In this document: piece by piece, positions 1-64,000 of the stretch | How positions within the stretch are numbered: position 1 is the first letter of the stretch | How the letters are laid out: each line of letters starts with the position of its first letter | DNA from: a virus | Reading direction: 5' to 3' (one strand) | Length of the DNA: 64,000 bases | UHGV virus genome: UHGV-0042229 | The notes under the pieces: generated by a model | The model's input: the letters and a program-made list of their open reading frames with translations, nothing else | Databases searched by the model: none | What the model was told of the DNA's origin: nothing | Translations under genes and position numbers: made by a program

Positions 1-532
1 CAATTTCGGCTATACGTAACAGGGTGTTATAAGCAATCCCCAGAAATGCCAGATTACGTATATCCTGGCAGCGATCGCTATTTTCCATGAGTGAACGAAC
101 CTGGTCGAAATCAGTGCGTTCGAACGCTAGTGCCTGTTTTGCACGTTCACCGGCATCAACGTTTTCTTTTCGGATCCGCCGCATGACCAGTGAAACAGCA
201 TTGCTGTCACTTGGTCGTGGCAGCCCGGACCGACGATGAAGCATGTTTAGCTGGCCCAAATGTTGCTGGATAGTTTTTACTGCCAGACCGCGCGCCTGAA
301 GATATAGAAGATAATCGCGAACATCTTCAGGTTCTGCGGGAAACCATTTCCGGTTATTCAATTTGCACCATGCCGCCCATGACCGGCAAACGGACAGAAG
401 CATTTTCCAGGTATGCTCAGAAAACGCCTGGCGATCCCTGAACATATCCATCAGGTTCTTGCGAACCTCATCACTCGTTGCATCGACCGGCAATGCAGGC
501 AAATTTTGGTGTACGGTCAGTAAATTGGACAT
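1..532 (-). CDS. cre: Cre site-specific recombinase, N-terminal ~177 codons; gene continues past the window start
   Basis: Reverse translation from ATG at 532 reads MSNLLTVHQNLPALPVDATSDEVRKNLMDMFRDRQAFSEHTWKMLLSVCRSWAAWCKLNNRKWFPAEPEDVRDYLLYLQARGLAVKTIQQHLGQLNMLHRRSGLPRPSDSNAVSLVMRRIRKEN..., recognised as the Cre N-terminus; loxP lies about 420 bp upstream. Absent from ORF track because it is truncated. Confidence 0.95.
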   Translation of the reverse strand, partial: MSNLLTVHQNLPALPVDATSDEVRKNLMDMFRDRQAFSEHTWKMLLSVCRSWAAWCKLNNRKWFPAEPEDVRDYLLYLQARGLAVKTIQQHLGQLNMLHRRSGLPRPSDSNAVSLVMRRIRKENVDAGERAKQALAFERTDFDQVRSLMENSDRCQDIRNLAFLGIAYNTLLRIAEI

Positions 533-539
533 TTAACAC

Positions 540-761
540 TCAGATAATGGTTTTAAGTAAAGTGTACAGGATCGGCTCTGCCTTTACCTGTTTATGGTTC
601 TCGTCATAGAAACGCCAGCGACCGCGCGTGCGTTCTATCTTTTCTTCACCGCGCGATAATGACAGTTGGCAACTATCACGATCAAACCCTTTTGCCCGCC
701 AGTAACCACGATTTTTCTCAAGCTCAAGATGAGTGGACACTTTAGCAGCTGAATATCCCAT
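540..761 (-). CDS. Hypothetical small basic protein (73 aa) between loxP and cre
   Basis: ORF track; GAGGTG Shine-Dalgarno-like motif 4-5 nt upstream of the ATG at 761; ends 8 nt before cre start. No homolog recognised; could be non-coding cre promoter region. Confidence 0.25.
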   Translation of the reverse strand: MGYSAAKVSTHLELEKNRGYWRAKGFDRDSCQLSLSRGEEKIERTRGRWRFYDENHKQVKAEPILYTLLKTII

Positions 762-950
762 TTTTCACCTCTGATTGATTGGTGGTGCTAAGTGCGCTAC
801 GCGAAATCTGGAGCACTAACACTGCCAACATTTCGCAGATTTTACGTAGCGCAACCTTGATCAAATGATCAAGTGATCACTATTTGACCTGATAAGGTAT
901 TGAACTGTATGGATTTACAGGTAAATTGATCATGTTCAATAACCCTTAAG

Positions 951-984
951 ATAACTTCGTATAATGTATGCTATACGAAGTTAT
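951..984. other. loxP: loxP recombination site (34 bp)
   Basis: Exact match ATAACTTCGTATA-ATGTATGC-TATACGAAGTTAT: 13-bp inverted repeats flanking the 8-bp asymmetric spacer. Confidence 0.97.
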
Positions 985-1027
985 CAGGTCCGAAGAGGAG
1001 TTTACGTCCAGCTGTGCACAAAAATCA

Positions 1028-1044
1028 ATAATTATTAGAGCAAT
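1028..1044 (-). promoter_or_regulatory. C1 repressor operator-like site (Op99-type, immC)
   Basis: ataattattagagcaat matches the reverse complement of ATTGCTCTAATAAATTT at 15/17. Confidence 0.6.
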
Positions 1045-1110
1045 AAATTTAGAGAGAAAAATCCCACTCCACCAGCTAAAAACTGGATTGTTTTTCATAG
1101 TTGTTTGACA

Positions 1111-1127
1111 ATTGCTCTAATAAATTA
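1111..1127 (+). promoter_or_regulatory. C1 repressor operator-like site (Op99-type) overlapping a -35-like TTGACA
   Basis: attgctctaataaatta, 16/17 match to ATTGCTCTAATAAATTT; immediately preceded by ttgaca (1105-1110); upstream of coi-c1. Confidence 0.7.
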
Positions 1128-1365
1128 TAGTTTTGCCGTCGTTACGTAATACGACTTTGGATTCACTATTTAATGTGTCTTCAGCGTTGTAGAGCGGCTC
1201 AGAAGGAAATGAGCAAACAGGGAAACCTTATACAACGGCATTACAGCTATGCATTGCTCATCTTACACACAGCGCAATGTTGTTAGATTACCCCAGCATG
1301 GATCATGGGTGAAACAGTAGGTCAGAGCTTCAGGCTCTGTGTTGTCAATACAGTGAGGCATAATT

Positions 1366-1575
1366 ATGGCTTTCATTCAACCAACCATCGACGACGTTAG
1401 ACATTGCTCTAACGCTTTATCTGTAGACCCTGCCGAAACCGACGCTGCCCGCGCCATTGCTGAACACTACTCAAAGATATCCAATCAGGAGTACCGCATC
1501 ACCCAAGACGACCTGGATGACCTCACTGACACAATCGAATATCTCATGGCAACTAACCAGTTAGACTCACAATAA
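1366..1575 (+). CDS. coi: C1 inactivator Coi (69 aa)
   Basis: 69-aa ORF directly upstream of c1, same strand, size and position as P1 coi; operator-like sites upstream. Confidence 0.85.
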   Translation: MAFIQPTIDDVRHCSNALSVDPAETDAARAIAEHYSKISNQEYRITQDDLDDLTDTIEYLMATNQLDSQ

Positions 1576-1685
1576 ATGCACTAATAAATCTATTATTTTT
1601 GTTTGATCCCTCTATAATATAGGTCAGTAATGACCGGTTTTCTCAGCCGGGCGTTATTGACCATGTCAATTCTGGAGGAGGATCA

Positions 1686-2537
1686 ATGATAAATTATGTC
1701 TACGGCGAACAACTGTACCAGGAGTTCGTCAGCTTCAGGGATCTCTTTCTAAAAAAAGCTGTTGCACGCGCCCAACACGTTGATACAGCCAGCGACGGTC
1801 GTCCTGTACGCCCGGTTGTCGTTCTACCGTTCAAAGAAACTGACAGCATTCAGGCTGAAATTGATAAATGGACTTTAATGGCGCGGGAACTGGAACAGTA
1901 CCCAGACCTCAATATCCCAAAGACTATTTTATATCCAGTGCCTAACATCCTTCGCGGTGTGCGTAAGGTTACAACTTATCAGACAGAGGCTGTGAACAGC
2001 GTCAACATGACCGCTGGCCGCATTATTCATCTGATTGATAAGGACATTCGCATCCAAAAAAGCGCGGGGATCAATGAGCACAGTGCGAAATACATAGAGA
2101 ACCTGGAAGCAACAAAAGAGCTAATGAAGCAGTACCCGGAGGATGAAAAATTCCGTATGCGCGTACACGGCTTTAGCGAAACAATGCTGCGCGTCCACTA
2201 CATTTCCAGTAGCCCTAACTACAATGATGGTAAATCAGTTAGTTACCATGTGCCACTGTGTGGCGTGTTTATCTGCGATGAAACTCTCCGTGATGGAATT
2301 ATCATCAACGGTGAATTCGAAAAAGCAAAATTTAGCCTTTATGACTCTATAGATCCGATCATCTGCGACCGCTGGCCGCAGGCAAAAATATATCGCCTGG
2401 CAGATATTGAAAATGTAAAAAAACAAATTGCCATCACTCGCGAAGAGAAAAAGGTCAAATCAGCCGCATCAGTTACGCGCAGCCGTAAAACCAAGAAGGG
2501 GCAGCCAGTAAACGACAACCCCGAAAGCGCGCAATAA
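1686..2537 (+). CDS. c1: C1 repressor of lysis (283 aa)
   Basis: 283-aa ORF starting MINYVYGEQLYQEFVSFRDLFLKKAVARAQHV..., recognised as P1 C1; cognate 17-bp operators recur across the window. Confidence 0.92.
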   Translation: MINYVYGEQLYQEFVSFRDLFLKKAVARAQHVDTASDGRPVRPVVVLPFKETDSIQAEIDKWTLMARELEQYPDLNIPKTILYPVPNILRGVRKVTTYQTEAVNSVNMTAGRIIHLIDKDIRIQKSAGINEHSAKYIENLEATKELMKQYPEDEKFRMRVHGFSETMLRVHYISSSPNYNDGKSVSYHVPLCGVFICDETLRDGIIINGEFEKAKFSLYDSIDPIICDRWPQAKIYRLADIENVKKQIAITREEKKVKSAASVTRSRKTKKGQPVNDNPESAQ

Positions 2538-2569
2538 ATTATGCCCGGCATCAACCGGGCATTCTTCCA

Positions 2570-3685
2570 TTATTCAGCCGCCACCGGTTTTAACAAGCCA
2601 GCATCGAGCAGTTTACGCGTCAACCACTGCTGGCCTTTACCCGTTAATTGAGGCGTCAACCGTATCTGGTAGCCATCTTCATCATCCAGCACCACTTCTT
2701 TCACCGTGAAATACCCCGCGTTGATGTACTGCTGGAACGGCACATTTTTACGTCCACCGGACGCTATCAGGATGCCGTTCTCCCGTAACCAGACAAACAG
2801 CGCGTTTTGCTTAAGTCCAACAACCTTTGCAAAATTCCCAATCAGGATCCCTTTAGCTACTGATACCCGGTCGGCAAAATCGACTTTAGGAGCGGCGGCC
2901 ACCAGCTGCTGATTTAGCTGGTGGGCTTTCTGTTCCAGAAGCTGCTTTTGTTCAGCCAGTTCGGCAGCCAGGCGCAGAGCTTCTGGAAGCGTCTGGGGGA
3001 TTGCAACCGGTTGCTGTTCTTTTTGCCGGAAGTAGCTGTCTTCCAGTTTTTCAAAGAATGCCCATGCCTGATCGGTTTCGAGCATTTTAGCGTGGCGGGC
3101 TGCGCCGCGTTCCGTCCAGAGGATGAGTGAGCGGGCTTTAGGAGAGATAGGATTTTGTGAGTTACTTAAAGTCACCCGCAAATTGTTCAAATCATCTCCA
3201 ATAACTTTATAGAAATGCTTACCTTCACAAAAACGTTCAGCATTACGGGAAAAGTTCTTCTTGATGTTATCCGCATCTGTCCCATACCCCTTAGCAAGGA
3301 TCTTAGTTGTCACTACACGCACTCCCTGCCACTCTAGAACGGGAATTTCATCCGGCTGACTTTGAACAACCACCAGTTCTGATTCCTGAACTAAAGGTGT
3401 ATTAATTTTTTCAGATTTAACGTTAGTAGCTTTCATTCTGTGTGCCTCCTTGCGTGTTTCGGCTGCGACGGTTGCGTAATTCAGATGCCCCTGTTCGAGC
3501 AGGTATTCACGGATATCAGACAGCAGGATACGGTGAACAGCGTTCTTGTCCTTTCTCCGGTAAAGTTGTTTGGTGATCATGAAGTAGTTGGCAATAACGC
3601 CAGGTATATCCCTGGTACTGATACAGGCAGTGTGCTGTTCAATTGCCTCGATCATCTCTTCACGGGTAACTAACGATGTTCTCAT
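2570..3685 (-). CDS. Antirepressor-like protein (371 aa), second ant copy
   Basis: N-terminal ~90 aa and C-terminal ~130 aa (PQTLPEALRLAAELAEQK...GNFAKVVGLKQNALF...QIRLTPQLTGKGQQWLTRKLLDAGLLKPVA) closely resemble the immI Ant at 50874-51917; central domain differs. ATGA overlap with upstream icd-like ORF. Confidence 0.75.
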   Translation of the reverse strand: MRTSLVTREEMIEAIEQHTACISTRDIPGVIANYFMITKQLYRRKDKNAVHRILLSDIREYLLEQGHLNYATVAAETRKEAHRMKATNVKSEKINTPLVQESELVVVQSQPDEIPVLEWQGVRVVTTKILAKGYGTDADNIKKNFSRNAERFCEGKHFYKVIGDDLNNLRVTLSNSQNPISPKARSLILWTERGAARHAKMLETDQAWAFFEKLEDSYFRQKEQQPVAIPQTLPEALRLAAELAEQKQLLEQKAHQLNQQLVAAAPKVDFADRVSVAKGILIGNFAKVVGLKQNALFVWLRENGILIASGGRKNVPFQQYINAGYFTVKEVVLDDEDGYQIRLTPQLTGKGQQWLTRKLLDAGLLKPVAAE

Positions 3686-3903
3686 AGTCCCTCCTGAGCA
3701 GAAGCGTTAACAGGGAGGCACCAGTAACTGAGAGAATTGCGTGAATCAGTGGAAAAACGGGCAGAGAAAATACATGGGGCGTCAGGAAGCTGAGAGCGGG
3801 CCTCATCTTCTGTCGGTGCAATAACGAAGTGATAGTGACGTTTTTGGCAGGAGTAAAAGCGCCAGATAAATTCAGGATGAGTTGGGGTAGGGATAGTAGC
3901 CAT
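3682..3903 (-). CDS. Icd-like protein (73 aa), second copy
   Basis: From ATG at 3903 with AGGAGG RBS: MATIPTPTHPEFIWRFYSCQKRHYHFVIAPTEDEARSQLPDAPCIFSARFSTDSRNSLSYW..., highly similar to the 73-aa icd at 51914-52135. The track ORF 3682-4131 is an in-frame upstream extension. Confidence 0.6.
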   Translation of the reverse strand: MATIPTPTHPEFIWRFYSCQKRHYHFVIAPTEDEARSQLPDAPCIFSARFSTDSRNSLSYWCLPVNASAQEGL

Positions 3904-3959
3904 ATTGGCAGCCTCCTTAGACGTTGGTATGTAACCACCGCAGAAGAGACCAATCTTGC

Positions 3960-4050
3960 TGGCGGTGGACTGTACGGAGTTGGCCTTACTGGCGTCCAAG
4001 GTAACCAGCCTACCCGAAGGTAGCCCCATACAGCCCACCATTGTAGAGGT
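3960..4050 (-). ncRNA. Putative c4-like antisense RNA of the second immunity module (approximate bounds)
   Basis: Segment aaccagcctacccgaaggtagccccatacagcccaccattgta parallels the presumed c4 region aaccagcaggccgaagcctccccatcacgccccaccataattt upstream of icd at 52226-52270; flanking loop sequence differs. Confidence 0.3.
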
Positions 4051-4063
4051 GTGCGTGTACGCC

Positions 4064-4097
4064 GATACAAAAAAAAGACGCGAGCGGCGTCTGTATC
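4064..4097 (-). terminator. Rho-independent terminator downstream of pacB
   Basis: On the minus strand: stem gacgccgctcgcgtc followed by T8 (A-run 4069-4076 on plus), with outer gataca/tgtatc pairing. Confidence 0.6.
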
Positions 4098-4222
4098 GCC
4101 TTAGACTTAAGCGGGAGGCCAATCCCGGCACCCGTTTTAATGAGGTGCCTGATAAGCATAAACCGAAAATGCCTCAAGGCGCAAGAGGTCAGGTTCAATG
4201 TAACATCGGCAGTCAAAAAACA

Positions 4223-4239
4223 CAATTTATTAGAGCAAG
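4223..4239 (-). promoter_or_regulatory. C1 operator-like site just downstream of pacB stop
   Basis: caatttattagagcaag, 15/17 to reverse-complement consensus. Confidence 0.55.
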
Positions 4240-4242
4240 ATT

Positions 4243-5727
4243 TTACTCATTAAGCCATGCCAGAGCTTCATCAACCTGCGCTTCGTCTTCGACGCTAAGC
4301 ACTTCATCCTGGGGAACATAATCCGCCAGCATAGCGAAACAATATGTATCCCAATGGTCTGGTGAGTGCAGGTTGAGTTTTTTCTTCATATCCTCCTTAC
4401 TCATCACCTTCCATTGACCTGCGGAGTTAATCCCTACAGGGATTTTCGACGCTTCCTCAATAGTTTCATTACCCTTATCCAGTCTCATACGACCAGATTT
4501 TACGGCCTCTGCGGCTTGAACGTTGGCATAAGCACGTTTATCAAAGTACAGGCTCTTATCTTCACGGCTATGCATCTTTTTACCCCAGCGTATACGCTGT
4601 ACGGTAATACCATAATACTCGTACATCAGATCCGCCGTTGCTTTACCCAGGCCATCGCCGTCTATCGCTATGGTGATATTTGGGAATCGCTCAGGATTAC
4701 ATTCTGCGAAAATTTTGGCGGCAAGCTGCGTTTCTGTAACGTCTGTGTATTCCAGCATTCGATAGTTGATTACACGGCGTTTATTTCGCTGGCCGGACAC
4801 CATCATGATATTGATAACGGACTTATCCCGTCCCGTACCACCAGCAACGTCCACACATGCAAGCCAGCCCCATCCTTTTGCAATCTTGACTTTCCGCCGC
4901 GTTGCACGTTCAACCTCATCACGTCCAAGAAGGAAGCCATCCTGTGATTTAGGGAATAGGCCGCGTACCTTAATCATGTACATAGGGTTATCGCGCCCGC
5001 CGTACTCCGCCAGCTTCATTTTGATAAATGCTGGCGTTACCAGCGGTGATTCCTCACTGTTAAGCGTGATCGCCGTATAAACGCCATCAGGGTTACCAGG
5101 ACGCTTGGCCAGTTTATGGTGTGTATCGTAGAAATAGCCGCTTGGGCGTGTAGGCTGTGACAGCAATAAGATGCGGTTATCCTGTCCGGTAAGAGCACCG
5201 GTGATGATACCGAAAGCTCTATCACTGACACCGGAGGCTTCATCGATAATATACAGAAGATGATCTGCGTGTTCACCGGCGAGAGCTTCTTCACTTCCCA
5301 GACGAAAGCCCTTCGGTACTACAGTCCATACACCTTTACCAGTAACCTCATAGAAAGCGGTTTCTGTCAGAACAAAATAATCAGCAAGCCATGGAAAACG
5401 GCTGGTGGCAGTAGCCCAGTTTATCTTGATGTACTTGAATATACCGGTCATTACCTGCTGAATTTTGTTCGCAACGATAATGGCTCGGGCACCGGGATAC
5501 ATGATTATGAACAACATGATCATGATAGAAGTCATGTCTGATTTCCCGGTACCGTGGCCAGACGAAACAGATGTCTTGCTACCCTGTTCCTGCACAGACT
5601 CAATAATCAGATCCTGCTGCCAGGTAGGTGTTTTGCCGAACAAAACATCAGCGGCCGCAATCCAGTCATAACGATATAGCGCCACCAGCTCGCGCCAACG
5701 TGGATCCGTTACGCAACTTCTGGCCAT
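4243..5727 (-). CDS. pacB: Terminase large subunit PacB (494 aa)
   Basis: 494-aa ORF immediately downstream of and overlapping pacA; size and position as P1 pacB. Confidence 0.9.
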
Positions 5728-6920
5728 TAATCATCATCCCCGTATAGCTTGCGGGTAACTTCTTCGTCTTCCTCCTCGTCTTCGTCCAGGTCTTGTTCCA
5801 GCCATGGTTCGTTTGATACACCTTCAGTATCAACATCTCCATAACCGCCTGTATCAACGATATCGGCGATTTCTTCCCTACGCTGCTCAATCCACAATGC
5901 GGCATCGGCGCGGCGGTTGGCGGCCCGTTCTCGCGCAACTTTGTCCAGATCTTCAAGAGAAGGGCCACCGACGGCTGTTTGCCTTTCCTCATCATCGGTA
6001 TTGGTCTTCGGAGCACGCAGATCGGCTTTGATTTGCTCCAGCATCAGGGGCGGCACTTTCCCGCCATGCGCCTCGATGAATTCAGCTGCTTCCAGCACTG
6101 ACCAGTTATTTTCACGCTTTCGTTCGTATGCCAGCTTAACAATGCCAGCTTGCCCCATAGACAAAGCGTGCTTTTCCGCCTCCCGGCTTTCTTTTCGATA
6201 GTTATTCCGGATGCTGTAAATGGTGTTGATCAGGCTGCTTATCTGCGCGGAACAGCTGTTTAGCATGCTCGCGATACGATATTCAGGCGGAGTCCCTTCA
6301 TCATCGTCTTTTTGCTGATCGCGCATTTCCTGCACCAGACGAATACACGTATCCCTGGCATTCTCCAGCATAAGGAGATGAGAAAGAGACTTTTCCAGAA
6401 GAGTGGTTTCCAGAACATCGGCCCCGGACCGACGCAACATAGCGCGCGCGGCCTTCCGCGCTTCAACGTTATCTATCAGGTAATCGCCAGCTTCGAATTC
6501 AAAGCGTTCACCATCATCATCCAGGGTGTCGCGTTCCAGGCGATCACGTAAGGTCCGGTGGGCGCGGGTGATCACGTCATGATCATCAGAACGATCATTT
6601 ATGCGCTTATTTTGGCGCTTCGCATTCTCGACTGCGGCACTGACAACGGCATTAACCCTTTGTTTTTCCGCTATTTCAGCCGCAATGTGATCACCTGCAT
6701 GTTGATCATTAGAGTGATCAATGATCATGCTTTTTAGTGGCTTCCTGACTGGCTTATTTGGCTTGCGGCTGTCCGCTGTCCTGGTGTCTTCTTTGAAGGC
6801 ACGGAGATAACGACGTGCAGTATTAGGGTTAAGATTAAACTCGGCGGCATACTGTGCGATGGTGTAACCACCATCTCGCGCCAGGCGAGCAAAATTCTTC
6901 TTGTGATCGTCCCAGGTCAC
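5727..6920 (-). CDS. pacA: Terminase small subunit / pac-recognition protein PacA (397 aa, GTG start)
   Basis: 397-aa ORF with acidic C-terminus; contains the pac hexamer clusters near its 5' end; AAGGAAG RBS upstream of GTG. Confidence 0.9.
6569..6727. other. pac: pac packaging site (Dam-methylatable TGATCA/G hexamer clusters) inside pacA
   Basis: Four TGATCA at 6688-6693, 6703-6708, 6715-6720, 6722-6727; opposite cluster TGATCA 6569-6574, TGATCA 6580-6585, CGATCA 6592-6597. Matches the 4+3 hexamer architecture of P1 pac. Confidence 0.7.
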
Positions 6921-6955
6921 TTATGCTTCCTTTCGTAAAAACTCTTTTTGACGCG

Positions 6956-6978
6956 AGGGTAACGAAAGTCACATGTCA
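6956..6978 (-). promoter_or_regulatory. Late-promoter-like motif upstream of pacA
   Basis: Minus strand reads tgacatgtgac-tttcgt-TACCCT: same box...GTGAC, 6-nt spacer, TANNNT arrangement as the three plus-strand sites; about 30 nt upstream of pacA start. Confidence 0.45.
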
Positions 6979-7005
6979 AAAGGCCCGGAACGGGCAAGCA
7001 ATCAA

Positions 7006-7458
7006 TCAGATACGTGCGGATGTGGCATTACCGTAATGACGGTGCTGACGGGCCACCTTATTGAAAAGTTGACGCGCCATTACCCAAGGCTGGTGCTCCC
7101 GGCGTTCCTTTTCGTCCTGCGTCATATAGAGTTCGTTCTGGAGTTTTTCATCAAACCGGCGCGGAGCGCGGCTACGGCGAAAGAATTCAGGATTCAGAGA
7201 GTGGATCTGAAATCTACGTGGGCGTGTACTGTCATCAATCAAAACAGACGAATACTTAGACACAGCGATAGCCTTTAAGCGCAGATAAACATCGCGCTTA
7301 TCGACATCCAGATGCGGGTATTCCTTTTCAAGAATTGCTGCGAGTTCTTTCGCTGATAGAAGAGATTTAGTGCGGATCATGTAATCCGCAATCTCGTACG
7401 ATGTTATTCGTGAGTGATTTATTTCCATGAAGTGGCGTCCCTGCCAGTTAAGTAACAT
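7006..7458 (-). CDS. lpa: Late promoter activator Lpa-like protein (150 aa)
   Basis: 150-aa ORF immediately upstream of pacA in P1 gene order, preceded by a C1 operator-like site. Confidence 0.6.
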   Translation of the reverse strand: MLLNWQGRHFMEINHSRITSYEIADYMIRTKSLLSAKELAAILEKEYPHLDVDKRDVYLRLKAIAVSKYSSVLIDDSTRPRRFQIHSLNPEFFRRSRAPRRFDEKLQNELYMTQDEKERREHQPWVMARQLFNKVARQHRHYGNATSARI

Positions 7459-7528
7459 CCTGTCACCTACTGATTAGCCCATGTCAACTAATCAACGTGG
7501 AATATAATACCCTCGATTAAAGAAATAG

Positions 7529-7545
7529 CAATACATTAGAGCAAT
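7529..7545 (-). promoter_or_regulatory. C1 operator-like site upstream of lpa
   Basis: caatacattagagcaat, 14/17 to reverse-complement consensus. Confidence 0.45.
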
Positions 7546-7546
7546 T

Positions 7547-8590
7547 TTACCTAACACTCGACGAGTGACTTGTGATAGCGCCGACTCCAAGCGCGTAATC
7601 AAAGAACAATCGTTGATGCATCGCCAGCCTACCGTGCGTCTTCTCCCAATTATCGCGGTCACGCTCAATATCACGCTGGCATGACTGGCACAGAGGAATT
7701 GCGTAAATGTCATGCGCGCATAATCGACTATGACGAACGATATAAGGCGTAATGTGAGCGCCAGCTCCCGCCGCTCCACACCCACAGCATGGACGGGAAG
7801 CAACAAAGTCCATGTACTCAGGTAATTTTAGCGATTGCAGTTTTGGTATTTTGAAATGCGCCATGCCAGGGTCGGAGTCAACATCCACAGGGCATACTTT
7901 TGCACGCATCGGCGCGGCGCGTTCTTCCATCATCTGGACATATGCTGTAGCGCGATCGTCATACGGGCGAATATCCGCCTCTTTCAGAGGTCCGCTATCC
8001 TGCGTTGCGGCTTTCATCTTATTTATTGATATACGGTAAACTTCTTCCGGCATCAGGTGCATCATGTTGCGCATGAAAGCCCACCAGCACAGTTCCTGAA
8101 TACTTAAATCATGGCCATCTGAAAGCCCCATTTCCTGACGGGCGACATCCAGTATCCAGTTAACGCGATTATTATGCAGCGTTTCTTTCAGCTCATTAAA
8201 ACCACGCATCCGGTAATGGTTATCGTGATGCCAGCACAACAACACCGCGCTCTTGTCTCGTTCAGCGTGGACAATATGGTTGTCACACCAACTACGATCT
8301 GCGGCCTGGCATTGCCCCTCTTTCCTGCGCAACCACGCCACCAGCGCGTCAATTCCACCAATACGGCGAAACAGTTCATCGCTGTTAAAAAACGGCTGCA
8401 ACGCCTCATTTGTTGCCATAGTTTGCTCGGAAAAAACGAGGCCGTCGTCCATGTGCTCGATTAACTCACGCGGCACCGGCTCCATAATAAATTTACGGCC
8501 AGCCTCCACCAGCTTTCTGACTTCCTGATCCACTTTGAATGTGGCGACGCCAAGCTCTTTTTGTACAAAGGGAGTAATTACGGCTTTCAC
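7547..8590 (-). CDS. Hypothetical protein (347 aa), Cys-rich C-terminus; pdcB position
   Basis: ORF track; C-terminal CCGCG...H...C..CQSCQ cluster suggests zinc-binding, possibly HNH-like; sits downstream of doc as in P1. Confidence 0.55.
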
Positions 8591-8617
8591 ATCACACCTT
8601 TCATCACTGATTGGGCT

Positions 8618-8797
8618 TTATCTGCTGCCCGGCATTCTCTGTTTAAGCACAACCATTTCCTGACGGCATAACACAGCAATAGCGGTCCTGGCACCAATTT
8701 GCTTACCAACCAGGTATTGCTTTACCTCGCTGCGACTCACGCCATCAAGAAGCATCTTTAACGCTTCACGGGACAATTTGTTGTATTTGCGTGCCAT
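8618..8797 (-). CDS. Hypothetical small protein (59 aa from internal ATG)
   Basis: ORF track 8618-8818 trimmed to MARKYNKLSREALKMLLDGVSRSEVKQYLVGKQIGARTAIAVL...; possible small DNA-binding protein. Confidence 0.35.
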   Translation of the reverse strand: MARKYNKLSREALKMLLDGVSRSEVKQYLVGKQIGARTAIAVLCRQEMVVLKQRMPGSR

Positions 8798-8801
8798 TAA
8801 T

Positions 8802-9182
8802 CTACTCCGCAGAACCATACAATCTACGTAACGTGTCGGCGACAGAAGATACAGATATCTCTCCGGTCGCAGCCCCTACGGTAAGGTCTGCCAGTTCAGG
8901 TGAATCAAATACCTGCACCCCGTTACGGCGTAGAAATAACAGCGCACTGTTTAGCGCGGTACGCTTATTGGCATCATTGAATATATGCCCTCTCGCTGTA
9001 GCCACCAGGTAGGTGGCGGAGACTTCGAAAAGGTCGGTGATCTCTTCGTAGGCAACTCTGGCCTGAACTCTCCCGATAATGGCCTCTGCCCTACCCGGAT
9101 CTGACATTCCCGGCAGGCCGCCGTAGCGGTTTATATTCGCATCATGAAGCGCAATAAGTTCTTCCGGTGATATATGCCTCAT
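8802..9182 (-). CDS. doc: Doc toxin (Fic/Doc family, 126 aa)
   Basis: 126 aa, [39 protein letters not shown]...[11 protein letters not shown]..., overlapping phd stop. Confidence 0.93.
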
Positions 9183-9403
9183 TATCGGTTAACCAGTTCC
9201 TTGTTGGTGGAGTCCAGGGTGTCAAACAGGGATGCAAATTCAGCATCCAGCGCCGCTTTTTTGTAGGCTTCGAAAGTAGCCTTGCTGACAATTACTGCTG
9301 GCTCACGGCCTCTGCGGGTGATTTCAACCTCTTCCCCGGCTTCAACATTGTTGAGCACTTCAGAAAGGTTGCCGCGCGCGGTACGGAAGTTAATGGATTG
9401 CAT
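9182..9403 (-). CDS. phd: Phd antitoxin (73 aa)
   Basis: [73 protein letters not shown] from ATG at 9403; track ORF starts 2 codons earlier at GTG. Confidence 0.93.
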
Positions 9404-9412
9404 AAACACCTC

Positions 9413-9433
9413 GTGTACTCGTTATGTGTACAC
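9413..9433 (-). promoter_or_regulatory. Putative phd-doc operator (GTGTAC palindromes)
   Basis: gtgtac at 9413-9418 and gtgtacac at 9426-9433 directly upstream of phd. Confidence 0.4.
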
Positions 9434-9579
9434 AATTATAAACTTCACAGGCATAAAGCACCAGCACTTTGCGGCTTAACAAACCTCTAGGCAGATCATT
9501 CGTAGCCTAATGTCCGAACTGCTAAAGCATCCAAGTTGCTGTAGAATCACCGCCAATTACATAAGCCTGAAATAAGTGG

Positions 9580-11141
9580 ATGAAAATGACAAGTATTCAA
9601 CAACGTGCAGAGCTTCATCGTCAAATCTGGCAAATTGCTAACGATGTCAGGGGTTCGGTCGATGGATGGGATTTTAAGCAATACGTTCTGGGCGCACTTT
9701 TCTACCGTTTTATCAGCGAAAATTTTTCCAGCCATATGGAAGCCGGTGATGACAGTATCTGTTATGCGAAACTGGATGACAGCGTAATTACTGATGACAT
9801 TAAAGACGATGCCATCAAAACTAAAGGCTACTTCATCTACCCCAGTCAGCTTTTCTGCAACGTAGCTGCGAAAGCAAATACCAATGACAGACTGAATGCG
9901 GATTTAAACAGCATCTTCGTTGCTATCGAAAGTTCTGCTTACGGTTACCCTTCAGAAGCTGACATCAAAGGTTTGTTTGCTGATTTCGATACCACCAGTA
10001 ACCGCCTGGGTAACACCGTTAAGGATAAAAATGCCCGCCTGGCCGCGGTTCTGAAAGGGGTTGAAGGGTTAAAGCTTGGCGACTTTAACGAACATCAGAT
10101 TGACCTGTTCGGCGATGCCTATGAGTTCCTGATTTCTAACTATGCGGCAAATGCCGGTAAGTCAGGCGGTGAGTTCTTTACACCGCAGCACGTCTCCAAG
10201 CTGATTGCACAACTGGCTATGCACGGGCAGACCAGCGTTAACAAAATCTACGACCCGGCAGCGGGTTCCGGCTCACTGTTGTTGCAGGCGAAAAAACAGT
10301 TTGATAACCATATCATCGAAGAAGGTTTTTCGGTCAGGAAATCAACCATACGACCTATAACCTGGCGCGTATGAACATGTTTTTGCACAACATCAACTAC
10401 GACAAGTTTGATATCAAGCTGGGCAATACGCTGACTGAACCGCACTTCAGAGATGAAAAACCGTTTGATGCCATCGTTTCTAACCCGCCGTATTCGGTGA
10501 AATGGATTGGCAGCGATGACCCGACGCTGATTAACGATGAGCGTTTTGCCCCGGCTGGCGTTCTGGCCCCCAAATCCAAAGCTGACTTTGCGTTTGTATT
10601 ACATGCGCTGAACTATCTTTCGGCCAAAGGTCGTGCTGCGATTGTCTGCTTCCCGGGTATTTTTTACCGTGGCGGCGCAGAGCAGAAAATCCGTCAGTAT
10701 CTGGTCGATAATAACTATGTCGAAACCGTAATTTCACTGGCTCCGAACCTGTTCTTTGGCACCACCATTGCCGTAAACATTCTGGTTCTGTCCAAACATA
10801 AAACGGATACCAACGTTCAGTTTATTGATGCCAGCGAACTGTTCAAAAAAGAGACCAACAACAATATCCTGACCGATGCCCATATCGAACAGATTATGCA
10901 GGTATTTGCCAGCAAGGAAGATGTTGCTCATCTGGCGAAATCTGTTGCGTTTGAGACTGTTGTCGCGAATGACTATAACCTGTCGGTAAGCAGCTATGTG
11001 GAAGCCAAAGATACCCGCGAAGTTGTAGATATCACTGAACTGAATGCCGAACTGAAAACCACCGTCAGCAAAATCGACCAATTGCGCAAAGATATTGATG
11101 CGATTGTGGCTGAAATTGAAGGCTGCGAGGTGCAGAAATGA
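9580..11141 (+). pseudogene. hsdM: Type I R-M methyltransferase subunit HsdM (EcoR124-like), split by a -1 frameshift
   Basis: Track ORFs 9580-10374 (motif [11 protein letters not shown]) and 10371-11141 (motif IV NPPYS) are one HsdM. Frame breaks at GGTTTTTCGG (T5, 10326-10330): window reads [18 protein letters not shown], one extra T gives [25 protein letters not shown] joining the fragments. Confidence 0.8.
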
Positions 11142-12412
11142 GCGAGTTGAGTTATCTGGAAAAATTGCTGGATGGGGTTGAGGTTGAGTGGAAATCTTTG
11201 GGTGAAATTGCCACTAAAATTTACTCAGGGGGAACCCCGGATACAAAAAGAAAAGAGTATTGGGAGAATGGAACTATTCCCTGGATGAGTTCTGGCGAAG
11301 TGAACTTAAAAAATATTGAAAGGACAGAGAAATATATTACTGAGGCTGGATTAAATAACTCTAGTGCCAAATTAGTACCGAGAAACTCTGTAGTCATAGC
11401 CTTGGCTGGTCAGGGAAAAACTCGAGGTAAAGTAGCAAGAATCCGTATCGCATTAGCTACTAATCAATCACTTGCAGCACTTACATTTGATGAAAAGAAA
11501 TTCAGTTCCGATTACGTATTCCATTTTTTAGAGACTCAGTATGAGAGTTTGCGTCAAATATCATCTGGAAACAGCGGACGCGGCGGACTAAATCTGCAAA
11601 TGATTTCAGCATACAAAATCCCAATTCCCTGCCCGGATAATCCGGAAAAATCCCTTGCCATCCAGTCTGAAATCGTTCGGATTCTGGACAAATTCAGCGA
11701 GCTTACAGCAGAGCTTACAGCAGAGCTTAACATGCGTAAAAAACAGTACAACTACTATCGCGACCAGTTGTTGCGTTTTAAAGAGGGTGAGGTTGAGTGG
11801 AAGACTTTGGGGGAAATTGGAGATTTTACATATGGATATGCAGCCAAAGCCATGGATTCAGGAGATGCCCGTTTCGTGAGAATTACTGACATAAATAAAG
11901 ACGGGAAGCTATCGAAAGAAAACCCAATGTACGTTGAATTAAATGAGGAAAATGAGAAATATACCTTAGACAAAAATGATTTACTCATGGCAAGAACTGG
12001 GGCAACCTTTGGTAAAACAATGATTTTTGAAGAAGATTATCCAGCAGTATACGCTGGTTTTTTAATAAAGTTGAACCTAAATAAAACGATTATTAATGCC
12101 AAATATTACTGGCACTTTGCACAAAGTGATTTTTTTTGGGAACAGGCTAATAAATTAGTATCTGGTGGTGGGCAACCACAGTTTAATGCTAATGCACTGA
12201 AACAAGTCAGAGTACCTATTCCATACCCATCTCACCCTCAAAAATCTTTAGACGAACAGGGGCGTATTGTGGATATTCTGGATAAGTTTGATGCAATCGC
12301 AGCTTCCATCACCGAAGGTCTCCCGCGTGAAATCGAGTTGCGCCAGAAACAATACGAGTACTATCGTGATTTACTGTTCAGTTTCCCGAAACCTGAAACT
12401 GTCAGTAATTAA
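11138..12412 (+). CDS. hsdS: Type I R-M specificity subunit HsdS (424 aa), EcoR124 family
   Basis: ATGA overlap with hsdM; two target-recognition domains separated by a central region with tandem TAEL repeats. Confidence 0.88.
11705..11728 (+). repeat. Tandem 12-bp repeat (ACAGCAGAGCTT x2) encoding TAEL-TAEL in HsdS
   Basis: acagcagagctt at 11705-11716 and 11717-11728. In EcoR124I/II the TAEL copy number (2 vs 3) sets the spacer length of the recognition sequence. Confidence 0.8.
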
Positions 12413-12533
12413 TTGACCATTGCTACCGACCGGACCACCTTAACATCCGGTCTGTATATAGACTATTTTTTACGTGCCGGAAGTCACCCTTAACTCCCTT
12501 CCGGCCCTTGCCAGACGGCACAAAGGATGCGCT

Positions 12534-15500
12534 ATGACTCATCAGACACACACTATTGCTGAATCCAATAACTTTATCGTCCTTGATAAGTACATCAAAG
12601 CTGAGCCAACAGGCGACAGCTACCAGAGCGAATCGGACCTGGAACGTGAACTGATTCAGGACCTGCGGAATCAGGGCTATGAATTTATATCCGTAAAATC
12701 TCAGTCGGCTATGCTGTCCAATGTTCGGGAACAGCTTCAGAGCCTCAATGGTGTGGTGTTTAATGACAGCGAGTGGCGGCGTTTCACGGAGCAGTATCTG
12801 GACAACCCGAGCGATGGCATTCTGGATAAAACCCGTAAAATCCATATCGACTATATCTGCGACTTTATTTTTGACGACGGGCGACTTGAGAACATCTATT
12901 TGATAGATAAAAAGAATCTCATGCGCAATAAGGTGCAGATTATCCAGCAGTTTGAACAGACGGGTTCTCATGCTAACCGTTATGACGTCACGATCCTGGT
13001 TAATGGCTTACCACTGGTACAAATCGAACTGAAAAAGCGCGGCGTGGCGATTCGTGAGGCTTTCAACCAGATACATCGTTACAGTAAAGAGAGTTTTAAC
13101 AGCGAAAATTCCCTGTTTAAGTATCTGCAACTGTTTGTCATTTCTAACGGCACCGATACCCGTTACTTTGCCAACACCACAAAGCGCGATAAAAACAGTT
13201 TTGATTTCACCATGAACTGGGCGAAATCAGACAACACGCTGATTAAAGACCTCAAAGACTTTACCGCTACCTTTTTCCAGAAACATACTCTGCTGAATGT
13301 TCTGGTGAACTACAGCGTGTTTGACAGTAGTCAGACGTTACTGGTGATGCGACCGTACCAGATTGCCGCCACCGAGCGCATTCTGTGGAAAATTAAGAGC
13401 TCCTTTACAGCGAAGAACTGGTCAAAACCGGAAAGCGGTGGGTATATCTGGCACACTACCGGTTCTGGTAAAACCCTTACCAGCTTTAAAGCCGCGCGTC
13501 TGGCAACAGAGCTGGACTTTATTGATAAAGTCTTCTTTGTGGTCGACAGAAAAGACCTCGATTACCAGACCATGAAGGAATATCAGCGTTTTTCGCCAGA
13601 CAGCGTCAACGGCTCGGAAAATACCGCAGGCCTTAAACGAAATCTGGATAAGGACGATAACAAAATTATCGTCACTACTATTCAGAAACTCAATAACCTG
13701 ATGAAAGCAGAAAGCGACCTGCCTGTATATAATCAGCAAGTGGTGTTCATATTTGATGAATGCCACCGCAGCCAGTTTGGAGAAGCGCAGAAAAACCTGA
13801 AGAAGAAATTCAAACGCTATTATCAGTTTGGTTTTACCGGCACCCCTATTTTCCCGGAAAACGCCTTAGGCTCAGAAACAACCGCCAGCGTATTTGGTCG
13901 TGAATTGCATTCGTATGTAATTACCGATGCGATTCGTGACGAAAAAGTGCTCAAATTCAAGGTGGACTACAACGATGTGCGGCCACAGTTTAAGTCTTTA
14001 GAGACAGAAACTGACGAGAAAAAACTAAGTGCGGCTGAAAATCAGCAGGCGTTTCTTCATCCCATGCGTATTCAGGAAATCACGCAATATATTCTGAATA
14101 ATTTCCGCCAGAAAACTCACCGTACCTTCCCTGGCTCAAAAGGTTTTAATGCTATGTTGGCAGTGAGCAGCGTGGATGCCGCGAAAGCCTATTATGCGAC
14201 GTTTAAACGGTTACAAGAAGAAGCCGCTAATAAATCGGCTACCTATAAACCGCTGCGTATTGCGACAATCTTCTCCTTTGCCGCCAATGAAGAACAAAAT
14301 GCCATTGGTGAAATTTCCGATGAAACTTTTGATACCAGCGCAATGGACAGCAGTGCTAAAGAGTTTCTGGACGCTGCAATTCGTGAATATAACAGCCATT
14401 TTAAAACTAACTTTAGCACCGACAGTAACGGTTTTCAGAACTACTATCGTGATTTAGCCCAGCGGGTTAAAAATCAGGATATCGATCTGCTAATTGTCGT
14501 GGGGATGTTTTTAACCGGCTTCGATGCTCCAACATTGAACACGCTATTCGTCGATAAAAACTTGCGTTTTCACGGCCTGATGCAGGCATTTTCCCGCACC
14601 AACCGTATTTATGATGCAACTAAAACCTTCGGTAATATCGTCACTTTCCGGGATCTGGAACGCTCAACTATTGATGCCATAACGCTGTTTGGTGACAAAA
14701 ACACCAAAAATGTGGTGTTAGAAAAGAGTTATACAGAGTATATGGAAGGCTTTACTGATGCTACTACTGGTGAAGCTAAACGCGGCTTCATGACAGTAGT
14801 TTCAGAACTGGAACAACGGTTCCCTGACCCTACCAGTATTGAAAGTGAAAAAGAGAAGAAAGACTTCGTTAAACTGTTTGGCGAATACCTGCGTGCCGAG
14901 AACATCCTGCAAAACTATGATGAATTTGCCACGCTAAAAGCCCTGCAACAAATCGATCTTAGCGATCCTGTTGCGGTAGAAAAATTCAAAGCAGAACATT
15001 ATGTGGATGATGAAAAGTTCGCTGAATTGCAAACAATTCGTCTCCCTGCTGATCGCAAGATTCAGGATTATCGTTCTGCCTATAACGATATTCGCGACTG
15101 GCAGCGCCGTGAGAAAGAAGCTGAGAAAAAAGAGAAATCAACCACTGACTGGGATGACGTAGTTTTTGAGGTCGATTTGCTGAAGTCTCAGGAAATAAAC
15201 CTGGATTATATCCTTGGACTGATTTTCGAACACAACAGACAAAATAAAGGCAAGGGCGAAATGATCGAAGAGGTCAAACGCTTAATTCGTTCAAGCCTAG
15301 GGAACCGTGCTAAAGAGGGCCTGGTGGTCGATTTTATTCAGCAAACGAACCTGGATGATTTACCGGACAAAGCCAGCATCATTGACGCATTCTTTACGTT
15401 TGCTCAACGCGAACAGCAACGTGAAGCAGAAGCATTGATAAAAGAAGAAAATCTCAATGAAGATGCAGCAAAACGCTATATTCGCACGTCTTTAAAACGC

Positions 15501-15650
15501 GAATATGCCACCGAAAATGGCACAGAATTAAACGAAACATTACCAAAACTTAGTCCGTTGAATCCGCAATATAAAACGAAAAAACAGGCAGTTTTCCAGA
15601 AAATCGTCTCGTTTATTGAGAAGTTTAAAGGGGTAGGCGGAAAAATATAG
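12534..15650 (+). CDS. hsdR: Type I restriction enzyme R subunit HsdR (1038 aa), EcoR124-like
   Basis: From ATG at 12534 with AAGGA RBS: [33 protein letters not shown]...; helicase motifs (TTGSGKT, DECHRSQ). Track ORF starts 20 codons upstream at GTG. Confidence 0.9.
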
Positions 15651-15729
15651 CCCAATTCGTGTTTTTCTTGCGGGTTCTTTATTAAACCCGCAAGAGATCG
15701 TGGGGTTCCAAATGGCTAATATACTCCCC

Positions 15730-15816
15730 TTACCCATGCGCGACGATGCCGCCAAAAGTGATAGAGAACAGCCAGAAATAGATCGTGGCCATAATGATTT
15801 TGAATGCCGTGTTCAT
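15730..15816 (-). CDS. Hypothetical 28-aa hydrophobic peptide MNTAFKIIMATIYFWLFSITFGGIVAHG
   Basis: ATG at 15816 with GGAG RBS 8 nt upstream; single predicted TM helix; lies downstream (minus strand) of the C1 operator at 15899-15915. Confidence 0.3.
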   Translation of the reverse strand: MNTAFKIIMATIYFWLFSITFGGIVAHG

Positions 15817-15844
15817 ATTTTCAGCTCCAGTGATTGATTGGATA

Positions 15845-15875
15845 CATGCCGCGCCTTGCGGCATGTTTTTATTTT
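15845..15875 (+). terminator. Rho-independent terminator after the hsd operon
   Basis: Stem catgccgc/gcggcatg with 5-nt loop followed by tttttatttt. Confidence 0.6.
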
Positions 15876-15898
15876 CACTTTCTCTGTTTTAAAAATCA

Positions 15899-15915
15899 AG
15901 ATTTATTAGAGCAAT
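15899..15915 (-). promoter_or_regulatory. C1 operator-like site
   Basis: agatttattagagcaat, 16/17 to reverse-complement consensus; followed on the minus strand by TTGATT-N17-GAAAAT. Confidence 0.6.
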
Positions 15916-16421
15916 TATTGTTGATGGAGAAGCGCGTTTTCATACTCCCTGACCATTAACGTAAGTACGCCGTGACTCCTGAAAACACGCGCCACTTCAA
16001 TCTTATCTTCCAGCGCGAACGCGATTTTACTTAGACCAATTTTCTTAAGGAGATCAATCTTTGCTGGGCCGTCATTTCTGTCATCGGTGGCAGGACGCAT
16101 AGATAGCAAAGGCTCAGCCCCATTTGTTACGTGCTTACGCAACCAGGCTCGTGTTTTATCCCTGGCTATCTCACAGCGCCCGGTTACAAACCAGAGGGTG
16201 TAAATGCCGGACAACTGGCGCACCATATCAATAACTGGAGTGATGGGAGCATCAGTGTCACAGGCGAGATTAAACTCGTTCCAGTCCTTTGTTAATGCAC
16301 CTTTACCTGGTGGCGGAAGCAAATGCAGTCTGTCTTCAGTTGCCTCTGATATTGTTCCATCAATATCGACTATGACGATATACGGACGTTCCTGGTGTGC
16401 GTGTTTATTGAAAATACTCAA
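15915..16421 (-). CDS. HAD-superfamily phosphatase (168 aa); P1 pap-like position
   Basis: N-terminal VIVDIDGTIS (DxDGT motif I of HAD hydrolases). Confidence 0.65.
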   Translation of the reverse strand: MSIFNKHAHQERPYIVIVDIDGTISEATEDRLHLLPPPGKGALTKDWNEFNLACDTDAPITPVIDMVRQLSGIYTLWFVTGRCEIARDKTRAWLRKHVTNGAEPLLSMRPATDDRNDGPAKIDLLKKIGLSKIAFALEDKIEVARVFRSHGVLTLMVREYENALLHQQ

Positions 16422-16494
16422 ATGCCCTCCTCATTGGACGAAAAAAAATGCTGGTGGGCGCACTCCACCAGCATTAAAAGTGACACTGTAACTA

Positions 16495-17757
16495 TCAGCG
16501 GACGTAAATAGTGCCGCAGTTCTCTTTTTCCCATGCATCGCTACGTGCATAGCAAACATCGAGAAGTCTTCTTGCCGCTGTTTCCTCTAAACCCAATTCG
16601 ACAACCAACTGCTCATGACGGCGGGTAACCACATCAAACAGGGTATGCAACCCTTTAGTTGCCAGATCATCAATGAATTCCGGTTCGAACGGCAGCTCTG
16701 CATCTGCCAACATAACCTCTTGCGCCCACTCAACTCGACGGACCAATTCCGGGCGGCGGCTTTCCATCTCTTTACAGATCAATTCATGGAAGAACTCTAC
16801 CCAACCTTCCGGCTGGAACTCGCGGAAAATTGCCAACGGCTGGAAGTTTGGCATCAACCATTCGTTGATTCGGATATCAATGGCATAGCCCATGTCGCAG
16901 CAGAACTGATAAGCAAAGTCCAGCTTAGAAACGATATAAGGACGCTCGTTATTGAACTCTTTAGGCGATGAGATCCCATAAGCCAGGAGGCGCGGGAAGA
17001 AGGAGATTTGCCCTAACGTCGGATGAAGTTTGCTTGCAGGGAAACGGCGCTCAGTAATGCCATACATTTCCTTCTTGAGCGTCGCAAATTTGGCATTCTC
17101 ATTAACCAGCGCGGTAACCTCTGCTTTTTTATTAGCAAATGCCACGCGCGCTTCGCTTGCATCTTTAATAGTTTTTTTGAGCTGTTGGTTAAGGTCGGCG
17201 ACCTGCTTACGCAGTTCCTGTCGCTCGCTTTTAGCTTTGTTATAGCGTTTCTCAAGGTTAAAAGGATCAAGTTTCATGATCTCTTTATATTGAGATTTTA
17301 GCGTTGAAATCTGTGAGTTCCGCAGTTCAACCATCGCGGTCATTTCATTGAGTTTTGTTTCCAGCTCAATGCTTATACGTTCGGCATTATCAGCACGCTG
17401 GTTGGCGTCATGCGTCGCATCGTCGATCGCGTCCTGTTGCTGGCGTTTCAAATGTTCAATTTGCAGCTGAAGCTCTTCAATTTCTTTACCCTTCAGACCG
17501 AGATCCAACTGCATATTTTCAGCTGCATCTACCAGGGAGTTATGGCTATCAGCTTCTGCGTTATAAACATCAATAAGCTGTGCGTGAAGCATCTCCGCTG
17601 ACTGAACCGCATTATCAAAAAAACGCGCTGTGAGGTCATCACAACTAACGCGGCGTTGCGCGGCCCGGATGTTCTGGATAATGGCCGGGATACCGGCATT
17701 CAGGACGTCAGGGATAGATACATTTTCGATTGATTGGTTTTGTGCTGAAGTGATCAT
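16495..17757 (-). CDS. Hypothetical protein (420 aa), central coiled-coil
   Basis: ORF track; heptad-rich region ~residues 90-200; no family recognised. Confidence 0.55.
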   Translation of the reverse strand: MITSAQNQSIENVSIPDVLNAGIPAIIQNIRAAQRRVSCDDLTARFFDNAVQSAEMLHAQLIDVYNAEADSHNSLVDAAENMQLDLGLKGKEIEELQLQIEHLKRQQQDAIDDATHDANQRADNAERISIELETKLNEMTAMVELRNSQISTLKSQYKEIMKLDPFNLEKRYNKAKSERQELRKQVADLNQQLKKTIKDASEARVAFANKKAEVTALVNENAKFATLKKEMYGITERRFPASKLHPTLGQISFFPRLLAYGISSPKEFNNERPYIVSKLDFAYQFCCDMGYAIDIRINEWLMPNFQPLAIFREFQPEGWVEFFHELICKEMESRRPELVRRVEWAQEVMLADAELPFEPEFIDDLATKGLHTLFDVVTRRHEQLVVELGLEETAARRLLDVCYARSDAWEKENCGTIYVR

Positions 17758-17758
17758 T

Positions 17759-17977
17759 TCAAAGTTCCGTATTAGCTTGTGCTTCGGTCATTTTTCCTAA
17801 GTATGAAGGAGGAAGGACTACGCAATTTGTATCCAGTCCCTCACCTATGGCAGCCTGTAAAATTCTGGCTAAGGTGAGTCTCTTGTTGCGATACCTGGTG
17901 ATGACATGCCTGATACCGCCGGTCGGCGTAACAAAGGCGATCAGCCAGTAGTGATATTTCCGTCGGAATGGCCACAT
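17759..17977 (-). CDS. Hypothetical protein (72 aa)
   Basis: ORF track; first gene downstream of the operator pair at 17992-18057. Confidence 0.35.
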   Translation of the reverse strand: MWPFRRKYHYWLIAFVTPTGGIRHVITRYRNKRLTLARILQAAIGEGLDTNCVVLPPSYLGKMTEAQANTEL

Positions 17978-17991
17978 AGTGCACCTTGTAG

Positions 17992-18008
17992 ATTGCTCTA
18001 ATAAAAAA
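17992..18008 (+). promoter_or_regulatory. C1 operator-like site
   Basis: attgctctaataaaaaa, 14/17. Confidence 0.45.
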
Positions 18009-18032
18009 CGTGATGAGTGTACATCACGTTTT
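18008..18032. terminator. Bidirectional rho-independent terminator
   Basis: Stem acgtgatg/catcacgt, loop agtgta; A6 upstream and T4 downstream. Confidence 0.5.
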
Positions 18033-18040
18033 AAAAATAT

Positions 18041-18057
18041 GGAATTATTAGAGCAAT
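18041..18057 (-). promoter_or_regulatory. C1 operator-like site
   Basis: ggaattattagagcaat, 14/17 to reverse-complement consensus. Confidence 0.45.
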
Positions 18058-18058
18058 A

Positions 18059-18760
18059 TTATTCTGATTCTCGCTCAAAAAATGAGCTGATAAGGGGAAG
18101 CCAATCCTCTGACACTTCGCGAGGTCGCGGTTTGCCGTGGAAAAAGATTATTCGGCAGTCTTTTGGTAATGCCCCATTCCCCCTGGAGTAACGCGCGCTC
18201 GCATATTTTGAACCAGGTTCCACAACATCGGCCTTGTAACTTACAAACCATCCTGGATACAGATCCTGAAATGCTGGTGTATCATCGCCCATAACCTTTC
18301 GTAAGAACCCCTGGTCACCCCAGCACTCAGTAGTGACACAACGAGAAATCCAACCTTCCGGATCTTGCCAGAATGAACTCCAGATATGCGCTTTAACACT
18401 ATTTGGTATCCACAGGGCACCGCTGCCACGATATTGTGGATGGTAAAAATCCCTAAGCATGGTGAAGCTGGTTGGTGGATGCTCTAGGATTGGGCGTATA
18501 TCACCGGCAATAACCGTGTCCAAATCCAGATAGAACAGATCATCGGTTATATCCGGTCGGAACAACTCTATTTTCGCCCACCAGCCACGGCACTTTTGCC
18601 ACTGGTTGATCAATGGGACAACTTTGACGCCAGGTACATGTAAACGCTTCAGGTCTGTCAGGCAAATAATTTCATAGCCTTTTGGCAGTTGATTAACCAG
18701 CCACTGCACATCGGAAGCGTTATAGTCACCACCAGAGCGAAAAACTAAAGCAATCTTCAT
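18059..18760 (-). CDS. Hypothetical protein (233 aa) with DxD-type motif, possible nucleotide-sugar transferase
   Basis: ORF track; FYLDLDTVI motif; weak assignment. Confidence 0.45.
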
Positions 18761-19449
18761 GCTGCACCATCACCTTTCACTTTCATCAATGTCAGGTTTC
18801 CGCAAAATACGGCACCAGTGTCGATATACTGCTGATTCCAGAATGTCTTCGGGCTTTTCACCGGAGTGTGACCAAAGATAAAACGATCTGCGCCCGAAAT
18901 TTCGCCACCAATATCATCCATCGAATCACTGATACGCTCGCGCGCCCAGACAACGTTGAAAAGCGGCACCTCCTTACCGAATTGGTATTCATTATCCGGA
19001 TAGTCGGCATGGGCTATAACGATAGTTTCTTGCCCGGTGTTCAACTCAATGATATAGGGCAGACGCTTTACCAGCTCCACCAGCGCCCAGGCTAATATTT
19101 CCTGATCAGTGTCCAGCATGAAGAACCATTGTCCGCCATTCATTAGCCAGTTATTCACGTTGCCATCTGGACTTAACGCATCAATCATCAGCCGCTCATG
19201 GTTCCCCATCACTGCCCTGAACCAGGGCATCTGCAATAGTTCCAGACATTCGACATTTTCAGTACCGCGATCGATAAGGTCGCCGACCGATATCAGTAAA
19301 TCCTGCGCCGGGTCAAAATCCACACGATGGAGTTCGGACATCAGTCTGGTGTAGCAACCATGCAGATCACCAACAACCCAGACATTCCTGTATTTGGTAC
19401 CGTCGATACGGTGATAAATTGTGGGTGCCATCATGTATTCTTCAGCCAT
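18757..19449 (-). CDS. Ser/Thr protein phosphatase, lambda-PPase-like metallophosphatase (230 aa)
   Basis: Motifs [26 protein letters not shown]; position consistent with P1 ppp. Confidence 0.8.
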
Positions 19450-20057
19450 TCTTTAAGAGTCATCTGCGGAATACCTCCCATTTTCCCGCATGAAACAACG
19501 TCAATCCGTTCACGCGCAGACTGGAATAACAAAGGCAGGTGACTTAGATTTTTTGGCGTGCCGCCGGAGTGAACGCGTGGTTCTTGTGTAGCGTCAACGC
19601 CCACCAGGGCGACATGTTTGAATCCGATATGGAAAGCCAGGTTCAGAGCGCCATATGCACTATTGCCGCTGGCAATTTCATTCTCATCTTCGCAAAGTCC
19701 GAAATGTGCGGACCAGCGCCACGCCCACCACTCGGGAGAATTCGTATTTTTTGGCTCCATGCCACGTTCAGCCACACGACGGAAGCACAGAACGCCGTCT
19801 CTGACTTCACGTTCTTTAACATCGGGTAGTGCCATGCAATAACAAACACCACGGCGACGGCGGCCACGACCAACGCGCCGCATATTGTCTGGCGATGGAT
19901 CAAGTGTGAAAAAATAAGAAGCGCGGTTCAGCCAGTCGATGGCCCCATTGACCGCTATAATCGGCACTCCGCGCGGCGCAACAAAGTTTGCGGCGCTTGG
20001 GCCACTGCCGACGATAATAACGCGATCACTGCCTCTAAATTTATTCTTGGGAAACAT
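19431..20057 (-). CDS. Hypothetical protein (208 aa), paralog of upstream gene
   Basis: N-terminal [14 protein letters not shown]...[11 protein letters not shown] mirrors IFCVGSGPSLTRED...IIAVNNSWQMF of 19955-20617; Rossmann-like GSGPS motif. Confidence 0.5.
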
Positions 20058-20617
20058 TGAATTGCACTGCTCCTACTTGCATTCAAAATATGTAAATCTG
20101 CGTGTTTTTTGCGGGTATCCAGGAACTGCTGTTGCCATTTTGAAATAGACACCTGCGTTGGATTCCGTAGGGCTTGAGGGTGCGCGCCATGCCAATGAAG
20201 GCCGTTTTGCAGAGAACAGTCATAGCCGACTAATACAACTACTTCAGCCCCTGATTCAGCAGCCAGACTGATAGCCTGCGCGCCGCTATTTACCCCTTCC
20301 GCCGGTCCACAATATCGCCTGTACTCCAACGAAAATGATTTCGCCGCCGCCAGGTTGGCTGTCACTTTGCGGAATTTCCCTCCCGGTATGGTGGATCCGT
20401 ATTGCTTCCACCATGACAAATCACCGGCGTATAAGGCATAAATGTCATCGAACATCTGCCAGGAATTGTTAACCGCGATGATTGAACAGCCAGTTTTTTC
20501 TATAGCAGCACAGTCCTCACGAGTGAGTGACGGACCGCTACCGACACAAAAAATAGTCCTAGTCGCCCTGGGTGGTATGTTCATTCTCAGCTGCAAATTC
20601 AGCCTCCAGGCGAGCAT
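19955..20617 (-). CDS. Hypothetical protein (220 aa), paralog of downstream gene
   Basis: See 19431-20057; the two ORFs overlap by about 100 nt. Confidence 0.5.
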   Translation of the reverse strand: MLAWRLNLQLRMNIPPRATRTIFCVGSGPSLTREDCAAIEKTGCSIIAVNNSWQMFDDIYALYAGDLSWWKQYGSTIPGGKFRKVTANLAAAKSFSLEYRRYCGPAEGVNSGAQAISLAAESGAEVVVLVGYDCSLQNGLHWHGAHPQALRNPTQVSISKWQQQFLDTRKKHADLHILNASRSSAIQCFPRINLEAVIALLSSAVAQAPQTLLRRAECRL

Positions 20618-31542: not shown

Positions 31543-34500
31543 ATACCCAAAACGTCATGAGCTACACCTCGAGTGTCCCCCTTACAAGACACAGAACGTC
31601 TGGCAAAAAGAGGTTCCACTCTGAAGCCACTGTCATGATAAAGCTCTCTGATGTTTGGCGCGCCACTGTTAGTAATGAGAACCTTTGCACCTCGACGATG
31701 AGCATCCGTCAACAGAGACACCAGGCGTTTTTGCTCTTCAAACTTAAAGTCATGACCGGAATAGTTCGTGAATCCCTCTGTATTTGGAAGCGGTTCATAC
31801 GGCGGATCGCAAAAGATGACATCTCCTTCTCCGGCAGCTTCAATCACCGCTGCAAAATCACCGCATACAAACTCAGACCGCCCTTCCGCACCGAGGAAGG
31901 CTTCCATCTCCTGTAATGGGAAATACGGAGTTTTATACTTCCCATAACCGACATTGAACTCACCGGCCTGGTTGTAGCGCGTCAATCCGTTAAAACAATG
32001 TCGGTTCAGGAACAAAAACGCCGCTGCGCGATGTAAATCATCATAGACTTGTTTGTTAAACGCATTCCGTACTGCCAAGTATCCCTCCTGGGTGTTGTAG
32101 TCCAGGAAAAAACGATGTGCCAGAGTGATAAGTGAATGCTCCTCGCGTTGCAGAGTCTTGTAAAAGTTAATCAGGTCAGCATTCACATCATTTAGCAGAT
32201 TTTCCTGGTATCCGGCATTCATGAAGACAGCTCCGCCACCGACGAAAGGTTCAATCAGGCGCTTCCCTTCTGGCAAATAGCGAAAGATTTGTTCCAGAAC
32301 ACCAAATTTTCCACCGGCCCATTTGAATATGGACCGTTCGAATTCTGCCGCTGGTTTAACTTTTCGCTCTTTTGTTTCACTTCCTTCTTTCTGCCGACAT
32401 ACGGCCTTAGTAATCCGATCGCCAATCCAGCGCATTACTGGTATTGCCATACTATTGCCGATCGCTTTGTAACGCGGTCCGTCAGCTGCAAGCATTGCGG
32501 CCTCTTCTTCGCTTAAATCTGGATAGTGATTGTGCAGATATGCCAGTTCATCTGAATTAACTTTTTTACGCTTTTCCGTAGGGATCAACGTATGCCAATC
32601 AGGAAAACCTTGCAGCCTTTCACATTCGACAGGGGTAAGACGGCGCATTCTACCGTCGCCGAGCAATACAATTGGTGCTTCATGGTTACATGTCAAAGTT
32701 GGTGCCGAATTATCGGTTTTTATCTCAGCCCCTCCTTGCCCATGTGCCATGGCAATTATGTTTGTATCATCGCAAGTTCTGATAGCGATGTTTGAAGTAT
32801 ATCTGGTAGTTTCCTTCCCCTCGCCTCTGCTCGGCGCAATATTCCGGCGCACGCCTTCGAACTCAAAAAGTACCGTTGCGGGATCGAGGTCTGTTCGAGC
32901 ACTTGCGACAACAAACACGCGTCGGCGTCGTTGTGCCACTCCGAAGTATTGGGCATCAAGGATTCTCCAGGCCACTTTTCGCTGCGGTCCATAAATACAA
33001 CCACACTGCGGCCACTTTGGAGCATGGCAACCGGTTTTGACATCCCACCGCCAGAATGCGTTACTTTTTCCTGATTCAGGTCGATCACCTGGTTCGAATG
33101 GCGCATCTTCTCCAGCCAATCCGGCAAGGAAACATCCGAAGGCGTTATCTGCCGATGACAAGACTCCTGGGACATTTTCCCAGACGATAACGGCTGGTTT
33201 GAGAAATGACTCAGCCCGTTTGTCGTCAATTGCATTTGCAAGCTCCACATACTTTAAAGTTAGCGCGCCACGCTCATCATCAAGCCCACCACGTAATCCA
33301 GCGATACTGAATGCCTGACAGTTATGGACCACCGCACCATTGAGGATATAGGAATGATCACCTTCGACTTCTATGTTGTATACAGTATCTAGGCCTACCG
33401 ATTTAAACTCTTTGACTGTTCGTAAAAGCATTCCATGAGCCAATCTTGATTTACGTGACAATTTCTGCGGGCAGATTGTTACCTGATAATAATTCCGTTG
33501 ATTTACCACGCGATCCTCAATCACTTTTTTGGGCTTAACTTCAATAAAGCTGACCGAAGAAACATAACCACAAGTCTGTGACAACTCCGCAACGCCCCAA
33601 GCAAGCGCAGGACTAACACTATTAATTCTAAATCCCGCTTTACCACTTGGTGTCCCATCAGTATCAAGATAGCCTTGTAAAAACACATGACGCAATGGAT
33701 GCGACATAACCCATGCAGGGATACGCTTAGCATGGCTTAACTCGCCAAAATGTTCATTAAGCCAATTGGCATAACACGTATCATTCAAGGTTACTTTGAT
33801 GCTCCCTCGGATTTCGCTTGCCACGGAAAATATGTTTTCTGGTATGCGGCAATGAAACTTTCTCAATTTCTGGCAATTTATGCCAAAAACAACCGCCTTC
33901 TTAGATTTACCTCTCCATCTCCTAATATATCCATCGCCAACATAAGCGCCCGCAAGATACATAGCCTGTTCTTCAGACAAGAACCGAGAACAAATATCTG
34001 GAGATGCAATATTGAAATTAGTTAGAGCACACCATTGATATCCCGGCATATCACATGCTGCTCGCCATTCCGGTTCAGACAACAACTCTCTCTTAAAATA
34101 TGTGCCATTTTTCCGGGTGTTTTGGGCTTTCCACCGAACCGCCAGGAAGGGATGGTCATTGGTTGTTCTTATACCTAAAGGCTGCCCAACGGCATTAAGT
34201 AACCCCGTATTAGCTATTTTTGAACCAACTCTTTTTACTTGTTGTAACCGCCCGAGATGACTGACTACGTAATCGCCAGGGCAAACATCTTCTATTGGTT
34301 TATAACCATTTTTACAAAGAACCATATGCCCCGCGGTAAAACATGGTGTCCCTCCCACCAGCACATCAGGGGCTTCAATTTCTCCAGCCTGGACTTTTTG
34401 GGCGAGTTTTGTCATGTCGCCAAGGTTGGCGACATGGGGCCAGTGGTACGCAAGAACGGCAGATGGAAAAGGCTCGATTTCAGCAAACCACGCCGGACGC

Positions 34501-34574
34501 ATACCCAACGGTTCCCAGGCAATACTCGCGGCTTCAATTCCACTGCAAACAGATCCATAGCACAGCTCTTTCAC
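31533..34574 (-). CDS. dmt: Bifunctional DNA methyltransferase Dmt (C5-cytosine MTase N-domain + Dam-like N6-adenine MTase C-domain), interrupted by an in-frame intein; 1013 codons
   Basis: N-domain C5-MTase motifs (VLVGGTP|CQAFSIAG split, [16 protein letters not shown]); C-domain Dam-like ([26 protein letters not shown]). GTG start overlaps upstream gene stop. Confidence 0.85.
33321..34343 (-). mobile_element. Intein (341 codons) with LAGLIDADG homing-endonuclease domain, inserted in the PCQ motif of the Dmt C5-MTase domain
   Basis: Begins [13 protein letters not shown]... (block A Cys1), contains IRTTNDH (block B TxxH), LAGLIDADG-like [13 protein letters not shown] and [13 protein letters not shown], ends ...[11 protein letters not shown] followed by +1 Cys of CQAFSIAG. 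Residues 78-418 of the ORF; in frame, no stops. Confidence 0.8.
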
Positions 34575-35476
34575 TGCTTAGCCTCTCCGCCAAGGGCATT
34601 TACCAGAGCATCAACCAGGCACGAAATTTCACTGGTTAACAGGAAGAAATCTGCGTCCAGTCGCTGCGCAACATCTTCACTATCAATATCAGAGTTCTGC
34701 TCAAGCAATTCATCCGCAAATTTGACGCTGGTAAGGCTGAAGTTATGGTCCAGTGTAAATTTAATGCGGTTCTGCCAGTCGAGTGCCAACTTAGTGACGA
34801 GCTTGCCAGCTTCCAGGTGTGTGGAAATTTCATCGCTTCCCAAATCCTGCTTTTTCACTCGGGCAATACCGCCATCCTCAAGCACTGCCTTAAGTTCTGC
34901 CGCATCCCCCATTTGAAATCCCTGTGGAGCACTACCATCACGTACCCAGTCGGTCAGCGTTAATTCAATGGGATTTTCAACACTCAGGGGAACAACAGGA
35001 AGAGAACCAAGAGACTTACGCATAAGCGCGAGCATATCCTCTGCCTGCCGCGCGCTGGCATTGATATAGATACGTTTAGTTGAACCGTCGTAGATCGCCT
35101 GGATAACAGAAAACTTTGAAAAAGCCCGTGGCAGAAGAGAATGCAGAACTTCGTCTTTCAGGGAGTCCTTCTCTGTTTTCTTCAGTTTACGCGCTTGTTC
35201 TTGCTCAAGTTTTTCAATTTTTTCTTGAATAGCTCGCTGGATAACCGGCGGGGGAAGAATTTTTGTTTCGCGCTTTGCTTCAACAAGGATAAAACCATTT
35301 CCATGCATAGCGATAACTTCGGAATTATCACCAAATGGCGATACAAAACCGAACTTGGCCATATCCTGACTACCGCATGGCGTGAAAAGGATCATTTTCT
35401 TTTTATCTTCTAAGTCGGTCAGATCCGCCTCACGAGAAAGTTTATAAATAGTAATGTTTTTCCAGTGCTTAAACAT
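34571..35476 (-). CDS. RdgC-like recombination-associated protein (302 aa from ATG at 35476)
   Basis: [17 protein letters not shown]...[17 protein letters not shown]...[27 protein letters not shown]... resembles E. coli RdgC; position matches P1 hrdC upstream of dmt. Track ORF extends upstream to 35590. Confidence 0.8.
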
Positions 35477-35825
35477 GTTGTAACCCTTGAATATCAACCA
35501 CAGAAAGCTCGTCTTTGTAGAAAAAGGCCAGGTTGTGGCACCCCCTCGTTTGAGCGTATGAGCTGGGACCAATTTCGTTCTTCCAGACAAATGGCTTCAA
35601 ATCCGTACGGCGAAGCATAAAAACGCGATTTGTTCCGCTCTGATTCCCAATGAGGCAAAAGCCTTCTTTCACCTTGATAGCCTGCAAGTTGTCGAGTTCA
35701 CCGCTGGTTACACGGCTATCGAACTCCTTGCGGCTTATTAGCTCCATCTGCATCTGACGACTCCAAACAAATGCCCATTGAAGGGCGATGGCTGAATGGT
35801 ACCGAAAATACGACATAAAAAACAA
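35469..35825 (-). CDS. Hypothetical protein (up to 118 aa) between operator and rdgC-like gene
   Basis: ORF track; start uncertain (several in-frame Met). Confidence 0.4.
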
Positions 35826-35841
35826 TATTTATTAGAGCAAT
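35825..35841 (-). promoter_or_regulatory. C1 operator-like site upstream of the rdgC-dmt operon
   Basis: atatttattagagcaat, 16/17 to reverse-complement consensus. Confidence 0.6.
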
Positions 35842-35922
35842 TTTGCAATAGTTGAACTCCATGTAGACCACAAACAACCTGAGTTAAAATAACGAAAATC
35901 AGAGCAAATAATTGGTGATAAC

Positions 35923-36207
35923 GTGGCAAGTATTGCAACAAAAGACAGCATTTGTTCGGGGCACGGAGGATTCCCATCCAGGCCTCCTGTAGAGAGTGAA
36001 GCACTACTTAAAGTCAACGGAGTCGAAGTGTTAGTTGATGGTAAGCAATATGCACAGCATACCGATGGAAACAGTACGCACGGTGGGCAAGCTATATCAA
36101 CCAGGGCATGGTTTACCGTCAATGGTAAAGGGATCGTATGCGTTGGTGACCCTGTTTCATGCGGATCTACCGTAGCGTCCGGAGACGGCCTGGTTCAGGT
36201 AAGTTAG
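35923..36207 (+). CDS. PAAR-like protein (94 aa, GTG start)
   Basis: Repeated xHGG / GD motifs (CSGHGGF..., THGGQAIS..., VCVGDPVSCGS...) typical of PAAR spike-tip proteins. Confidence 0.45.
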   Translation: MASIATKDSICSGHGGFPSRPPVESEALLKVNGVEVLVDGKQYAQHTDGNSTHGGQAISTRAWFTVNGKGIVCVGDPVSCGSTVASGDGLVQVS

Positions 36208-36215
36208 GAGATATC

Positions 36216-37004
36216 ATGCTGGAAAAAGACTACCAGTTATCCGCATATAAAAAATTGGCCGCCGCCGGTGGGATGAAAACACCTGGTGCCATAACATCGG
36301 CACGAAACAGTGCTAACACAGCAAAACTGCTTGCAGAAGAATTGACCGGATTAATTCTGGATACAATTGTCTATCCCGACACTATTACCAGCTATGTTTC
36401 AACGATCAGAACAACCACAACCGGCTTAACGAACATTGGAGAACTGGCAACTAAGCACGCGGACCTGTTGGCTGGTTATGCAGATCTGTCAATGCTGCTT
36501 CAACTCGATATTGGTTGGGATGTTTACTGCCGTGCTAATGAGCGAGAAGTATCAGAACTGCCGATCTCTATTGCCATTGGTGACGCGACTACAACGAAAT
36601 CGCTTGAGGACGCTGTAAATGCGCTTAATGCGTCGAGTTTAGTCGCTGCTATGGGTGACGTTAACCAGACCCTTAACACAGGCTCAGGAAGCTCGTCAGG
36701 CTCTGATTCAGGTGGCGGCGCAGTCACTCCCCCACCAGCACTGACAGAACAACAAGTTGAAGCACTGAAGGAAGCTACTGAACAATTTGGTGCTTTTTTC
36801 GACCAGACAACAGTACCGGTAGCAGCATTGCAACAGCAGTATGAACGAGCGAAGGAAAGCGCCAGCGTAGCCATAACTGCTTATAACCATGCTATCGGAA
36901 CCGCGCTGGCGGAAGCATCAGCAAATAAGGCCAGCACCGCCAGCGCAGTCGCAGCTTTGGTTCCTGATTCTGTTCTTGATGAATTAAACAAGGCGACACT
37001 TTAA
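36216..37004 (+). CDS. Hypothetical protein (262 aa from ATG with AGGAG RBS)
   Basis: Track ORF 36159-37004 trimmed to MLEKDYQL...; Ser/Gly-rich linker, Ala-rich C-terminus. Confidence 0.5.
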   Translation: MLEKDYQLSAYKKLAAAGGMKTPGAITSARNSANTAKLLAEELTGLILDTIVYPDTITSYVSTIRTTTTGLTNIGELATKHADLLAGYADLSMLLQLDIGWDVYCRANEREVSELPISIAIGDATTTKSLEDAVNALNASSLVAAMGDVNQTLNTGSGSSSGSDSGGGAVTPPPALTEQQVEALKEATEQFGAFFDQTTVPVAALQQQYERAKESASVAITAYNHAIGTALAEASANKASTASAVAALVPDSVLDELNKATL

Positions 37005-37043
37005 CAAAGGACTTCACAGATAATTTTTCTTCAGGAGGAAGAA

Positions 37044-37466
37044 ATGTCGTTTTTTTCAACGTTAAAAACAGCTTTGTCTTTGAAGGAGAAACTTGCTGTT
37101 ACTGGTGTTCTTGTCCTGATTTGCGCACTTGTTGGTGCTGGGTTTGCATGGGAACGTTATCAGTTAAAGCAAGCCTTGGAAAAAATTGGCAGCCTTGATC
37201 AGGCTGTTAAGGAGCGCGATAAGTCAATCATTGATCTTAACCAGACCATTGAGACGATGAATAAAGCGGATCAACATTTTCACAGCCAGGAAGTGAAAAA
37301 TGAATCAGAACAAGCGAAGTATGCAGACAGACAAATGGAACGAAAAGCTGAAGTTCAGAAACAACTGGTTGCGTCGGGTAGTGTTCGCCAGCGCATTCCT
37401 GTTGACACTCAGCGGTTGCTCCGGGAGTCGATCAGCGAATTTAACGCCGACGCCGACAAAGGTTAA
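37044..37466 (+). CDS. i-spanin-like protein (140 aa): N-terminal TM helix plus coiled-coil
   Basis: TM LAVTGVLVLICALVGAGFAW followed by charged coiled-coil region; 3' end overlapped out of frame by a lipoprotein ORF. Confidence 0.45.
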   Translation: MSFFSTLKTALSLKEKLAVTGVLVLICALVGAGFAWERYQLKQALEKIGSLDQAVKERDKSIIDLNQTIETMNKADQHFHSQEVKNESEQAKYADRQMERKAEVQKQLVASGSVRQRIPVDTQRLLRESISEFNADADKG

Positions 37467-37632
37467 TCACCCTGCCCCCAAAAGTGCATTTATGTGCAGG
37501 ATGCCAGAGTTTAGCAGTGAATATTTTGATGATCTGCCAGCCTATATCCTTGATACAGAAACGATGCTGATGGGGATTAACAGGAAGAATCGCAACGTTA
37601 ATGATTACAACCGCGCTATCAGCGGTAACTAA
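37300..37632 (+). CDS. o-spanin-like lipoprotein, overlapping the i-spanin-like gene (start uncertain)
   Basis: Signal peptide with lipobox LLTLSGC, mature part Pro/Thr-rich; overlaps 37044-37466 in the +1 frame. Confidence 0.4.
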   Translation: MNQNKRSMQTDKWNEKLKFRNNWLRRVVFASAFLLTLSGCSGSRSANLTPTPTKVNHPAPKSAFMCRMPEFSSEYFDDLPAYILDTETMLMGINRKNRNVNDYNRAISGN

Positions 37633-37643
37633 AAGGGATTTTT

Positions 37644-38036
37644 ATGTCTGATAAAGTAACAGTAAAGCAAACTATCAACAAAGCGACTTCAATCTACAAA
37701 ATTGAGCAAATCACTGTTGGCAAGCCAGGATCTGAACAATACCGTCGTGCTTTCGAGCTTGCCGATCAGCTTGGTTTAAAACACCCGGATTGCATTGAGC
37801 ATGTATTTCCGACCTATGCTGATGAGCAATGTACTCATGTTCTTACCGAAGAGGATTTTTTCTGCACTGAAGAACGAGAAGGAGTTGATCGCTGCATTGG
37901 TGTGATTTGCTCTTCAGTGAGTTATGAGTTATTCCCTAATGTCCATGAAGATGGTGGTGTTGGATACCAATTCCTGTACGAAGGCGATGAGCTTAAATGT
38001 TATGAACATGGTCTTCTTATCGAAAGCGTAGAATAA
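37644..38036 (+). CDS. Hypothetical protein (130 aa)
   Basis: ORF track; followed by hairpin aaccggc/gccggtt at 38050-38070. Confidence 0.5.
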   Translation: MSDKVTVKQTINKATSIYKIEQITVGKPGSEQYRRAFELADQLGLKHPDCIEHVFPTYADEQCTHVLTEEDFFCTEEREGVDRCIGVICSSVSYELFPNVHEDGGVGYQFLYEGDELKCYEHGLLIESVE

Positions 38037-38078
38037 TACCCTTCCTTCCAACCGGCTATGTTGGCCGGTTTATTCAAC

Positions 38079-38186
38079 TTATCCACAGCATAGATCCAAT
38101 AAACAGATCCTAAAGAGAACCTAGGAAGATCCAAAGAAGATCCCGGATCGCTGTAAGCCGCGTCATTACTGGCCTGAAATGGGATC
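38079..38186. other. oriR: Plasmid origin oriR core: DnaA box plus GATC cluster
   Basis: Perfect DnaA box TTATCCACA at 38079-38087; six GATC at 38093, 38106, 38128, 38139, 38146, 38183 (four as AGATCC); directly upstream of iterons and repA. Confidence 0.65.
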
Positions 38187-38190
38187 AACA

Positions 38191-38294
38191 TTGACTATAC
38201 GCGATTTTATGTTGACTGTGCACGATTTATTGTTGACTGCACGCGATTTATTGTTGACTATACGCGACAGAAACATTGACTGTAAGCGATTTTA
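38191..38294 (+). repeat. Five direct iterons (origin-proximal array, incC-like)
   Basis: Starts 38191, 38212, 38233, 38254, 38276 (21-22 bp period): TTGACTATACGCGA, TTGACTGTGCACGA, TTGACTGCACGCGA, TTGACTATACGCGA, TTGACTGTAAGCGA. Confidence 0.8.
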
Positions 38295-38370
38295 GAGTCT
38301 GAATATTCACAGCTGTTGATAACAGCCATCCAAATTGACGTCAGGCCGCGCCACACATGGAGAAACCGTG

Positions 38371-39255
38371 ATGCCGGAAGAAAGTAAAGGCTTCCTTAGC
38401 GTTGAAGAAGTTGCAGGAAATACAGGAGAAATCCACAGCCTGAAGCCCAATAACAACAGCACTATACAACCCATCGCTTTGTTGCGCTTAGGTGTGTTTG
38501 TGCCAACCTTAAAATCTACCAATGTGGCGCTACGTCGCGGATCGTCAGTTACAACAAACACAACGAACGCAACTGAAGAACTATCAAGCCTCAAAATTGT
38601 TGAGCAGGAAGGCTATGAGGGAATTGAAATTCATGGTCCACGCCTGGATATGGATACTGATTTTAAGGTGTGGGTGGGCATAACCTCCGCGTTGTTTGAC
38701 TACGCACCTGATGATGACGGCATAATCACCCTGCCATTCTCCGAGTTTGCCGATCGATGCGGCTATCCACGTAAGCGCCTTTCAAAGGCGTTCCGTAAAA
38801 GTATTGATGACTCTCTGACACGCATTCAGCAGACAGTTGTCAAATTCCGCTTCCCGGCGGCAAAAGGTCATCTCAATAACATTAACGTCAACTTGTTGGC
38901 ATATAGCAGCCTGAATACCGAGCTTGATGTTATCGAGATCCAGCCGCAGAAACAGCTATCTGAACTTTACTATGTTGACTATAAGCGAATCCTGAAGCTG
39001 AAGATGCTGGATAAACTAGGGCGCAAAGAGACGGCCAAGGTACTGTATACATTCTTTGAGGCTCTACCCGCCAACCCGGCACCTGTCAGCATTGAGCGCC
39101 TTAGAGCGAGGCTTAATCTCAAATCATCCGTTAGCGTGCAAAATAGCGTTATCAGAAAAGCCATGAAAGATTTGGAAGCTATTGAATATCTTAAATTTTC
39201 AGAGATAAAAAACGGCAGGAAAATCGGCTTCCAGATCCATAAGCGCAATCCATAA
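38371..39255 (+). CDS. repA: Replication initiator RepA (iteron-binding)
   Basis: From ATG at 38371 with GGAG RBS; shares blocks with my recollection of P1 RepA (TIQPIALLRLGVFVP, GPRLDMDTDFKVWVG, VLYTFFEALPANPAPVSIERLRARL) but overall diverged; flanked by iteron arrays. Confidence 0.85.
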   Translation: MPEESKGFLSVEEVAGNTGEIHSLKPNNNSTIQPIALLRLGVFVPTLKSTNVALRRGSSVTTNTTNATEELSSLKIVEQEGYEGIEIHGPRLDMDTDFKVWVGITSALFDYAPDDDGIITLPFSEFADRCGYPRKRLSKAFRKSIDDSLTRIQQTVVKFRFPAAKGHLNNINVNLLAYSSLNTELDVIEIQPQKQLSELYYVDYKRILKLKMLDKLGRKETAKVLYTFFEALPANPAPVSIERLRARLNLKSSVSVQNSVIRKAMKDLEAIEYLKFSEIKNGRKIGFQIHKRNP

Positions 39256-39257
39256 TA

Positions 39258-39512
39258 TTGACTATATGCGATAGCGAGAAGTTGACTATAGGCGACATTC
39301 GTTGACGCTGGTGGATTTTTGCTGGCGTCAATATTCTGCAAGTCGCTATTGAGATGGCTTTTAGGGGCATTTCATCGCGTATAGTCAACGTTTCTCCCGA
39401 CAATATCTTACATAGTCGATCTTTGGTGGAGTTAAATCGACTACAGTCAACTTTTGACTGTAGTCACATCGCGCATAGTCAACTATTCACATTAACCTTC
39501 GCGCATAGTCAA
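39258..39512. repeat. Iteron array downstream of repA (incA-like), both orientations
   Basis: About nine copies of TTGACTAT(A/G)(T/G)GCGA / TCGCG(C/T)ATAGTCAA, e.g. 39258, 39282, 39376 (rev), 39437 (rev), 39454, 39471 (rev), 39501 (rev). Confidence 0.75.
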
Positions 39513-39547
39513 CATTTGCGCGGTTCTCATCAAGCAGTGGTATTGAT

Positions 39548-40357
39548 ATGCAAGAAGAGAAACAACACTACCTCTACGTTCTGGTGCCAGAGAACGGAGA
39601 TACTTTTAAAATCGGCATTTCATGTGGTCCATTGGCACGGTTTAAAGGGCTACAAGTGAGTCCCGATTTTGCGCTTTCACGGGTCTATCGTGGTACGCGT
39701 TTGGTAATGGTTAATCTTGAGCGGGCTTTACACGCAACCTTTTTCCCCTGGAATGCGCCGTGGGAGAAAAGCGTCGGTGGCGGGCATACTGAATGGTTTA
39801 CACGAGAGTGTCTTGATAAGGTTTTGGCTCATATCGAATATCTAAATGATATGTGGGGAGGGATTCTCGAGCGCATTAAGTCGAATGATTTACTTCAGCG
39901 TCCAGTAGATGCTGCTTGCTCTTTCGAAAAAGAGCTGGATGTTACTTCTATCGTGACTTTCAAAGATGACGCAGGAATGAGGGACGTGGCTTATGTCTCC
40001 ATATCTGGCTATGAACCGGACGCGATCCGCGCTCAATGTGAATTGCTGAAAGCAATGTTTATGCTTCGGACTAAATATCCCTGGGATACAGGGCGGGTGT
40101 GCTTCCCTATGGAAGAGTTAACCGCCACCATTGATTCCCAGCTTTACCACGATAATCCAGAGAAGTTTTTTAGCCTTTTAGCCGGTAATGGGCTTAACTG
40201 TGTGTCCGGGCTGGGGCGAAGTAGAATCCAACATGCCTCGCTCTTCGGTCCCTTCTTTTACGATCGACACGGGTACTTTGAGGCTGAACTTCCGGCGCTT
40301 ACGCGTGCTATAGATACTATCGATTTCGAACGATTATTCGCTGCTCTTAGCAAATAA
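39548..40357 (+). CDS. T5orf172 (GIY-YIG-like) domain protein (269 aa)
   Basis: N-terminal HYLYVLVPENGDTFKIGIS...RFKGLQV...GGGHTEWF pattern of the T5orf172 domain; about 170 aa C-terminal region of unknown function; own terminator. Confidence 0.6.
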   Translation: MQEEKQHYLYVLVPENGDTFKIGISCGPLARFKGLQVSPDFALSRVYRGTRLVMVNLERALHATFFPWNAPWEKSVGGGHTEWFTRECLDKVLAHIEYLNDMWGGILERIKSNDLLQRPVDAACSFEKELDVTSIVTFKDDAGMRDVAYVSISGYEPDAIRAQCELLKAMFMLRTKYPWDTGRVCFPMEELTATIDSQLYHDNPEKFFSLLAGNGLNCVSGLGRSRIQHASLFGPFFYDRHGYFEAELPALTRAIDTIDFERLFAALSK

Positions 40358-40364
40358 CACTGAT

Positions 40365-40385
40365 GCCCCTGAACGGGGCTTTTTT
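40365..40385 (+). terminator. Rho-independent terminator after the T5orf172 gene
   Basis: gcccc-tgaac-ggggc followed by T6. Confidence 0.75.
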
Positions 40386-40469
40386 GTGCCCTCCTTGTAA
40401 CTCTCAATCGTGCAAAATGAACCAAACATGCAGAGAATGCTATGTACAAGCATCTACGCATACATTATT

Positions 40470-40515
40470 ATTTTATGCAGCATTTTTAATTAAATTCAAA
40501 AATACAGCATAAAGG
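40470..40515 (+). promoter_or_regulatory. Putative par promoter/operator (imperfect inverted repeat)
   Basis: ttttatgcagcattttt-aattaaattc-aaaaatacagcataaa directly upstream of parA. Confidence 0.4.
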
Positions 40516-40525
40516 ATGACTTTCG

Positions 40526-41722
40526 ATGAGTGATTCCAGCCAGCTTCACAAGGTTGCTCAAAGAGCAAATAGAATGCTCAATGTTCTGACTGAACAAGTA
40601 CAGTTGCAAAAGGATGAGCTACACGCGAACGAGTTTTACCAGGTCTATGCGAAAGCGGCACTGGCAAAATTGCCTCTACTGACTCGTGCGAACGTTGACT
40701 ATGCCGTAAGTGAAATGGAAGAAAAGGGTTATGTTTTCGATAAACGCCCTGCTGGCTCTTCAATGAAATATGCGATGTCAATTCAGAACATCATTGACAT
40801 ATATGAACATCGCGGAGTGCCAAAATACCGGGATCGCTACAGCGAAGCGTATGTGATTTTCATCTCCAATCTTAAAGGCGGTGTGTCAAAAACTGTATCG
40901 ACGGTTTCTCTGGCGCATGCAATGCGTGCCCACCCTCATCTTCTGATGGAAGATTTAAGGATTCTGGTTATTGACCTTGATCCGCAATCTTCAGCAACGA
41001 TGTTTTTAAGCCATAAACACTCTATTGGTATCGTAAACGCAACATCTGCACAGGCTATGTTGCAGAATGTAAGCCGTGAAGAGCTGTTAGAGGAGTTTAT
41101 TGTTCCTTCTGTTGTACCTGGGGTTGACGTTATGCCTGCGTCGATTGACGATGCCTTTATTGCATCCGATTGGAGAGAGCTGTGCAATGAGCATCTACCG
41201 GGTCAGAACATCCATGCTGTCCTGAAAGAGAATGTGATTGATAAGCTGAAGAGCGATTATGACTTTATCCTCGTTGATAGTGGTCCTCACCTTGACGCCT
41301 TCCTGAAAAATGCTTTGGCCTCGGCCAATATACTGTTTACACCTCTGCCGCCTGCAACGGTTGATTTCCACTCATCGCTTAAATACGTTGCCCGCCTTCC
41401 TGAGTTGGTGAAACTCATTTCGGATGAAGGCTGCGAGTGTCAGCTTGCAACTAACATTGGTTTTATGTCCAAGTTGAGTAACAAGGCAGACCATAAGTAT
41501 TGCCATAGCCTGGCTAAAGAAGTGTTCGGTGGGGATATGCTTGATGTTGTCCTCCCTCGCCTTGACGGTTTTGAACGCTGCGGCGAGTCTTTTGACACTG
41601 TTATTTCAGCTAACCCGGCAACGTATGTTGGTAGTGCTGATGCATTGAAGAACGCGCGAATTGCTGCGGAAGATTTTGCTAAAGCAGTTTTTGACCGTAT
41701 TGAATTTATCAGATCTAACTGA
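40526..41722 (+). CDS. parA: Partition ATPase ParA (398 aa)
   Basis: Starts MSDSSQLHKVAQRANRMLNVLTEQVQLQKDELHANEFYQVYAKAAL...; Walker A ISNLKGGVSKT; recognised as P1 ParA. Confidence 0.95.
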   Translation: MSDSSQLHKVAQRANRMLNVLTEQVQLQKDELHANEFYQVYAKAALAKLPLLTRANVDYAVSEMEEKGYVFDKRPAGSSMKYAMSIQNIIDIYEHRGVPKYRDRYSEAYVIFISNLKGGVSKTVSTVSLAHAMRAHPHLLMEDLRILVIDLDPQSSATMFLSHKHSIGIVNATSAQAMLQNVSREELLEEFIVPSVVPGVDVMPASIDDAFIASDWRELCNEHLPGQNIHAVLKENVIDKLKSDYDFILVDSGPHLDAFLKNALASANILFTPLPPATVDFHSSLKYVARLPELVKLISDEGCECQLATNIGFMSKLSNKADHKYCHSLAKEVFGGDMLDVVLPRLDGFERCGESFDTVISANPATYVGSADALKNARIAAEDFAKAVFDRIEFIRSN

Positions 41723-41738
41723 GGAGTAAGAAACCCCC

Positions 41739-42740
41739 ATGTCAAAGAAAAACAGACCAACAATTGGGCGAACCCTTAATCCTTCAATATTAAGCGGATT
41801 TGATAGTTCTTCAGCCTCTGGCGATCGAGTCGAGCAGGTATTCAAGTTATCAACTGGTCGCCAGGCCACATTTATTGAAGAGGTAATACCTCCGAACCAG
41901 GTAGAAAGCGATACCTTTGTTGATCAGCATAACAACGGGCGTGACCAGGCATCTCTTACGCCAAAATCATTAAAAAGTATCCGAAGCACTATTAAGCATC
42001 AGCAATTTTACCCTGCAATAGGTGTCAGACGGGCTACAGGGAAAATTGAAATTTTGGATGGTTCCCGGCGTCGAGCTTCTGCCATCTTAGAGAACGTAGG
42101 GTTGCGGGTTTTAGTCACGGACCAGGAGATCAGCGTTCAGGAAGCGCAAAATTTAGCGAAAGACGTTCAGACAGCATTGCAGCACAGCATTCGAGAAATA
42201 GGTCTGCGTTTGATGCGAATGAAAAATGATGGGATGAGTCAGAAGGATATTGCAGCCAAAGAAGGGCTGTCTCAGGCGAAGGTCACGCGTGCTCTCCAGG
42301 CAGCGAGTGCTCCGGAAGAATTAGTCGCCCTTTTCCCTGTGCAGTCGGAATTAACCTTTTCGGACTACAAAACGCTTTGTGCTGTTGGCGACGAAATGGG
42401 GAACAAGAATTTAGAGTTTGATCAGCTTATTCAAAACATATCCCCGGAAATAAACGACATCTTATCCATTGAAGAAATGGCCGAAGATGAAGTTAAAAAT
42501 AAAATCCTGCGCTTGATAACAAAGGAAGCCTCACTACTCACGGATAAAGGTTCTAAAGATAAGTCCGTAGTTACTGAATTATGGAAATTTGAGGACAAGG
42601 ATCGCTTTGCAAGGAAGCGCGTGAAAGGCCGTGCATTTTCTTATGAGTTTAATCGACTTTCAAAAGAGCTACAGGAAGAACTCGACAGGATGATTGGGCA
42701 TATCCTTAGAAAGAGCCTCGATAAAAAGCCGAAGCCTTAA
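41739..42740 (+). CDS. parB: Centromere-binding protein ParB (333 aa)
   Basis: 333-aa ORF downstream of parA followed by parS boxes. Confidence 0.93.
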   Translation: MSKKNRPTIGRTLNPSILSGFDSSSASGDRVEQVFKLSTGRQATFIEEVIPPNQVESDTFVDQHNNGRDQASLTPKSLKSIRSTIKHQQFYPAIGVRRATGKIEILDGSRRRASAILENVGLRVLVTDQEISVQEAQNLAKDVQTALQHSIREIGLRLMRMKNDGMSQKDIAAKEGLSQAKVTRALQAASAPEELVALFPVQSELTFSDYKTLCAVGDEMGNKNLEFDQLIQNISPEINDILSIEEMAEDEVKNKILRLITKEASLLTDKGSKDKSVVTELWKFEDKDRFARKRVKGRAFSYEFNRLSKELQEELDRMIGHILRKSLDKKPKP

Positions 42741-42743
42741 ACT

Positions 42744-42830
42744 TTCGCCATTTAAATTTCACTATTAACCTACTGTTTTTAAAGTAAATCCCTCTAAAAT
42801 TTCAAGGTGAAATCGCCACGATTTCACCTT
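42744..42830. other. parS: parS centromere (boxA heptamers / boxB hexamers)
   Basis: TCGCCA at 42746 and 42813; ATTTCAC / ATTTCAA / inverted GTGAAAT at 42756, 42799, 42806, 42822 around an AT-rich IHF-like region. Confidence 0.7.
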
Positions 42831-42890
42831 GGATTTTACCTTCCTCCCCTACTCCCGAAAAAAATAAAAAAATTGCTTGTCACGAGAAAG

Positions 42891-42914
42891 TCAACAAGTG
42901 ACTTTCAATAAAAT
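42891..42914 (+). promoter_or_regulatory. Late-promoter-like motif upstream of the head/tail operon
   Basis: tcaacaagtgac-tttcaa-TAAAAT; box has internal inverted repeat aagtca/tgactt. Confidence 0.5.
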
Positions 42915-42965
42915 CTCTTCCGAAAAGGGATTCACACAAGTGCCTTGTGTTTAAGGAAGAGTAAA

Positions 42966-44672
42966 TTGAGTAACTTACGCGAATACCAGAATCGTATTGC
43001 AGATATCGCAAAACGCTCTAAAGCTGTGCTTGGCTGGGCAAGCACTGCGCAGTTCGGTACTGATAACCAATTCATTAAAGATGATGCCGCGCGTGCCGCA
43101 TCTATCCTTGAAGCTGCACGTAAAGACCCGGTTTTTGCGGGTATCTCTGATAATGCCACCGCTCAAATCGCTACAGCGTGGGCAAGTGCACTGGCTGACT
43201 ACGCCGCAGCACATAAATCTATGCCGCGTCCGGAAATTCTGGCCTCCTGCCACCAGACGCTGGAAAACTGCCTGATTGAGTCCACCCGCAATAGCATGGA
43301 TGCCACTAATAAAGCGATGCTGGAATCCGTCGCAGCAGAGATGATGAGCGTTTCTGACGGTGTTATGCGTCTGCCTTTATTCCTCGCGATGATCCTGCCT
43401 GTTCAGTTGGGGGCCGCTACCGCTGATGCGTGTACCTTCATTCCGGTTACGCGTGACCAGTCAGACATCTATGAAGTCTTTAACGTGGCAGGTTCCTCTT
43501 TTGGTTCTTATGCTGCTGGTGATGTTCTGGACATGCAATCCGTCGGGGTGTACAGCCAGTTACGCCGCCGCTATGTGCTGGTGGCAAGCTCCGATGGCAC
43601 CAGCAAAACCGCAACCTTCAAGATGGAAGACTTCGAAGGCCAGAATGTACCAATCCGAAAAGGTCGCACTAACATCTACGTTAACCGTATTAAGTCTGTT
43701 GTTGATAACGGTTCCGGCAGCCTACTTCACTCGTTTACTAATGCTGCTGGTGAGCAAATCACTGTTACCTGCTCTCTGAACTACAACATTGGTCAGATTG
43801 CCCTGTCGTTCTCCAAAGCGCCGGATAAAGGCACTGAGATCGCAATTGAGACGGAAATCAATATTGAAGCCGCTCCTGAGCTGATCCCGCTGATCAACCA
43901 CGAAATGAAGAAATACACCCTGTTCCCAAGTCAGTTCGTTATCGCGGCTGAGCACACGGTACAGGCGGCGTATGAAGCACAGCGTGAATTTGGTCTGGAC
44001 CTGGGGTCCCTACAGTTCCGCACCCTGAAGGAATACCTGTCTCATGAACAGGATATGCTGCGTCTTCGCATCATGATCTGGCGCACTCTTGCGACCGACA
44101 CCTTTGACATCGCTCTGCCGGTTAACCAGTCCTTTGATGTATGGGCAACCATCATTCGTGGCAAATTCCAGACTGTATATCGCGACATTATTGAGCGCGT
44201 TAAATCTTCTGGTGCGATGGGGATGTTTGCTGGTGCTGATGCAGCATCTTTCTTCAAACAGTTGCCGAAGGATTTCTTCCAGCCAGCCGAAGACTATATC
44301 CAGACTCCGTATGTTCACTACATCGGTACCCTGTTCGGTAACGTGAAAGTGTACGAAGTACCTGCTGGTATTTGTAAGAACTTAACGACAGAGAACATTC
44401 AGTTCAGCTCGATGGATGTGCTGTGCTACGTCCGTGATGAAAATCCGGGTAAAGCAGGCTTCGTGACTGGTGATGCTGTCCCGGCCATCCCGTTCCAGCA
44501 TCCGACCACTCCGGCGCTGGTCAACCGTACCACGCTGTGGGGTTCGGCTATCAACGATATGCACCCACGCAACGGCGCTGATTACTTCACTCGTGTAACG
44601 CTGACAATGGCCAAAAAAGGCGGGCTTAACTTCATAAGCGGCGACACGATTGATGCCGGTGACTCTGAGTAA
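42966..44672 (+). CDS. Putative major head protein, gene 23-like (569 aa from TTG; track ORF starts at 42945)
   Basis: Large late ORF adjacent to parS as P1 gene 23; AGGAAG RBS 5 nt before TTG at 42966. Confidence 0.55.
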   Translation: MSNLREYQNRIADIAKRSKAVLGWASTAQFGTDNQFIKDDAARAASILEAARKDPVFAGISDNATAQIATAWASALADYAAAHKSMPRPEILASCHQTLENCLIESTRNSMDATNKAMLESVAAEMMSVSDGVMRLPLFLAMILPVQLGAATADACTFIPVTRDQSDIYEVFNVAGSSFGSYAAGDVLDMQSVGVYSQLRRRYVLVASSDGTSKTATFKMEDFEGQNVPIRKGRTNIYVNRIKSVVDNGSGSLLHSFTNAAGEQITVTCSLNYNIGQIALSFSKAPDKGTEIAIETEINIEAAPELIPLINHEMKKYTLFPSQFVIAAEHTVQAAYEAQREFGLDLGSLQFRTLKEYLSHEQDMLRLRIMIWRTLATDTFDIALPVNQSFDVWATIIRGKFQTVYRDIIERVKSSGAMGMFAGADAASFFKQLPKDFFQPAEDYIQTPYVHYIGTLFGNVKVYEVPAGICKNLTTENIQFSSMDVLCYVRDENPGKAGFVTGDAVPAIPFQHPTTPALVNRTTLWGSAINDMHPRNGADYFTRVTLTMAKKGGLNFISGDTIDAGDSE

Positions 44673-44732
44673 TCAGGGGAAGTTCTCCGTTTAACATAGC
44701 GCCCCCGTGCGGGGCGCATAACAGGGAAAGTT

Positions 44733-46322
44733 ATGTCTCAATATTCAATTCAACAGTCATTAGGTAATGCATCCGGCGTCGCGGTTAGCCCGATCAATGC
44801 CGATGCGACGTTATCTACCGGTGTTGCATTAAATAGCAGCTTGTGGGCTGGTATTGGCGTATTTGCGCGTGGCAAGCCGTTTACTGTTCTGGCGGTTACT
44901 GAGTCCAATTACGAAGATGTTCTCGGCGAACCGCTGAAGCCGTCTTCCGGCTCACAGTTCGAACCAATTCGTCATGTGTACGAAGCTATTCAGCAAACGT
45001 CTGGTTATGTTGTTCGTGCTGTTCCGGATGATGCGAAGTTCCCGATTATTATGTTCGATGAATCAGGCGAACCGGCTTACAGTGCGTTGCCATACGGTTC
45101 TGAAATTGAACTTGATAGTGGCGAAGCCTTTGCTATCTACGTTGATGATGGTGATCCGTGTATTTCACCTACCCGTGAGTTAACCATCGAAACGGCAACA
45201 GCGGATAGCGCGGGTAATGAACGCTTCCTCTTAAAACTGACCCAGACGACTTCGCTCGGCGTGGTAACGACCCTGGAGACACACACTGTATCTTTGGCGG
45301 AAGAAGCGAAAGATGACATGGGCCGCTTGTGTTATCTGCCTACGGCTCTGGAAGCCCGTTCTAAATATCTGCGCGCGGTTGTTAATGAAGAGCTGATTTC
45401 GACGGCGAAAGTAACAAATAAAAAATCGCTGGCGTTCACTGGTGGTACCAACGGTGATCAGTCGAAAATCTCAACCGCTGCGTACCTACGTGCGGTTAAA
45501 GTGCTGAATAATGCGCCGTACATGTACACCGCTGTTCTTGGCCTGGGCTGCTATGACAATGCGGCTATCACCGCATTAGGTAAAATCTGTGCAGATCGCC
45601 TGATTGATGGCTTCTTTGATGTCAAACCGACATTGACGTACACGGAAGCGATCTCTGCTGTTGAAGATACCGGTTTACTTGGTACCGATTATGTAAGCTG
45701 TGCTGTCTATCACTTCCCGTTCTCCTGCAAAGACAAATGGACCCAATCCCGTGTGGTCTTCGGTCTGTCTGGCGCGGCGTATGCGGCGAAAGCTCGCGGC
45801 GTCAAGAAAAACTCTGATGTCGGCGGTTGGCATTACTCACCGGCTGGTGAAGAACGTGCCGTCATTGCTCGTGCGTCAATTCAACCGCTGTATCCGGAAG
45901 ATACCCCGGACGAAGAAGCAATGGTCAAGGGCCGTCTCAATAAAGTATCTGTTGGCACCTCTGGCCAGATGATCATCGACGATGCTTTAACTTGCTGCAC
46001 GCAGGATAACTATCTGCACTTCCAGCACGTCCCATCCCTGATGAATGCAATCAGCCGTTTCTTTGTCCAGTTAGCCCGACAGATGAAGCATAGCCCGGAC
46101 GGTATTACTGCGGCTGGCCTGACTAAAGGGATGACCAAACTTTTAGATCGCTTTGTCGCCTCCGGCGCTCTGGTGGCTCCTCGTGATCCTGATGCTGACG
46201 GTACAGAACCGTATGTGCTGAAAGTTACGCAGGCGGAATTCGATAAATGGGAAGTAGTCTGGGCCTGCTGCCCGACTGGCGTAGCCCGTCGTATCCAGGG
46301 CGTACCGCTGCTTATTAAGTAA
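44733..46322 (+). CDS. Putative tail sheath protein, gene 22-like (529 aa)
   Basis: Second large late ORF; size and position consistent with contractile-tail sheath; GC-rich hairpin 44699-44717 upstream. Confidence 0.5.
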   Translation: MSQYSIQQSLGNASGVAVSPINADATLSTGVALNSSLWAGIGVFARGKPFTVLAVTESNYEDVLGEPLKPSSGSQFEPIRHVYEAIQQTSGYVVRAVPDDAKFPIIMFDESGEPAYSALPYGSEIELDSGEAFAIYVDDGDPCISPTRELTIETATADSAGNERFLLKLTQTTSLGVVTTLETHTVSLAEEAKDDMGRLCYLPTALEARSKYLRAVVNEELISTAKVTNKKSLAFTGGTNGDQSKISTAAYLRAVKVLNNAPYMYTAVLGLGCYDNAAITALGKICADRLIDGFFDVKPTLTYTEAISAVEDTGLLGTDYVSCAVYHFPFSCKDKWTQSRVVFGLSGAAYAAKARGVKKNSDVGGWHYSPAGEERAVIARASIQPLYPEDTPDEEAMVKGRLNKVSVGTSGQMIIDDALTCCTQDNYLHFQHVPSLMNAISRFFVQLARQMKHSPDGITAAGLTKGMTKLLDRFVASGALVAPRDPDADGTEPYVLKVTQAEFDKWEVVWACCPTGVARRIQGVPLLIK

Positions 46323-46331
46323 GGGAATACA

Positions 46332-47147
46332 ATGAGCAAAAACTTTTTTCAATCCGGGGCATTTTTGGGGAATGGACTGTCCCGTTTCGCTTTGAACTCT
46401 GATCCTGTGCAGCTGATGGAGTCTGCCCGAGCAAGCGCCGAACCGCCAACAGATCCGGTTATTAATAATAATCCGGAACCGGCGGCACAGACTAACGATA
46501 ACGTTCCATCTGCCCCGGCTCCTGAGCAAATCCTGGAAGGGAAAGACGGTAAAGAATGGACCGTCGAACAGGCGCACCAGATGATTCTGGAAGCTGCAAA
46601 TCGAAGTGCTATGCAGAATGCGTTGAGTGATGCGGCCGACGCCGTTTTCGCCTGGGCTGATAGCGGTGATCTGACTTTCGACTCCCTTGATGGTTTCGTT
46701 CAGGCTATCGCTGGTATCTCTGATGACGACGACGCCGAAGTTACAGAAGAACAGGACGATGCCTATAACGAAGCATGGGCAAATGTTGCTGACTTCCTCG
46801 CAGCATGCGGTGTAGATGATGACCTGATCGAAGCACTGGCTGACGATGAAGACGACGACGCAGCCGCTGATGTTGGTGCCTCTATCGCTGGTTTAGATAG
46901 CGACGACCGTGACGAACTGGAAGCGGCGTTTGTTGTAGCTGGCACTTCTGATGAAATGCTGACTGAAGCATTTAAGAAGGTTGTTCGTAACGGTGAGATC
47001 AAACTCATCCGTAAACGCCTGCGTAAAAAACGTCTGACTGCGGCTCAAAAATCGGCGCTGAAAAAAGCGCGTCGAAAAGCCCAGACCGGCGCGGCAAAAC
47101 TTGCCCGCAAAAAGTCAATGAAACTGCGCCGTAAGCGCCTTGGCTAA
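46332..47147 (+). CDS. Hypothetical acidic protein with basic C-terminal tail (271 aa)
   Basis: Asp/Glu-rich core, K/R-rich C-terminus (RKRLRKKRLTAAQKSALKKARRKAQ...). Confidence 0.5.
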   Translation: MSKNFFQSGAFLGNGLSRFALNSDPVQLMESARASAEPPTDPVINNNPEPAAQTNDNVPSAPAPEQILEGKDGKEWTVEQAHQMILEAANRSAMQNALSDAADAVFAWADSGDLTFDSLDGFVQAIAGISDDDDAEVTEEQDDAYNEAWANVADFLAACGVDDDLIEALADDEDDDAAADVGASIAGLDSDDRDELEAAFVVAGTSDEMLTEAFKKVVRNGEIKLIRKRLRKKRLTAAQKSALKKARRKAQTGAAKLARKKSMKLRRKRLG

Positions 47148-47182
47148 AGGAGGAGGCCGGAGAACTCCGGCCTTTAACTTGA

Positions 47183-47764
47183 ATGGCACCTATACCTTAT
47201 GGGGTTTACAGCCAGGCTGACGGTGTATCGCCATTTCTGAAAGTTACTTTAACGAACTCTCAGTACCAGGTTACCGGATATATCAGCCAGGGGGCAGCAA
47301 TGAATATGGCCCAGAATTGGGAAGCGCCGTTTACCGGTATGTCCATGGGGTCTGTTGCTGGTGCTTTCAGTGGTTTTGCGCAGGTTGGTACTGAAACAAC
47401 GTCGGTGGCCCGTTGGAACAGCTTAATGGTTTGGGAGGGGGGAACACCGCCGACTTTCACGCTGCCAGTAACTTTCATCGCTTTGTTTGACCCATTCACG
47501 GAGGTTTCAGGAGCTATCGCCGCATTGTCAGCGATGATTAGCCCGGAACTTAAAGATGCCAGTATTGGTGGTCGAATCCCGGAGCGTGTGACGCTAAACA
47601 TTGGTCGCCGGATCAACATCATTGATGTCGCTATCCAGGACATAAGTTTCGATCTCGATGCGCCCAGGGACAGCAATGGGCATTTCCTGAAAAACACCGT
47701 CAACCTCCAGTTGACCGGTTCTTCGATATATAACAGCTCCGATATTGTTCGGGCGTTCCAGTAA
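47183..47764 (+). CDS. Hypothetical structural protein (193 aa)
   Basis: ORF track; late operon context. Confidence 0.5.
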   Translation: MAPIPYGVYSQADGVSPFLKVTLTNSQYQVTGYISQGAAMNMAQNWEAPFTGMSMGSVAGAFSGFAQVGTETTSVARWNSLMVWEGGTPPTFTLPVTFIALFDPFTEVSGAIAALSAMISPELKDASIGGRIPERVTLNIGRRINIIDVAIQDISFDLDAPRDSNGHFLKNTVNLQLTGSSIYNSSDIVRAFQ

Positions 47765-47775
47765 AAGGATTTTAT

Positions 47776-48285
47776 ATGGGGCACAATAACACTAAGGGAA
47801 ACCGTAAATTTATTAAGGGCCGCTATACTGCCAACGCGGCCAAAGGCGAACGACTGGTATCTTCTGAATTCCAGCTCACTTTTGCAGGCCATGAAGATAT
47901 CAGCGTACTGGTTCGCACGTCGCAAATTCCTGAAATGACCCGCGAGGATGTGGAGGACTATGGTCCGAATGGTGTGAAGTTCAACCAGCACGGACCAATT
48001 CGAAACTCTGGGGAAATCCAGGTCCAGTGCGTGGAGACTATCGAAGGCGATATTCTTCAGTTCATCAAGGATCGCATTGCGGCGAAGGACTATGTTGATA
48101 TCACGATGGCTGCTACCCCTGAATCCAAATCTTCCGGGGTTAACGCTGTAACAAAAGCTGCTACAACAATTGAAATGTTGGACTGCAAAATCTACAGTGA
48201 TGCAATCGACTTTAGTACCGAAGATGTGACTGCCGCTGTGCGCCCGTCACTTCGTATCGTCTACAACTGGATTGAGTGGGATTAA
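47776..48285 (+). CDS. Putative tail tube or baseplate protein (169 aa)
   Basis: ORF track; last gene before strong terminator; assignment weak. Confidence 0.4.
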   Translation: MGHNNTKGNRKFIKGRYTANAAKGERLVSSEFQLTFAGHEDISVLVRTSQIPEMTREDVEDYGPNGVKFNQHGPIRNSGEIQVQCVETIEGDILQFIKDRIAAKDYVDITMAATPESKSSGVNAVTKAATTIEMLDCKIYSDAIDFSTEDVTAAVRPSLRIVYNWIEWD

Positions 48286-48304
48286 GAGTCATCCCTTGTA
48301 TTTT

Positions 48305-48328
48305 AAAGCTCCTTCGGGAGCTTTTTTA
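48305..48328 (+). terminator. Rho-independent terminator ending the head/tail operon
   Basis: aaagctcc-ttcg-ggagcttt followed by tttttatt. Confidence 0.8.
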
Positions 48329-48401
48329 TTTGGAGATGAAAGGGTGCATTGAGGATACCTGACACACTAAGAGTGGCGGAGATCTCTCCCCGCCAGGTCT
48401 C

Positions 48402-48557
48402 TTACCTTTCAGATTCGTAGGCTGTGAAGACAGTGACCTCCGTCTGGCCGGTTCGGATTCGTACCTCGCAGAGGTCTTTCCTCGTTACCAGTGCCGTCAC
48501 AATGACGGTTAAACAGATGACGATCAGAGCGATTAACATCGCTTTTTGCTGCTTCAT
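48402..48557 (-). CDS. Hok/Gef-family type I toxin (51 aa)
   Basis: MKQQKAMLIALIVICLTVIVTALVTRKDLCEVRIRTGQTEVTVFTAYESER, near-identical in pattern to E. coli Gef (MKQHKAMIVALIVICITAVVAALVTRKDLCEVHIRTGQTEVAVFTAYESE). Confidence 0.75.
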   Translation of the reverse strand: MKQQKAMLIALIVICLTVIVTALVTRKDLCEVRIRTGQTEVTVFTAYESER

Positions 48558-48615
48558 AGCCTGCTTCTCCTTGACCTTTTGGTCGGTAAGAGGCTAATCT
48601 ACGTATGCTAAGCAT
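48409..48615 (-). CDS. mok-like overlapping reading frame (68 aa)
   Basis: Track ORF in a different frame covering almost all of the hok-like gene, as mok does in hok/sok loci. Confidence 0.4.
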   Translation of the reverse strand: MLSIRRLASYRPKGQGEAGYEAAKSDVNRSDRHLFNRHCDGTGNEERPLRGTNPNRPDGGHCLHSLRI

Positions 48616-48738
48616 AGATATGGCCTCAGATTAATGTTAAGCGTCTTGCAGGACGCGTAATGTTATCTGGGGCTTTCTTCTATCTGCTTTTCGGGTAATG
48701 CCTGAAGCAGATAGCCTCAAGCACCCGCAACGATTGTA

Positions 48739-48984
48739 TCAATGTCTGGCTTTTTTTCTATAGAAATCACCTGGAAGGGTGAATATCCACATCAGAAGAA
48801 ATGTTGCAGCAAACATGATCCCTAATGGCCAGACCGCGCCAAAGAAAATCCATACTAAGATCTCCTCTGCTCGTTCTTTGCGGTCGATATCGACAAGCAT
48901 TTTTCGGCTGATCATGTATACACAGAAGCCAATACAAACATATCCTGCAAAAGCGATCGCTAACTGTAAAAAATTAGATTGCAT
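48739..48984 (-). CDS. Small membrane protein (81 aa from internal ATG) downstream of repL
   Basis: Track ORF 48739-49065 trimmed to avoid overlap with repL; two predicted TM helices. Confidence 0.35.
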   Translation of the reverse strand: MQSNFLQLAIAFAGYVCIGFCVYMISRKMLVDIDRKERAEEILVWIFFGAVWPLGIMFAATFLLMWIFTLPGDFYRKKARH

Positions 48985-49034
48985 CTCCGACCTCAAACTG
49001 AAAACGCCAGGTGACTCCAGATTAGAGCAATCTA

Positions 49035-49880
49035 TCACCCTCTGAATCCTGCCGGTATACCCCATTGTTCGTTATCTTTATTTTTGGCTAAAACCGCATT
49101 AAGAGCTTCGTTTACCGTCATGCAATGCGGCAGATTATCGAAGTTTGATATCCCGCCAATATCAGGAGAACGCTTGTCCTTCAGGTAAGCATATTTCCGC
49201 GCTGCCGCCTCTACTTTCTGCTTGAACTCATGTTTTTGAGCGCGTTTTTTGGATAACCGCAGATTGTCAGCCTTTGCTTTTGCCTCAGCGATCCATGAAG
49301 TCAATTTTTTGAGTCTGGTCGTTCCGGCACCGCCGGAAACTGATCTTTTTGTTTTTTTAACTTGTGACTTCTTATTCTTTATTGCCACGTCATCCTGACA
49401 GGGGGAGGGGGTATCATTTTGACATGGGGGTGTGGATAAAAAATTAAATAAAGCCAATGTCTTAGCGAGAACAGCTTTAACCTTGGTTGCCGCTGAAGAG
49501 ATCTTTAATTTGCTTTCAATCAGCGCATTTTTGGCTTGTTGTGCGAAGGCCAAAAAGGATGGTGTAAACCGGTACAGGTTAGCGCGACGTTCACGGTGAT
49601 CGCCGATAACAATCTCTACAGACAGAATTCCTTTGTTTACAGCTTCACGGAATGCACGAACGACGGTTGATTGGCTATAACCAGTTTCTGCCGCGATCAG
49701 GCGGTGAGGCTTGTGAATGAAGTATTCACTGGTTGTTGCCGCTAGATTTGCACATTGCGACAGGATATGCCCGGCGCTACGGGATAGACCGGAGTGTGTT
49801 ACAAAGCAGGCCAATTCATAGCCAGAAAAAGTAAAATCGCTCATCGTTATACAGCTCAGGAAAGTGACTTTAGCCAGCAT
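49035..49880 (-). CDS. repL: Lytic replication initiator RepL (281 aa)
   Basis: 281-aa ORF downstream of kilA in an operon with an upstream C1 operator; size and order as P1 kilA-repL. Confidence 0.88.
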   Translation of the reverse strand: MLAKVTFLSCITMSDFTFSGYELACFVTHSGLSRSAGHILSQCANLAATTSEYFIHKPHRLIAAETGYSQSTVVRAFREAVNKGILSVEIVIGDHRERRANLYRFTPSFLAFAQQAKNALIESKLKISSAATKVKAVLAKTLALFNFLSTPPCQNDTPSPCQDDVAIKNKKSQVKKTKRSVSGGAGTTRLKKLTSWIAEAKAKADNLRLSKKRAQKHEFKQKVEAAARKYAYLKDKRSPDIGGISNFDNLPHCMTVNEALNAVLAKNKDNEQWGIPAGFRG

Positions 49881-49909
49881 TACAATGCTGGTGGTTCTTA
49901 CTACGTCTG

Positions 49910-50710
49910 TTAGCGCGTTGCCGCGACAGGTACCAGCACACCAGTATCAAGCAATCGCTTCATCAGCCACTGCTGACCTTTGCCGGTTATACGAGTCGTG
50001 AAAGAAATCCTGCTTCCATTGCTTGTATCGATCACGGTTTCTTTAAGGGTGAAATACCCACGGGATATGTATTCTTGTTTGGGGACGTTCCTGCGTTCAC
50101 CGGTTGCGATCAGAATTCCGTTATCACGCAACCAGGTGAAGAGATAGTTTTGGCCCAGACCGAGCACTTTGGCATAGTTGCCGATTAGAACCCCGCTGGC
50201 GGTAGCAACGCGTTCGGCGAATTCGACTTTAGGTGCATCCATAAGCATTTTTTGTTCCAGCCGTTGCTTTTGCTCTGCCAGGTCGGCAGCCAAACGGAGA
50301 GCTTCAGGGAGACTCTGCGGAATAGCAGGTTGTAATCTTCCGGCTCGATAGTCGATAAATGTCTGGTTTACCTTCAGCCGAAACGCGGGAGAAATCCAAC
50401 CAGCGTACTCCACTGCGAGCAATTCATGGGCAAAAGTGCCGCCGCCACGGCCTTCGAACGAAACTATGCAATTCTGCATAGTTTCTTTTTCAAGCTCTTC
50501 GATGAGCTGTTTAGCTGACAGCGTTCTTAGCCATTGAGCTGGCGCTTTATGGGCACCGAGTCCGCTCGCTCTGTGTAGAGCATTAAGGTTGTAACGGCCA
50601 GCGCGGTCGGTCGTAATTTCAACACCACAAATAACGGGCAGAGTGGTTGAAGGATCGACATTTTGATGAAGGTTTGATATATTCATATCCGCATTGAATG
50701 TTTGTTGCAT
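49910..50710 (-). CDS. kilA: KilA (266 aa): KilA-N domain plus Ant-like C-terminal domain
   Basis: N-terminal KilA-N pattern; C-terminal PQSLPEALRLAADLAEQKQRLE...GNYAKVLGLGQNYLFTWLRDNGIL... related to the Ant C-termini. Confidence 0.85.
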   Translation of the reverse strand: MQQTFNADMNISNLHQNVDPSTTLPVICGVEITTDRAGRYNLNALHRASGLGAHKAPAQWLRTLSAKQLIEELEKETMQNCIVSFEGRGGGTFAHELLAVEYAGWISPAFRLKVNQTFIDYRAGRLQPAIPQSLPEALRLAADLAEQKQRLEQKMLMDAPKVEFAERVATASGVLIGNYAKVLGLGQNYLFTWLRDNGILIATGERRNVPKQEYISRGYFTLKETVIDTSNGSRISFTTRITGKGQQWLMKRLLDTGVLVPVAATR

Positions 50711-50779
50711 TTTTTCTCCAAATTTGCATCAACCTTCAATCACCAGCTCGAAATGGTGATTCTTTGCACTTAGAAAACG

Positions 50780-50796
50780 AAATTTATTAGAGCAAA
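50780..50796 (-). promoter_or_regulatory. C1 operator-like site (Op53-like) upstream of kilA-repL
   Basis: aaatttattagagcaaa, 16/17 to reverse-complement consensus. Confidence 0.65.
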
Positions 50797-50873
50797 TTTT
50801 TCTGACTCGATCCAGATCGGGTTGGTCGATCTGCTCAGAAACCTGCCAGTTTGCTGGCAGGTTTTTTCTTTTG

Positions 50874-51917
50874 TTAACCTATTGCTACTGGTTTTAACAA
50901 ACCAGCATCAAGTAGCTTGCGAGTTAACCACTGCTGGCCTTTACCCGTTAATTGGGGCGTCAGCCGTATCTGGTAGCCATTTTCATCATCCAGCACCACT
51001 TCTTTCACCGTGAAATACCCGGCGTTAATGTACTGCTGGCGCGGTACGTTTTTGCGCGCACCAAAAGCCATGAGAATGCCGTTCTGGCGCAACCATGAGA
51101 AAAGGGCGTTTTGCTTAAGTCCAACGACCTTTGCAAAGTTCCCGATCAGGATTCCATTAGCCGCTGATACCCGGTCGGCAAAATCGACTTTAGGGGCTGC
51201 GGCCACCAGCTGTTGTTCCAACTGCATTTTCTGTTCTGCCAACTCGGCAGCCAGGCGTAGAGCGTCTGGTAATGTTTGGGGGATCGATGGGGCAGGGGAG
51301 TTTGCCTGCTGCAATTCTTCCAGTTTGTCGATCAGCGAACGGCGGACTGCTTTTGACTCGCGCGCGGCGACTCGCAGGGCTTGTTTGTAGGTCATGGTTA
51401 TGACAACCATAGGCGTACCGCCACCTGGCGGCACGGTTGCACTTTTTGTGTAACCGTCCTCACCTTCTAATTCGTCGAGTATTTTTTTGATGAATTTGTT
51501 GTTCCGAACCTCTGGTTCCCCACATAACTTACGCGCTTCATTGACCATCTTTAACAGCGTCTGGCTGTCGATTGTGTCTCCAGTGTTGGAGATAACATTC
51601 ACAGCTGGTGATGGCGTAGCTGAAGCAACAGATGCTGGTTTTTTAACATTCAAATTATTACTGGTCATTCTATGTGCCTCCTTTCTCATTTCTGCTGCCA
51701 CCGTTGCGTAACGTAGACGTCCTTGTTCAATCAAATAATCCCTGATCTCGGCTATCAGTAGCCTGTTGATCACAGCCTTATCTGTTCGGGTATAAAAACG
51801 TCTGGTTATCATGAAATAGTTGGCAATTGCGCCGGGGATCTCCCGTGTCGGCATACAGGCAGTATGCAGTGCGATCGCTTCGGCTATGTCATTACGGGTG
51901 ACGAGAGGTTTTTTCAT
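50874..51917 (-). CDS. ant: Antirepressor Ant (347 aa) of immI
   Basis: ATGA overlap with icd; C-terminal Ant domain; order c4-icd-ant-kilA-repL as in P1. Confidence 0.8.
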   Translation of the reverse strand: MKKPLVTRNDIAEAIALHTACMPTREIPGAIANYFMITRRFYTRTDKAVINRLLIAEIRDYLIEQGRLRYATVAAEMRKEAHRMTSNNLNVKKPASVASATPSPAVNVISNTGDTIDSQTLLKMVNEARKLCGEPEVRNNKFIKKILDELEGEDGYTKSATVPPGGGTPMVVITMTYKQALRVAARESKAVRRSLIDKLEELQQANSPAPSIPQTLPDALRLAAELAEQKMQLEQQLVAAAPKVDFADRVSAANGILIGNFAKVVGLKQNALFSWLRQNGILMAFGARKNVPRQQYINAGYFTVKEVVLDDENGYQIRLTPQLTGKGQQWLTRKLLDAGLLKPVAIG

Positions 51918-52135
51918 AAAACCCCCTGAACGTCGGAAGAGAAGGGGAGGTTCCAGTAACTAAGTGAATTGCGCGAGTTAGTTGAAAAACGGGCAGTAAA
52001 AATGCAGGGGCCATCAGGCAATTGAGAGCGTGCTTCGTCTTCTGTTGCTGCGATGACGAAGTGATAGTGGTGTTTTTTGCAGGAATAGAAACGCCAGATG
52101 AATTCTTGGCGTGCGCAAGGATTGGCATTAACCAT
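51914..52135 (-). CDS. icd: Icd (73 aa)
   Basis: MVNANPCARQEFIWRFYSCKKHHYHFVIAATEDEARSQLPDGPCIFTARFSTNSRNSLSYWNLPFSSDVQGVL; 73 codons, coupled to ant. Confidence 0.8.
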   Translation of the reverse strand: MVNANPCARQEFIWRFYSCKKHHYHFVIAATEDEARSQLPDGPCIFTARFSTNSRNSLSYWNLPFSSDVQGVL

Positions 52136-52194
52136 AGTTACGGCCTCACAATCAGGTTTAACAACCTGCTACCCGCTGCTAAACAGGTGGCAGG

Positions 52195-52300
52195 ACGTGA
52201 CGGGGTTAGCAGACTGGCGATTGTGAAACCAGCAGGCCGAAGCCTCCCCATCACGCCCCACCATAATTTGGGCGTAACGCAGTTTTACGGACACAAAAAT
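52195..52300 (-). ncRNA. c4: Putative c4 antisense RNA region (approximate bounds)
   Basis: Between operator and icd; direct repeats gctgctaaac at 52175-52184 and 52344-52353 (candidate targets) flank a segment whose transcript carries the complementary ctgctaac (plus strand gttagcag, 52205-52212). Exact ends not determined. Confidence 0.4.
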
Positions 52301-52449
52301 ACCGCAATATCGGATATCTGCGGCTGTCCGCACAATCATTCAGGCTGCTAAACCCGGTCGCAGAATTTGCTACGACGGCGAAACTATAAGCCTGAACGAT
52401 TAAAAGGTCAATATGATGCAAAAAGATAGCATTCGCGACTTAAAAATAC

Positions 52450-52466
52450 AAATTTATTAGAGCAGA
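52450..52466 (-). promoter_or_regulatory. C1 operator-like site (Op51-like) upstream of immI
   Basis: aaatttattagagcaga, 15/17 to reverse-complement consensus. Confidence 0.6.
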
Positions 52467-52747
52467 TTAGTGTCGTGCAATAGATATATTATTTGTGATG
52501 AAAAATAATGCAGAGGGATATTGTAACTTTAAGATGGATATCAATAGTCGATACATAAATTAAGTTAGCAATAAACTATTAACTTAAGAAATAATGCAGA
52601 TGGTGAACTTGTCTCTGACTTTTCAGCTATACACAATAAGTTAGGGATAGCTTATAAAAAGTTGATTAATTGATATAAGTCAATGGGAGTATTCTTGTTT
52701 ACTTTCCGTTCTCGTGGTAACTTCTCGCCGGTTTTTGTTTTTCTGGG

Positions 52748-53269
52748 ATGATTCTTATGTCTAAAAAGTATACTTTATGCGCTCTTGTTGTATCTGCAAT
52801 TCTTCTTTCTGGGTGTCAATCTAGCGGTGCTGATTATGCTGCCGATGTTTATGATACCGCTCAATTGAATTCGAAGCAGGAAACAAAGACAGTCAATATT
52901 ATCTCTGTGCTTCCAGCTAAAGTGAAAGTTGATAATAAAGCTAATAAAGAAGCGGCACAGACATTTGGTGCGGTACTGGGAGCTGTTGCTGGGGGCGTTG
53001 CCGGTTATAATGTTAAAGGCACATCGACACTGGGTGCTGTAGCTGGCGGTACTGGTGGTGCGGCTCTTGGTGCAGCGGCTGGTTCTTTGGTTAGTGATAA
53101 AACAATTGTTGAAGGTGTTTCACTGACTTATAAAGAAGGAACTAAGGTGTTCACTTCAACTCAAGTTGGTAAAGCATGCCAGTTTACAACGGGGCTTGCT
53201 GTGCTTATTTCAACTAAAGATAATGAAACTCGAATTCAGCCAAATGCTACTTGTCCAGAAAAGAAATAA
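52748..53269 (+). CDS. Outer-membrane lipoprotein with glycine-zipper (173 aa)
   Basis: Signal peptide with lipobox LLSGC; Gly-zipper GAVLGAVAGGVAGY...LGAVAGGTGGAALGAAAGSL; AT-rich codon usage. Confidence 0.65.
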   Translation: MILMSKKYTLCALVVSAILLSGCQSSGADYAADVYDTAQLNSKQETKTVNIISVLPAKVKVDNKANKEAAQTFGAVLGAVAGGVAGYNVKGTSTLGAVAGGTGGAALGAAAGSLVSDKTIVEGVSLTYKEGTKVFTSTQVGKACQFTTGLAVLISTKDNETRIQPNATCPEKK

Positions 53270-53272
53270 TTT

Positions 53273-53812
53273 ATGAATAAAATTATTTTATTTCTAATCT
53301 TTTCTACGTTTAGTGTAGGCACTGCCTTGGCTAACTCGTTGCAAAGTCAAATTGCTGCTATTGCTCAAGCGGAAAATGAAGGGCGAGCTAAAGAGCAGCA
53401 AGCTGAGGATGCCAGAAAAGAACTTATTCGCCAACAAGCACAAGCTGAACGTATTAGAAGAGAAAAAGCAGCATCTGCCGCTGCTGCACGCGAAAAACAG
53501 CGTGTTGCTGCAGAAAATGAACGTAGAGCGAAACGAGAAGCCGAGCTAGCAAATGACAAGAAGCGAGATCAAGCTTATGAGGATGAGCTTCGCAAGCTGC
53601 AACTCGAAAGCATGAAACTCGAACTGCAAGCAAAAGCGGCTCGTGTCCAGCGAGAAAACGATTTTATAGAGCAGGAGTTGAAGGAGAGAGCAGCTAAGAC
53701 AGATGTAATTCAGTCTGAGGCTGATGCAAATAGAAATATTTCTACAGGAAGTAAAGATTTACTGCAAAGCGAAGGAAAAGCTAGAGAGAAGAAAGCTAGC
53801 AGTTGGTGGTAG
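53273..53812 (+). CDS. Secreted charged coiled-coil protein (179 aa)
   Basis: N-terminal signal peptide MNKIILFLIFSTFSVGTALA; remainder K/R/E/A-rich coiled coil. Confidence 0.6.
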   Translation: MNKIILFLIFSTFSVGTALANSLQSQIAAIAQAENEGRAKEQQAEDARKELIRQQAQAERIRREKAASAAAAREKQRVAAENERRAKREAELANDKKRDQAYEDELRKLQLESMKLELQAKAARVQRENDFIEQELKERAAKTDVIQSEADANRNISTGSKDLLQSEGKAREKKASSWW

Positions 53813-53838
53813 TAATCGCTACGATTGCGAGCATACTG

Positions 53839-53861
53839 TCACAAATGACAACTCGTAGAAT
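53839..53861 (+). promoter_or_regulatory. Late-promoter-like motif upstream of the tail/baseplate operon
   Basis: tcacaaatgac-aactcg-TAGAAT; -10 is 32 nt upstream of the ATG at 53893 and overlaps one arm of a 12-bp inverted repeat. Confidence 0.5.
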
Positions 53862-53868
53862 CTGTTAA

Positions 53869-54459
<591 letters not shown>

Positions 54460-54469
54460 GGGGGCTGAT

Positions 54470-55081
54470 ATGGGGCTTAATGTTGCTTCAGTAAAGTCTT
54501 ATGTATCTTCGGCATTAACGACGACATTATTTGGCTCCGGCGTTGGTGAGCGGGAAGTTGGTAAGCTGACGTCAATCATCATGAACAAAATGCTGTTCGC
54601 GCAAGGATGGCAGTTCTCTGTCGAAGTTGATGGTCTGGAAGGGGCAGACTTCTTTGCTAAAGACATTACCTACCACGATTACAGCATCGAATATGAAACG
54701 ATTAAAATCGGCGGAGGGAATATCCTTCAGCCAACGGAGCGTTCGCCTGGGCAGATAACAATGATGGTCAGGGATACCGTTGATGGCCTCGTTTTGGACT
54801 GGTTTAAGACGGCAAAAGGTCGGGTGATCAATCCGGACGGTACCGGGAATATACCGTCTAAATATTTGCTCAATGTGCGTATTTATCGGTTGCTGTCCTC
54901 CGGTTTAACCAAACTGGAAAATGAGATGACGGTATTCCCGGTCACTACCGGCGATGTCACCTATGCGCGGGATCAGGTTACGGAATTTAAGTCATTCCCA
55001 ATGACCTTCGCATTGCACAGCACGTTTAACCAATCCTCAAGTTCTTTAGCTTCCCTTCTGGGCTTTAGTTTTTCTCTTTGA
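54470..55081 (+). CDS. Putative tail tube-like protein (203 aa)
   Basis: ORF track; position between late promoter and sit; assignment weak. Confidence 0.4.
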   Translation: MGLNVASVKSYVSSALTTTLFGSGVGEREVGKLTSIIMNKMLFAQGWQFSVEVDGLEGADFFAKDITYHDYSIEYETIKIGGGNILQPTERSPGQITMMVRDTVDGLVLDWFKTAKGRVINPDGTGNIPSKYLLNVRIYRLLSSGLTKLENEMTVFPVTTGDVTYARDQVTEFKSFPMTFALHSTFNQSSSSLASLLGFSFSL

Positions 55082-55095
55082 ATTAAGGAGCAAGG

Positions 55096-55977
55096 ATGCT
55101 TTTACCTCTTTTCCCGCTACCATCGCGGCCAACTGAATTGATCCAGTTCCGTCAGCCAAATATTGCTGATGCGATGCGTTTCAACTCGATAACACCGGAG
55201 GAACAAGAACAACAGACAACGGCGTATTTAAAAGTCTTGCTGGCTGAACCCGCGAAATATGATCCCCTGACATGGACGGCGCAGGACCGGATTACCGCGT
55301 TATGGTGGATATTTACTGGCTCCCGTGAAACACCGGTCGAGACATTCACCTACACCTGTAAACATTGCGGTAAAGAGCATTATTACGATTGCGATATGAA
55401 TGCTCTGGCTGAAGATATCCAGGTCCTGGAAGTGGAACCGTTCATTGACGATATTGAGGTGTCTGTAGAGGGCGTGCCTTATCAATGGCGTATCGTGCCG
55501 CTTGATGGTTGGGCAATGGAAATGCTGGAGATGCGCCGTGCAGCATTGCCACCTGAAGACGACGCGGAATTCAAAGAAGCGATCGTTGATTTGCGTTTTT
55601 GGGAATTCGCTTATCAGTGTGAACTTTATAACGATGTTAGCGGTACTCGTGAAGAGCAGGCTGAGCGTCGTTATGAAACGATCAAACGGATGGCCATTGA
55701 TACTGAATTTATGAAGCTGGCGGCACACATCCGGCTGGCTCATGAAAAGCTCGAACATGGTTTACCGTGCTACATCGATAAAGGCGAAATGCGTCTTCGT
55801 CTCCCGCCGCACAAATGCCCAAACCAGGATACAAAGGAGTCCACAGAGGGTGCGTATACCCGTCTGTGGGTGCCCTTTCGGGCTACCGACTTCATTCCAC
55901 AGGTGGGGATTGAAAAGCTATCAGACCTTAGTGTCCAACCTGGTTTTGTATGGGGGTATACCGATTCAGGACGCTGA
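55096..55977 (+). CDS. Hypothetical late protein (293 aa)
   Basis: ORF track; CxxC...C pattern (CKHCGKEHYYDC). Confidence 0.5.
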   Translation: MLLPLFPLPSRPTELIQFRQPNIADAMRFNSITPEEQEQQTTAYLKVLLAEPAKYDPLTWTAQDRITALWWIFTGSRETPVETFTYTCKHCGKEHYYDCDMNALAEDIQVLEVEPFIDDIEVSVEGVPYQWRIVPLDGWAMEMLEMRRAALPPEDDAEFKEAIVDLRFWEFAYQCELYNDVSGTREEQAERRYETIKRMAIDTEFMKLAAHIRLAHEKLEHGLPCYIDKGEMRLRLPPHKCPNQDTKESTEGAYTRLWVPFRATDFIPQVGIEKLSDLSVQPGFVWGYTDSGR

Positions 55978-56058
55978 AAGGCTCACTGAATCCTATGCGT
56001 TTTTCCTGTTGGAGAAACTGGAAGAAAAACTTAAACCGAAGCGGTAGGCGATAAGATC

Positions 56059-59000
56059 ATGGAAAGAAAAAACGCCAACATTGACGATGTGATAAGGACG
56101 GTTGAAACCGCCAGCGCAAAAGAGCTGGAAGAGCTTGCAGGTATTCGGGAAGCCGTTGAAGATTTGAAAGGGGGGCGAGTTGCTACAGTTGATCCTGTCT
56201 CTCGCAGTGTGTCGGCATTAAATCGCACAATCGAAAATTCCCGGCCAGACTTTGTGGCCAATGCGCCATCAGTGGACCCTATTGTTGAGGCAATGAAACG
56301 GCTTAATTTAGGGGACGTTTCTCGTGTAGTTCAGGAGGATGTTGCTCTACAGGAACCGCAGGCCAAATCAACTACGCGAAAGGGTAAAAAACGACGCAAG
56401 AAGGCTATAACAGAAGATGTAAAGGCGCAACGGACCGAAGCAGCCGAACACGCTCGCGAAATGTTCGGTCAAAAAGGCGGTGCGCAAAAAAGCCAAAACC
56501 AACGCGATGCGCGTGGTCGTTTTATTGGAAAGTCAGGGAGTAAGGCCGCAGCGGAAGATGCCCGTGCTGAACGTGCTGAAAAGGCTAGGCGCAAAGAGGA
56601 TGATGAGCGTCTAAATGCTGAATCAGGTTTATTAAAAAAACTGTCAAAAGTAGCTGAAGGCATAGGTAACCCTTCAGAGACTCGTGCCGTCGATGCGTTA
56701 GGTTATGCCGTTGCTGGTCCATTGTGGGCAGCAGGGAAGGAGCTTGGCGGGATATCAAAAGAAGTTGGTGGATCGCTTAATGGTGCCAGAAAGTCTATTG
56801 CCGATGTGATTCGTGGCAATGACGATAACAGCCGTAGAAAAGGTTTTTTTAGGCGTAAATCGCAAAATAGTGCCGATGTCGTTCAGGTTAACACCCAAAA
56901 ACGGACGGTTCAGGAACTTCAGGAGCAGACCAGCGAAATTAAAGAGGGCAATGACAAGATTCTCCGCGCCCTTGATCAGATAGCCAAAAACACCGGGAAA
57001 AAGAAGGGCGGCTTGCTGTCCAAACTATTTAGCCTGTTAGGGAAGGGGGCCGGTGGCGTCGCGTCGTTGTTAATGGGGCGTGGCATGCTGAAAAAAGCTG
57101 GAGCACTCGCTTTTGGCGCTCTGGGGGCAAAGAAACTTGTAGGAATGCTACGCGGTGGTGGCAAGAAGACTCTCGCCCATGAAGGCGGAGATTTGGCTGC
57201 CCGGGCAGCAGGTAAACTTGGATTAAAGGCAGTTGGTAAAGGGGCGTTACGCGCAATTCCCCTAGTCGGCACAGTGGCTGGAGGTATTTATGATGCGGTA
57301 ACCGGTTGGAATGATACAGAAGCGCAACGTCGAGCGTTTGGGCTTAAATCAGGACAAGATCCATCATTCCAGCAAAAAGCCGCTTATACGTTAGCTAATG
57401 TTCTTGATATGGGGGGACTGGTATCTGGTATTAGCAGCGCCATTGGTGAGGTTCTCAAATCACTTGGATTTGAGGATATCGGCAATATGTTGCAATCATT
57501 TTCGACGGAAAGTATTGCCCAGGCCATTGATAGTGGGATTACCAACTTAGAAACATATATTTCTAACCTTGGCGACACCATTTCTACCAAGTTCGATGAT
57601 TACACAGCAAAGATTGGTGATGCTGTTTCAGCATGGTTTAGCGATACATCTAATAAGCTGCTTGAAAAGCTGGATGCCATCAAAGACTTCTTTACTGTCG
57701 ATAACCTGAAACAGGTTTTCAGTGATGCAATTGATAGTGCAATTGATTTCATTAAGAACCCAGGGAAACATATTAAAGAGGCGGCTGGTAATATTTGGGA
57801 TGGGGTTAAAAATTTCCCCGGTAAAGCATTAGATGCAGCGGTTGATGCCGTTAAAAATACCCCTGCGGCAATGATTGTATCAAAAATACCCAATCCGATC
57901 GGCGAGGCTAATGCGAAAGAAATCACTCCAGAGTTAAAAGCTCCGGTTAATAGCCACCAGGAGACATCTGATTCTAAAACTGAATCCGATGCCAAACAGA
58001 CTAATATTGTTACCCGCGTGATAAATGCGGCACTGGACACGGCGAAAGATAGCAATAAAACAGTTAAAGAAACTGCTAATCAGATTATCAATGCAAATGC
58101 CGTAGAAACGGGCAATAGCGCGTTGCAGAAAATTGATAAAGCTATTGGTCAAAATAGCTCGTCATCATCGTCGCTTAATACCACTGGCACCAGGAATGAC
58201 ATTCAGAAAGCTGCGGATACCTACAACAATGGCAACTTGGATGTAAAAGTCGGAAGTCTTGGCGCTGAAGGTAAGGCAAATCTCGATAAGTTGGCTCCGT
58301 ATTTTGCCGAACTAGAGAATAAATACGGTCTTCCAGAAGGCACTCTTTACGCGATTGCTGCAACTGAATCTGGTGGTAATCCGTATGCAAAATCCCAAAC
58401 CGGTGCTCTGGGGATGTTTCAGTTCACGGGGATTGCTCGTGAAGAGACTGGCTTAGCTGAAGGTGAATCGTTTGATCCTGTGAAATCGGCAGAAGCTGCG
58501 GCTCTTCTCATGAGCAAATATCTGAAGCAAGCCAATGGAGACTTAAACGAGGCCATCACTGCATATAATGCTGGGTTTGGCACTATCAATAAGTGGAAAA
58601 AAGGCACAGGTGACTTATCGAAAGAAAACCGTGAGTACGCGATCAAGGTCAATACTCATCGTGCTCGCTATTTAGGTGGTGAAATCTATACACCTGGAGC
58701 AGGAGCACAGGGTGGGGCGCAATATGGAGTGAGGGGACCACTGCCTGATAACGCTGTTATCGATCAGTCTACTGGCCTGGCGTTTACCCCTGGTGATAGC
58801 CCGTTTGAGAAAGGCGGTCTGGTAGACAAAATTGGCAATGCTGTTGGCGTTAACGATCTGGTCAACAAATTCATGAATGGCCGGGGTATGCGTCGGGAAG
58901 TCGTTCAGGGAACGCTCGAAGAACGTGCACGAGGGAAGGGGACCGCAACAGCAGCTGGCAATGTGTATGTTGATACTCCGATGCCAGTTGAAGAGGCGCG

Positions 59001-59451
59001 TCCGGTGGCCAGCAACTCAAGTTACTTTGACCAACTCGGCGCACAAATGGGGATTGATGGACTATTTGATAAACTCCGCAACTCGCCGGGGATGCGGAAA
59101 AATAATGCGCCTGAACCAGCCTCCACGTCCCAGGTGACGACTGCCGCCAACGATTTGCAGCAACCAACCGGTCGTATGCAGATAGACGGACAGGTTATTA
59201 GTGACCTTGGCGGCTCCGGTGCCAAGCCGACAATGCAGTTGGCTGATAATACCGTTTCACTTGATGGTGAAACGAAGCGGCTGTTTGCGCAGATGACCTC
59301 ATTGCTTGCCAGGATTGAAGAGCACACTAAAGACTCGGCGAAAGGCCAGGGAACTGTCGTAAAGGTCAGCACGCCTCAACCGGGCGTTATGCGCACGGTG
59401 CCACTGTCAATTGATGATCCGTTGATGAATGACTACGCGAGAGTTGATTGA
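56059..59451 (+). CDS. sit: Tail tape-measure-like protein with lytic transglycosylase domain (1130 aa), Sit-like
   Basis: SLT-like motif ...LYAIAATESGGNPYAKSQTGALGMFQF...; long Gly/Ala/Lys-rich repeats; position upstream of baseplate and fibre genes. Confidence 0.75.
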   Translation: MERKNANIDDVIRTVETASAKELEELAGIREAVEDLKGGRVATVDPVSRSVSALNRTIENSRPDFVANAPSVDPIVEAMKRLNLGDVSRVVQEDVALQEPQAKSTTRKGKKRRKKAITEDVKAQRTEAAEHAREMFGQKGGAQKSQNQRDARGRFIGKSGSKAAAEDARAERAEKARRKEDDERLNAESGLLKKLSKVAEGIGNPSETRAVDALGYAVAGPLWAAGKELGGISKEVGGSLNGARKSIADVIRGNDDNSRRKGFFRRKSQNSADVVQVNTQKRTVQELQEQTSEIKEGNDKILRALDQIAKNTGKKKGGLLSKLFSLLGKGAGGVASLLMGRGMLKKAGALAFGALGAKKLVGMLRGGGKKTLAHEGGDLAARAAGKLGLKAVGKGALRAIPLVGTVAGGIYDAVTGWNDTEAQRRAFGLKSGQDPSFQQKAAYTLANVLDMGGLVSGISSAIGEVLKSLGFEDIGNMLQSFSTESIAQAIDSGITNLETYISNLGDTISTKFDDYTAKIGDAVSAWFSDTSNKLLEKLDAIKDFFTVDNLKQVFSDAIDSAIDFIKNPGKHIKEAAGNIWDGVKNFPGKALDAAVDAVKNTPAAMIVSKIPNPIGEANAKEITPELKAPVNSHQETSDSKTESDAKQTNIVTRVINAALDTAKDSNKTVKETANQIINANAVETGNSALQKIDKAIGQNSSSSSSLNTTGTRNDIQKAADTYNNGNLDVKVGSLGAEGKANLDKLAPYFAELENKYGLPEGTLYAIAATESGGNPYAKSQTGALGMFQFTGIAREETGLAEGESFDPVKSAEAAALLMSKYLKQANGDLNEAITAYNAGFGTINKWKKGTGDLSKENREYAIKVNTHRARYLGGEIYTPGAGAQGGAQYGVRGPLPDNAVIDQSTGLAFTPGDSPFEKGGLVDKIGNAVGVNDLVNKFMNGRGMRREVVQGTLEERARGKGTATAAGNVYVDTPMPVEEARPVASNSSYFDQLGAQMGIDGLFDKLRNSPGMRKNNAPEPASTSQVTTAANDLQQPTGRMQIDGQVISDLGGSGAKPTMQLADNTVSLDGETKRLFAQMTSLLARIEEHTKDSAKGQGTVVKVSTPQPGVMRTVPLSIDDPLMNDYARVD

Positions 59452-59807
59452 TGGCCAACAATAACGAAATTGATCCTTTGCTGACGCTGGAGTTATCCGG
59501 CGTAAAAACGTATGAGTCCCAGGAGGAGGCCTGGGGCGCTCGTTTATATGAGTGGCTAAACACTTATCAGGGTGAGGTATACGGAGATCCGTCATGGGGC
59601 AATGTTTTACCGCAGTTTAAACACGAACCGACCAACTTGTCGCATGTTCAAATTGCGGTTGAGGCAATGCTTTTGCAAAAACTGACGGTAGATTTACCCG
59701 ACATACCGATTTCTGGCTTGTCAGTAGCCGAGGGAGATGCTTTTGATAAGTTGAAAATATCCATTCGTATCAGGGATATAACTATCACACAGGACGTGGT
59801 GCTATGA
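59448..59807 (+). CDS. Hypothetical morphogenetic protein (119 aa)
   Basis: ORF track; start overlaps sit stop (ATGA). Confidence 0.5.
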   Translation: MMANNNEIDPLLTLELSGVKTYESQEEAWGARLYEWLNTYQGEVYGDPSWGNVLPQFKHEPTNLSHVQIAVEAMLLQKLTVDLPDIPISGLSVAEGDAFDKLKISIRIRDITITQDVVL

Positions 59808-61237
59808 GTAAAACAACACCTACTAAAGACAGTATTCGTGCAGAGTTTGAAGAGCTTGTCGAGAAAGATTCATTCTGGTCGAAGTTTGTCGGCTCTCAAT
59901 TTGTCTCGATGCTGACATTGTTTATTACCCAGATTGTCTACAGGTGCTTTCAGTATGCCGATGCGGCGCTGGCTGAAGGCTTTATATCGACCGCGACGCG
60001 GCGTTCTTCTATCCTGGCAGCGGCAGAAACGAATAGTTACGTTGGTACCAAGCCAACACCGTCATCGGGGATGATTGAGATCACCGCCACAAGTGAAGAT
60101 GCCCCAGCGGTAATCCCCAAAAACATGCCTTTAATATCTGACGACCAGTATCCTTACATGACTATGGATGTATGCAGGTTGGTTGACGGCACCGGTACGG
60201 TAGAAGTGGCACAGTTGGAAATCCAGGAGGTGACATATACCGTTACGGCAGCCAAAGAATTTCTGGAAGTCGTGTTATCAAAGGCTCTCACTGCTGTCTG
60301 CTATAAGCTGGAAGTATTCGTGACGACCGATGGTAAGACCACGCAGTGGTCTTCCAGCACTATGTTCCGGTTAGCCGGTAGTAAAAGCCAGGTCTACGTT
60401 GAGTTTTATAAACCATCCGAGCAGTTGGGGGTTCGATTCGGTGATGGGCTAATTGGGCAAATACCGCCAGAAGGCTCGACCATTACGCTTAAGGTATGGT
60501 GCACCAACGGCGATATAACCCTGGTTGCTGGCCAAAACCTGACGCCTGTCGATTCTGCGGCTAATTTAGCTAATTTGATTTCAGTTAAGACAACGACACC
60601 TATAACCGCAGGTACCGATGCCGAAACAACGGAGATCACACGTAACCGTGCACAATATTACCTTGCCTATGATGATCAGGTCGTATGGGGCGGGGACTAT
60701 ACGTATTTTCTGGTGCGTAACATCCCGGGACTGTCCTGGGTAAAGGCATGGGGCGAAGGCCAGCAAGAGAAATTAGATGGTGCTTATAATGTTCGGAATA
60801 TCAATAAGATATTTATTTCAGGATGGCATCCAAACAAAAGCCAGTCAGAGCTTGAAGAAATGATCCTGGCTGCCTTTAAGAAGGTGCCGAATGAGTTGAA
60901 CAAGAAATTCTCGTATAAAGAGGTCAGAAAACTCCCCTTTAAGATCACCATCACTGGGCGGATATCGGCAAGCCTGACCATTGAGAACGTGACTGATGAG
61001 CTGAAGTCGGCACTGGAAACAAAATTTGGGCGTGACTCAACTTTCTTTGATCCGAACCGTGTCGGCAAGTACATCCTAATCAAGAAAAAAGACGTTTGGG
61101 CATTTATCGAAACGCTGGGTTATTTCCGCGACTTTTATCTGGAATTTGTCGAGTGGAATGAGTCCAACGGCTTTTACGATTTCGTTTATCTGGATACAGA
61201 AAACTCCACCTTTAATATTTCGTATGAGGAGGAGTGA
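59804..61237 (+). CDS. Putative baseplate protein (477 aa), BplA-like
   Basis: ORF track; overlapping start/stop with neighbours. Confidence 0.55.
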   Translation: MSKTTPTKDSIRAEFEELVEKDSFWSKFVGSQFVSMLTLFITQIVYRCFQYADAALAEGFISTATRRSSILAAAETNSYVGTKPTPSSGMIEITATSEDAPAVIPKNMPLISDDQYPYMTMDVCRLVDGTGTVEVAQLEIQEVTYTVTAAKEFLEVVLSKALTAVCYKLEVFVTTDGKTTQWSSSTMFRLAGSKSQVYVEFYKPSEQLGVRFGDGLIGQIPPEGSTITLKVWCTNGDITLVAGQNLTPVDSAANLANLISVKTTTPITAGTDAETTEITRNRAQYYLAYDDQVVWGGDYTYFLVRNIPGLSWVKAWGEGQQEKLDGAYNVRNINKIFISGWHPNKSQSELEEMILAAFKKVPNELNKKFSYKEVRKLPFKITITGRISASLTIENVTDELKSALETKFGRDSTFFDPNRVGKYILIKKKDVWAFIETLGYFRDFYLEFVEWNESNGFYDFVYLDTENSTFNISYEEE

Positions 61238-62073
61238 TGCAGCGTTCCTGGTTTAATAACCGGCTTACATCAGCTAAGCAAAAGTCATTGCTCTATAAAT
61301 CATTGGCTGATTTGGTTCAGTCAATGATGGATACCTTTGTTGACCCATGGTTGGAGCGAATTACCAACCGGAAGTCTATTTTTTCCATGAGCAAGGAGGA
61401 TCTGGAGACTAGGACAAATGAACTTGGCCAGTTTTTTACTATCAGAACGTCGAATTCATCTTCCGTTCCGATGTTGTTACAACAGCGGTTTGATGAGATC
61501 CATTTTAAGGGTACTGAACGCCCTATAAACCAGACAATTTATCGCGAATTTAACGGTATATCGGTTTTATGGGATCCCATATATGCTCCGGTGGACTTTG
61601 AACGTCATCCCTATGGCACGGTCCTGATTCCAGAAAGCACACTGGAAACCACCGGCGGCACATTCGGCGAGATGTTTCTGACTTCCAGAGGAATGATCAG
61701 TATTCCCATAAACGACCTGGCCCGGACAATGGGTATTACTGGAACGATAGATCAGTCCGCAATTACAGAAGAAATTCTCAGAAAGTTTAATCAGTTCGTA
61801 AAGCCTCTACTGCCACTGCATATAGTGTTTGATGGGCTTACGCTCTATTTGTCGGTTGTTGTAAATGAACAGGCCGACATGATCACTTTGAATGAGATTT
61901 CTGATACCGAAAAAGCATTCTGCTGGTTTGAAACTTCGGATACAACTTCGCTTACTGAAGTTACGTCGATTAACGCCCCGATCACTGCAACGCCGGGCGG
62001 CACTATTGTGAAAGCAACGCCTACGTTTGATCGCACCCGCGCAGATGATTTGCTGTTGGATAGCGATGCGTGA
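61234..62073 (+). CDS. Putative baseplate / fibre-attachment protein (279 aa), gene 16-like
   Basis: ORF track; ATGA overlap with upstream gene; GC-rich hairpin 62077-62101 downstream. Confidence 0.5.
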   Translation: MMQRSWFNNRLTSAKQKSLLYKSLADLVQSMMDTFVDPWLERITNRKSIFSMSKEDLETRTNELGQFFTIRTSNSSSVPMLLQQRFDEIHFKGTERPINQTIYREFNGISVLWDPIYAPVDFERHPYGTVLIPESTLETTGGTFGEMFLTSRGMISIPINDLARTMGITGTIDQSAITEEILRKFNQFVKPLLPLHIVFDGLTLYLSVVVNEQADMITLNEISDTEKAFCWFETSDTTSLTEVTSINAPITATPGGTIVKATPTFDRTRADDLLLDSDA

Positions 62074-62151
62074 CAATCACCCCGTCCGCAGGGCGGGGTG
62101 ACAAGTTACTTATCTTACAATGAGGCTTCACAACATTGATTAGGGAAAATC

Positions 62152-62586
62152 ATGTCTGACGTCTCAACAAACCTCTATAAGAGTCAGTTGTTGGACTATT
62201 ACTATCAGCGGCGCGCTGAATCGTCCATTAACAAAGGCTCTCGATTTTTAATCAGCAAGGCCGTTTTCGGTACCAGTTCACTGGTTACTAAGAAAGGAGA
62301 TGGCACTTATGAGATTGGAGAACTGCCAAAGGCTTTCGATCTGGCAGAACTGACCAGTCAATTTTGCACCATCAACCTCGTCCCAACCTACTCAGGCGGG
62401 ATAATTACTGTCCGAATGGACCTTGATCAAAGTCAGTTGCAGGAAGGGAAAAACTACCCATTCAACACTCTGGTTGTTCTGGATAACGAGAATAAGCCAA
62501 TCGCCATTATTTGTGTCCAAGAAGACTCGCTGTATGTGGGCAAAACATATACCGCAGTTATGGCCATAAACTCGACTACAGCATAA
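62152..62586 (+). CDS. Tail fibre-associated protein R-like (144 aa)
   Basis: 144-aa ORF immediately upstream of the fibre gene, as P1 gene R. Confidence 0.55.
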   Translation: MSDVSTNLYKSQLLDYYYQRRAESSINKGSRFLISKAVFGTSSLVTKKGDGTYEIGELPKAFDLAELTSQFCTINLVPTYSGGIITVRMDLDQSQLQEGKNYPFNTLVVLDNENKPIAIICVQEDSLYVGKTYTAVMAINSTTA

Positions 62587-62597
62587 GGATATGCTTG

Positions 62598-64000
62598 ATG
62601 AATGACGTTACAGTTGTTACATCGGTTACTTACCCATCACCCGAGTCGTTGGCTCTGGTGGCTGATGTGCAATACCACGAACCATATCTGTCAGCCGCTC
62701 TAAACCGAAAATTCAGGGGAATTGTTGACCCGGGATTTTATGCTGGTTTCTTGCCTAAGCCTGGCGGTGGAATGAACCTGTTAATCACCTCAGTGGATGG
62801 AGATAAAACCGCTGGCGCGGCGTCAGTGGATATTGGTGAATTCTACCAGGTAACTATTCAGCATCGTAAGGATATCTCTCTTGCACTTAACGCAGGCAAG
62901 AAATATGCAATTGTGCTGAAGGGAAGATACCTTCTTGGAGAAGATACCTATCAGGTGAATACCGCGTCACATATTCATGCAGCTGAATTTGTTGCCAGAA
63001 CCTATACCGATTCATATCAGTTAGGTGATGGGGAACTGCTGGTTTGTACGGTGAATATCCCTGCTGGCGTATCTACCATTACTCAAGAGATGATTGATAC
63101 ATCCGAGCGTATCAACCGCACGATCGGCATTGATATTTCAGACTCTGTAACCAGTACCAGAAGTGATGTTGCTGCGAGTTCGCTGGCAGTTAAAAAAGCC
63201 TACGATCTGGCGAAAAGCAAGTATACGGCGCAGGATGCAAGCACAACGCAAAAGGGATTAGTTCAGCTCAGTAGTGCCACTAACAGTACGTCCGAAGTGC
63301 TGGCCGCCACACCGAAAGCTGTCAAGGCTGCATATGACCTGGCTAACGGGAAGTATACAGCCCAGGATGCAACCACGACACAAAAAGGGATAGTTCAGCT
63401 CAGTAGCGACACCAACAGCACTTCTGAAACATTAGCTGCAACTCCAAAAGCGGTTAAAGCTGCATACGATCTAGCAGCCGGAAAGGCACCATCCAGTCAT
63501 ACACATCCCTGGAATCAGATCACTGGTGTGCCAACAGCTTCATTGACAGCGAAAGGCATCACTCAGCTCAGTAGTGCCACTAACAGCACGTCCGAAGTGC
63601 TGGCCGCCACACCGAAAGCTGTCAAGGCTGCATATGACCTGGCTAACGGGAAGTATACAGCCCAGGATGCAACCACGGCTCAAAAAGGGATAGTCCAACT
63701 CAGCAGTGCTACCAATAGCACGTCCGAAGTGCTGGCCGCCACACCGAAAGCTGTCAAGGCTGCATATGATTTGGCTAATGGAAAGCAAGCGGCAGACGCT
63801 ACGCTCACTGCTCTAGCGGCACTAGCTACAGCAGCAGATAAACTCCCTTATTTCACAGGTGTTGATCGTGCCGCGTTAACTGCATTGACAAGTGTTGGAC
63901 GCGCCATTCTTGGTAAGACCAGTATTCAGAGCGTTCTTGATTACCTTGGTTTAGGGGAAGGCTCGGCGCTGCCCGTTGGTGTACCTGTTCCATGGCCCTC
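62598..64000 (+). CDS. Tail fibre protein S, N-terminal ~467 codons (continues past window end)
   Basis: ATG at 62598 with AAGGA RBS; open to window end; four copies of a ~40-aa fibre repeat (T(A/T)QKGxVQLSSxTNSTSExLAATPKAVKAAYDLAxGK). Not in ORF track because truncated. Confidence 0.8.
   Translation, partial: MNDVTVVTSVTYPSPESLALVADVQYHEPYLSAALNRKFRGIVDPGFYAGFLPKPGGGMNLLITSVDGDKTAGAASVDIGEFYQVTIQHRKDISLALNAGKKYAIVLKGRYLLGEDTYQVNTASHIHAAEFVARTYTDSYQLGDGELLVCTVNIPAGVSTITQEMIDTSERINRTIGIDISDSVTSTRSDVAASSLAVKKAYDLAKSKYTAQDASTTQKGLVQLSSATNSTSEVLAATPKAVKAAYDLANGKYTAQDATTTQKGIVQLSSDTNSTSETLAATPKAVKAAYDLAAGKAPSSHTHPWNQITGVPTASLTAKGITQLSSATNSTSEVLAATPKAVKAAYDLANGKYTAQDATTAQKGIVQLSSATNSTSEVLAATPKAVKAAYDLANGKQAADATLTALAALATAADKLPYFTGVDRAALTALTSVGRAILGKTSIQSVLDYLGLGEGSALPVGVPVPWP
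63264..63677 (+). repeat. Near-identical 114-bp direct repeats inside the fibre gene (63264-63377 and 63564-63677), plus a 49-bp third copy at 63721-63769
   Basis: The two 114-bp copies differ at one position and lie exactly 300 bp apart. Confidence 0.8.

Follow-up and report, generated by a model that had tools for sequence, protein, structure and literature searches.

A second immunity-I-type operon with its own C4 antisense RNA between c1 and pacB of a P1-like genome

Introduction

Bacteriophages P1 and P7 possess an immunity I (immI) operon, situated between sim and kilA, in which the operator (Oc4/Op51), promoters (P51a/b), leader sites (a1-b1), antisense RNA gene (c4), target sites (a2-b2), icd and ant1/ant2 follow one another. 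The two phages are annotated and described as heteroimmune through differences in immI. According to the P1 annotation, the inhibition of cell division by Icd is reversible and icd is 'apparently required for expression of ant'. Processed leader RNAs that control downstream genes and set immunity specificity are also present in N15 (CB RNA/antirepressor) and P4 (CI RNA); these belong to other RNA families and act mainly through transcription termination. P1-like phage-plasmids often carry resistance genes, and mutual exclusion, induction and coexistence among them affect how these elements spread.

A comparable arrangement, isrK-orf45-anrP, exists in the Gifsy-1 prophage of Salmonella. The terminator of its leader is leaky and read through, and in trans the short leader RNA raised antirepressor translation about 140-fold (Hershko-Shalev et al. 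2016, PMC4825925). In that study the C4 region was taken as a 45-codon ORF and C4 was not mentioned; a downstream effect on the AntQ antiterminator was reported, and Gifsy antirepressors were reported to inactivate lysogenic repressors (PMC4825925). Leader and C4 sequences also precede antirepressor genes in phage D6 (MF356679) and in lambdoid phages, including Stx-converting ones.

Here we describe a second immI-type operon in the viral genome UHGV-0042229, of which a stretch of 64,000 nucleotides (the window) was analysed. A literature search for a link between C4 and IsrK, or for a second immI in P1-like elements, returned a single sentence mentioning the insertion (Venturini 2019, PMC6906374). 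The module is already annotated in RCS47 (as "ant"), JL22 and pD72-mcr1, the last of these being the best match to the region; the locus has been annotated before but never analysed. Its own C4 and target sites, with a recognition code unlike those of P1 and of the window's other immI, appear to be undescribed, as do the polymorphism of the locus with three-way covariation, the role of the terminator as the 3' end of the leader, and the leader-C4 architecture common to this locus and Gifsy-1 isrK-"orf45".

Results

Position and distribution

The operon is complete and occupies positions 2541-4239 of the minus strand, where a C1 operator is followed by two promoter-like sites, an IsrK-type leader with an intrinsic terminator, C4, an icd-like gene and ant. 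It lies in the gap between c1 and pacB and not in the region from sim and the lipoprotein genes to kilA-repL, and is additional to the canonical operon:

1366-1575, plus strand: coi, flanking gene
1686-2537, plus strand: c1, repressor gene, flanking
2541..2562: perfect palindromic hairpin separating the stop codons of c1 and ant, which converge (terminator scan; 9-bp stem, 6 G-C pairs)
4243-5727, minus strand: pacB, packaging gene, flanking
5727-6920, minus strand: pacA, flanking gene
49910-50710: kilA, adjoining the canonical immI
50874-52466: canonical immI of the window, P7-type, at the usual map position

An earlier note on this DNA had placed a second c4/icd/ant module here, at a point where, by its account, P1 has no genes, and on both counts it was right. 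Every feature described was found, and none is due to chance. The stop codons of c1 and pacB are 24 bp apart in reference P1 (NC_005856), with the same gap in P7, and alignments of P1, P7, SJ46 and phiW39 are confined to the flanks, in two pieces amounting to 64% of the query. Given this 24-bp gap in P1 and P7, the module counts as an insertion. That it is a recent duplicate of the canonical immI within the genome is ruled out, since the leader/C4 types differ and the Ant centres are unrelated. The hairpin at 2541-2562 is likely to serve as terminator for both c1 and ant.

The module is not rare, being carried by 268 PLSDB plasmids and by 264 of 5,426 complete E. coli genomes. Among P1-like plasmids its share is about one third; P1, P7 and the remaining two thirds or so are without it, which makes it dispensable.

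Icd-like and Ant-like proteins

The two protein-coding genes, and the regions of the Ant-like protein, are as follows:

3682..3903, minus strand: icd-like gene, 73 aa; NCBIfam NF033153 phage_ICD_like, 49.8 bits (cutoff 25); phrog_1426, 1e-45
3682-3685, minus strand: icd/ant stop/start overlap, ATGA, 4 nt
2570..3685, minus strand: ant-like gene, 371 aa; phrog_63 'anti-repressor Ant', full length, 3e-134
Ant residues 1-83: P1 Ant1-type N-terminus, by homology
3436, minus strand: putative internal Ant2-type start, Met84, with AAGGAGG ahead; at the codon where ant2 begins in the P1 annotation
Ant residues 116-201: ORF6N centre; Pfam PF10543, 8.7e-19, 68 bits (cutoff 27.8)
Ant residues 259-360: ANT/KilAC C-terminus; Pfam PF03374, 5.9e-31, 107.4 bits (cutoff 25.3)

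Of the proteins encoded at the locus, Icd is conserved best. The gene and its length are as the earlier note gave them, but the identity to canonical Icd is 78% (49/63; 86% positives, E=8e-38) instead of about 85%, and applies to 63 aa, the first 10 residues being unaligned. Pairwise alignment confirmed a 371-aa Ant-like protein that shares its N- and C-terminal regions with the canonical Ant and has a different central domain. The two are 54% identical overall (E=1e-125), with 52 of 83 residues (63%) identical over positions 1-83 and 86.5% identity from 'IPQTLP' to the C-terminus (141 aa); between their middles, pairwise comparison found no significant similarity (E=0.4). By Pfam the second centre is ORF6N and the canonical centre has no match, and Pfam at relaxed thresholds yielded nothing useful for the canonical centre or for either N-terminal 83-aa segment; both centres nonetheless match one antirepressor family, phrog_1726. 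The second Ant scores higher against phrog_63 than the canonical Ant does (449.6 and 351.3 bits respectively).

The ant-like ORF of the window is intact, with no frameshift. Among 12 copies examined the icd-like ORF is intact in all and the ant-like ORF in 11; the exception, ON470615, in which c1 is also split, probably reflects a sequencing artefact. Apparent ant pseudogenes in pEC18-3 and p2RM9974, taken from PLSDB tables, were discarded; direct translation gives intact 371-aa ORFs, which shows those gene tables to be incomplete.

Operator, leader RNA and terminator

Upstream of C4 we identified the following elements:

4223..4239, minus strand: C1 repressor operator-like site CTTGCTCTAATAAATTG, 15/17 match to the P1 consensus ATTGCTCTAATAAATTT
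4197..4225, minus strand: putative C1-controlled promoter, TTGTGT-17 nt-TACATT, positional counterpart of P1 P2c4 (former P51a)
4155..4184, minus strand: putative constitutive leader promoter, TTGCGC-18 nt-TATGCT
4071..4148, minus strand: IsrK-type leader RNA; Rfam isrK RF01394, 60.8 bits (gathering score 50), E=1.5e-10, full length 1-77
4116-4122, minus strand: a1, TTGGCCT, in the leader; complementary to a' of the adjacent C4
4099-4106, minus strand: b1, GTCTAAGG, in the leader; complementary to b' of the adjacent C4
4069..4092 (stem 4076-4092), minus strand: intrinsic terminator, 6-bp G+C-rich stem and T8 (terminator scan), within the isrK model match

The window has 14 C1-operator-like sites with three mismatches or fewer, against 0.34 expected by chance. 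That of the module has the orientation and relative position of the canonical immI operator (52450-52466), and was kept in all 11 P1-like copies examined; D6 has none. Both promoters are putative, and are proposed from positional homology with the annotated P2c4/P1c4 of P1 and from the start of the Rfam isrK match. The -35 element of the upstream promoter and the end of the operator overlap just as they do in the annotation of P1 P2c4 (TTGTAT, 17 nt, TATCTT), and the -10 element of the downstream promoter ends 7 nt ahead of position 1 of the isrK match; at the latter position D6 has TTGCGC and TATATT. A generic sigma-70 scan returned no minus-strand promoter within 4150-4240.

Of 11 related P1-like loci, 10 likewise give a full-length isrK match at or above the gathering score, and so does D6. 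The Rfam model c4-a1b1 (RF03163) gave no match at gathering score within 4050-4240, and scored 54.6 bits on the canonical copy. In Gifsy-1 the c4-a1b1 (48.1 bits) and isrK matches cover overlapping sequence, and hence the two models describe related elements.

The strong terminator that the earlier note had set at 4064-4097, as the boundary between the module and pacB, does not play that part. At 4069-4092 it falls within the module, about 130 nt in, with the C1 operator and promoter-like sites of the module upstream of it, and is the predicted 3' end of the leader RNA carrying a1/b1; a corresponding hairpin and U-run stand in the leader of the canonical immI (52292-52323). The suggestion of an independent unit survives on other grounds, namely that the module is self-contained, with its own operator, putative promoters and C4. 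When the leader is read through, its predicted fold pairs a1:a' and b1:b' in cis (z=-3.6), which corresponds to helix b-I of PMC4825925.

C4 RNA and its recognition code

The antisense RNA and its downstream target region (3912..3953) comprise:

3958..4045, minus strand: C4 antisense RNA gene; Rfam C4 RF01695, 75.9 bits (gathering score 45), E=5e-13, full length
3994-4001, minus strand: b', CCTTGGAC, second hairpin loop of C4
3980-3986, minus strand: a', AGGCCAA, single-stranded stretch of C4
3947-3953, minus strand: a2, TTGGTCT, complementary to a'
3915-3922, minus strand: b2, GTCTAAGG, complementary to b'
3912-3918, minus strand: icd Shine-Dalgarno sequence, AAGGAGG, overlapped by b2

The presence of c4 in the module is thereby established; this copy scores above the canonical one (52183-52268, 69.6 bits), and its fold agrees with the architecture of P1 C4. 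Its a'/b' form 7+8 pairs with both target sets, that is, with leader a1/b1 and with downstream a2/b2, one pair in the latter being G-U.

The module reads AGGCCAA at a' and CCTTGGAC at b', where the P7-type immI of the window reads CTGCTAA and TCACAATC; the P1 code, CTGTCAA and TCACTAAC, is different again from that of the module. Cognate a/b sets have 7+8 pairs, the module against P7-type targets 4+5, and P1 against P7 6+6. Heteroimmune as P1 and P7 are held to be, their 6+6 pairs still exceed the 4+5 of the module. Whole-RNA RNAduplex energies for C4 against target regions did not discriminate cognate from non-cognate combinations, all falling between -29 and -45 kcal/mol; they are uninformative because intramolecular structure is ignored and stem strands pair with flanks, and we used site-level complementarity and covariation in their place.

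Allelic types and covariation

Seven recognition types occur among 12 related leaders (nine of them distinct): types A-D and three further types in lambdoid phages. Across the 12, pairing is 100% for a1:a' and b1:b', where 11 of the 15 pairs have changed in both partners, and 97% for a':a2 and b':b2, with two-sided compensatory changes in 10 of 15. None of 500 shuffles reached the covariation score, which fell to 0.15 or below when the partner was slid by 1-3 columns. This near-perfect, three-way compensatory covariation supports functional RNA-RNA pairing. The Ant centre is polymorphic too: plasmids with almost the same C1 protein carry at least four alleles of it, which do not go with C4 type.

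Comparison with related operons

The order and logic of the P1/P7 immI are reproduced throughout. As in P1 immI, the C1 operator of the module overlaps an upstream promoter, here putative, which is followed by a second, likewise putative one, a leader with a1/b1 and a hairpin with a U-run, C4, a2/b2 with b2 at the icd ribosome-binding site, and overlapping icd and ant; Met84 of ant is a candidate for the nested Ant2 start. They differ in that the leader of the module is scored by isrK and not by c4-a1b1, its recognition sequences are unrelated and its Ant centre is ORF6N.

Gifsy-1 resembles the module in layout, having a full-length isrK match, a terminator, a C4 homologue and an antirepressor, with complementary a1/a'/a2 and b1/b'/b2 similarly arranged. 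It is, however, a lambdoid prophage without icd or a C1 operator, and its antirepressor follows the C4 region directly. The leader and C4 of D6, ahead of orf83 (icd-like) and orf82 (putative anti-repressor), differ very little from the type C allele of our locus, which is that of JL22, pE189-1 and pEC18-3. Like the module, D6 has an icd homologue after leader and C4, and it also has two icd loci. In contrast, neither the C1 operator nor the promoter of P1 stands upstream in D6, its antirepressor is Rha/Roi-like and unrelated to the module Ant over most of its length, and its genomic neighbourhood (ref, pmgF, simB) differs. Finally, Stx-converting and other lambdoid phages (for example TL-2011c and PhiR12_3; about 100 phage records) have a leader and C4 approximately 79% identical over 275 nt. 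These isrK-C4 cassettes share the a/b architecture of the module, yet have other recognition types; unlike the module, they lie near cI, lack icd and are followed directly by a 215-aa Rha-family antirepressor.

Discussion

Our analyses indicate that the module is probably a functional second immI-type operon, in which C4 controls an antirepressor switch orthogonal to the resident P7-type immI, and most likely a second, orthogonal anti-immunity lock beside c1. The leader would be transcribed from the upstream promoter, overlapped by the C1 operator, and from the constitutive promoter downstream; carrying a1/b1, it would mostly end at the intrinsic terminator to yield an IsrK-like small RNA, C4 being released by processing from read-through transcripts. 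Pairing of a'/b' with a2/b2 would block translation of icd, because b2 covers its ribosome-binding site, and also that of ant, which is coupled to icd by the ATGA overlap. A lysogen would thereby silence its own Ant and the Ant of an incoming phage of the same C4 type. A P1-like element of a different type, whether incoming or co-resident, would escape, and its Ant1/Ant2-like proteins would be expected to inactivate C1. By pairing with C4, a1/b1 of the leader would act as a decoy that tunes the switch. Both the processing of C4 and orthogonality in vivo are what we infer.

That C1 is the target of the second Ant is suggested by homology confined to its N- and C-terminal parts. The central third of the protein, unrelated in sequence to P1 Ant, differs from plasmid to plasmid, whereas C1 hardly varies, and so C1 may not be the target, or not the sole one. 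The RNA switch could work and the second Ant instead act on the repressors of co-resident prophages or, via ORF6N, on DNA, making the module a device of cross-talk or competition; we consider this unlikely. It would suit an ORF6N domain that Pfam does not find in the canonical Ant, an allelic series of Ant centres that occurs against an almost uniform C1 and does not follow C4 type, the resemblance of the leader and C4 to Stx lambdoid units that precede Rha-type antirepressors, and the reported activity of Gifsy antirepressors on lysogenic repressors (PMC4825925). Yet both ends of the protein resemble those of P1 Ant, as does the position of its putative internal Ant2 start, it fits phrog_63 better than the canonical Ant, and the operon adjoins c1 and stands under a C1 operator.

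Considerably less probable is that the module serves mainly as a type I toxin-antitoxin addiction system, with C4 as antitoxin and Icd as toxin, so that once the plasmid is lost C4 would decay, Icd would be made and the cells would filament. Such a function fits the annotation of icd-like proteins as inhibitors of host cell division and the conservation of Icd, and the icd ribosome-binding site is predicted to be directly occluded by C4; but the P1 annotation describes the inhibition as reversible and ties icd to ant expression, which argues for a coupling role, a sok-type RNA match is already present in the window, and addiction would leave the conserved, full-length ant unexplained. An inert recombinational hitch-hiker, a mosaic remnant without current function, would agree with the mosaic origin of the module and with its dispensability (SJ46, too, is without it), but is highly improbable because three-way compensatory covariation of 15 bp over seven types cannot persist without selection on pairing, and the operator is conserved and the ORFs intact in 11 of 12 copies; with 268 plasmids and 264 E. 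coli genomes carrying it, the module is maintained.

If the module is an orthogonal second switch, as we favour, compatibility among P1-like elements would be set by two RNA codes instead of one. We tentatively extend this, with rather more doubt than confidence, to a combinatorial 'two-lock' immunity code of P1-like phage-plasmids, carriers of mcr-1 and ESBL genes among them. The first lock would be the canonical immI, of P1 or P7 type, and the second the hypervariable locus by c1, where C4 would come in at least four orthogonal types and the central domains of Ant would be shuffled; the two would govern which elements superinfect, induce or displace others, and the locus would be a hotspot of diversifying selection that structures populations. 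The allelic series (A-D and the three lambdoid types) would also offer a natural set of orthogonal antisense-target pairs.

As a corollary, IsrK-class small RNAs may generally be a1/b1 decoy leaders for C4, and Gifsy-1 'orf45' a C4 RNA gene. P1 c4/a1b1 and Salmonella IsrK, treated separately in the literature searched, share one architecture, and the published IsrK data could be read more simply, as titration of C4 by the leader RNA. Over C4, PGAP places an 'ash family protein' ORF, for which no NCBIfam model gave a match at E<=0.01, either with the 39-aa ORF of pE189-1 or with its equivalent in the window; like orf45 of Gifsy-1, it is a probable over-annotation of the RNA gene.

Structure of a second C4-controlled operon

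The window derives from a P1-like phage-plasmid (Punavirus), and its interval between c1 and pacB contains a minus-strand c4-icd-ant operon (2541-4239; hereafter module 2), which joins the C4-controlled antirepressor operons, a family already known. The earlier note had proposed a second immunity module here in addition to the canonical immI operon near kilA (50874-52466), and its core interpretation was right; both ORFs and an Rfam C4 RNA are present. Its statement that P1 has no genes at this position was also borne out: in reference P1, 24 bp separate the stop codon of c1 from that of pacB, and P1, P7, SJ46 and phiW39 align to the module flanks only. The closest database match for the module region is pD72-mcr1 (NZ_CP035313.1; 99.7%). 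The canonical immI is itself P7-type, with 98.8% identity to P7 across 851 nt, while P1 covers just 72% of the query.

Features of the c1-pacB region (module 2 read 5' to 3' on the minus strand) and of canonical immI
5727-6920, minus: pacA
4243-5727, minus: pacB
4239-4223, minus: C1 operator-like site CTTGCTCTAATAAATTG, 15/17 consensus positions, starting 2 nt after the pacB stop codon
4225-4197, minus: candidate promoter 1 (TTGTGT, 17 nt, TACATT), its TTGTGT overlapped by the operator end
4184-4155, minus: candidate promoter 2 (TTGCGC, 18 nt, TATGCT), ending 7 nt ahead of base 1 of the isrK match
4148-4071, minus: IsrK-type leader RNA (Rfam isrK, 60.8 bits; gathering score 50)
4122-4116, minus: leader site a1, TTGGCCT
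4106-4099, minus: leader site b1, GTCTAAGG
4092-4069, minus: hairpin and T8 terminator at the 3' end of the leader RNA
4045-3958, minus: C4 antisense RNA (Rfam, full length, 75.9 bits; gathering score 45)
3953-3947, minus: target site a2, TTGGTCT, downstream of C4
3922-3915, minus: target site b2, GTCTAAGG, overlapping the icd Shine-Dalgarno sequence AAGGAGG
3682-3903, minus: icd-like ORF, 73 aa, with an ATGA overlap with the ant-like ORF
2570-3685, minus: ant-like ORF, 371 aa, intact
2541-2562: perfect palindromic hairpin separating the stop codons of ant and c1, which converge here
1686-2537, plus: c1
1366-1575, plus: coi
52183-52268: canonical C4 (Rfam)
52337-52389: canonical c4-a1b1 (Rfam)

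The operator-like site is one of 14 in the window, against 0.34 expected by chance, another being the canonical immI operator (52450-52466). The layout of promoter 1 mirrors that of the annotated, C1-controlled P2c4 of P1 (TTGTAT, 17 nt, TATCTT), and phage D6 has TTGCGC and TATATT at the position of promoter 2; both promoters are placed by position, because a generic promoter scan reported neither. In the C4 RNA, segment b' (CCTTGGAC) lies in the loop of the second hairpin and a' (AGGCCAA) within the single-stranded stretch that comes next, the same placement as in P1 C4. The terminator had been taken for the boundary between module and pacB; it lies instead about 130 nt inside the module, past the operator, the promoters and a1/b1, and transcription derived from pacB would meet it as well. 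The proposal of an independent unit holds in that the module has its own operator-like site and candidate promoters, but its autonomy does not come from the terminator. In the window's canonical leader, b1 and c4 are separated by a comparable hairpin with a U-run (CCGCA...TGCGG TATTTTTGTG; 52292-52323, minus), analogous to the IsrK terminator; P1 has such a hairpin too, unannotated in its record.

Module 2 is mosaic in make-up: its operator and promoter are of P1 type, its IsrK-C4 leader is of lambdoid/D6 type, and these precede an icd and an Ant whose ends are P1-type and whose centre is ORF6N. Judging from its sequence, it is likely to be a working second anti-immunity switch.

C4 contains an AUG (4041) that shares the icd reading frame with no intervening stop (3904-4041, minus) and belongs to a 149-aa ORF (3682-4131), and PGAP annotates a separate 39-aa 'ash family protein' over the C4 region in recognition types C and D (see below). 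Since neither ORF matched any NCBIfam model, ORFs across this region are probably over-annotation of an RNA gene.

Icd-2 and Ant-2 proteins

The similarity of the two Icd proteins is real, although at 78% identity over 63 aa it is slightly lower than the 85% or so first estimated; Icd-2 matches NCBIfam phage_ICD_like. Ant-2 and canonical Ant share 54% identity overall (E=1e-125) and, as had been noticed, agree at their termini (63% over residues 1-83; 86.5% over the C-terminal 141 aa) and differ in the centre, where comparison of the two gave no significant similarity. Pfam assigns ORF6N (residues 116-201) and ANT/KilAC (259-360) domains to Ant-2, and an ANT domain only to canonical Ant. Because both centres match phrog_1726 and both proteins match phrog_63 ('anti-repressor Ant') at full length, Ant-2 with the higher score, the centres may represent highly diverged forms of a single antirepressor module and not unrelated folds. 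Internal Met84 of Ant-2, preceded by AAGGAGG, corresponds to the annotated start codon of P1 ant2.

Both ends of Ant-2, N-terminal and C-terminal, are near-invariant among plasmids, and the ORF6N centre (window 3058-3340, residues ~116-210) exists as at least four divergent alleles when the window is compared with loci L001 and L007-L014. These alleles are shuffled independently of C4 recognition type, which suggests recombination or diversifying selection on the centre. That the centre is mosaic while C1 is almost invariant is the main reason to consider that Ant-2 targets something other than C1, or not C1 alone; we regard C1 as the target at about even odds.

Recognition types and covariation

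The window's P7-type immI has a' CTGCTAA and b' TCACAATC, and P1 has CTGTCAA and TCACTAAC. Cognate antisense and target sets pair at 7+8 positions, module 2 against P7-type targets at 4+5, and P1 against P7 at 6+6. The heteroimmunity of P1 and P7 has been attributed to small immI differences (PMC6906374). Given 4+5 pairing against 6+6 for this heteroimmune pair, we infer that the window's two switches would not cross-talk.

The c1-pacB locus of ten further P1-like elements was compared, together with phage D6 and the leaders of Gifsy-1 and two lambdoid phages. Rfam found C4 in all, and isrK at gathering score in all except one sequence-error-prone record. The c1-pacB locus alone has four recognition types, and Gifsy-1, PhiR12_3 and TL-2011c supply three more.

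Recognition types at the c1-pacB locus
Type A (window, 673R5, p2RM9974, E. marmotae plasmid): a TTGGCCT, a' AGGCCAA; b GTCTAAGG, b' CCTTGGAC
Type B (RCS47, p2RM15113): a TTGAGAC, a' GTCTCAA; b GTCAAAGG, b' CCTTTGAC
Type C (JL22, pE189-1, pEC18-3; also D6): a as type B; b GCAAAAGG, b' CCTTTTGC
Type D (pVPS18EC0801-3, Salmonella plasmid): a TTGGAAC, a' GTTCCAA; b as type C

Each change in a' or b' is mirrored in a1/b1 and in a2/b2. In a 12-sequence alignment, a1:a' and b1:b' are 100% paired with both sides changed in 11 of 15 pairs, and a':a2 and b':b2 are 97% paired with both sides changed in 10 of 15. None of 500 shuffles reached the observed covariation score, and sliding the partner by 1-3 columns lowered the scores from 0.75 and 0.63 to at most 0.15. 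The sequences are related and the pairs were positioned by eye along the row of the window; even so, given the slide control and the agreement among all three sites, chance or phylogeny is unlikely to explain the pattern.

The 673R5 record (vB_EcoM-673R5, ON470615.2; 886-2885) breaks c1 up into three CDS and ends ant at 257 codons, with many later stops, yet its DNA has 98.4% identity to the window; the breaks look like homopolymer or frameshift errors of the record, not real pseudogenes. D6 (MF356679) has two icd-containing loci (3044-4465 and 20795-21177), one with a leader and C4 near-identical to type C, a Rha/Roi-like antirepressor and no P1 operator.

Relationship to IsrK of Gifsy-1

Gifsy-1 (NC_010392; 34131-34329, minus) has the same leader-C4 architecture: Rfam places isrK at 34316-34240, overlapped by c4-a1b1 (48.1 bits), followed immediately by C4 at 34214-34131 (69 bits), whose start coincides with the ATG of 'orf45' as published. 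Experiments on that system showed that some transcripts pass the isrK terminator and continue into the gene for the antirepressor, that these longer mRNAs are translationally silent, and that translation of the antirepressor increases ~140-fold when short IsrK is provided in trans; the central portion of IsrK pairs with a region towards the 3' end of 'orf45', where nucleotide but not amino-acid sequence is conserved (PMC4825925). These data are consistent with IsrK being a leader that carries a1/b1 and works as a C4 decoy, and 'orf45' resembles a gene for a C4 RNA. In the minimum-energy structure predicted for the window's read-through leader, a1 pairs with a' and b1 with b' in cis (z=-3.6), resembling structure A of PMC4825925. 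Our literature search found no paper connecting C4 with IsrK.

Distribution and prior knowledge

Module 2 is common in nature and its genes are already annotated. At least 80% of the module region is found in one place in 268 of 816 matching PLSDB plasmids, and at least 80% of the module in 264 of 5,426 complete E. coli genomes. Leaders of type A are present in ~104 plasmids and B/C/D-like leaders in 323, some of the latter located elsewhere or on different kinds of plasmid. GenBank/RefSeq labels are 'ant' in RCS47 and elsewhere 'Icd-like protein', 'antirepressor KilAC domain-containing protein' or 'ash family protein'. Venturini et al. (PMC6906374) mention the c1-pacB insertion with RCS47; the literature searched, which did not include the D6 genome paper, yielded nothing on the locus's own C4 RNA, operator, IsrK-type leader or allelic recognition types. 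New beyond this are that module 2 is complete and apparently orthogonal to the resident immI, that its alleles form a series in which compensatory covariation is of textbook clarity, and that its leader-C4 arrangement extends to the Gifsy-1 IsrK system.

Other features of the window

KilA (49910-50710, minus; KilA-N and ANT/KilAC) has a C-terminal domain common to both Ant proteins, so that the window encodes three KilAC-domain proteins with differing N-terminal or central modules (KilA-N, ORF6N and one unassigned). Some 1.2 kb past the kilA 3' end, on the same strand, the Rfam model of sok antitoxin RNA hits strongly (48552-48726, minus; 114.9 bits, gathering score 59), which implies a putative hok/sok-type addiction module; reference P1 is not known to have one. 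Three tRNA genes (29203-29275, 30710-30782 and 30788-30860, minus; 64.7-74.5 bits) are as expected for P1-like genomes.

Follow-up and report, generated by a model that had tools for sequence, protein, structure and literature searches.

A complete second immI-type antirepressor module very probably occupies positions 2538-4242 of the window, the 64,000-nucleotide stretch of UHGV virus genome UHGV-0042229 analyzed here, with a read-through transcript that would yield a c4-type antisense RNA (c4-II) blocking the module's own icd and ant genes (icd-II and ant-II). The two RNAs at its core, at 4069-4148 and 3958-4045 on the minus strand, belong to the described Rfam families isrK and C4, and the recognition segments of the second covary, among related loci, with target sites both upstream and downstream of it.

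Position and layout of the module

The window is that of a P1-like phage-plasmid. Its pacB gene lies at 4243-5727 (-) and its c1 gene at 1686-2537 (+), and the 1.7 kb between them (2538-4242) are an insert placed exactly between the two stop codons, at a site where annotated P1 has a gap of just 24 nt. A canonical immI is present as well, in its usual place at about 50.9-52.5 kb of the window; the position of a P1-type immI, next to sim and kilA and between them, is thus not that of module II, which occupies pacB-c1. The parts of the insert nevertheless match P1 immI one for one: a C1 operator-like site, a1/b1, c4, a2/b2, icd, and nested ant1/ant2, where the annotated P1 record has, in identical order, Oc4, two promoters, a1, b1, c4, a2, b2, icd, ant1 and ant2. 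At the far end, between the ant-II and c1 stop codons, a GC-rich hairpin (GCCCGG-N6-CCGGGC, 2543-2560, with no strand assigned), read from the sequence only, may be a terminator.

The icd-II gene (3682-3903, -) encodes a 73-aa Icd-like protein, which shares 78% identity with the immI Icd across 63 aa and is matched by the NCBIfam model phage_ICD_like at 49.8 bits, and its stop codon overlaps the ant-II start in ATGA, as in P1. The 371-aa product of ant1-II (2570-3685, -) is a paralogue of the immI Ant1, 54% identical to it; about 85 aa at the N-terminus and about 140 at the C-terminus are conserved and the middle has been replaced. Two Pfam domains are found, ANT/KilAC (PF03374) and ORF6N (PF10543), the latter being the replaced middle. 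Nested within ant1-II, ant2-II begins at 3436 (-), preceded by the Shine-Dalgarno sequence AAGGAGG and 83 codons into the frame, an offset identical to that of P1, so the P1-type order of icd followed by overlapping, nested ant1/ant2 is present here too. Since the N-terminal and KilAC parts of Ant1 are retained, Ant-II probably acts on C1, and would probably inactivate that repressor.

The antisense RNA c4-II

The first-pass annotation of this DNA had proposed a c4-like antisense RNA at 3960-4050, upstream of an icd-like gene, and the family searches bear out both the RNA and its neighbor, which is icd-II. A Rfam scan of the whole 64-kb window gives two full-length C4 (RF01695) matches. One covers 3958-4045 on the minus strand, with 75.9 bits against a cut-off of 45, an E value of 5e-13, model positions 1-87 of 87 and zero non-canonical pairs flagged; the other is the immI c4 at 52183-52268 (-), with 69.6 bits and with a member of the a1b1 family just upstream of it (52337-52389). 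The minimum-free-energy structure of the 88-nt c4-II sequence, at -41.6 kcal/mol (z = -3.5, with 0 of 200 shuffles equally stable), has a long closing stem around two hairpins, which is the three-helix form of the family. Across eight distinct, ungapped type-II variants all 27 pairs of this fold are kept (100% of 216 cells paired) and 11 of the 27 have changed on both sides, against 24-51% paired in slid-partner controls. The counting was limited to these eight because a single MAFFT alignment of all c4 types, which was discarded, put the immI-type hairpin 2 in the wrong register.

By analogy with the 77-nt c4 annotated in P1, the mature c4-II is predicted to extend over about 3961-4039 (about 79 nt). 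The sequence G-C-C-A stands 3' of the closing stem in every type-II variant; Hartmann reportedly described RNase P processing of c4 in 1995.

Two segments of c4-II are available for recognition: b', CCUUGGACG, in the loop of hairpin 2 (3993-4001, -), and a', AGGCCAA, in the single strand between hairpin 2 and the closing stem (3980-3986, -). The plus-strand motifs that had been quoted are indeed present, AGTTGGCCTT at 3978, GGGAGGCCAATCCC at 4113 and GGTTAGCAGA at 52204. The presumed recognition element 'agttggcctt' turns out to be the reverse complement of a', and was rightly described as unlike its immI counterpart; b' differs as well.

The leader RNA

Upstream of c4-II lies an IsrK-type leader RNA (4069-4148, -) made up of hairpin 1, hairpin 2 with a1 in its loop, a single-stranded b1, and an intrinsic terminator. 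The Rfam model isrK (RF01394), with its two hairpins and terminator, matches 4071-4148 (-) at 60.8 bits against a cut-off of 50. The c4-a1b1 model (RF03163), which aligns on the a1 hairpin and overlaps the isrK match at 4108-4161, reaches 20.5 bits against a cut-off of 46.7; assignment of the element to that family was rejected, the isrK model fitting better.

A terminator scan finds the terminator, AGACGC-CGCUC-GCGUCU followed by U8, at 4069-4092 (-), directly 3' of b1, and it is conserved across all homologous modules. This stretch had been taken for the pacB terminator, a reading that we reject: the pacB-c1 gap of P1 is 24 nt, and the terminator lies within the insert as part of the IsrK-type leader. 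The predicted leader fold contains no antiterminator joining b1 to the terminator stem; in the full-length fold a1 and a', and likewise b1 and b', are paired in cis (z = -4.0). Because a strong terminator separates the promoters from c4-II, the antisense RNA depends on read-through, which counts to some extent against the explanation that we favor.

Target sites

In the leader, a1 (UUGGCCU, 4116-4122, -) lies in the hairpin-2 loop and is a perfect complement of a', at -11.3 kcal/mol, and b1 (GUCUAAGG, 4099-4106, -) pairs with b' (CCUUGGAC) through one G-U, at -12.4 kcal/mol, so that both recognition segments have a predicted partner in a nearby leader. Downstream of c4-II, a2 (UUGGUCU, 3947-3953, -) pairs with a' through one G-U (-8.6 kcal/mol) and lies in the loop of a hairpin, itself covarying, whose stem is CCACCGC (3962-3968) with GCGGUGG (3935-3941), while b2 (CGUCUAAGG, 3915-3923, -) pairs with b' at -13.9 kcal/mol and overlaps the icd-II Shine-Dalgarno sequence AAGGAGG (3912-3918), its placement relative to icd being equal to that of P1 b2. 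All four sites stand where the annotated P1 sequence would lead one to expect them. In P1, repression is mediated by the a2/b2 sites. The motif at 4113-4126, earlier noted as complementary to the antisense RNA, thus contains a1 in its leader hairpin loop, and the complementarity holds; the predicted targets of repression, however, are the downstream a2 and b2. The sites b1, a2 and b2 were absent from the first-pass annotation.

That three of the four targets pair through a G-U wobble counts against the proposed pairing scheme. In the 64 kb, the combined pattern TTGGYCT-N(5-35)-GTCYAAGG has three occurrences, where 0.04 would be expected: a1b1, a2b2 and the antisense strand of c4. The duplex energies of a' and b' with the actual flanks sum to -46.2 kcal/mol; 1000 dinucleotide shuffles of the flanks gave -32.5 +/- 3.3, and none of them attained the energy observed.

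Candidate operator and promoters

A C1 operator-like site (CTTGCTCTAATAAATTG, 4223-4239, -), the counterpart of P1 Oc4/Op51, stands at the upstream end of the module. It has two mismatches to the 17-bp C1 operator consensus, as many as the operator of the window's immI (52450-52466); the window as a whole contains 14 such sites, against 0.34 expected. The module II site is kept in RCS47 and JL22, and its distance to a1 is 117 nt here and 115 nt in annotated P1. Its sequence and position suggest that 4223-4239 may serve as a C1 operator, and that loss of C1 would raise transcription of the whole unit.

Two putative promoters on the minus strand would serve that unit. The upstream one (4197-4225) has a -35 element TTGTGT (4220-4225), a 17-nt spacer and a -10 element TACATT (4197-4202); it is a weak match to consensus, proposed by analogy with the P1 annotation, and its -35 element overlaps the operator-like site in the manner of P1 P2c4. 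The second, a PisrK-like candidate (4155-4184), combines TTGCGC (4179-4184) and TATGCT (4155-4160) with an 18-nt spacer, and its predicted start is near 4148. Here too the consensus match is weak, and the case for a promoter is the conserved distance of the -10 element, which lies six or seven bases (six intervening) 5' of the first base of the isrK match; the same spacing is seen in Gifsy-1, Ss-VASD and D6 (TATATT). For the Gifsy-1 PisrK, promoter activity has been demonstrated (PMC4825925). A consensus promoter scan returned zero calls on the minus strand, both candidates being poor consensus matches, and this weighs against the explanation we prefer; since the scan found none, the two are proposed by alignment with P1 and Gifsy-1 only.

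Covariation and diversity of loop types

A search of IMG/VR with the Icd-II protein gave 80 loci, 78 of them with a c4 upstream. The IMG/VR loci and reference phages together hold 16 distinct c4 sequences with 13 combinations of b' and a', and over the 85 related loci each of these 13 loop-type combinations comes with its cognate a1, b1, a2 and b2, the a1/b1 pair upstream and the a2/b2 pair downstream, at offsets that are conserved in every combination. Among the eight type-II variants, the upstream pairings (a1 with a', b1 with b') have 100% of cells paired and nine of 15 pairs changed on both sides; the downstream ones (a' with a2, b' with b2) have 96% of cells paired, or 100% for a' with a2 taken alone, and nine of 16 pairs changed on both sides. 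None of 500 shuffles attained the covariation score for either set. Of the 13 x 13 loop-target combinations, the cognate one is the best in every row and in every column of the matrix, with means of -40.7 kcal/mol for cognate and -23.6 kcal/mol for non-cognate pairs. The covariation is therefore three-way, in that a1/b1, a'/b' and a2/b2 change together, and as a sequence pattern it is the signature to be expected of a working antisense system with diversified specificity.

Two predicted specificities in one genome

Heteroimmunity between P1 and P7 is the textbook case in which the specificity of an antisense RNA comes down to a few bases. The suggestion had been made that P1 and P7 owe their different immI specificities to altered c4 loops; this stands as far as a' and b' go, both of which differ, but there is an additional difference of one base on the 3' side of the closing stem. 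The c4 of the window's immI (c4-I) is identical to that of P7, and both a' and b' of c4-II are unlike those of c4-I. Tested against the immI targets, the c4-II loops give -6.3 (upstream a), -8.8 (downstream a), -6.8 (upstream b) and -5.5 kcal/mol (downstream b), and the c4-I loops tested against the module II targets give -4.2, -4.6, -5.6 and -5.4 kcal/mol in the same order, against the cognate values for c4-II given above. The one cross-pairing of -8.8 kcal/mol arises where the palindromic GGCC core of a' meets GAGGCCG at the immI icd ribosome-binding site, and because of this palindromic core, discrimination would rest mainly on b'. These predicted energies support the earlier proposal that the window encodes two antisense systems of distinct specificity, with weak predicted cross-pairing. 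Because a' and b' differ between c4-II and the P7-type c4, the two switches should be mutually blind, and in IMG/VR contigs with two or three modules the loop types are always different.

Comparison with the Gifsy-1 isrK locus

The Gifsy-1 locus of Salmonella resembles module II in its order: isrK and its terminator are followed by C4, and C4 by a b2 that lies over the ribosome-binding site of an antirepressor gene. Rfam places isrK at 34240-34316 and C4 at 34131-34214, directly upstream of the antirepressor gene, and a c4-a1b1 match that overlaps isrK passes its cut-off, so both models hold on one and the same stretch. The Gifsy-1 a1 is UUGGCGU (IsrK nt 26-32), its a' is ACGCCAA (transcript nt 158-164), and its b2, AAUCACCGG, abuts the anrP Shine-Dalgarno sequence. 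The locus differs from module II in being without icd, the antirepressor following straight after b2, and without a C1 operator, in a downstream effect on AntQ, and in its loops, a' ACGCCAA and b' CGGUGAU, which are unlike those of c4-II.

A good deal of experimental work on this locus can be read against the present sequence. The single members of the exchanges G28A/C162U and G31A/C159U raise basal expression, and their combination restores the inactive structure (Hershko-Shalev et al. 2016; PMC4825925); the exchanged positions thus belong to base pairs between a1 and a'. The promoter drives the operon, and a fraction of the transcripts passes the terminator; the orf45 region gives rise, by read-through, to a processed and stable RNA, STnc1160; and antirepressor translation goes up about 100-fold when IsrK is provided in trans (PMC4825925). 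The cis-paired leader predicted for the window would correspond to the 'inactive structure A' of that paper. The authors' own account, which counts against our explanation, rests on translation of an ORF overlapping the c4 region and not on an antisense RNA, and they compare the locus with P4 CI and seqA, cited as a structural homologue, and not with c4 (PMC4825925). The sequence correspondence suggests that IsrK, STnc1160 and 'orf45' of Gifsy-1 are the same a1b1/c4 system and, in particular, that 'orf45' is an RNA gene.

The two elements have been kept apart in the literature. In a 2025 review IsrK and c4 appear as entries with no relation to each other (PMC12197685), and the 2010 description of the c4-a1b1 motif leaves isrK unmentioned, although it recalls an early suggestion of competition for c4 between a1/b1 and a2/b2. 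That IsrK and the a1b1 leader are one and the same was not found stated in the searchable literature; searches for isrK together with c4 led to one paper on an APSE phage and one on Xylella, both without a functional connection between them, and a search on small RNAs of Stx phages turned up nothing relevant.

Distribution and relatives

In 268 PLSDB plasmids at least 80% of the entire module (2500-4300) is covered, and the RNA stretch (3896-4175) is found at an identity of at least 99% in 129 E. coli RefSeq records. The module is also present in phages RCS47, JL22 and vB_EcoM-673R5. Of six loci fetched, five carry both isrK and C4 according to Rfam; the sixth, vB_EcoM-673R5, gave a C4 match and no isrK match at the gathering threshold. 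An arrangement of 'two short hypothetical orfs and an ant gene between pacB and c1, as in RCS47' has already been noted (PMC6906374), as has a second c4/icd region in a D6-like plasmid prophage (PMC6799933); for the RNA pair in P1-like plasmids, its target sites and the diversity of loop types at pacB-c1, no description was found in the searchable literature.

The immI of P1 and P7 shares with module II a three-helix RNA with a' and b' in the same structural positions and its specificity set by them, an operator about 115 nt from a1, and b2 over the icd ribosome-binding site. Beyond its location, module II differs in having a strong terminator between a1/b1 and c4, of which P1 has a weak counterpart, in an Ant whose center is an ORF6N domain, and in c4 stems and loops that have diverged, the similarity of the RNA region being too low for megablast to join it.

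In many Stx-converting phages the RNA stretch is 79-80% identical to that of the window, and it is recognizable in D6. Among the Stx lambdoid phages, the c4 of Ss-VASD and F765 has closing and hairpin-2 stems identical or near-identical to those of c4-II, but its hairpin 1 and loops are unlike them. The Stx-phage and D6 modules also differ in the promoter region, which is unlike that of module II and without a C1 operator, in their antirepressors and in their loops. At the pacB-c1 site the c4 of RCS47 and JL22 is D6-like, and RCS47 is 92.6% identical to the window over the whole insert, against 76.5% over the RNA stretch. The D6-like c4 of those two phages, set beside the Stx-phage-like stems of c4-II here, points to an exchange of the central specificity cassette between modules.

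Proposed mechanism and alternatives

Transcription of the minus strand would begin behind the C1 operator-like site and first produce the IsrK-type leader, ending at the intrinsic terminator, with read-through RNA extending into c4-II, a2/b2, icd-II and the nested ant1/ant2-II. From this precursor c4-II (about 79 nt) would probably be excised, its 5' end made by RNase P like that of P1 c4, and its b' loop and a' single strand would then pair with b2 and a2, occluding the icd-II ribosome-binding site. With icd-II blocked, ant-II would also go untranslated, and it would stay silent because it is translationally coupled to icd-II. That c4-II made by read-through binds a2/b2 and blocks the icd-II site is, given the sequence, the covariation and the experiments on homologous loci, the most likely reading. 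The leader's a1/b1 would bind the same c4 segments in cis, and probably in trans as a short terminated RNA; because these are the two segments that a2/b2 bind, a1/b1 would act as a competitor relieving repression. With the two switches blind to each other, one element would have two independently gated routes to an Ant protein.

Other readings of the region must be set against the covariation, since neither an unexpressed remnant nor a constraint from protein coding would produce targets that change along with the loops. It is unlikely that 3928-4041 is instead a small upstream ORF like the Gifsy-1 'orf45', whose translation would drive the downstream genes by coupling, under control of an IsrK-like RNA. 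An AUG at 4039-4041 does open a frame through the c4 region that runs in frame into icd-II (ORF 3682-4131), and PGAP/RefSeq annotates a partial 'ash family protein' pseudo-CDS exactly over the c4 region of a 100% identical plasmid; this AUG, however, is without a Shine-Dalgarno sequence, icd-II has a strong one of its own, and in P1 the corresponding frame stops inside the b' loop. The 'ash family' label cannot be traced to a model, because an NCBIfam search with the c4-overlapping peptide gave zero family matches. In Gifsy-1, start- and stop-codon mutations of orf45 lowered anrP activation (PMC4825925), but the nucleotide sequence of orf45 is conserved while its amino-acid sequence is variable (reviewed in PMC12197685). 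In the type-II loci, likewise, variation sits in the two loops and is matched at four non-coding targets, and the changes in the stems are compensatory, which is the pattern of an RNA.

Slightly less probable again is that c4-II works in the manner of the P4 CI RNA, its pairing with a1/b1 and a2/b2 controlling termination at the leader terminator, or downstream via Rho. P4 CI, likened here by description, is also a small RNA processed from a leader, with complementary sites (seqA, seqB, seqC) on both sides, but acts by premature termination of transcription on replication genes. In P1, the repression of ant by c4 is generally described as a translational block of icd followed by polarity, which lends this alternative something, as does the strong terminator immediately 3' of b1. 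The Gifsy-1 authors, in likening IsrK to P4 SeqA, raise the option of termination themselves, though constitutive STnc1160 did not lessen IsrK-mediated growth arrest in their hands (PMC4825925). The leader fold is without an alternative structure linking b1 to the terminator stem, and because b2 overlaps the Shine-Dalgarno sequence in every variant, which indicates translational control, termination is less likely as the main mode. Least credible of all is that the module is an inactive recombination relic, its RNAs now without function. In favor of this reading, the promoters match the consensus weakly and a canonical immI resides in the same genome; on the other hand the ORFs are all intact, all four target sites match the loops, and the spread described above (129 RefSeq records for the RNA stretch at an identity of at least 99%, 268 PLSDB plasmids for the module) is not that of a relic. 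That the loop types found at this one site differ and yet all retain matching targets requires ongoing selection.

Implications of the antisense reading

Repression of icd-II by c4-II would fit into a wider scheme, which we put forward tentatively and with rather more doubt than confidence. In that scheme the IsrK-type leader would be a decoy acting in trans on the c4 RNA of its own module, and in Gifsy-1 that c4 would be 'orf45'/STnc1160; P1-like plasmids would stack two or three mutually blind c4 locks, one for each of several Ant paralogues that are all aimed at C1; and a' and b' would make up an address in two parts, of which at least 13 combinations were seen, reshuffled by swaps of the central cassette. 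If so, the a'/b' code would decide which co-resident or superinfecting relatives induce each other, which offers a testable explanation for the coexistence or mutual induction of related phage-plasmids. Natural P1-like plasmids in large number, many of which bear resistance genes, hold a second, differently addressed copy of the immI-type switch, and the loop types would make up a natural, ready-made set of orthogonal RNA-target pairs. The same scheme would join the two separate literatures on IsrK and c4. At the level of annotation, the RefSeq 'ash family protein' pseudo-CDS calls over the c4 site are probably mis-annotated RNA.

Relation of c4 to the isrK locus of Gifsy-1

The experimentally studied isrK locus of Salmonella Gifsy-1 (L089 34074-34330, minus strand), in which IsrK and orf45/STnc1160 precede the antirepressor gene anrP, is a c4 system. 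The Rfam C4 family matches over 'orf45'/STnc1160 with 69 bits, Gifsy-1 IsrK also passes the cut-off of the Rfam c4-a1b1 model, and the sites of the published Gifsy-1 compensatory mutants are a1, an upstream target of c4 RNA, and a', one of its two recognition segments. This link was not found in the searchable literature.

Multiple modules and their address segments

Single viral contigs in IMG/VR carry two or three icd/c4 modules (loci L013/L079/L085, L073/L080, L018/L075, L055/L081 and L064/L082), including three on one 42-kb contig and, on another, two immI-type modules back to back; the a'/b' types always differ between modules within each of these contigs. All four combinations of b' (UUUGACG or UUUUGCG) with a' (GUCUCAA or GUUCCAA) occur at the same site (IMG/VR loci L032-L054, RCS47 L001, JL22 L003 and D6 L005), which suggests that the two address segments assort independently.

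Structure and annotation of module II

In module II, CCACCGC (3962-3968), which forms the 3' side of the closing stem of c4, can alternatively pair with GCGGUGG (3935-3941), placing the downstream target a2 in the loop of a hairpin spanning 3935-3968 on the minus strand. The pair covaries, being CUACCGC/GCGGUAG in RCS47-type modules, and P1 has a counterpart; these observations suggest a precursor structure in competition with the c4 fold.

In the RefSeq/PGAP annotation of a 100% identical plasmid, a pseudo-CDS labelled as a partial 'ash family protein' lies precisely over the c4 RNA (window 3928-4041, minus strand; L091 735-848), starting at an AUG within the c4 5' stem. Its peptide matched none of the NCBIfam models, and the pseudo-CDS is probably an RNA gene wrongly annotated as protein.

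The ant-II and c1 genes converge, and a GC-rich hairpin at 2543-2560 between their stop codons is a possible bidirectional terminator produced by the insertion. In the canonical immI, b1 is followed by CCGCAGAU..UGCGG and then UAUUUUUGUGU (window 52290-52330, minus strand; about 985-1030 in P1, L087), a stretch that resembles a weak version of the IsrK terminator.

Other RNAs

The Rfam match to the sok antitoxin RNA at 48552-48726 (minus strand, 114.9 bits) implies that the plasmid bears a hok/sok-type addiction module. Rfam also identifies three tRNA genes on the minus strand (29203-29275, 30710-30782 and 30788-30860), presumably the P1 tRNA cluster. In Ss-VASD, a further small RNA adjoins an antirepressor: a match to the sRNA-Xcc1 family (L004 2524-2607, 79.6 bits) lies immediately upstream of a second anti-repressor gene and downstream of the isrK/c4-controlled regulator.

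Follow-up and report, generated by a model that had tools for sequence, protein, structure and literature searches.

An EcoR124-family type IC restriction-modification cassette with a frameshifted hsdM between phd-doc and pap of a P1-like phage-plasmid

The DNA analysed here, a stretch of 64,000 nucleotides of the virus genome UHGV-0042229 (hereafter the window), carries at 9480-15725 a cluster of hsd genes that forms a type IC restriction-modification cassette of the EcoR124 family, located in a variable slot of P1-like genomes, most likely exchanged via its flanks and probably inactivated by a recent deletion in hsdM. In intact type IC systems the methyltransferase consists of two HsdM and one HsdS and methylates one adenine per strand of a split asymmetric target, which is set by the two HsdS recognition domains. 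When the target is unmethylated, two HsdR subunits join, pull the DNA in with ATP and cut it at a distance; an intact system shields the lysogen against foreign DNA.

A first-pass annotation, made from the sequence alone, had placed an EcoR124-like type IC island at 9450-15900, between phd-doc and a pap-like gene, and these limits lie close to the breakpoints obtained by alignment to P1 (Table 1); the cluster is on the plus strand, and phd-doc and pap are both on the minus strand. Between phd and pap, the window has 6246 bp in place of the 3487 bp of P1, in which nine genes are found (humD, lxr, hot, upfO/N/M and pmgV/U/T). The same annotation had named pmgT-V, hot, lxr and humD as the P1 occupants of this position and had found none of them in the window: the P1 alignment agrees with the former, and none of the nine genes was detected in the 64 kb (tblastn, nothing below E = 0.06; blastn, no match). 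The type III res-mod genes of P1 presumably correspond to a position beyond the left end of the window. On both sides the flanks are P1-like, with 97.5% identity to P1 at 7500-9479 and 97.9% at 15726-18000. The region upstream of phd, site of the P1-annotated promoter Pphd, is retained, and the backbone is the same up to 9479 in the alignment; the GCGGCTTAA at this breakpoint is the reverse complement of the P1 humD stop codon. At the right breakpoint, the first gene of the slot (pmgT or upf86.8) begins in P1, P7, JL22 and SJ46. A G+C profile, which had been proposed as a check, gave 43.8% for the island against 47.7% for the remainder of the window, lower than in all other stretches of 6246 bp (500-bp sampling step; minimum 44.6%), and 36-40% for the hsdS recognition domains.

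Table 1. Features of the hsd island and its flanks (positions in the window)
Feature	Position	Strand	Description
doc (P1 addiction toxin)	8802-9182	-	TIGR01550 DOC_P1, 1e-39; Pfam Fic
phd (antitoxin)	9182-9403	-	Pfam PhdYeFM; TIGR01552
Left breakpoint versus P1	9479/9480		Alignment; backbone homology up to ...GCGGCTTAA
Island leader upstream of hsdM	9480-9579	+	Only in hsd cassettes of P1 context
hsdM, 5' fragment	9580-10374	+	264-aa ORF
1-nt deletion in hsdM	10325-10326	+	Alignment to relatives
hsdM, 3' fragment	10371-11141	+	256-aa ORF from MNMFLHN; motif IV NPPY
hsdS	11138-12412	+	424 aa; Pfam Methylase_S, two copies
12-bp TAEL repeat	11695-11729	+	TRF period 12; two full TAEL units
Promoter-like site TTAACA-18-TATTTT	12440-12469	+	Consensus scan only; in the hsdS-hsdR gap
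hsdR	12534-15650	+	1038 aa; nuclease, SF2 motor, helical and EcoR124_C domains
Island hairpin, 13 bp	15664-15697	+	After hsdR stop; fold -26.9 kcal/mol, z = -4.2
Right breakpoint versus P1	15725/15726		4 nt past the stop of the small backbone ORF
Small hydrophobic backbone ORF	15730-15816	-	28 aa, MNTAFKIIMATIYFWLFSITFGGIVAHG; GGAG upstream
Terminator-like hairpin	15844-15866	+	10-bp stem, then TTTTTATTTTC; scan; fold z = -5.3
C1 repressor operator OpmgT (Op88)	15899-15915	-	P1 annotation transferred by alignment
pap (phosphatase)	15915-16421	-	Pfam HAD_PNKP; right flank

The three genes encoding type I subunits were recognised by their profiles (TIGR00497 for hsdM, Methylase_S for hsdS and TIGR00348, with 770 bits, for hsdR). 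HsdR combines the nuclease with an SF2 ATP-dependent motor (Pfam HSDR_N, SWI2_SNF2/ResIII, T1R_D3-like and EcoR124_C) and matches a solved HsdR over its full length, with residues 1-1038 aligning to residues 1-1038 of EcoR124I HsdR (PDB 2w00; 2297 bits). Complementation and hybridisation first served to define the type IC family, and the window's membership is read here from the closeness of HsdR and HsdM to the family (514 of 520 residues identical to EcoR124 HsdM, 7bst_D, after repair of the frameshift), from the gene order hsdM-hsdS-hsdR and the gap that precedes hsdR, and from the 12-bp TAEL repeats in the central conserved region of HsdS; the phd-doc and pap flanks, with humD-pmgT replaced, are those of the P1-borne members. 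The EcoR124-like type IC identity claimed in the first-pass annotation is borne out by the comparisons of HsdR, HsdM and HsdS. Its description of the cluster as complete holds for the presence and order of the three genes but not for hsdM, which is frameshifted.

The start of hsdS overlaps the stop of hsdM by 4 nt, and its product follows the layout of an N-terminal conserved region, a first target recognition domain (TRD1), a central conserved region, a second one (TRD2) and a C-terminal conserved region. The protein is 99% identical to its counterpart in pLR-48_1 (NZ_AP027544), with 99.5% between the two hsdS genes, and aligns with EcoR124 HsdS (7bst_A) in the conserved parts only; TRD1 is weakly similar to TRD2 of EcoR124 (62.6 bits), and the recognition domains showed no close match to any solved or characterised one. 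Since both are unlike those of EcoR124, the target would not be GAA N6 RTCG. The number of TAEL repeats has been reported to set the length of the spacer (PMC3874165), and the two units present here predict one of 6 bp. Sister alleles with the same recognition domains, such as that of pLR-71-1_3, have three units; the hsdS allele is rare, and it occurs both with two and with three.

The 121-bp gap between hsdS and hsdR harbours a promoter-like site, which is a candidate for a separate hsdR promoter, although a weak one: the consensus scan that found it gave 8 sites in this region against 11.4 expected. The longest hsdR reading frame opens at a GTG at 12474, whereas the homologues begin at the ATG listed in Table 1. 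Upstream of hsdM, the leader holds TGTAGAAT, an extended -10-like sequence at which a promoter may be located; the consensus scan returned no site in the leader.

At the right end, the first-pass annotation had credited the cluster with its own terminator, a claim that did not stand. The hairpin directly after the hsdR stop has no U tract, and it is conserved among other P1-borne hsd islands. The sole canonical hairpin followed by a T run is located 119 bp outside the island and is shared with P1, being invariant in P1, P7, JL22 and SJ46, all of which lack hsd; this terminator belongs to the backbone, though it would be able to stop read-through from hsdR. The small ORF between the two hairpins is likewise conserved in all P1 relatives examined, and 135-nt coding sequences overlapping it have been annotated in phi456 (OR339795), JL22 and SJ46 ("membrane protein").

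The predicted activity of the cassette is affected by the deletion of one nucleotide in hsdM. At this site the window reads GAAGGTTTTTCGG, compared to GAAGGCTTTTTCGG or GAAGGTTTTTTTGG in intact relatives (GGC-T5-C or GGT-T7); aligned at the deletion, GAAGG-TTTTTCGG in the window stands against GAAGGCTTTTTCGG in pLR-48_1 and phi456. As a consequence of the frameshift, the 5' ORF keeps native residues 1-248, which include AdoMet motif I (DPAAGSG) as well as the N-terminal domain, and terminates after a further 16 residues read in the wrong frame; it matches positions 1-244 of TIGR00497, HsdM_N and positions 2-71 of N6_Mtase. The 3' ORF lies in a different frame, its ATG overlapping the stop of the 5' ORF (ATGA), and matches positions 269-515 of TIGR00497 and 95-310 of N6_Mtase. 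Native residues 249-263 are encoded by neither, the hsdM profile is left without a match at positions 245-268, where the FGQE region lies between motif I and motif IV, and no uninterrupted HsdM frame with all AdoMet-binding and catalytic motifs is present. Because hsdM is split and the FGQE region removed, both modification and restriction would be lost, and the present copy is probably inactive on both counts. The loss of hsdM is a safe route to inactivation, since restriction goes along with modification. The lesion is recent, as hsdS and hsdR are still intact and HsdR differs from that of pLR-48_1 at 7 of 1038 residues, against about 58 nt across 12500-15749; the system seems only just to have been lost, via hsdM, in this copy.

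It is conceivable, and the most serious of the alternatives even if we regard it as improbable, that the frameshift arose as an error of sequencing or assembly and that the window really codes for an intact, active system whose HsdS has a rare specificity. A single base is concerned, beside a homopolymer (a T run, which reaches T7 in some alleles), hsdS and hsdR are intact, with few amino-acid changes in HsdR, and the frameshift allele, searched as an exact 39-mer, was not found in species-representative genomes or viral contigs. On the other hand, a second assembly carries this very allele, namely the metagenome contig UMFS01051056.1 (100% identical over 6239 bp), which may share its sample with the window and so perhaps gives no independent support. 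The P1 alignment covers about 40 kb of backbone without showing a further uncompensated indel at coding positions, and for this reason the frameshift is probably real rather than an artefact.

With respect to the way in which the cassette reached the slot, homologous recombination in the conserved flanks would most likely account for the swap, since the island has no mobility genes and its junctions no repeats. A self-mobile transposon or integrative element inserted into P1 is a very unlikely alternative: the G+C content of the island is below that of the backbone and the same three genes are also found in chromosomes beside IS elements, but neither transposase nor integrase is encoded in the island, terminal repeats and a target duplication are lacking (no direct or inverted repeat of at least 7 nt is common to both breakpoints), and 3.5 kb were replaced rather than gained, with breakpoints at the ends of genes. 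In the chromosomal copy MB19 the match to the window begins only at 9574, the shared part being 9574-15650.

Two further proposals concern control of the system and, even taken jointly, are highly improbable. The C1 operator to the right of the island has its core ATTGCTCTAATAAAT on the minus strand (15901-15915), and the leftward promoters P1pmgT and P2pmgT annotated in P1 overlap it; in the window, transcription from them would run into the island on the strand opposite to hsdR. If these C1-repressed promoters did fire into hsdR, prophage induction could shut restriction down in lytic growth. Alternatively, the lesion at the T run of hsdM would be one state of a reversible switch, which would give a type I system borne by a phage on/off control. 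Least probable of all is that the split hsdM is still active, either through ribosomal or transcriptional slippage at the T run or because the two fragments associate via the ATGA overlap, and perhaps as such a switch: the overlap of stop and start at 10371 and the T5 run, T7 in one relative, speak for it, but the residues missing from both ORFs, intact relatives without such an arrangement and the length of T5, far below that of tracts known to switch, speak against it. The reading of hsdM as recently inactivated is retained here.

As for the slot itself, the whole phd-hsd-pap arrangement was found in about 225 of 599 P1-like PLSDB plasmids (records covering at least 80% of it) and in two of the 24 phage records matching the query, phi456 and vB_EcoM-673R5 (ON470615), so that hsd genes are not uniformly present in the P1 family at this position; uniform presence would have spoken against the first-pass annotation. 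The full P1-type slot from pmgT to humD, by comparison, occurs in only 4 PLSDB plasmids, which makes the reference P1 atypical at this place. This region, pmgT-humD, corresponds to variable region 8 of P1-like phage-plasmids, for which a paper that nowhere uses the word "hsd" reports high variability and a low G+C content (PMC9603915), and all region 8 genes of P1 that were tested, upfM not being among them, have been reported as non-essential (PMC10695390). Slot content differs among P1, P7, JL22, SJ46 and the hsd carriers, and JL22 has lambdoid ea-type genes and an adenine methyltransferase among its cargo. The earlier suggestion of a defence-cargo hotspot is supported as regards variability but not as regards defence: in the two alternative versions screened (P1 and P7), none of the ten slot proteins matched a PADLOC model (set of 2023) and one matched Pfam (Ead/Ea22).

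The presence of an hsd cassette in the P1 slot is already known. The GenBank record of P1 marks these flanks as 96-98% identical to those of the EcoDXXI and R124/3 hsd genes, Tyndall et al. are said to have reported in 1997 (Mol Microbiol 23:729) that the type IC hsd loci EcoDXXI, EcoR124 and EcoprrI are flanked by P1 DNA, and the arrangement occurs in hundreds of plasmids. The present case is therefore modest as a discovery, a textbook phage-plasmid restriction system swapped as a cassette.

Compared to the type IC archetype, EcoR124I/EcoR124II (R124, R124/3), the window shares the M-S-R order, a full-length HsdR match, the conserved regions of HsdS and the two TAEL repeats of EcoR124I, whereas both recognition domains differ and hsdM is frameshifted in the window only; the replicon of EcoR124 is a conjugative plasmid, that of the window a P1-like phage-plasmid. 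For R124/3, the P1 record notes P1 DNA downstream of hsdR. The P1-flanked loci EcoDXXI, EcoR124 and EcoprrI have phd-doc on the left and pap or the region upstream of pmgT on the right, as in the window, but there the flanks are short P1 remnants, while those of the window run into a full P1-like genome. The same arrangement with the same junctions is found in phi456, vB_EcoM-673R5 and pLR-48_1, in all of which hsdM is intact, unlike in the window; in phi456 the recognition domains are different and the hsdS region is longer by about 1.2 kb. In a comparison with phages, plasmids and complete E. coli genomes, pLR-48_1 came closest to the window (97.8-97.9%, and 97.9% over 10.5 kb), and no record reached 99% over the whole length.

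The window reads as a P1-like genome: apart from a few replaced segments, 968-55468 is collinear with the opposite orientation of P1 94800-45001 (93-98% identity). P1 pdcB-pdcA-doc-phd corresponds to window 7500-9479 (97.5% match), and the pmgT-upstream region with pap and pmgS to 15726-18000 (97.9% match). Between phd-doc and pap lie four long ORFs (see table), flanked by ORFs for Doc, Phd, a DUF968 protein (P1 PdcB) and a HAD phosphatase (P1 Pap); no mobility gene was found within the island. This slot measures 3487 bp in P1 versus 6246 bp of hsd sequence in the window. Of its nine P1 genes (humD, lxr, hot, upfO, upfN, upfM, pmgV, pmgU and pmgT), all but the three upf genes had been noted as missing, and none of the nine was found throughout the window, whether searched as protein or as DNA.

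Features of the hsd cassette and related hsdS alleles
Feature	Position	Strand	Assignment
hsdM front half (ORF1)	9580-10374	+	Pfam and NCBIfam; HsdM profile positions 1-244
hsdM back half (ORF2)	10371-11141	+	Pfam and NCBIfam; same single HsdM, profile positions 269-515
HsdS	11138-12412	+	two Methylase_S domains
HsdR	ORF 12474-15650	+	HSDR_N, SWI2/SNF2, domain 3, EcoR124_C
Three-TAEL hsdS allele, plasmid pLR-71-1_3 (L008)	L008 101-1387		
Three-TAEL hsdS allele, E. coli MB19 chromosome (L009)	L009 6001-7287		

Multiple alignments placed the left breakpoint at 9479/9480, homology extending as far as the humD stop codon, and the right one at 15725/15726, where homology resumes 4 nt past the stop codon that closes a small conserved ORF; the start of pmgT, or of its P7, JL22 or SJ46 counterpart, coincides with the right breakpoint. 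No direct or inverted repeats of at least 7 nt were common to both junctions. The chromosomal copy of E. coli MB19 matches only 9574-15650, which makes the 94-bp leader and 75-bp trailer peculiar to the P1 context. Island G+C content is 43.8% versus 47.7% elsewhere, and is lowest in the recognition domains. A hydrophobic 28-aa ORF in the pmgT leader (15730-15816, minus strand; MNTAFKIIMATIYFWLFSITFGGIVAHG), with a GGAG ribosome-binding site, marks the exact right border of the island; it is kept in every P1 relative examined and lacks annotation in the P1 record.

The slot is differently filled in other P1 relatives: P7 carries ~7.5 kb of upf genes and IS903, JL22 an adenine methyltransferase and Ea22/EaA genes, and SJ46 a string of hypothetical genes, humD adjoining phd in all three. 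The synteny comparison proposed in the first-pass annotation thus showed that hsd genes are not uniform at this position, being absent from P1, P7, JL22 and SJ46. PADLOC matched none of ten P1 and P7 slot proteins, and Pfam returned only an Ead/Ea22 match. Because the slot is variable but these P1 and P7 proteins lack PADLOC matches, the data support a variable accessory slot in which a restriction system is one common occupant; of the "defence-cargo hotspot" suggested earlier, the variability holds and the defence character is not supported.

The pap-pmgS flank is at least 80% covered in 599 PLSDB plasmids, in 225 of which the whole phd-hsd-pap stretch is also at least 80% covered. At the same coverage, P1's own slot content (1981-5467 of the P1 record, L001) was found in only 4 PLSDB plasmids and the pap-proximal 5.1 kb of the P7 slot in 12. 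At this slot the reference P1 genome is atypical, and the non-hsd versions are highly mosaic; fragments of the P1 pmgT-humD block turn up in 723 plasmid records. Phages phi456 and vB_EcoM-673R5 carry hsd at the same place, and in any context the cassette reaches at least 80% query coverage in 1120 of 5426 complete E. coli genomes. Tyndall et al. reportedly dealt with hsd loci flanked by P1 DNA. According to the P1 GenBank annotation, the doc-phd stretch is 98% identical to the DNA that precedes the EcoDXXI hsd locus, and the pap-pmgT intergenic region 96-98% identical to the DNA that follows the hsd genes of EcoDXXI and R124/3. [quoted passage not shown] The feature is genuine and of an ordinary kind: how it spreads, where it sits and to which family it belongs have all been described before. 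The new details are a rare hsdS allele and a probable recent hsdM knockout.

The assignment to the EcoR124-like type IC family was borne out: HsdR, read from the ATG at 12534, aligned at full length with EcoR124I HsdR (residues 1-1038, 2297 bits), and HsdM with one base restored is identical to EcoR124 HsdM at 514 of 520 residues. The cluster had been called complete, which is incorrect, as hsdM is split by a 1-nt deletion at 10325/10326 (window GAAGGTTTTTCGG; the P1-like plasmid pLR-48_1 and phi456 GAAGGCTTTTTCGG; MB19 GAAGGTTTTTTTGG). The missing base shifts the frame past HsdM residue 248; ORF1 stops 16 codons on, and ORF2 begins at an internal Met, its ATG overlapping the ORF1 stop. Native residues 249-263, between motif I (DPAAGSG) and motif IV (NPPY), are in neither ORF. 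Since the methylase core of type I enzymes is required for modification and restriction alike, the copy as sequenced should be r-m-.

We think, because of the indels in the P1-aligned backbone and an identical metagenome contig, that this lesion is probably real; an error, the less likely account, still has an appreciable chance. Over ~40 kb of backbone, indels relative to P1 are confined to mutually compensating pairs within divergent stretches and to four differences of a single base (16448, 31332, 50868 and 52286), all four falling outside genes when mapped onto the P1 annotation or window ORFs. The contig (UMFS01051056.1, 37,995 bp) is 100% identical to window 6970-13208, deletion included, over the 6239 bp compared; it may represent this same element, both deriving from one sample or from related ones. 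If real, the inactivation is recent, given that HsdR differs from that of pLR-48_1 by only 7 residues, as against ~58 nucleotide differences over 12500-15749.

The terminator earlier ascribed to the island belongs to the backbone: close to the 3' end only one site has canonical terminator-like form (15844-15866, with a 10-bp stem and then a T run), and P1, P7, JL22 and SJ46, all without hsd, carry it unchanged. This predicted site can end hsdR transcripts, and was not brought by the island, whose own hairpin (15664-15697), a strong one lying past the hsdR stop, has no U tract. The C1 operator OpmgT is kept at 15899-15915, overlapped in the P1 annotation by two leftward pmgT promoters. In the hsd variant these promoters would point via the small ORF into the hsdR 3' end, in antisense, and a lowering of restriction by such transcription after induction is a candidate idea.

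Several other segments differ from P1. The Dmt methyltransferase (31533-34574, minus strand) has 1013 aa versus 754 aa in P1. A 340-aa intein (Cys79 to His-Asn418, Cys at +1) with Hint and LAGLIDADG domains lies within its C5-methylase half, at the catalytic motif GGTP-C-QAFS; RCS47, vB_EcoM-Ro157c2YLVW and the laboratory P1 record OP279344 share this insert. Between c1 and pacB (2570-4131, minus strand), a 1.7-kb segment without P1 counterpart carries genes for a 371-aa antirepressor with ORF6N and ANT/KilAC domains and for a 149-aa protein of the Ash family. The plasmid replication region (38165-40427) is unlike that of P1, with a Rep3-type initiator (38335-39255), which probably represents the p0111-type replicon reported for JL22, and a T5orf172-domain protein (39548-40357) ahead of parA. 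The position of the P1 sim superimmunity genes (52464-53841) holds a glycine-zipper protein (52748-53269), weakly TraT-like with Pfam scores below gathering, and a DUF5384 protein (53273-53812).

Window HsdS shares its N-terminal, central and C-terminal conserved regions with EcoR124 HsdS, whereas both recognition domains are unlike. The allele is rare: among 5426 complete E. coli genomes 7 cover at least 80% of it, as do 2 plasmids in PLSDB. The phi456 hsdS region (3640-6077 of L003, the phi456 record) is ~1.2 kb longer and holds three separate annotated ORFs, one mislabelled "baseplate hub protein", which suggests a duplicated or disrupted hsdS. As in EcoR124I, the central region of window HsdS has two TAEL units; in the EcoR124 family two units correspond to a 6 bp spacer and three to 7 bp (PMC3874165). 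HsdS proteins with three units, 99% identical to that of the window, occur on the P1-like plasmid pLR-71-1_3 and the MB19 chromosome; their TRD2 is unchanged, and their TRD1 carries one or two substitutions. Judged by their sequences, the two- and three-unit alleles are a natural N6/N7 spacer pair, found on phage-plasmid and chromosome, comparable to EcoR124I and EcoR124II.

Follow-up and report, generated by a model that had tools for sequence, protein, structure and literature searches.

The stretch of DNA analysed here, hereafter the window, comprises 64,000 nucleotides of the viral genome UHGV-0042229. It carries the three genes of a type I restriction-modification system, hsdM, hsdS and hsdR, of which the first is broken at a short run of T, together with an addiction module that lies next to them. 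The features needed for the argument, in window coordinates, are the following:

8802..9403, minus strand: doc and phd, the P1 addiction module, immediately upstream of hsdM and divergent from it
9586..10374, plus strand: 5' fragment of hsdM, with 248 native residues and a 14-aa out-of-frame tail, containing the HsdM_N domain and motif I
10326..10330, plus strand: T5 run in which the 1-nt deletion lies; GGT TTT TTC GGT (T6) is the reading in the nearest intact alleles
10331..11141, plus strand: 3' part of hsdM, shifted to the -1 frame with respect to the 5' fragment, residues 250-518, containing motif IV
11138..12412, plus strand: hsdS, intact, 424 aa, with two Methylase_S domains (target recognition domains) and EcoR124-type conserved regions
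11705..11728, plus strand: tandem 12-nt units, two copies of ACAGCAGAGCTT, coding for TAEL-TAEL within the central conserved HsdS region (LTAELTAEL)
12534..15650, plus strand: hsdR, intact, 1038 aa, a full-length match to EcoR124I HsdR

The hsd operon and its phage-plasmid carrier

The deletion site in hsdM (9586-11141) can be read directly from the letters: the junction across the break is GGTTTTTCGG, and positions 10320-10339 read AGAAGGTTTTTCGGTCAGGA. Translated from the ATG at 9580 or 9586, frame 0 runs to ...IIEEGF, continues for 14 out-of-frame residues and ends at the TGA of 10372-10374, and the -1 frame is open through NPPY (SNPPYS) to the stop at 11139-11141. The upstream ATG at 9580 is an alternative start that gives MKMTSIQ, matching the deposited EcoR124II HsdM. 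A first-pass annotation, made from the sequence, had claimed that hsdM is split by a single-base deletion at this T5 run and that a T6 would rejoin the fragments, and the same tract and change of frame are read here; one T added after 10330 restores a 1557-nt ORF of 518 aa, which aligns end to end with EcoR124II HsdM. Its further statement that neither fragment holds motifs I and IV together is also borne out, motif I (DPAAGSG, residues 223-229) lying on the 5' fragment and motif IV (NPPY, residues 300-303) on the 3' fragment. The longest ATG-initiated ORF of the 3' part starts at Met263 (10371-11141, 256 aa), the 5' fragment is called as a 262-aa gene on identical metagenome contigs, and residues 249-262 of HsdM are absent from both called ORFs. 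With the frame lost after codon 248, a complete HsdM capable of forming M2S1 would not be encoded. To judge from how closely the gene otherwise follows a characterised enzyme, to which it is near-identical, the break is not a chance pattern of ORFs. The tetranucleotide ATGA forms an overlap at two sites of the operon, within hsdM at 10371-10374, where the ATG of Met263 meets the stop created by the frameshift, and at the hsdM/hsdS boundary at 11138-11141, where the start of hsdS overlaps the stop of hsdM. The premature stop in hsdM could reduce the translation of hsdS, through loss of coupling or polarity, unless re-initiation occurs.

By its domains, alignments and gene order, the hsdM-hsdS-hsdR cassette belongs to the EcoR124 family (type IC), which is classically delimited by complementation, the exchange of subunits between type IC enzymes. 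The T-restored HsdM (residues 1-518) shows ~98.5% identity to EcoR124II HsdM (PDB 7BST chain D, residues 3-520), with ~7 substitutions, and matches the Pfam families PF12161 and PF02384 (HsdM_N, N6_Mtase). HsdS and HsdR had been described as intact, and their lengths of 424 aa and 1038 aa and complete domains agree with that description. HsdR aligns over residues 1-1038 with EcoR124I HsdR (PDB 2W00), the EcoR124_C domain being found in both, and its Pfam matches (PF04313, PF18766/PF04851, PF22679 and PF12008) provide the motor, the nuclease and the EcoR124-type C-terminus. The N-terminal, central (TAEL twice) and C-terminal conserved regions of HsdS align with EcoR124 HsdS (7BST chain A), whereas both of its target recognition domains are unlike those of EcoR124, so that the specificity differs. 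The gene order is common to the window and to EcoR124I/EcoR124II of plasmid R124; in contrast, the carrier is a P1-like phage-plasmid in the window and a conjugative plasmid for EcoR124, and the -1 frameshift in hsdM is a feature of the window, not of EcoR124.

Judged by synteny and identity with the core genes of P1 (c1, pacAB, lpa, phd/doc, repA-parAB and tail genes were considered), the window is a P1-like phage-plasmid (Punavirus), assembled from a human gut metagenome. P1, P7, SJ46 and a large number of P1-like plasmids are collinear with it; its first 25 kb are mostly 96-98% identical to P1, P7, SJ46, RCS47 and vB_EcoM-673R5, and also to more than 100 plasmids of E. coli, Salmonella and Klebsiella of roughly 90-120 kb. 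Intact hsd cassettes are known on the P1-like plasmids pD72-mcr1 (NZ_CP035313.1), p20170604CC-1 (NZ_AP025210.2) and pLR-48_1 (NZ_AP027544.1) and in phage vB_EcoM-673R5. These records have in common with the window the backbone and the insertion site on the phd/doc side, the cassette being placed between phd/doc and a PNKP-like gene in the window as in pD72-mcr1, and their hsdM, hsdS and hsdR segments are identical or near-identical to those of the window. In all of them hsdM is annotated as complete at 518 aa, whereas that of the window is one T short.

Generally poor sequence quality was considered as a source of the break and rejected after a gene-by-gene comparison of the 64 kb with pD72-mcr1, in which hsdM is the sole broken gene. 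About 65 pD72-mcr1 proteins are found in the window at full length and without internal stops, and only hsdM is split by a change of frame. The other indels of the window relative to pD72-mcr1 are few, and all lie in intergenic or divergent stretches; they include intergenic homopolymer or short indels at 16441 (A8 vs A7), 50862 (T6 vs T7) and 15854, which leave the genes unaffected.

Allele relationships and occurrence of the T5 form

Segment by segment, the broken operon recurs in intact operons elsewhere. From nt 529 to 1557, hsdM equals the intact hsdM of NZ_AP025210.2 and NZ_CP079777.1, the missing T apart. A 101-nt stretch in the 5' part of the gene, where the sole two amino-acid differences of that part (H50/M51) fall, matches the intact, annotated hsdM of NZ_CP062905.1 and eight other plasmids at 100% identity. 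The first 1202 nt of hsdS are identical to an allele found on at least 24 contigs, including other E. coli, and in seven of the eight places listed this allele stands beside a 517-518-aa HsdM, the eighth having an IS-truncated hsdM. The exact HsdR protein occurs in 259 index blocks and has an intact 518-aa HsdM as its neighbour in each of the nine other places listed. With every other part of the operon recurring in intact operons, the lesion appears to be single, recent and lineage-specific.

Two other histories were tried and set aside. An older decay would be expressed in lineage-specific substitutions, which were sought in hsdM, hsdS and hsdR, and each compared segment equals an allele that is intact elsewhere. 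A new HsdS specificity that forced the loss of hsdM as an escape from self-restriction was rejected on the recognition domains, which are identical to those of an allele living with intact hsdM in many isolates. The exact HsdS protein of the window is confined to the T5 lineage. The operon as a whole (9586-15650) is a recombination mosaic of allele types: the first 528 nt of hsdM belong to one type; the rest of hsdM and hsdR belong to another, closest to NZ_AP025210.2; the recognition domains of hsdS are of a third, the pLR-48_1 type; and the last ~70 nt of hsdS are of yet another.

The T5 form itself was found in metagenomes. A 41-mer carrying T5 is absent from both the 5,426 complete E. coli genomes and PLSDB, and a T5 33-mer from both IMG/VR and the GTDB species representatives; the T6 version is present in 17 E. 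coli plasmids, annotated as subunit M in ten of the ten rows listed. The T5 33-mer is present in the metagenome contig UMFS01051056.1. Both hsdM fragments, together with the exact HsdS, occur on seven contigs from ENA, NCBI and Logan, which may share one person or run, so that their agreement stands for reproducible assembly and not for independent occurrence. Over all fetched stretches, which extend to flanks of as much as 20.8 kb, the T5 contigs show 100% identity to the window. The ENA contig (ERZ910759, run ERR209739, 91,089 bp) comes from human gut in PRJEB1220, a longitudinal human gut cohort, and the two T5 contigs whose records are shown are both human gut metagenome assemblies.

Interpretation of the missing base

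We consider it likely that the T5 run in hsdM is a real and recent loss-of-function frameshift that leaves the system r- m-, an ordinary knockout and no programmed switch. Among the three options that the first-pass annotation had left side by side, recent mutational inactivation is best supported, a homopolymer error is unlikely and an ON/OFF switch is not supported. That the base is truly missing in the DNA is inferred from assemblies rather than from reads, and a real loss is favoured because three assembly sources reproduce T5. If instead the DNA had T6, with hsdM intact and the system functional, one homopolymer base would be expected as the sole defect in an operon that otherwise matches functional alleles, and this is what is seen; the T5 allele is moreover in none of the isolate genomes searched, and all T5 contigs could come from one sample series. 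Against such a sequencing or assembly error, to which we give a rather small probability, stand the identical T5 and the 100% identical flanks in seven contigs of three assembly sources, the absence of any other broken gene among the ~65 compared and the lack of a homopolymer-indel excess in the 64 kb. De Bruijn assembly requires that the k-mers of a contig recur in the reads, and one T5 contig is a k=127 de Bruijn contig, which on assembler principles means that T5-spanning k-mers recur in the reads. Short-read platforms are not error-prone at homopolymers of 5-6 nt, and a run of this length would not be error-prone if such a platform was used.

The break falls exactly at a mononucleotide run, where a +1 change would reverse it, and type I hsdM genes whose phase variation works through repeat length are known (PMC7383803; PMC12707154), as in H. 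influenzae and M. haemolytica, where the methylase is likewise lost by a repeat frameshift, in pentanucleotide tracts (PMC7383803). It is nonetheless very improbable that the T run is a slipped-strand contingency locus turning the whole restriction-modification system ON and OFF. The survey of Atack et al. (2020, PMC7383803) requires at least 9 nt in a mononucleotide tract before an hsd gene is called phase-variable, and the run has five T in the window and six in the parent allele. The simple repeats of phase-variable hsdM genes lie mostly near the 5' end (PMC7383803), whereas this run lies mid-gene, at codon 248 of 518. Known phase-variable hsdM genes have long repeats (at least nine mononucleotides, or multi-unit) whose length varies between strains; in contrast, among 160 relatives (80 IMG/VR and 80 GTDB genomes) the T run varies from 2 to 8 nt, with a length set only by synonymous Gly and Phe codons, and is out of frame in none of the 160. 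At this site all 160 encode in-frame Gly-(Phe/Tyr)-(Phe/Tyr/Trp)-Gly-Gln-Glu, of which Gly-Gln-Glu is invariant, and the T run is a by-product of Gly-Phe-Phe coding.

Searches with length-variant k-mers, which covered T5 and T6 forms, point the same way. A second allele (GGC TTT TTT) is present in its T6 form in 92 records and in its T5 form in none among the 5,426 complete E. coli genomes; taken with the first allele, the T5 forms of two alleles number zero in these genomes, compared with 17 and 92 records for the T6 forms. A recurrent hot spot or switch was rejected on the T5 searches of the two alleles and the 160 relatives, which contained no length variant. Short HsdM entries in the same protein clusters were also followed up, and they are truncations in the native frame, most of them annotated 'partial', without out-of-frame tails.

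A further reading would keep hsdM functional in spite of the break, through slippage by -1 on the U run, of the ribosome or during transcription, or through a split methyltransferase, and it is the one to which we give almost no credence. A -1 shift of tRNA-Phe from UUU 10327-10329 to UUU 10326-10328 would restore the native ...GFFGQE, and the ATGA overlap at 10371-10374 could permit re-initiation. The zero-frame codons are, however, GGU UUU UCG, which provide no in-phase X XXY YYZ heptamer, and only the P-site codon could re-pair. The 90 nt downstream of the break fold no better than shuffles (z = -0.84), and these 90 nt are identical to those of intact alleles, which argues that no frameshift stimulator has evolved. 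None of the 160 relatives uses a frameshift at the site, and heptamer, stimulatory structure and conservation in relatives, the marks of a programmed -1 site, are all wanting at the hsdM T run. Efficient transcriptional slippage needs a run longer than U5, and the U5 at hand is too short for it. Both products of a split enzyme would be without residues 249-262, among them Gly-Gln-Glu (residues 250-252), which all 160 relatives share and which by comparison with gamma-class methyltransferases we take to be motif II, involved in AdoMet binding. Programmed frameshifting and a split enzyme were rejected on the anatomy of the site.

As a speculation of very low probability, the T5 allele might be a real r- m- variant that gut E. 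coli keep stably and that is not fully null, traces of native HsdM arising from re-initiation at ATGA or from a rare -1 slip of the P-site tRNA-Phe on U UUU UCG. If this were true, modification would be weak and restriction negligible, a state of 'methylate but do not restrict' that could ease the spread of the phage-plasmid to new hosts.

Predicted phenotype and meaning

Returning to the frameshift as a real knockout, one T would have been lost from the Gly-Phe-Phe run (GGT TTT TTC to GGT TTT TC), probably by ordinary replication slippage. Translation would leave the native frame after Phe248 and terminate 14 codons further on, a re-initiated product from Met263 would lack motif I, and Gly-Gln-Glu (250-252) would be in neither product, so that no active M2S1 methyltransferase core could form. 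In systems of this type methylation is carried out by M2S1 and cleavage by R2M2S1. Neither modification nor restriction proceeds without HsdM, and HsdS depends on M2 for binding DNA (PMC12707154). Because HsdM serves both activities and HsdR requires M2S1, the system is expected to be off without being lethal: HsdR would be active only when docked on M2S1, modification and restriction would both be lost, and self-restriction would not follow. The predicted phenotype, r- m- and non-lethal, is consistent with established type I biology. The lesion would be very recent, marking either the onset of decay or a selected loss of function, and neutral and selected loss are indistinguishable from sequence.

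The hsd cassette has also been knocked out on other P1-like plasmids, there by insertion sequences and in no case by a point frameshift. IS1 truncates hsdS in pBL12EC-2, in strains DAM and ANT the hsdM/hsdS match contains IS5, and hsdM is truncated by an IS at its 5' end on a contig of ERR3328802. The loci with these other routes of inactivation (IS1, IS5 and 5' truncation) are found at NZ_CP079777.1 7832-9332, in NZ_JBQXPD010000002.1 and at 1518-4028 of the ERR3328802 contig. The knockouts by IS in other lineages show that the cassette is dispensable and its loss tolerated, and the window adds one more case to a P1-like hsd cassette with varied lesions, a point frameshift here and insertion sequences elsewhere. 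For annotation, the locus is best described as a type IC system of the EcoR124 family whose hsdM is a frameshifted pseudogene; it is predicted to be inactive and should not be counted as a working defence. Both the type of system and the kind of phage-plasmid are already known, and the case introduces no new mechanism or question.

The window differs from pD72-mcr1 in further respects. Three stretches, 29500-30000, 33320-34341 and 52464-53836, are without a counterpart in pD72-mcr1 and form variable accessory regions, of which 33320-34341 is an insert in a gene at 31533-34574 (minus strand). This gene encodes a double methyltransferase like Dmt of P1 (C5 and Dam-type N6A) and has 1013 aa, compared with 754 aa for its pD72-mcr1 counterpart; the additional ~1 kb has matches to Hint and LAGLIDADG domains, and these point to the insert being an intein with a homing endonuclease, placed in the C5-methylase part. 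Genes for tRNA-Met (CAT), tRNA-Thr (TGT) and tRNA-Asn (GTT) lie on the minus strand at 29200-29275, 30707-30782 and 30785-30860. Two KilAC/ANT antirepressor paralogues, at 2579-3685 and 50883-51917 (both minus strand), are each preceded by an icd-like gene and share a stretch of 330 nt with 86% identity (2580-2908 and 50884-51212).

Follow-up and report, generated by a model that had tools for sequence, protein, structure and literature searches.

A two-copy TAEL repeat in the HsdS subunit of an EcoR124-family type IC operon on a P1-like phage-plasmid

The type IC family of restriction-modification systems is classically defined by subunit complementation or antibody cross-reaction with EcoR124I, and the length mechanism of its TAEL repeat, worked out for EcoR124I and EcoR124II in the late 1980s, has been textbook knowledge since 1989. 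EcoR124I, from plasmid R124, carries two TAEL units and recognizes GAA N6 RTCG, whereas EcoR124II, from R124/3, carries three and recognizes GAA N7 RTCG, the change having come about via unequal crossing-over (PMC3874165). [quoted passage not shown] Three TAEL units are also carried by EcoDXXI (TCA N7 RTTC) and EcoPrrI, and in the EcoR124I/EcoDXXI hybrids EcoDR2/DR3 and EcoRD2/RD3 the repeat number shifts the spacer from N6 to N7 whatever the TRDs (PMC3874165). In NgoAV, a type IC system of Neisseria gonorrhoeae, natural variation in the number of central-region LEAT tetrapeptides changes the spacer between N6 and N7, as determined from methylomes (PMC6789123), and the engineered loss of one TAEL unit is reported to re-target phage defence (PMC10644984).

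The operon described here lies in a 64-kb window (the whole stretch of DNA analysed) that is a P1-like phage-plasmid, its ends matching P1 cre/lox and P1 tail genes. Rfam and ARAGORN matches in the window (3958–4148, 48552–48726, 52183–52389 and 29200–30860) comprise tRNA-Met, tRNA-Thr and tRNA-Asn together with a sok antitoxin RNA, isrK and two C4 antisense RNAs with their a1/b1 target; of these, the tRNAs and the C4 RNAs are as expected of a P1-like genome. The hsd cassette sits between phd/doc and pap (Table 1), where it takes the place of P1 pmgT-humD (window 15700–17757 and 8618–9403). The P1 reference annotation notes that these flanks match sequence lying upstream of the hsd genes of EcoDXXI and, on the other side, downstream of those of EcoDXXI and R124/3, and phd/doc–pap is the classical location for type IC systems. 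EcoDXXI thus has exactly the flanks found in the window (the P1 phd/doc side and the pap side), and differs in its three TAEL copies (PMC3874165) as against two here. Relatives of the locus occur on hundreds of E. coli plasmids and chromosomes, and a literature search for type IC systems in P1-like phage-plasmids returned none. One phd/doc-flanked locus (L029; E. coli ST540, NZ_CP007265, 1446497–1453860, a record labelled chromosome) encodes an HsdS that is 100% identical to that of EcoR124I in its N-terminal half and 99.6% in its C-terminal half.

Table 1. Features of the hsd cassette in the window, and hsdS alleles with four, five or eight TAEL copies in other records
Feature	Position or locus	Strand	Evidence or context
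doc and phd (P1 addiction module), left border of hsd cassette	8802..9403	-	ORFs, P1 comparison
hsdM, disrupted, two ORFs (9580-10374 and 10371-11141)	9580..11141	+	one added T restores 520 aa
T5 run, -1 frameshift site in hsdM (T6 in closest intact allele)	10326..10330	+	alignment to intact hsdM
hsdS, type IC specificity subunit, 424 aa	11138..12412	+	Pfam Methylase_S, EcoR124 S subunit match
HsdS N-terminal conserved region, aa 1-22	11138..11203	+	86% identical to EcoR124I
TRD1, aa 23-160	11204..11617	+	without significant match to EcoR124I TRD1; 36% identical to EcoR124I TRD2
Central conserved region, aa 161-229, holds TAEL repeat	11618..11824	+	96% identical to EcoR124I
12-bp tandem repeat, two TAEL units of HsdS central helix	11699..11729	+	direct reading, Tandem Repeats Finder
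TRD2, aa 230-368	11825..12241	+	without significant similarity to either EcoR124I TRD
HsdS C-terminal conserved region, aa 369-424, partner helix	12242..12409	+	84% identical to EcoR124I
Promoter-like site, hsdS-hsdR gap	12440..12469	+	consensus match only
hsdR, 1038 aa, intact	12534..15650	+	near-identical to EcoR124I HsdR (2w00)
Terminator-like hairpin 3′ of hsdR	15844..15866	+	consensus match only
pap-like phosphatase gene of P1, right border of hsd cassette	15915..16421	-	ORFs, P1 comparison
hsdS with 8 TAEL copies	L013 (CP050031)		E. coli chromosome, IS-disrupted operon
hsdS with 5 TAEL copies	L014 (AP021896)		E. coli chromosome, IS-disrupted operon
hsdS with 5 TAEL copies	L026 (CP122872)		E. 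coli chromosome, IS-disrupted operon
hsdS with 4 TAEL copies	L015 (CP101014)		E. coli chromosome, IS-disrupted operon
hsdS with 4 TAEL copies	L028 (AP027754)		E. coli chromosome, IS-disrupted operon

The three genes follow the type IC order hsdM–hsdS–hsdR, shared with EcoR124I and with annotated relatives. The hsdS ATG overlaps the hsdM stop (ATGA), and a short gap separates hsdS from hsdR, for which the program-made ORF begins further 5′, at GTG 12474. HsdR matches EcoR124I HsdR along its whole length (2w00; 2297 bits across residues 1–1038), and HsdM, with one T added to its gene, aligns with EcoR124 HsdM (7bst_D; 1154 bits, residues 1–520) with a handful of substitutions, a closeness to EcoR124I that is a mark of type IC membership. 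As sequenced, not all three subunit genes are intact: hsdS and hsdR are, and hsdM is frameshifted.

The hsdS product matches Pfam Methylase_S (E = 8e-41), and its best match among solved structures is the EcoR124 S subunit (PDB 7bst_A, 404 aa; E = 1.8e-92). In this alignment the N-terminal, central and C-terminal regions are near-identical and the stretches between them align poorly, which is the type IC layout of three conserved regions flanking two variable TRDs, with the repeat inside the central region. The window shares with EcoR124I the same two TAEL units and the same downstream NMRKKQY in this region; it differs in both TRDs, in having SEL in place of TAL before the repeat, and in its frameshifted hsdM. 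By these comparisons the operon is a type IC (EcoR124-family) restriction-modification system with its own TRD pair. The window TRD2 recurs joined to other TRD1s in other E. coli alleles, and the locus (9400–15700) is a mosaic relative to that of plasmid pLR-48_1 (L001), from which hsdS differs at about 1 position per 900 bp as against 13–22 differences per 300 bp in the 3′ part of hsdM and parts of hsdR. That hsdS is so much closer to pLR-48_1 than its neighbours suggests that the hsdS cassette may have been exchanged by recombination within conserved flanks. Public E. coli assemblies include a protein identical to the window HsdS (P0001), and databases already contain near-identical ones; a literature search for the HsdS protein accessions found no paper that mentions them.

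Direct reading of positions 11699–11729 gives GAGCTTACAGCA twice, followed by GAGCTTA, i.e. an exact period of 12 over 31 bp (2.6 units). Tandem Repeats Finder places the array at 11695–11729 (period 12, score 63), starting at 11695 because the imperfect 5′ unit CAGC-GAGCTTA, coding SEL, is included. Only three tandem arrays in the 64-kb window score at least 50, this tract among them, and the chance expectation for 19 consecutive period-12 matches in a window of this size is ∼64000 × 4^-19, or ∼2e-7. The tract is in frame with the 424-aa hsdS ORF and encodes (E)LTAELTAEL(N). Two TAEL units are thus present as the tetrapeptide tandem repeat in the central conserved region that is a trait of type IC systems. 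Most other listed alleles, EcoR124I included, have TAL where the window HsdS has SEL before the TAEL copies, and this replacement makes the exact DNA repeat longer, at 31 bp. A preliminary description had claimed a central TAEL tandem repeat of EcoR124-family type in two copies. The direct reading, the Tandem Repeats Finder array and the ORF translation bear out the repeat and its copy number, and the operon and HsdS comparisons agree with the family; the coordinates given for it hold to within one codon, the peptide string quoted there corresponding to 11702–11731, a 3-nt offset. The TAEL tract at this position is already known, and everything seen here fits known type IC biology.

The tract is, very probably, the TAEL repeat in the central helix of a type IC HsdS, within a phd/doc–pap cassette on a P1-like phage-plasmid, that acts as a determinant of spacer length in the following manner. 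The central helix would pair antiparallel with the C-terminal conserved helix to form the coiled coil that holds the TRDs apart, and each 12-bp unit, contributing four residues or about one helical turn, would place the TRDs about one base-pair step further apart. Two copies would give the EcoR124I geometry, mostly written N6, and three copies 1 bp more, a relation that is established for EcoR124I/II and for the EcoR124I/EcoDXXI hybrids and that we infer for the present allele. Slippage or unequal crossing-over in the 31-bp exact repeat would be the source of changes in copy number, for which the evidence at this locus is the comparison of alleles with 1, 2 and 3 copies. In the protein as read directly, DKF and KQY are separated by 15 residues in the two-copy central helix and by 19 in the C-terminal partner helix. 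A third copy would make the two helices equal in length, which fits the remark in the review that three copies looks optimal (PMC3874165).

That two as against three TAEL copies shifts the spacer by 1 bp through unequal crossing-over had been invoked in the preliminary description, and the rule is as quoted (PMC3874165). The further claim that two copies predict N6 holds in a narrower form: what is predicted for the window allele is the EcoR124I-type interval between methylated adenines, and N6 is just the commonest nominal spacer for that interval. The nominal spacer of this allele is most likely N6, a likely value only because the nominal spacer also depends on the position of the methylated base in each half-site. 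The half-sites are predicted not to be those of EcoR124I (GAA/RTCG), because both TRDs differ. Unrelated TRDs had been named beforehand as the observation that would make the spacer prediction inapplicable; neither window TRD has significant similarity to its EcoR124I counterpart, yet the prediction is not voided, since in the hybrids of EcoR124I and EcoDXXI the spacing follows the copy number irrespective of the TRD. EcoR124II, of the same family, is the three-copy member of the pair by which the length switch is defined; compared with it, the window allele has two copies and different TRDs, and natural three-copy counterparts of the window allele exist as well (L011 and L012). NgoAV is the more distant parallel, with a LEAT repeat of other register and sequence, another host, and a specificity that also depends on downstream truncation.

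The state of hsdM, which the preliminary description missed, bears on whether the repeat is in use. The closest intact hsdM, on plasmid p20170604CC-1, is 99% identical and reads GGTTTTTTCGG where the window reads GGTTTTTCGG, a -1 frameshift (T6 to T5, 10326–10330); with one T added, the window gene encodes 520 aa, near-identical in sequence to EcoR124 HsdM. Searches of 1419 E. coli records, 702 plasmids and IMG/VR gave no instance of the T5 allele, which is unique to the window among about 2100 related records, and hsdM is full-length on every other contig with the identical HsdS, IS-affected ones excepted. A shared frameshift hotspot in hsdM was not found, the lesions of L016, L020, L025 and the window being at different sites. 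A single sequencing error in the homopolymer could account for the T5 run; against this, the window has just one other homopolymer length difference relative to its relatives in ∼15 kb, and 9.4 kb of tail genes show none. The frameshift is probably a real lesion. The other difference, at ∼16441 in the pap-pmgS gap, is an A8 run as against A7 in two relatives and is probably non-coding. If the frameshift is real, no M2S methyltransferase core would form, given how type I enzymes assemble, and the system would be off in this genome; as hsdM is frameshifted, the repeat probably sits in a system that is currently silent here. The premature stop overlaps an in-frame ATG (ATGA, 10371–10374), and re-initiation there could yield a 256-aa C-terminal HsdM fragment that contains NPPY.

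A stronger reading of the same lesion is that the whole locus is a decaying relic here, with hsdM a true pseudogene, no M2S core and a repeat without current function, and we put its chances at slightly better than even. Besides the frameshift itself, this reading draws on the partition of the gene, in which the N-terminal fragment keeps DPAAGSG, read as the AdoMet-binding motif, and most of the N6_Mtase catalytic domain, NPPY included, falls in the other ORF; on the small number of other indels in the window versus its relatives; and on the frequency with which hsd operons of the EcoR124 family are broken by other lesions. Decay of the locus is harder to reconcile with hsdS and hsdR, which are intact, and with the 100% identity of the window hsdS to alleles of intact operons. 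The lesion is moreover a single base in a homopolymer and unique among the ∼2100 records, and is therefore either very recent or a sequencing error.

Whether or not the system is active in this genome, the reading of the tract as a spacer-length determinant draws on variation in copy number on one TRD pair. The HsdS of plasmids pLR-71-1_3 and pP377-1 (L011 and L012; 428 aa) equals the 424-aa HsdS of pLR-48_1, itself three substitutions from that of the window, plus one ELTA, and the three-copy and two-copy loci are 99.5% identical over 9.2 kb. The window TRD pair also occurs in one-copy form, in P0007 and P0008 (420 aa). A single TRD pair is thus found with one (P0007, P0008 and L019), two (window and L001) and three copies (L011 and L012). 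A second intact pair consists of pEC276_1 (L033) with two copies versus pCRE10.1 and pKBN10P04869A (L037/L038) with three, their halves being 100% identical, and one IS3-truncated lineage has 3, 4, 5 and 5 copies on identical sequence, the three-copy member being L036. Repeat units are uniform inside each allele and synonymously different between alleles (ACAGCAGAGCTT, ACCGCTGAGCTT and ACAGCAGAGCTG), which points to recent and repeated turnover by gain and loss. From these comparative data, the tract is a recurrent length polymorphism on fixed TRDs.

It is unlikely, by contrast, that the repeat is a fixed structural feature without operational switching, with two and three copies being two old, stable allele classes between which changes are too rare to matter. 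The tract is just 2.6 units long, dozens of contigs share identical two-copy alleles, and nearly every sampled record has exactly two or three copies, all of which would suit such a view. It is opposed by the occurrence of 1, 2 and 3 copies of the repeat on one TRD pair, by the second intact 2/3 pair, by the IS3-truncated lineage and by the homogenization of units within alleles, which together argue for repeated recent change. What the fixed-feature evidence does constrain is the tempo of the change. Over epidemiological time the tract is stable, as identical two-copy proteins are widespread (P0002 on 47 contigs, P0001 in 27 index blocks); with only 2.6 units and identical alleles stably common to dozens of contigs, the variation is thus an evolutionary length polymorphism. 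The designation of the repeat as a specificity switch in the preliminary description therefore stands in so far as identical TRDs are found with 1, 2 and 3 copies. It finds no support as fast switching of the phasevarion type, which relies on a long, fast-changing tract, whereas this one has 2.6 units of 12 bp, is in frame, and occurs as identical alleles on many contigs. It is very improbable that the T6/T5 tract in hsdM, and not the TAEL repeat, is a working ON/OFF phase-variable switch on the phage-plasmid, for although the frameshift falls in a homopolymer and an in-frame ATG lies across the premature stop, a run of six T is short for a contingency tract, T5 occurs in none of the E. coli, plasmid and IMG/VR records searched, and other broken hsdM genes have their lesions at different sites.

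The distribution of copy numbers was taken from a systematic sample of 60 rows, drawn from the 1321 E. coli records that contain this region, in which copy number was read from match length, a measure confirmed in 11/11 fetched loci. The sample holds 28 two-copy, 26 three-copy and 1 five-copy alleles and 5 unclear rows, so that on this sample two and three copies appear about equally common across E. coli complete genomes. In IMG/VR viral contigs, 23 alleles have two copies, 10 have three and none has one. Match length was used because BLAST identity bands are unable to count copies, pieces being joined and gaps blurring the bands. A protein-search census (among the best 120 hits, 114 two-copy and none three-copy) was likewise set aside, as its ranking favours the length of the query itself and in the DNA census three-copy alleles are about as frequent as two-copy ones.

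Alleles with 4, 5 or 8 copies are seen only in operons disrupted by IS1 or IS3 (5/5 loci; Table 1), whereas 8/10 of the sampled two- or three-copy loci are fully intact and 2/10 are disrupted. The difference (p about 0.1, an estimate) is only suggestive of an association between odd copy number and broken operons, because the five loci collapse to three lineages. One-copy alleles occur in intact operons (L019 and L024) and in independently broken ones (L016, L020–23, L025 and L027), and the broken fraction among one-copy loci (4/6) is not significant. These few lineages suggest that selection may keep working systems at two or three copies. More tentatively, and with considerable doubt on our part, the TAEL tract may be intrinsically unstable and held at two to three copies by selection in working type IC systems, in which case the intact one-copy alleles could be active, with a spacer 1 bp below the EcoR124I class. 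No description of an active one-copy state was found in the literature searched, which left out Gubler & Bickle 1991 and Adamczyk-Poplawska 2003.

For annotation, the defence cassette can be named as a system of the EcoR124 family at the classical site between P1 flanks, with EcoR124I-type half-site spacing predicted and the system flagged as probably inactive in this genome. The prediction of type I specificities from sequence is modestly informed by the natural series of one, two and three copies on identical TRDs, and also by the ∼50:50 split between two and three copies in E. coli, with at least four copies only in dead operons.

Two further repeats were noted elsewhere in the window. At 38191–38267 a 21-bp unit is present in 3.7 copies with 82% matches and may represent the replication/incompatibility iterons of a P1-type replicon. 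At 63219–63466 a 132-bp unit is repeated 1.9 times at the edge of the match to the P1 tail-fibre gene S, a place for which the annotation of P1 lists repeated elements a and b.

Follow-up and report, generated by a model that had tools for sequence, protein, structure and literature searches.

A conserved gene for a predicted small membrane protein in the leader of the C1-controlled Op88 operon of P1-like phage-plasmids

Analysis of a 64,000-nucleotide stretch of the UHGV virus genome UHGV-0042229 (the whole of this stretch is called the window below) suggests that the leader of the C1-controlled Op88 operon of P1 holds a conserved gene for a small membrane protein, and that the P1 cargo region has its fixed border in this gene, together with the 5' hairpin and the stop codon. 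Both points appear to be new, judged by the records and papers available. The reading preferred here, to which a probability of about 0.68 is given, is that the P1 Op88 early operon begins in the region around a 28-codon open reading frame (ORF), with its control sequences followed by this ORF as first cistron, and that the product is a small membrane protein, probably dispensable and not a toxin of the classical kind. P1, a phage that has been thoroughly annotated, would then gain a further conserved member, a small membrane protein, in its C1-controlled early gene set; and the exact border of cargo exchange, including the swapping-in of a type IC restriction cassette, could be described as a promoter, a 5' hairpin, a small gene and its stop codon. 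The same arrangement would account for the piece of P1 found beside the type IC hsd genes of other plasmids and of chromosomes. The biological pay-off depends on the action of the peptide. The coordinates of the relevant features are given in Table 1.

Table 1. Features in and around the Op88 leader of the window
Feature	Position	Strand	Observation
c1 repressor gene	1686..2537	+	280 of 283 residues (99%) identical to P1 C1
hsdR, type IC, convergent with the small ORF	12474..15650	+	2297 bits to 2w00, full length; near-identical to EcoR124I HsdR
10-12 bp hairpin in the flank of the hsd cassette	15666..15695	both	no U-tract on the plus or the minus strand, unlike a canonical terminator
GGGG after the stop of the small ORF, last bases common to P1	15726..15729	-	pmgT ribosome-binding site in P1
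Small ORF, 28 codons and TAA, MNTAFKIIMATIYFWLFSITFGGIVAHG	15730..15816	-	single predicted hydrophobic helix; truncated P1-type form in a family of 28-53 aa
Shine-Dalgarno GGAG, 8 nt before ATG	15825..15828	-	invariant in 53 distinct P1-type variants
CA-rich single-stranded spacer CCAATCAATCAC, from hairpin to ribosome-binding site	15830..15841	-	conserved
GC-rich hairpin ACATGCCGC-AAGGC-GCGGCATGT	15844..15866	both	terminator scan and fold
Predicted sigma-70 promoter P1pmgT	15871..15899	-	-35 TTGATT 15899-15894, 17-nt spacer, -10 GAAAAT 15876-15871
Predicted promoter P2pmgT	15886..15914	-	-35 TTGCTC 15914-15909 inside the operator, -10 TAAAAC 15891-15886
C1 repressor operator ATTGCTCTAATAAATCT	15899..15915	-	base-for-base the same as P1 Op88/OpmgT
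pap, HAD-type polynucleotide 3'-phosphatase homologue, upstream of the operator	15915..16421	-	stop TAA 15917-15915

The window belongs to a P1-like phage-plasmid: in a megablast search positions 15726-16000 were 96-99% identical to P1, P7, SJ46, RCS47 and others. The initial annotation had drawn attention to an operator-like 17-mer in this region, agreeing with the C1 consensus at 16 of 17 positions, and this proves to be a known C1 site of P1. The 17-mer ATTGCTCTAATAAATCT (15915..15899, minus strand) departs from the consensus ATTGCTCTAATAAATTT at a single position and is identical to P1 Op88. In the P1 record (NC_005856) it is entered as a protein_bind feature, 'monovalent C1-controlled operator OpmgT; corresponds to former Op88', and is followed there by two predicted promoters (P2pmgT and P1pmgT; operator and promoters together span 84293-84337) and, some 150 nt later, by pmgT-pmgU-pmgV. 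The first base of Op88 is the final base of the pap stop codon, an abutment also present in P1, and the two elements share the sequence of the operator, its place after pap, its orientation and the repressor; they differ in that the P1 operon continues into pmgT-pmgU-pmgV, genes which are absent from the window. The operator as such is thus not new: it is the Op88/OpmgT of P1, whose accepted target is the pmgT-pmgU-pmgV operon. Given this match, the near-identity of the encoded C1 to that of P1, and the presence in the window of 14 C1-type sites at three or fewer mismatches against 0.34 expected from shuffled sequences, the earlier observation was correct as stated. The operator is also directed at the small ORF as had been claimed, since the ORF lies downstream of Op88 on the minus strand, and the proposed repression in the lysogen is the behaviour that would be expected of an element that itself encodes so P1-like a C1. 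Diverged lineages retain the operator as ATTGCTCTAATAAATAT, and also as ATTGTTCTAATAAATAT accompanied by an inverted second copy.

As for the plausible -35/-10 pair suggested earlier, hexamers are present for both of the promoters that the P1 record lists as 'predicted', and the -35 hexamer of P1pmgT overlaps the last base of the operator; the geometry of this promoter, TTG(A/T)TT, exactly 17 nt and NANAAT, abutting the operator, is kept in five lineages (A-E). On the other side, P1pmgT matches the consensus at 8 of 12 positions by manual count and is weak, a consensus promoter scan called neither it nor P2pmgT, which is also weak, and the -10 hexamer of P2pmgT is poorly conserved when the leaders of the other lineages are compared by eye. 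That the promoters are predicted, and weak by consensus, counts against the model proposed below. Read along the minus strand, the leader in the window runs from the operator through TTGATT-17-GAAAAT and an A run to the hairpin, and from there through ATCCAATCAATCAC, TGGAG and 8 nt to ATG. The motif AATCA[CT]NGGAGC is common to all lineages in the leader comparison, and in all of them GGAGC is followed after 3-7 nt by ATG; most relatives have AGGAG where the window has TGGAG.

Every lineage has a GC-rich hairpin, of differing sequence, 4-7 nt after the promoter motif. In the window, on the minus strand, it coincides with or adjoins the predicted start of the Op88 transcript; on the plus strand, together with TTTTTATTTT (15867-15876), it was recognised by a terminator scan as a canonical intrinsic terminator, 194 nt past the hsdR stop. 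The formal pair count is for lineages B-D, because MAFFT failed to align the P1-type hairpin with those of the other lineages; in the gap-free alignment of B-D, four of the seven pairs have changed on both sides and 96% of cells are paired, a level reached by 1 of 500 shuffles, and slid registers give 14-54% pairing. Covariation among the aligned leaders supports the predicted hairpin. Among P1-type copies, three of the five stem changes are C-to-T, giving G.U in the minus-strand RNA and A.C on the opposite strand, and the hairpin of locus L091 likewise carries a G.U pair. Since these wobble changes pair only in the minus-strand RNA, selection acts on the hairpin of the sense transcript. The T-run/A-run beside the hairpin, which makes a textbook plus-strand terminator of it, is specific to the P1-type lineage. 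As the hairpin sits at the predicted +1, the simplest role for it is that of a 5'-terminal stabilising stem-loop, and from its position a 5' stabiliser is what it most likely is.

The 28-codon ORF is present as first described, with GGAG at 15828-15825, a spacing of 8 nt to the ATG at 15816-15814, and TAA at 15732-15730. The peptide MNTAFKIIMATIYFWLFSITFGGIVAHG has a GRAVY value of 1.21, and its best 19-residue hydrophobic segment spans residues 7-25, in agreement with the single transmembrane helix predicted earlier; AlphaFold, run on the family alignment, placed a helix at residues 2-23 (pLDDT 87-91) and gave low confidence to the tail. The ORF list and automatic annotators give a 44-aa version that starts at 15864. 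This was rejected, since an ATG placed within the hairpin stem has no ribosome-binding site, and the 16 additional residues have no counterpart in other lineages. In the P1 reference record the stretch from the promoter to pmgT is treated as the untranslated pmgT leader, with no gene entered. A literature search with the peptide string gave no match, and searches for pmgT returned gene lists only. The P1 genes pmgT, pmgU and pmgV are non-essential (PMC10695390), which says nothing positive about function.

Homologous small ORFs were found in other P1-like elements, and since the ORF is conserved in relatives the objection raised in the initial annotation, that it might not be, falls away. Single-sequence searching of 5.8 billion proteins, together with an exhaustive phmmer search of 1.84 billion representatives, gave only relatives of at least 89% identity; diverged members were reached through synteny, with pap and pmgS as neighbours, and then by profile searches. 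A scan of genome contigs with a PmgS alignment yielded two Escherichia coli loci and no new lineage. Homologues of 46-53 aa, preceded by this operator with its promoter, a hairpin and the ribosome-binding site, occur in diverged P1-like elements of Salmonella, Cronobacter and metagenomes, the sources being Cronobacter phage JK004, Salmonella plasmids, Logan contigs and one IMG/VR contig. In JK004, whose Pap is 74% identical, the small module follows pap and its leader reads ATTGCTCTAATAAATAT, TTGTTT, 17 nt, AATAAT, the hairpin GGCCGC/GCGGCC and CCAATCAATCACCGGAGC; the ORF is MHLIFKLAITAFYAWMLTVVITSFKPDANMKASRYLGNLSASYDCDQQGDDSL, and its stop codon overlaps the ATG of the next gene. P1-like plasmids of Salmonella have no pap, and the same module, encoding the 46-aa protein MHTVFKLAMAAFYIWIFTIVFTGIAKATPVNASEVGVRTIYCDLGE, comes after pmgS. 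Profile searches with contig look-ups added the 53-aa forms P0025, P0026 and P0030-P0033, the DNA being examined for the first two (L091-L093), and a DNA-pattern scan added a 48-aa form (L095) that bridges the P1 and Salmonella types.

The manner in which these sequences have diverged is that of a protein. In the family alignment M1, K6, A11 and W15 are invariant apart from the A11T of the window, and the first 24 residues are hydrophobic throughout. Between P1 and Salmonella pS is 0.89, which is saturated, and pN is 0.26; between Salmonella and JK004 the values are 0.79 and 0.25. Over 53 codons dN/dS is 0.25 for JK004 against L091 and 0.22-0.39 among lineages C and D, and it is 0.22 for L091 against L093. 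Each of the other sense frames is interrupted by stops or conserved to a much lower degree, and the antisense frames, including a 35-aa hydrophobic ORF at 15785-15892 on the plus strand, are not conserved. Nucleotide identity inside the ORF is 0.50-0.64 between lineage A and lineages B-D, with no conserved nucleotide block. On this comparative evidence the small ORF represents a genuine family of protein-coding genes, restricted to P1-like phage-plasmids, and the 28-aa P1-type form is a derivative which lacks the tail and retains only the membrane helix. Members of the family are very probably translated and inserted into the membrane. For the copy in the window, the balance tilts towards its still being functional; it has Thr at position 11, where every other aligned member of the family has Ala, and of 873 plasmids with a tblastn match to the peptide, 8 have it in exactly this form. 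That A11T and TGGAG, both rare, are found in this copy counts against the model.

Within the P1-type lineage, a 209-nt core was compared across 80 IMG/VR loci, the window and reference phages, and 53 distinct variants of it were seen. The GGAG and the ATG are invariant in the 53 variants that span the whole ORF, and there is no frameshift and no stop; the exception to the intact frame is L058, in which a cargo junction falls after codon 19. The 84 nt of the ORF include 14 segregating sites and the 98 nt of leader and promoter include 37, which makes the ORF 2.3 times less variable than the adjoining leader. The common polymorphisms in the ORF are synonymous third positions (15739 and 15745), and all five second-position changes are singletons. 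The small ORF has piS 0.045 and piN 0.009, hence piN/piS 0.20, where pap in the same loci has piN/piS 0.11 and piS 0.145. Of the 873 plasmids in which tblastn found the peptide, 529 have it at 90% identity or more, and 339 hits fall in the 80-90% band; the number of plasmids with a full-length copy at 90% identity or more exceeds 500.

These figures bear on whether the P1-type ORF is a decaying remnant, that is, a gene of 46-53 aa truncated when the P1-type lineage gained its cargo, with the RNA leader and the hsdR terminator conserved in its stead. The tail that is well conserved elsewhere has indeed been lost here, many copies have C-termini altered by junctions, one has been decapitated by IS1, and the window has private changes at A11 and beside the ribosome-binding site; the low piS relative to that of pap also hints at nucleotide-level or hitch-hiking effects. 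Decay is nevertheless judged unlikely, given the piN/piS ratio, the rarity of second-position changes, the intactness of frame, start and GGAG, the lower variability of the ORF relative to its leader, and the number of plasmids that carry a full-length copy. That the P1-type protein lacks the conserved ancestral tail, and that its 3' end has been rewritten repeatedly by cargo junctions, also counts against the preferred model of a functional first cistron.

The altered copies are of several kinds. L004, a copy of the IncF-plasmid type with the hsd cassette, has lost its first two and a half codons to the end of an IS1 element; a cargo junction falls after codon 18-19 in locus L058 and in proteins P0007, P0028, P0035 and P0036; and in other copies the junction comes after codons 24-26 or the stop codon is replaced. 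The decapitated L004 and the 339 hits, which lie in the same 80-90% band, suggest that the helix-only form may be of only limited use. Taken as a group, the altered copies are what would be expected of an accessory protein that can be spared or, in those contexts, of a remnant; the intact form may be toxic all the same. The idea that the peptide, because it accompanies hsd loci, regulates the type IC enzyme was rejected as unsupported, the start codon having been removed by IS1 in L004 and 339 plasmid hits lying in the identity band of that copy.

The ORF was placed by the initial annotation at the edge of an hsd island, and rightly so: homology to P1 ends after TAAGGGG, at about 15726, 4 nt past the stop codon, and the hsd cassette extends from 15725 down. 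The genes hsdM-hsdS-hsdR (9580-15650) replace pmgT to humD, between phd/doc and the Op88 leader; the real start of hsdR is probably residue 21 (12534), and hsdM shows an apparent frameshift around 10326. The hairpin in the flank of the cassette accompanies hsdR in phi456 and in IncF plasmids, and a terminator scan found no minus-strand terminator downstream of the small ORF. The replacement of the operon by hsd has occurred at an already published junction of P1 with type IC loci. In the P1 record, 84263-84482 is 96-98% identical to the DNA downstream of hsdR in EcoDXXI and R124/3, and 87969-88647 matches the DNA upstream of the EcoDXXI hsd locus. P1-homologous flanks of the type IC hsd loci EcoR124, EcoDXXI and EcoprrI were described by Tyndall et al. 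(1997, Mol Microbiol 23:729), as cited in PMC12707154; in the window, too, the cassette is bounded by the Op88 leader at one end and the phd promoter at the other, the junctions corresponding to P1 84482 and 87969. That work appears to treat the flank as DNA homology; a conserved small protein gene within it, as read here, is named in none of the available records and papers.

The stretch from pmgT to humD is variable region 8/H of P1-like phage-plasmids (PMC9603915). The cargo-exchange region is thus the same one, and its fixed left border is located here at the stop codon of the small ORF. Among 73 classifiable IMG/VR loci, the DNA after TAAGGGG is P1-type pmgT in 30, a short pmgT-like gene in 25 and the hsd cassette in 18. 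In JK004 and in L091-L093 the start of the following gene overlaps the stop (ATGA), and in P1 and Salmonella it lies 7-10 nt away; because the following gene abuts or overlaps the stop across lineages in this way, the small gene is seen as the fixed 5' end of the variable cargo region.

So close an arrangement could also mean that the peptide has no target, and that its translation serves to open or protect the mRNA and to feed ribosomes to the next gene, or in a variant of the same idea that translation of the ORF may tether the mRNA to the membrane. Overlap or abutment of stop and start in every lineage with same-strand cargo is what such coupling would produce, as is the constant position of the ORF as first cistron behind a structured leader. 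The amino-acid sequence has, however, been conserved while synonymous sites have become saturated, and neither the invariant K6, A11 and W15 nor the 29-aa tail conserved in two lineages is necessary for coupling. Moreover, hsd-type elements retain the ORF with its full set of signals and have nothing there to couple to. A coupling or leader peptide is accordingly rated as quite improbable.

In the preferred model, C1 would act at the operator, which overlaps the -35 hexamer of a weak sigma-70 promoter. When C1 is inactive or absent, on infection or on induction, transcription would start at about 15864-15879 and proceed leftwards, giving an RNA with the GC-rich stem-loop first, then the unstructured CA-rich spacer and a good ribosome-binding site. 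The first translated product would be a small single-pass membrane protein, of 46-53 aa with helix and hydrophilic tail in members of ancestral type, and of 28 aa, comprising the helix, in the P1 type. In P1 the ribosome-binding site of pmgT comes directly after the stop codon of the small ORF; in the window the small ORF is the only cistron left, the cargo having been swapped for the convergent type IC hsdMSR cassette. Early in lytic development the peptide would be inserted into the inner membrane, and would act there on the membrane or on a membrane protein. Since the first canonical terminator after hsdR is the leader hairpin, transcripts of hsdR should cover the whole of the small ORF in antisense; and since there is no minus-strand terminator, the hairpin at 15666-15695 having no U-tract, Op88 transcripts should run antisense into hsdR. 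Both predictions come from the structure of the region.

The likeness to small membrane toxins that the initial annotation saw in the arrangement has found no positive support, whether in the form of a toxin family, an antisense promoter, a small RNA or a hidden ribosome-binding site. Pfam, NCBIfam, PHROGs and PADLOC gave no match for peptides of 28, 44, 46 or 53 aa, and Rfam searched over 15300-16300 at a permissive threshold gave chance-level hits only (GcvB at 16.5 bits, and psRNA6). By consensus scan there is no promoter-like site on the plus strand inside or just beyond the ORF. Minimum-energy and centroid folds leave the GGAG/ATG region largely unpaired, so that the ribosome-binding site is not sequestered, and read-through from hsdR, present in hsd-type elements only, is the sole candidate for an antisense RNA. 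Copies that have lost their start or carry another tail are, moreover, present in many plasmids. That the peptide is toxic in the sense first proposed is unlikely.

Type I toxins such as Ibs, ShoB, TisB, DinQ, Hok, Ldr and ZorO are proteins of 19-50 aa with one hydrophobic helix and tight repression, and TisB and DinQ are under a protein repressor. It is tempting by analogy to compare the size, hydrophobicity and single helix of the 28-aa peptide with toxins of the Ibs, ShoB, TisB and DinQ type, and to suppose a membrane-damaging toxin silenced by C1 with the 3' end of the hsdR mRNA as antisense. With the plus-strand terminator at 15844-15876, the small mRNA would find its full complement in the hsdR transcripts, and a combination of protein repressor with small toxin is familiar from LexA-repressed type I toxins. 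The differences are several: there is no sequence relation to these toxins, no dedicated antisense RNA was found, and the ribosome-binding site is accessible in the predicted fold. The missing plus-strand promoter-like site and the lack of any Rfam or toxin family match tell against such a system, as does the confinement of the opposite-strand T-run to the P1-type lineage. Wobble changes in the stem, moreover, would break the opposite-strand hairpin, and P1 itself, which has no hsdR, has kept the ORF. A type I toxin-antitoxin-like system is thus improbable.

Less probable still is a reading in which the peptide acts on the membrane early in the lytic cycle, as a toxin or by inhibiting some membrane protein of the host, and has become linked in its control to the restriction cassette of hsd elements. 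In the lysogen the 3' end of the hsdR mRNA would be antisense to the full length of the peptide mRNA, and on induction the Op88 transcript would be antisense into hsdR, so that through these reciprocal transcripts hsdR and the peptide gene would switch each other off. If true, such a system would combine control by a repressor and by cis-antisense RNA with a small membrane toxin, and would stand at the fixed edge of a hotspot for defence genes. The location is not that of a holin or single-gene lysis peptide, the neighbours being pmgS, pap and hsdR (pmgT in P1), with no lysis gene among them.

Small regulators of the inner membrane, among them MgrB, AcrZ, MgtS, MgtR, KdpF and PmrR, usually bind a larger membrane protein. 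The P1 family has no homology to these and is confined to P1-like elements; they likewise consist of a single-pass helix, have fewer than 55 aa, and in some cases carry a short soluble tail. The small proteins of phages have been reviewed in PMC11323111.

The sequence immediately upstream of the small ORF, the 28-codon gene for a predicted membrane peptide that lies behind the C1 operator Op88, contains a spacer, CCAATCAATCAC, between the hairpin and the start codon. A spacer with the core AATCA[CT]NGGAGC occupies the same position in Cronobacter phage JK004 (L086) and in the diverged loci L087, L088, L091–L093 and L095, and its conservation far exceeds that of both the spacer within the promoter and the sequence of the hairpin. 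The spacer could act as a translation enhancer, or as a site bound by RNA or by protein.

In L091, L092 and L093 the operator reads ATTGTTCTAATAAATAT and lies some 60–100 nt 5' of the small ORF, and a second, inverted copy, TTTATTAGAATAAT, is located 7 nt beyond the first; this lineage therefore has a two-site arrangement, whereas P1 has the single Op88. Besides Op88, the window houses 13 more C1-operator-like sites, which as a set probably correspond to the remaining known P1 operators.

Coordinates of C1-operator-like sites and of other features in the window
Feature	Position	Strand	Remark
C1-operator-like	1028-1044		
C1-operator-like	1111-1127		
C1-operator-like	1575-1591		
C1-operator-like	4223-4239		
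C1-operator-like	7529-7545		
C1-operator-like	17992-18057		
C1-operator-like	21665-21681		
C1-operator-like	31515-31542		overlapping inverted pair
C1-operator-like	35825-35841		
C1-operator-like	50780-50796		
C1-operator-like	52450-52466		
hsdM, first ORF	9580-10374	+	
hsdM, second ORF	10371-11141	+	overlaps first
Hairpin	15666-15695		10-12 bp, just 3' of hsdR
Spacer	15830-15841	-	
pap, final six codons	15918-15935		

In the non-P1 lineages the gene next after the small ORF encodes a 104-aa protein (JK004_93, L086 3733–4047), with homologues in L087, L088 and L091–L093. Proteins of this type give weak winged-helix (MarR/TrmB) matches and a weak PHROG match to 'Ren-like exclusion protein' (E 7e-4).

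Altered copies of the small ORF were also found. On the conjugative IncF plasmid pEco1162T7a (L004, 3960–4085) it is still attached to a type IC hsd cassette, but because the end of an IS1 element replaces all sequence 5' of codon 3, this copy lacks the start codon, ribosome-binding site, hairpin and operator. Among the tblastn matches of the peptide to plasmids, 339 fall in the same 80–90% identity band as the L004 copy. In some P1-type elements the cargo junction lies within the small ORF, after codon 18–19 (L058, at ~3150–3165; proteins P0007, P0028, P0035 and P0036), giving chimeric C-termini; the small-ORF stop codon therefore does not mark the variable-region border in every element.

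The hairpin in the flank of the hsd cassette, which moves with the cassette to IncF plasmids, is a terminator in neither direction, since on the + strand its T-run comes before the stem, and on the - strand the stem is followed by an A-run. Within the cassette, hsdM is present as two overlapping ORFs; it is 96% identical to hsdM of phi456, with one base absent in GAAGG-TTTTT at 10326. Unless this is a sequencing error, the methylase, and likewise the type I enzyme as a whole, would be frameshifted.

Across P1-type elements, pap is unusually polymorphic in its final six codons, with eight segregating sites within these 18 nt, and the tblastn alignment of the window pap with that of P1 ends at residue 163 of 168.
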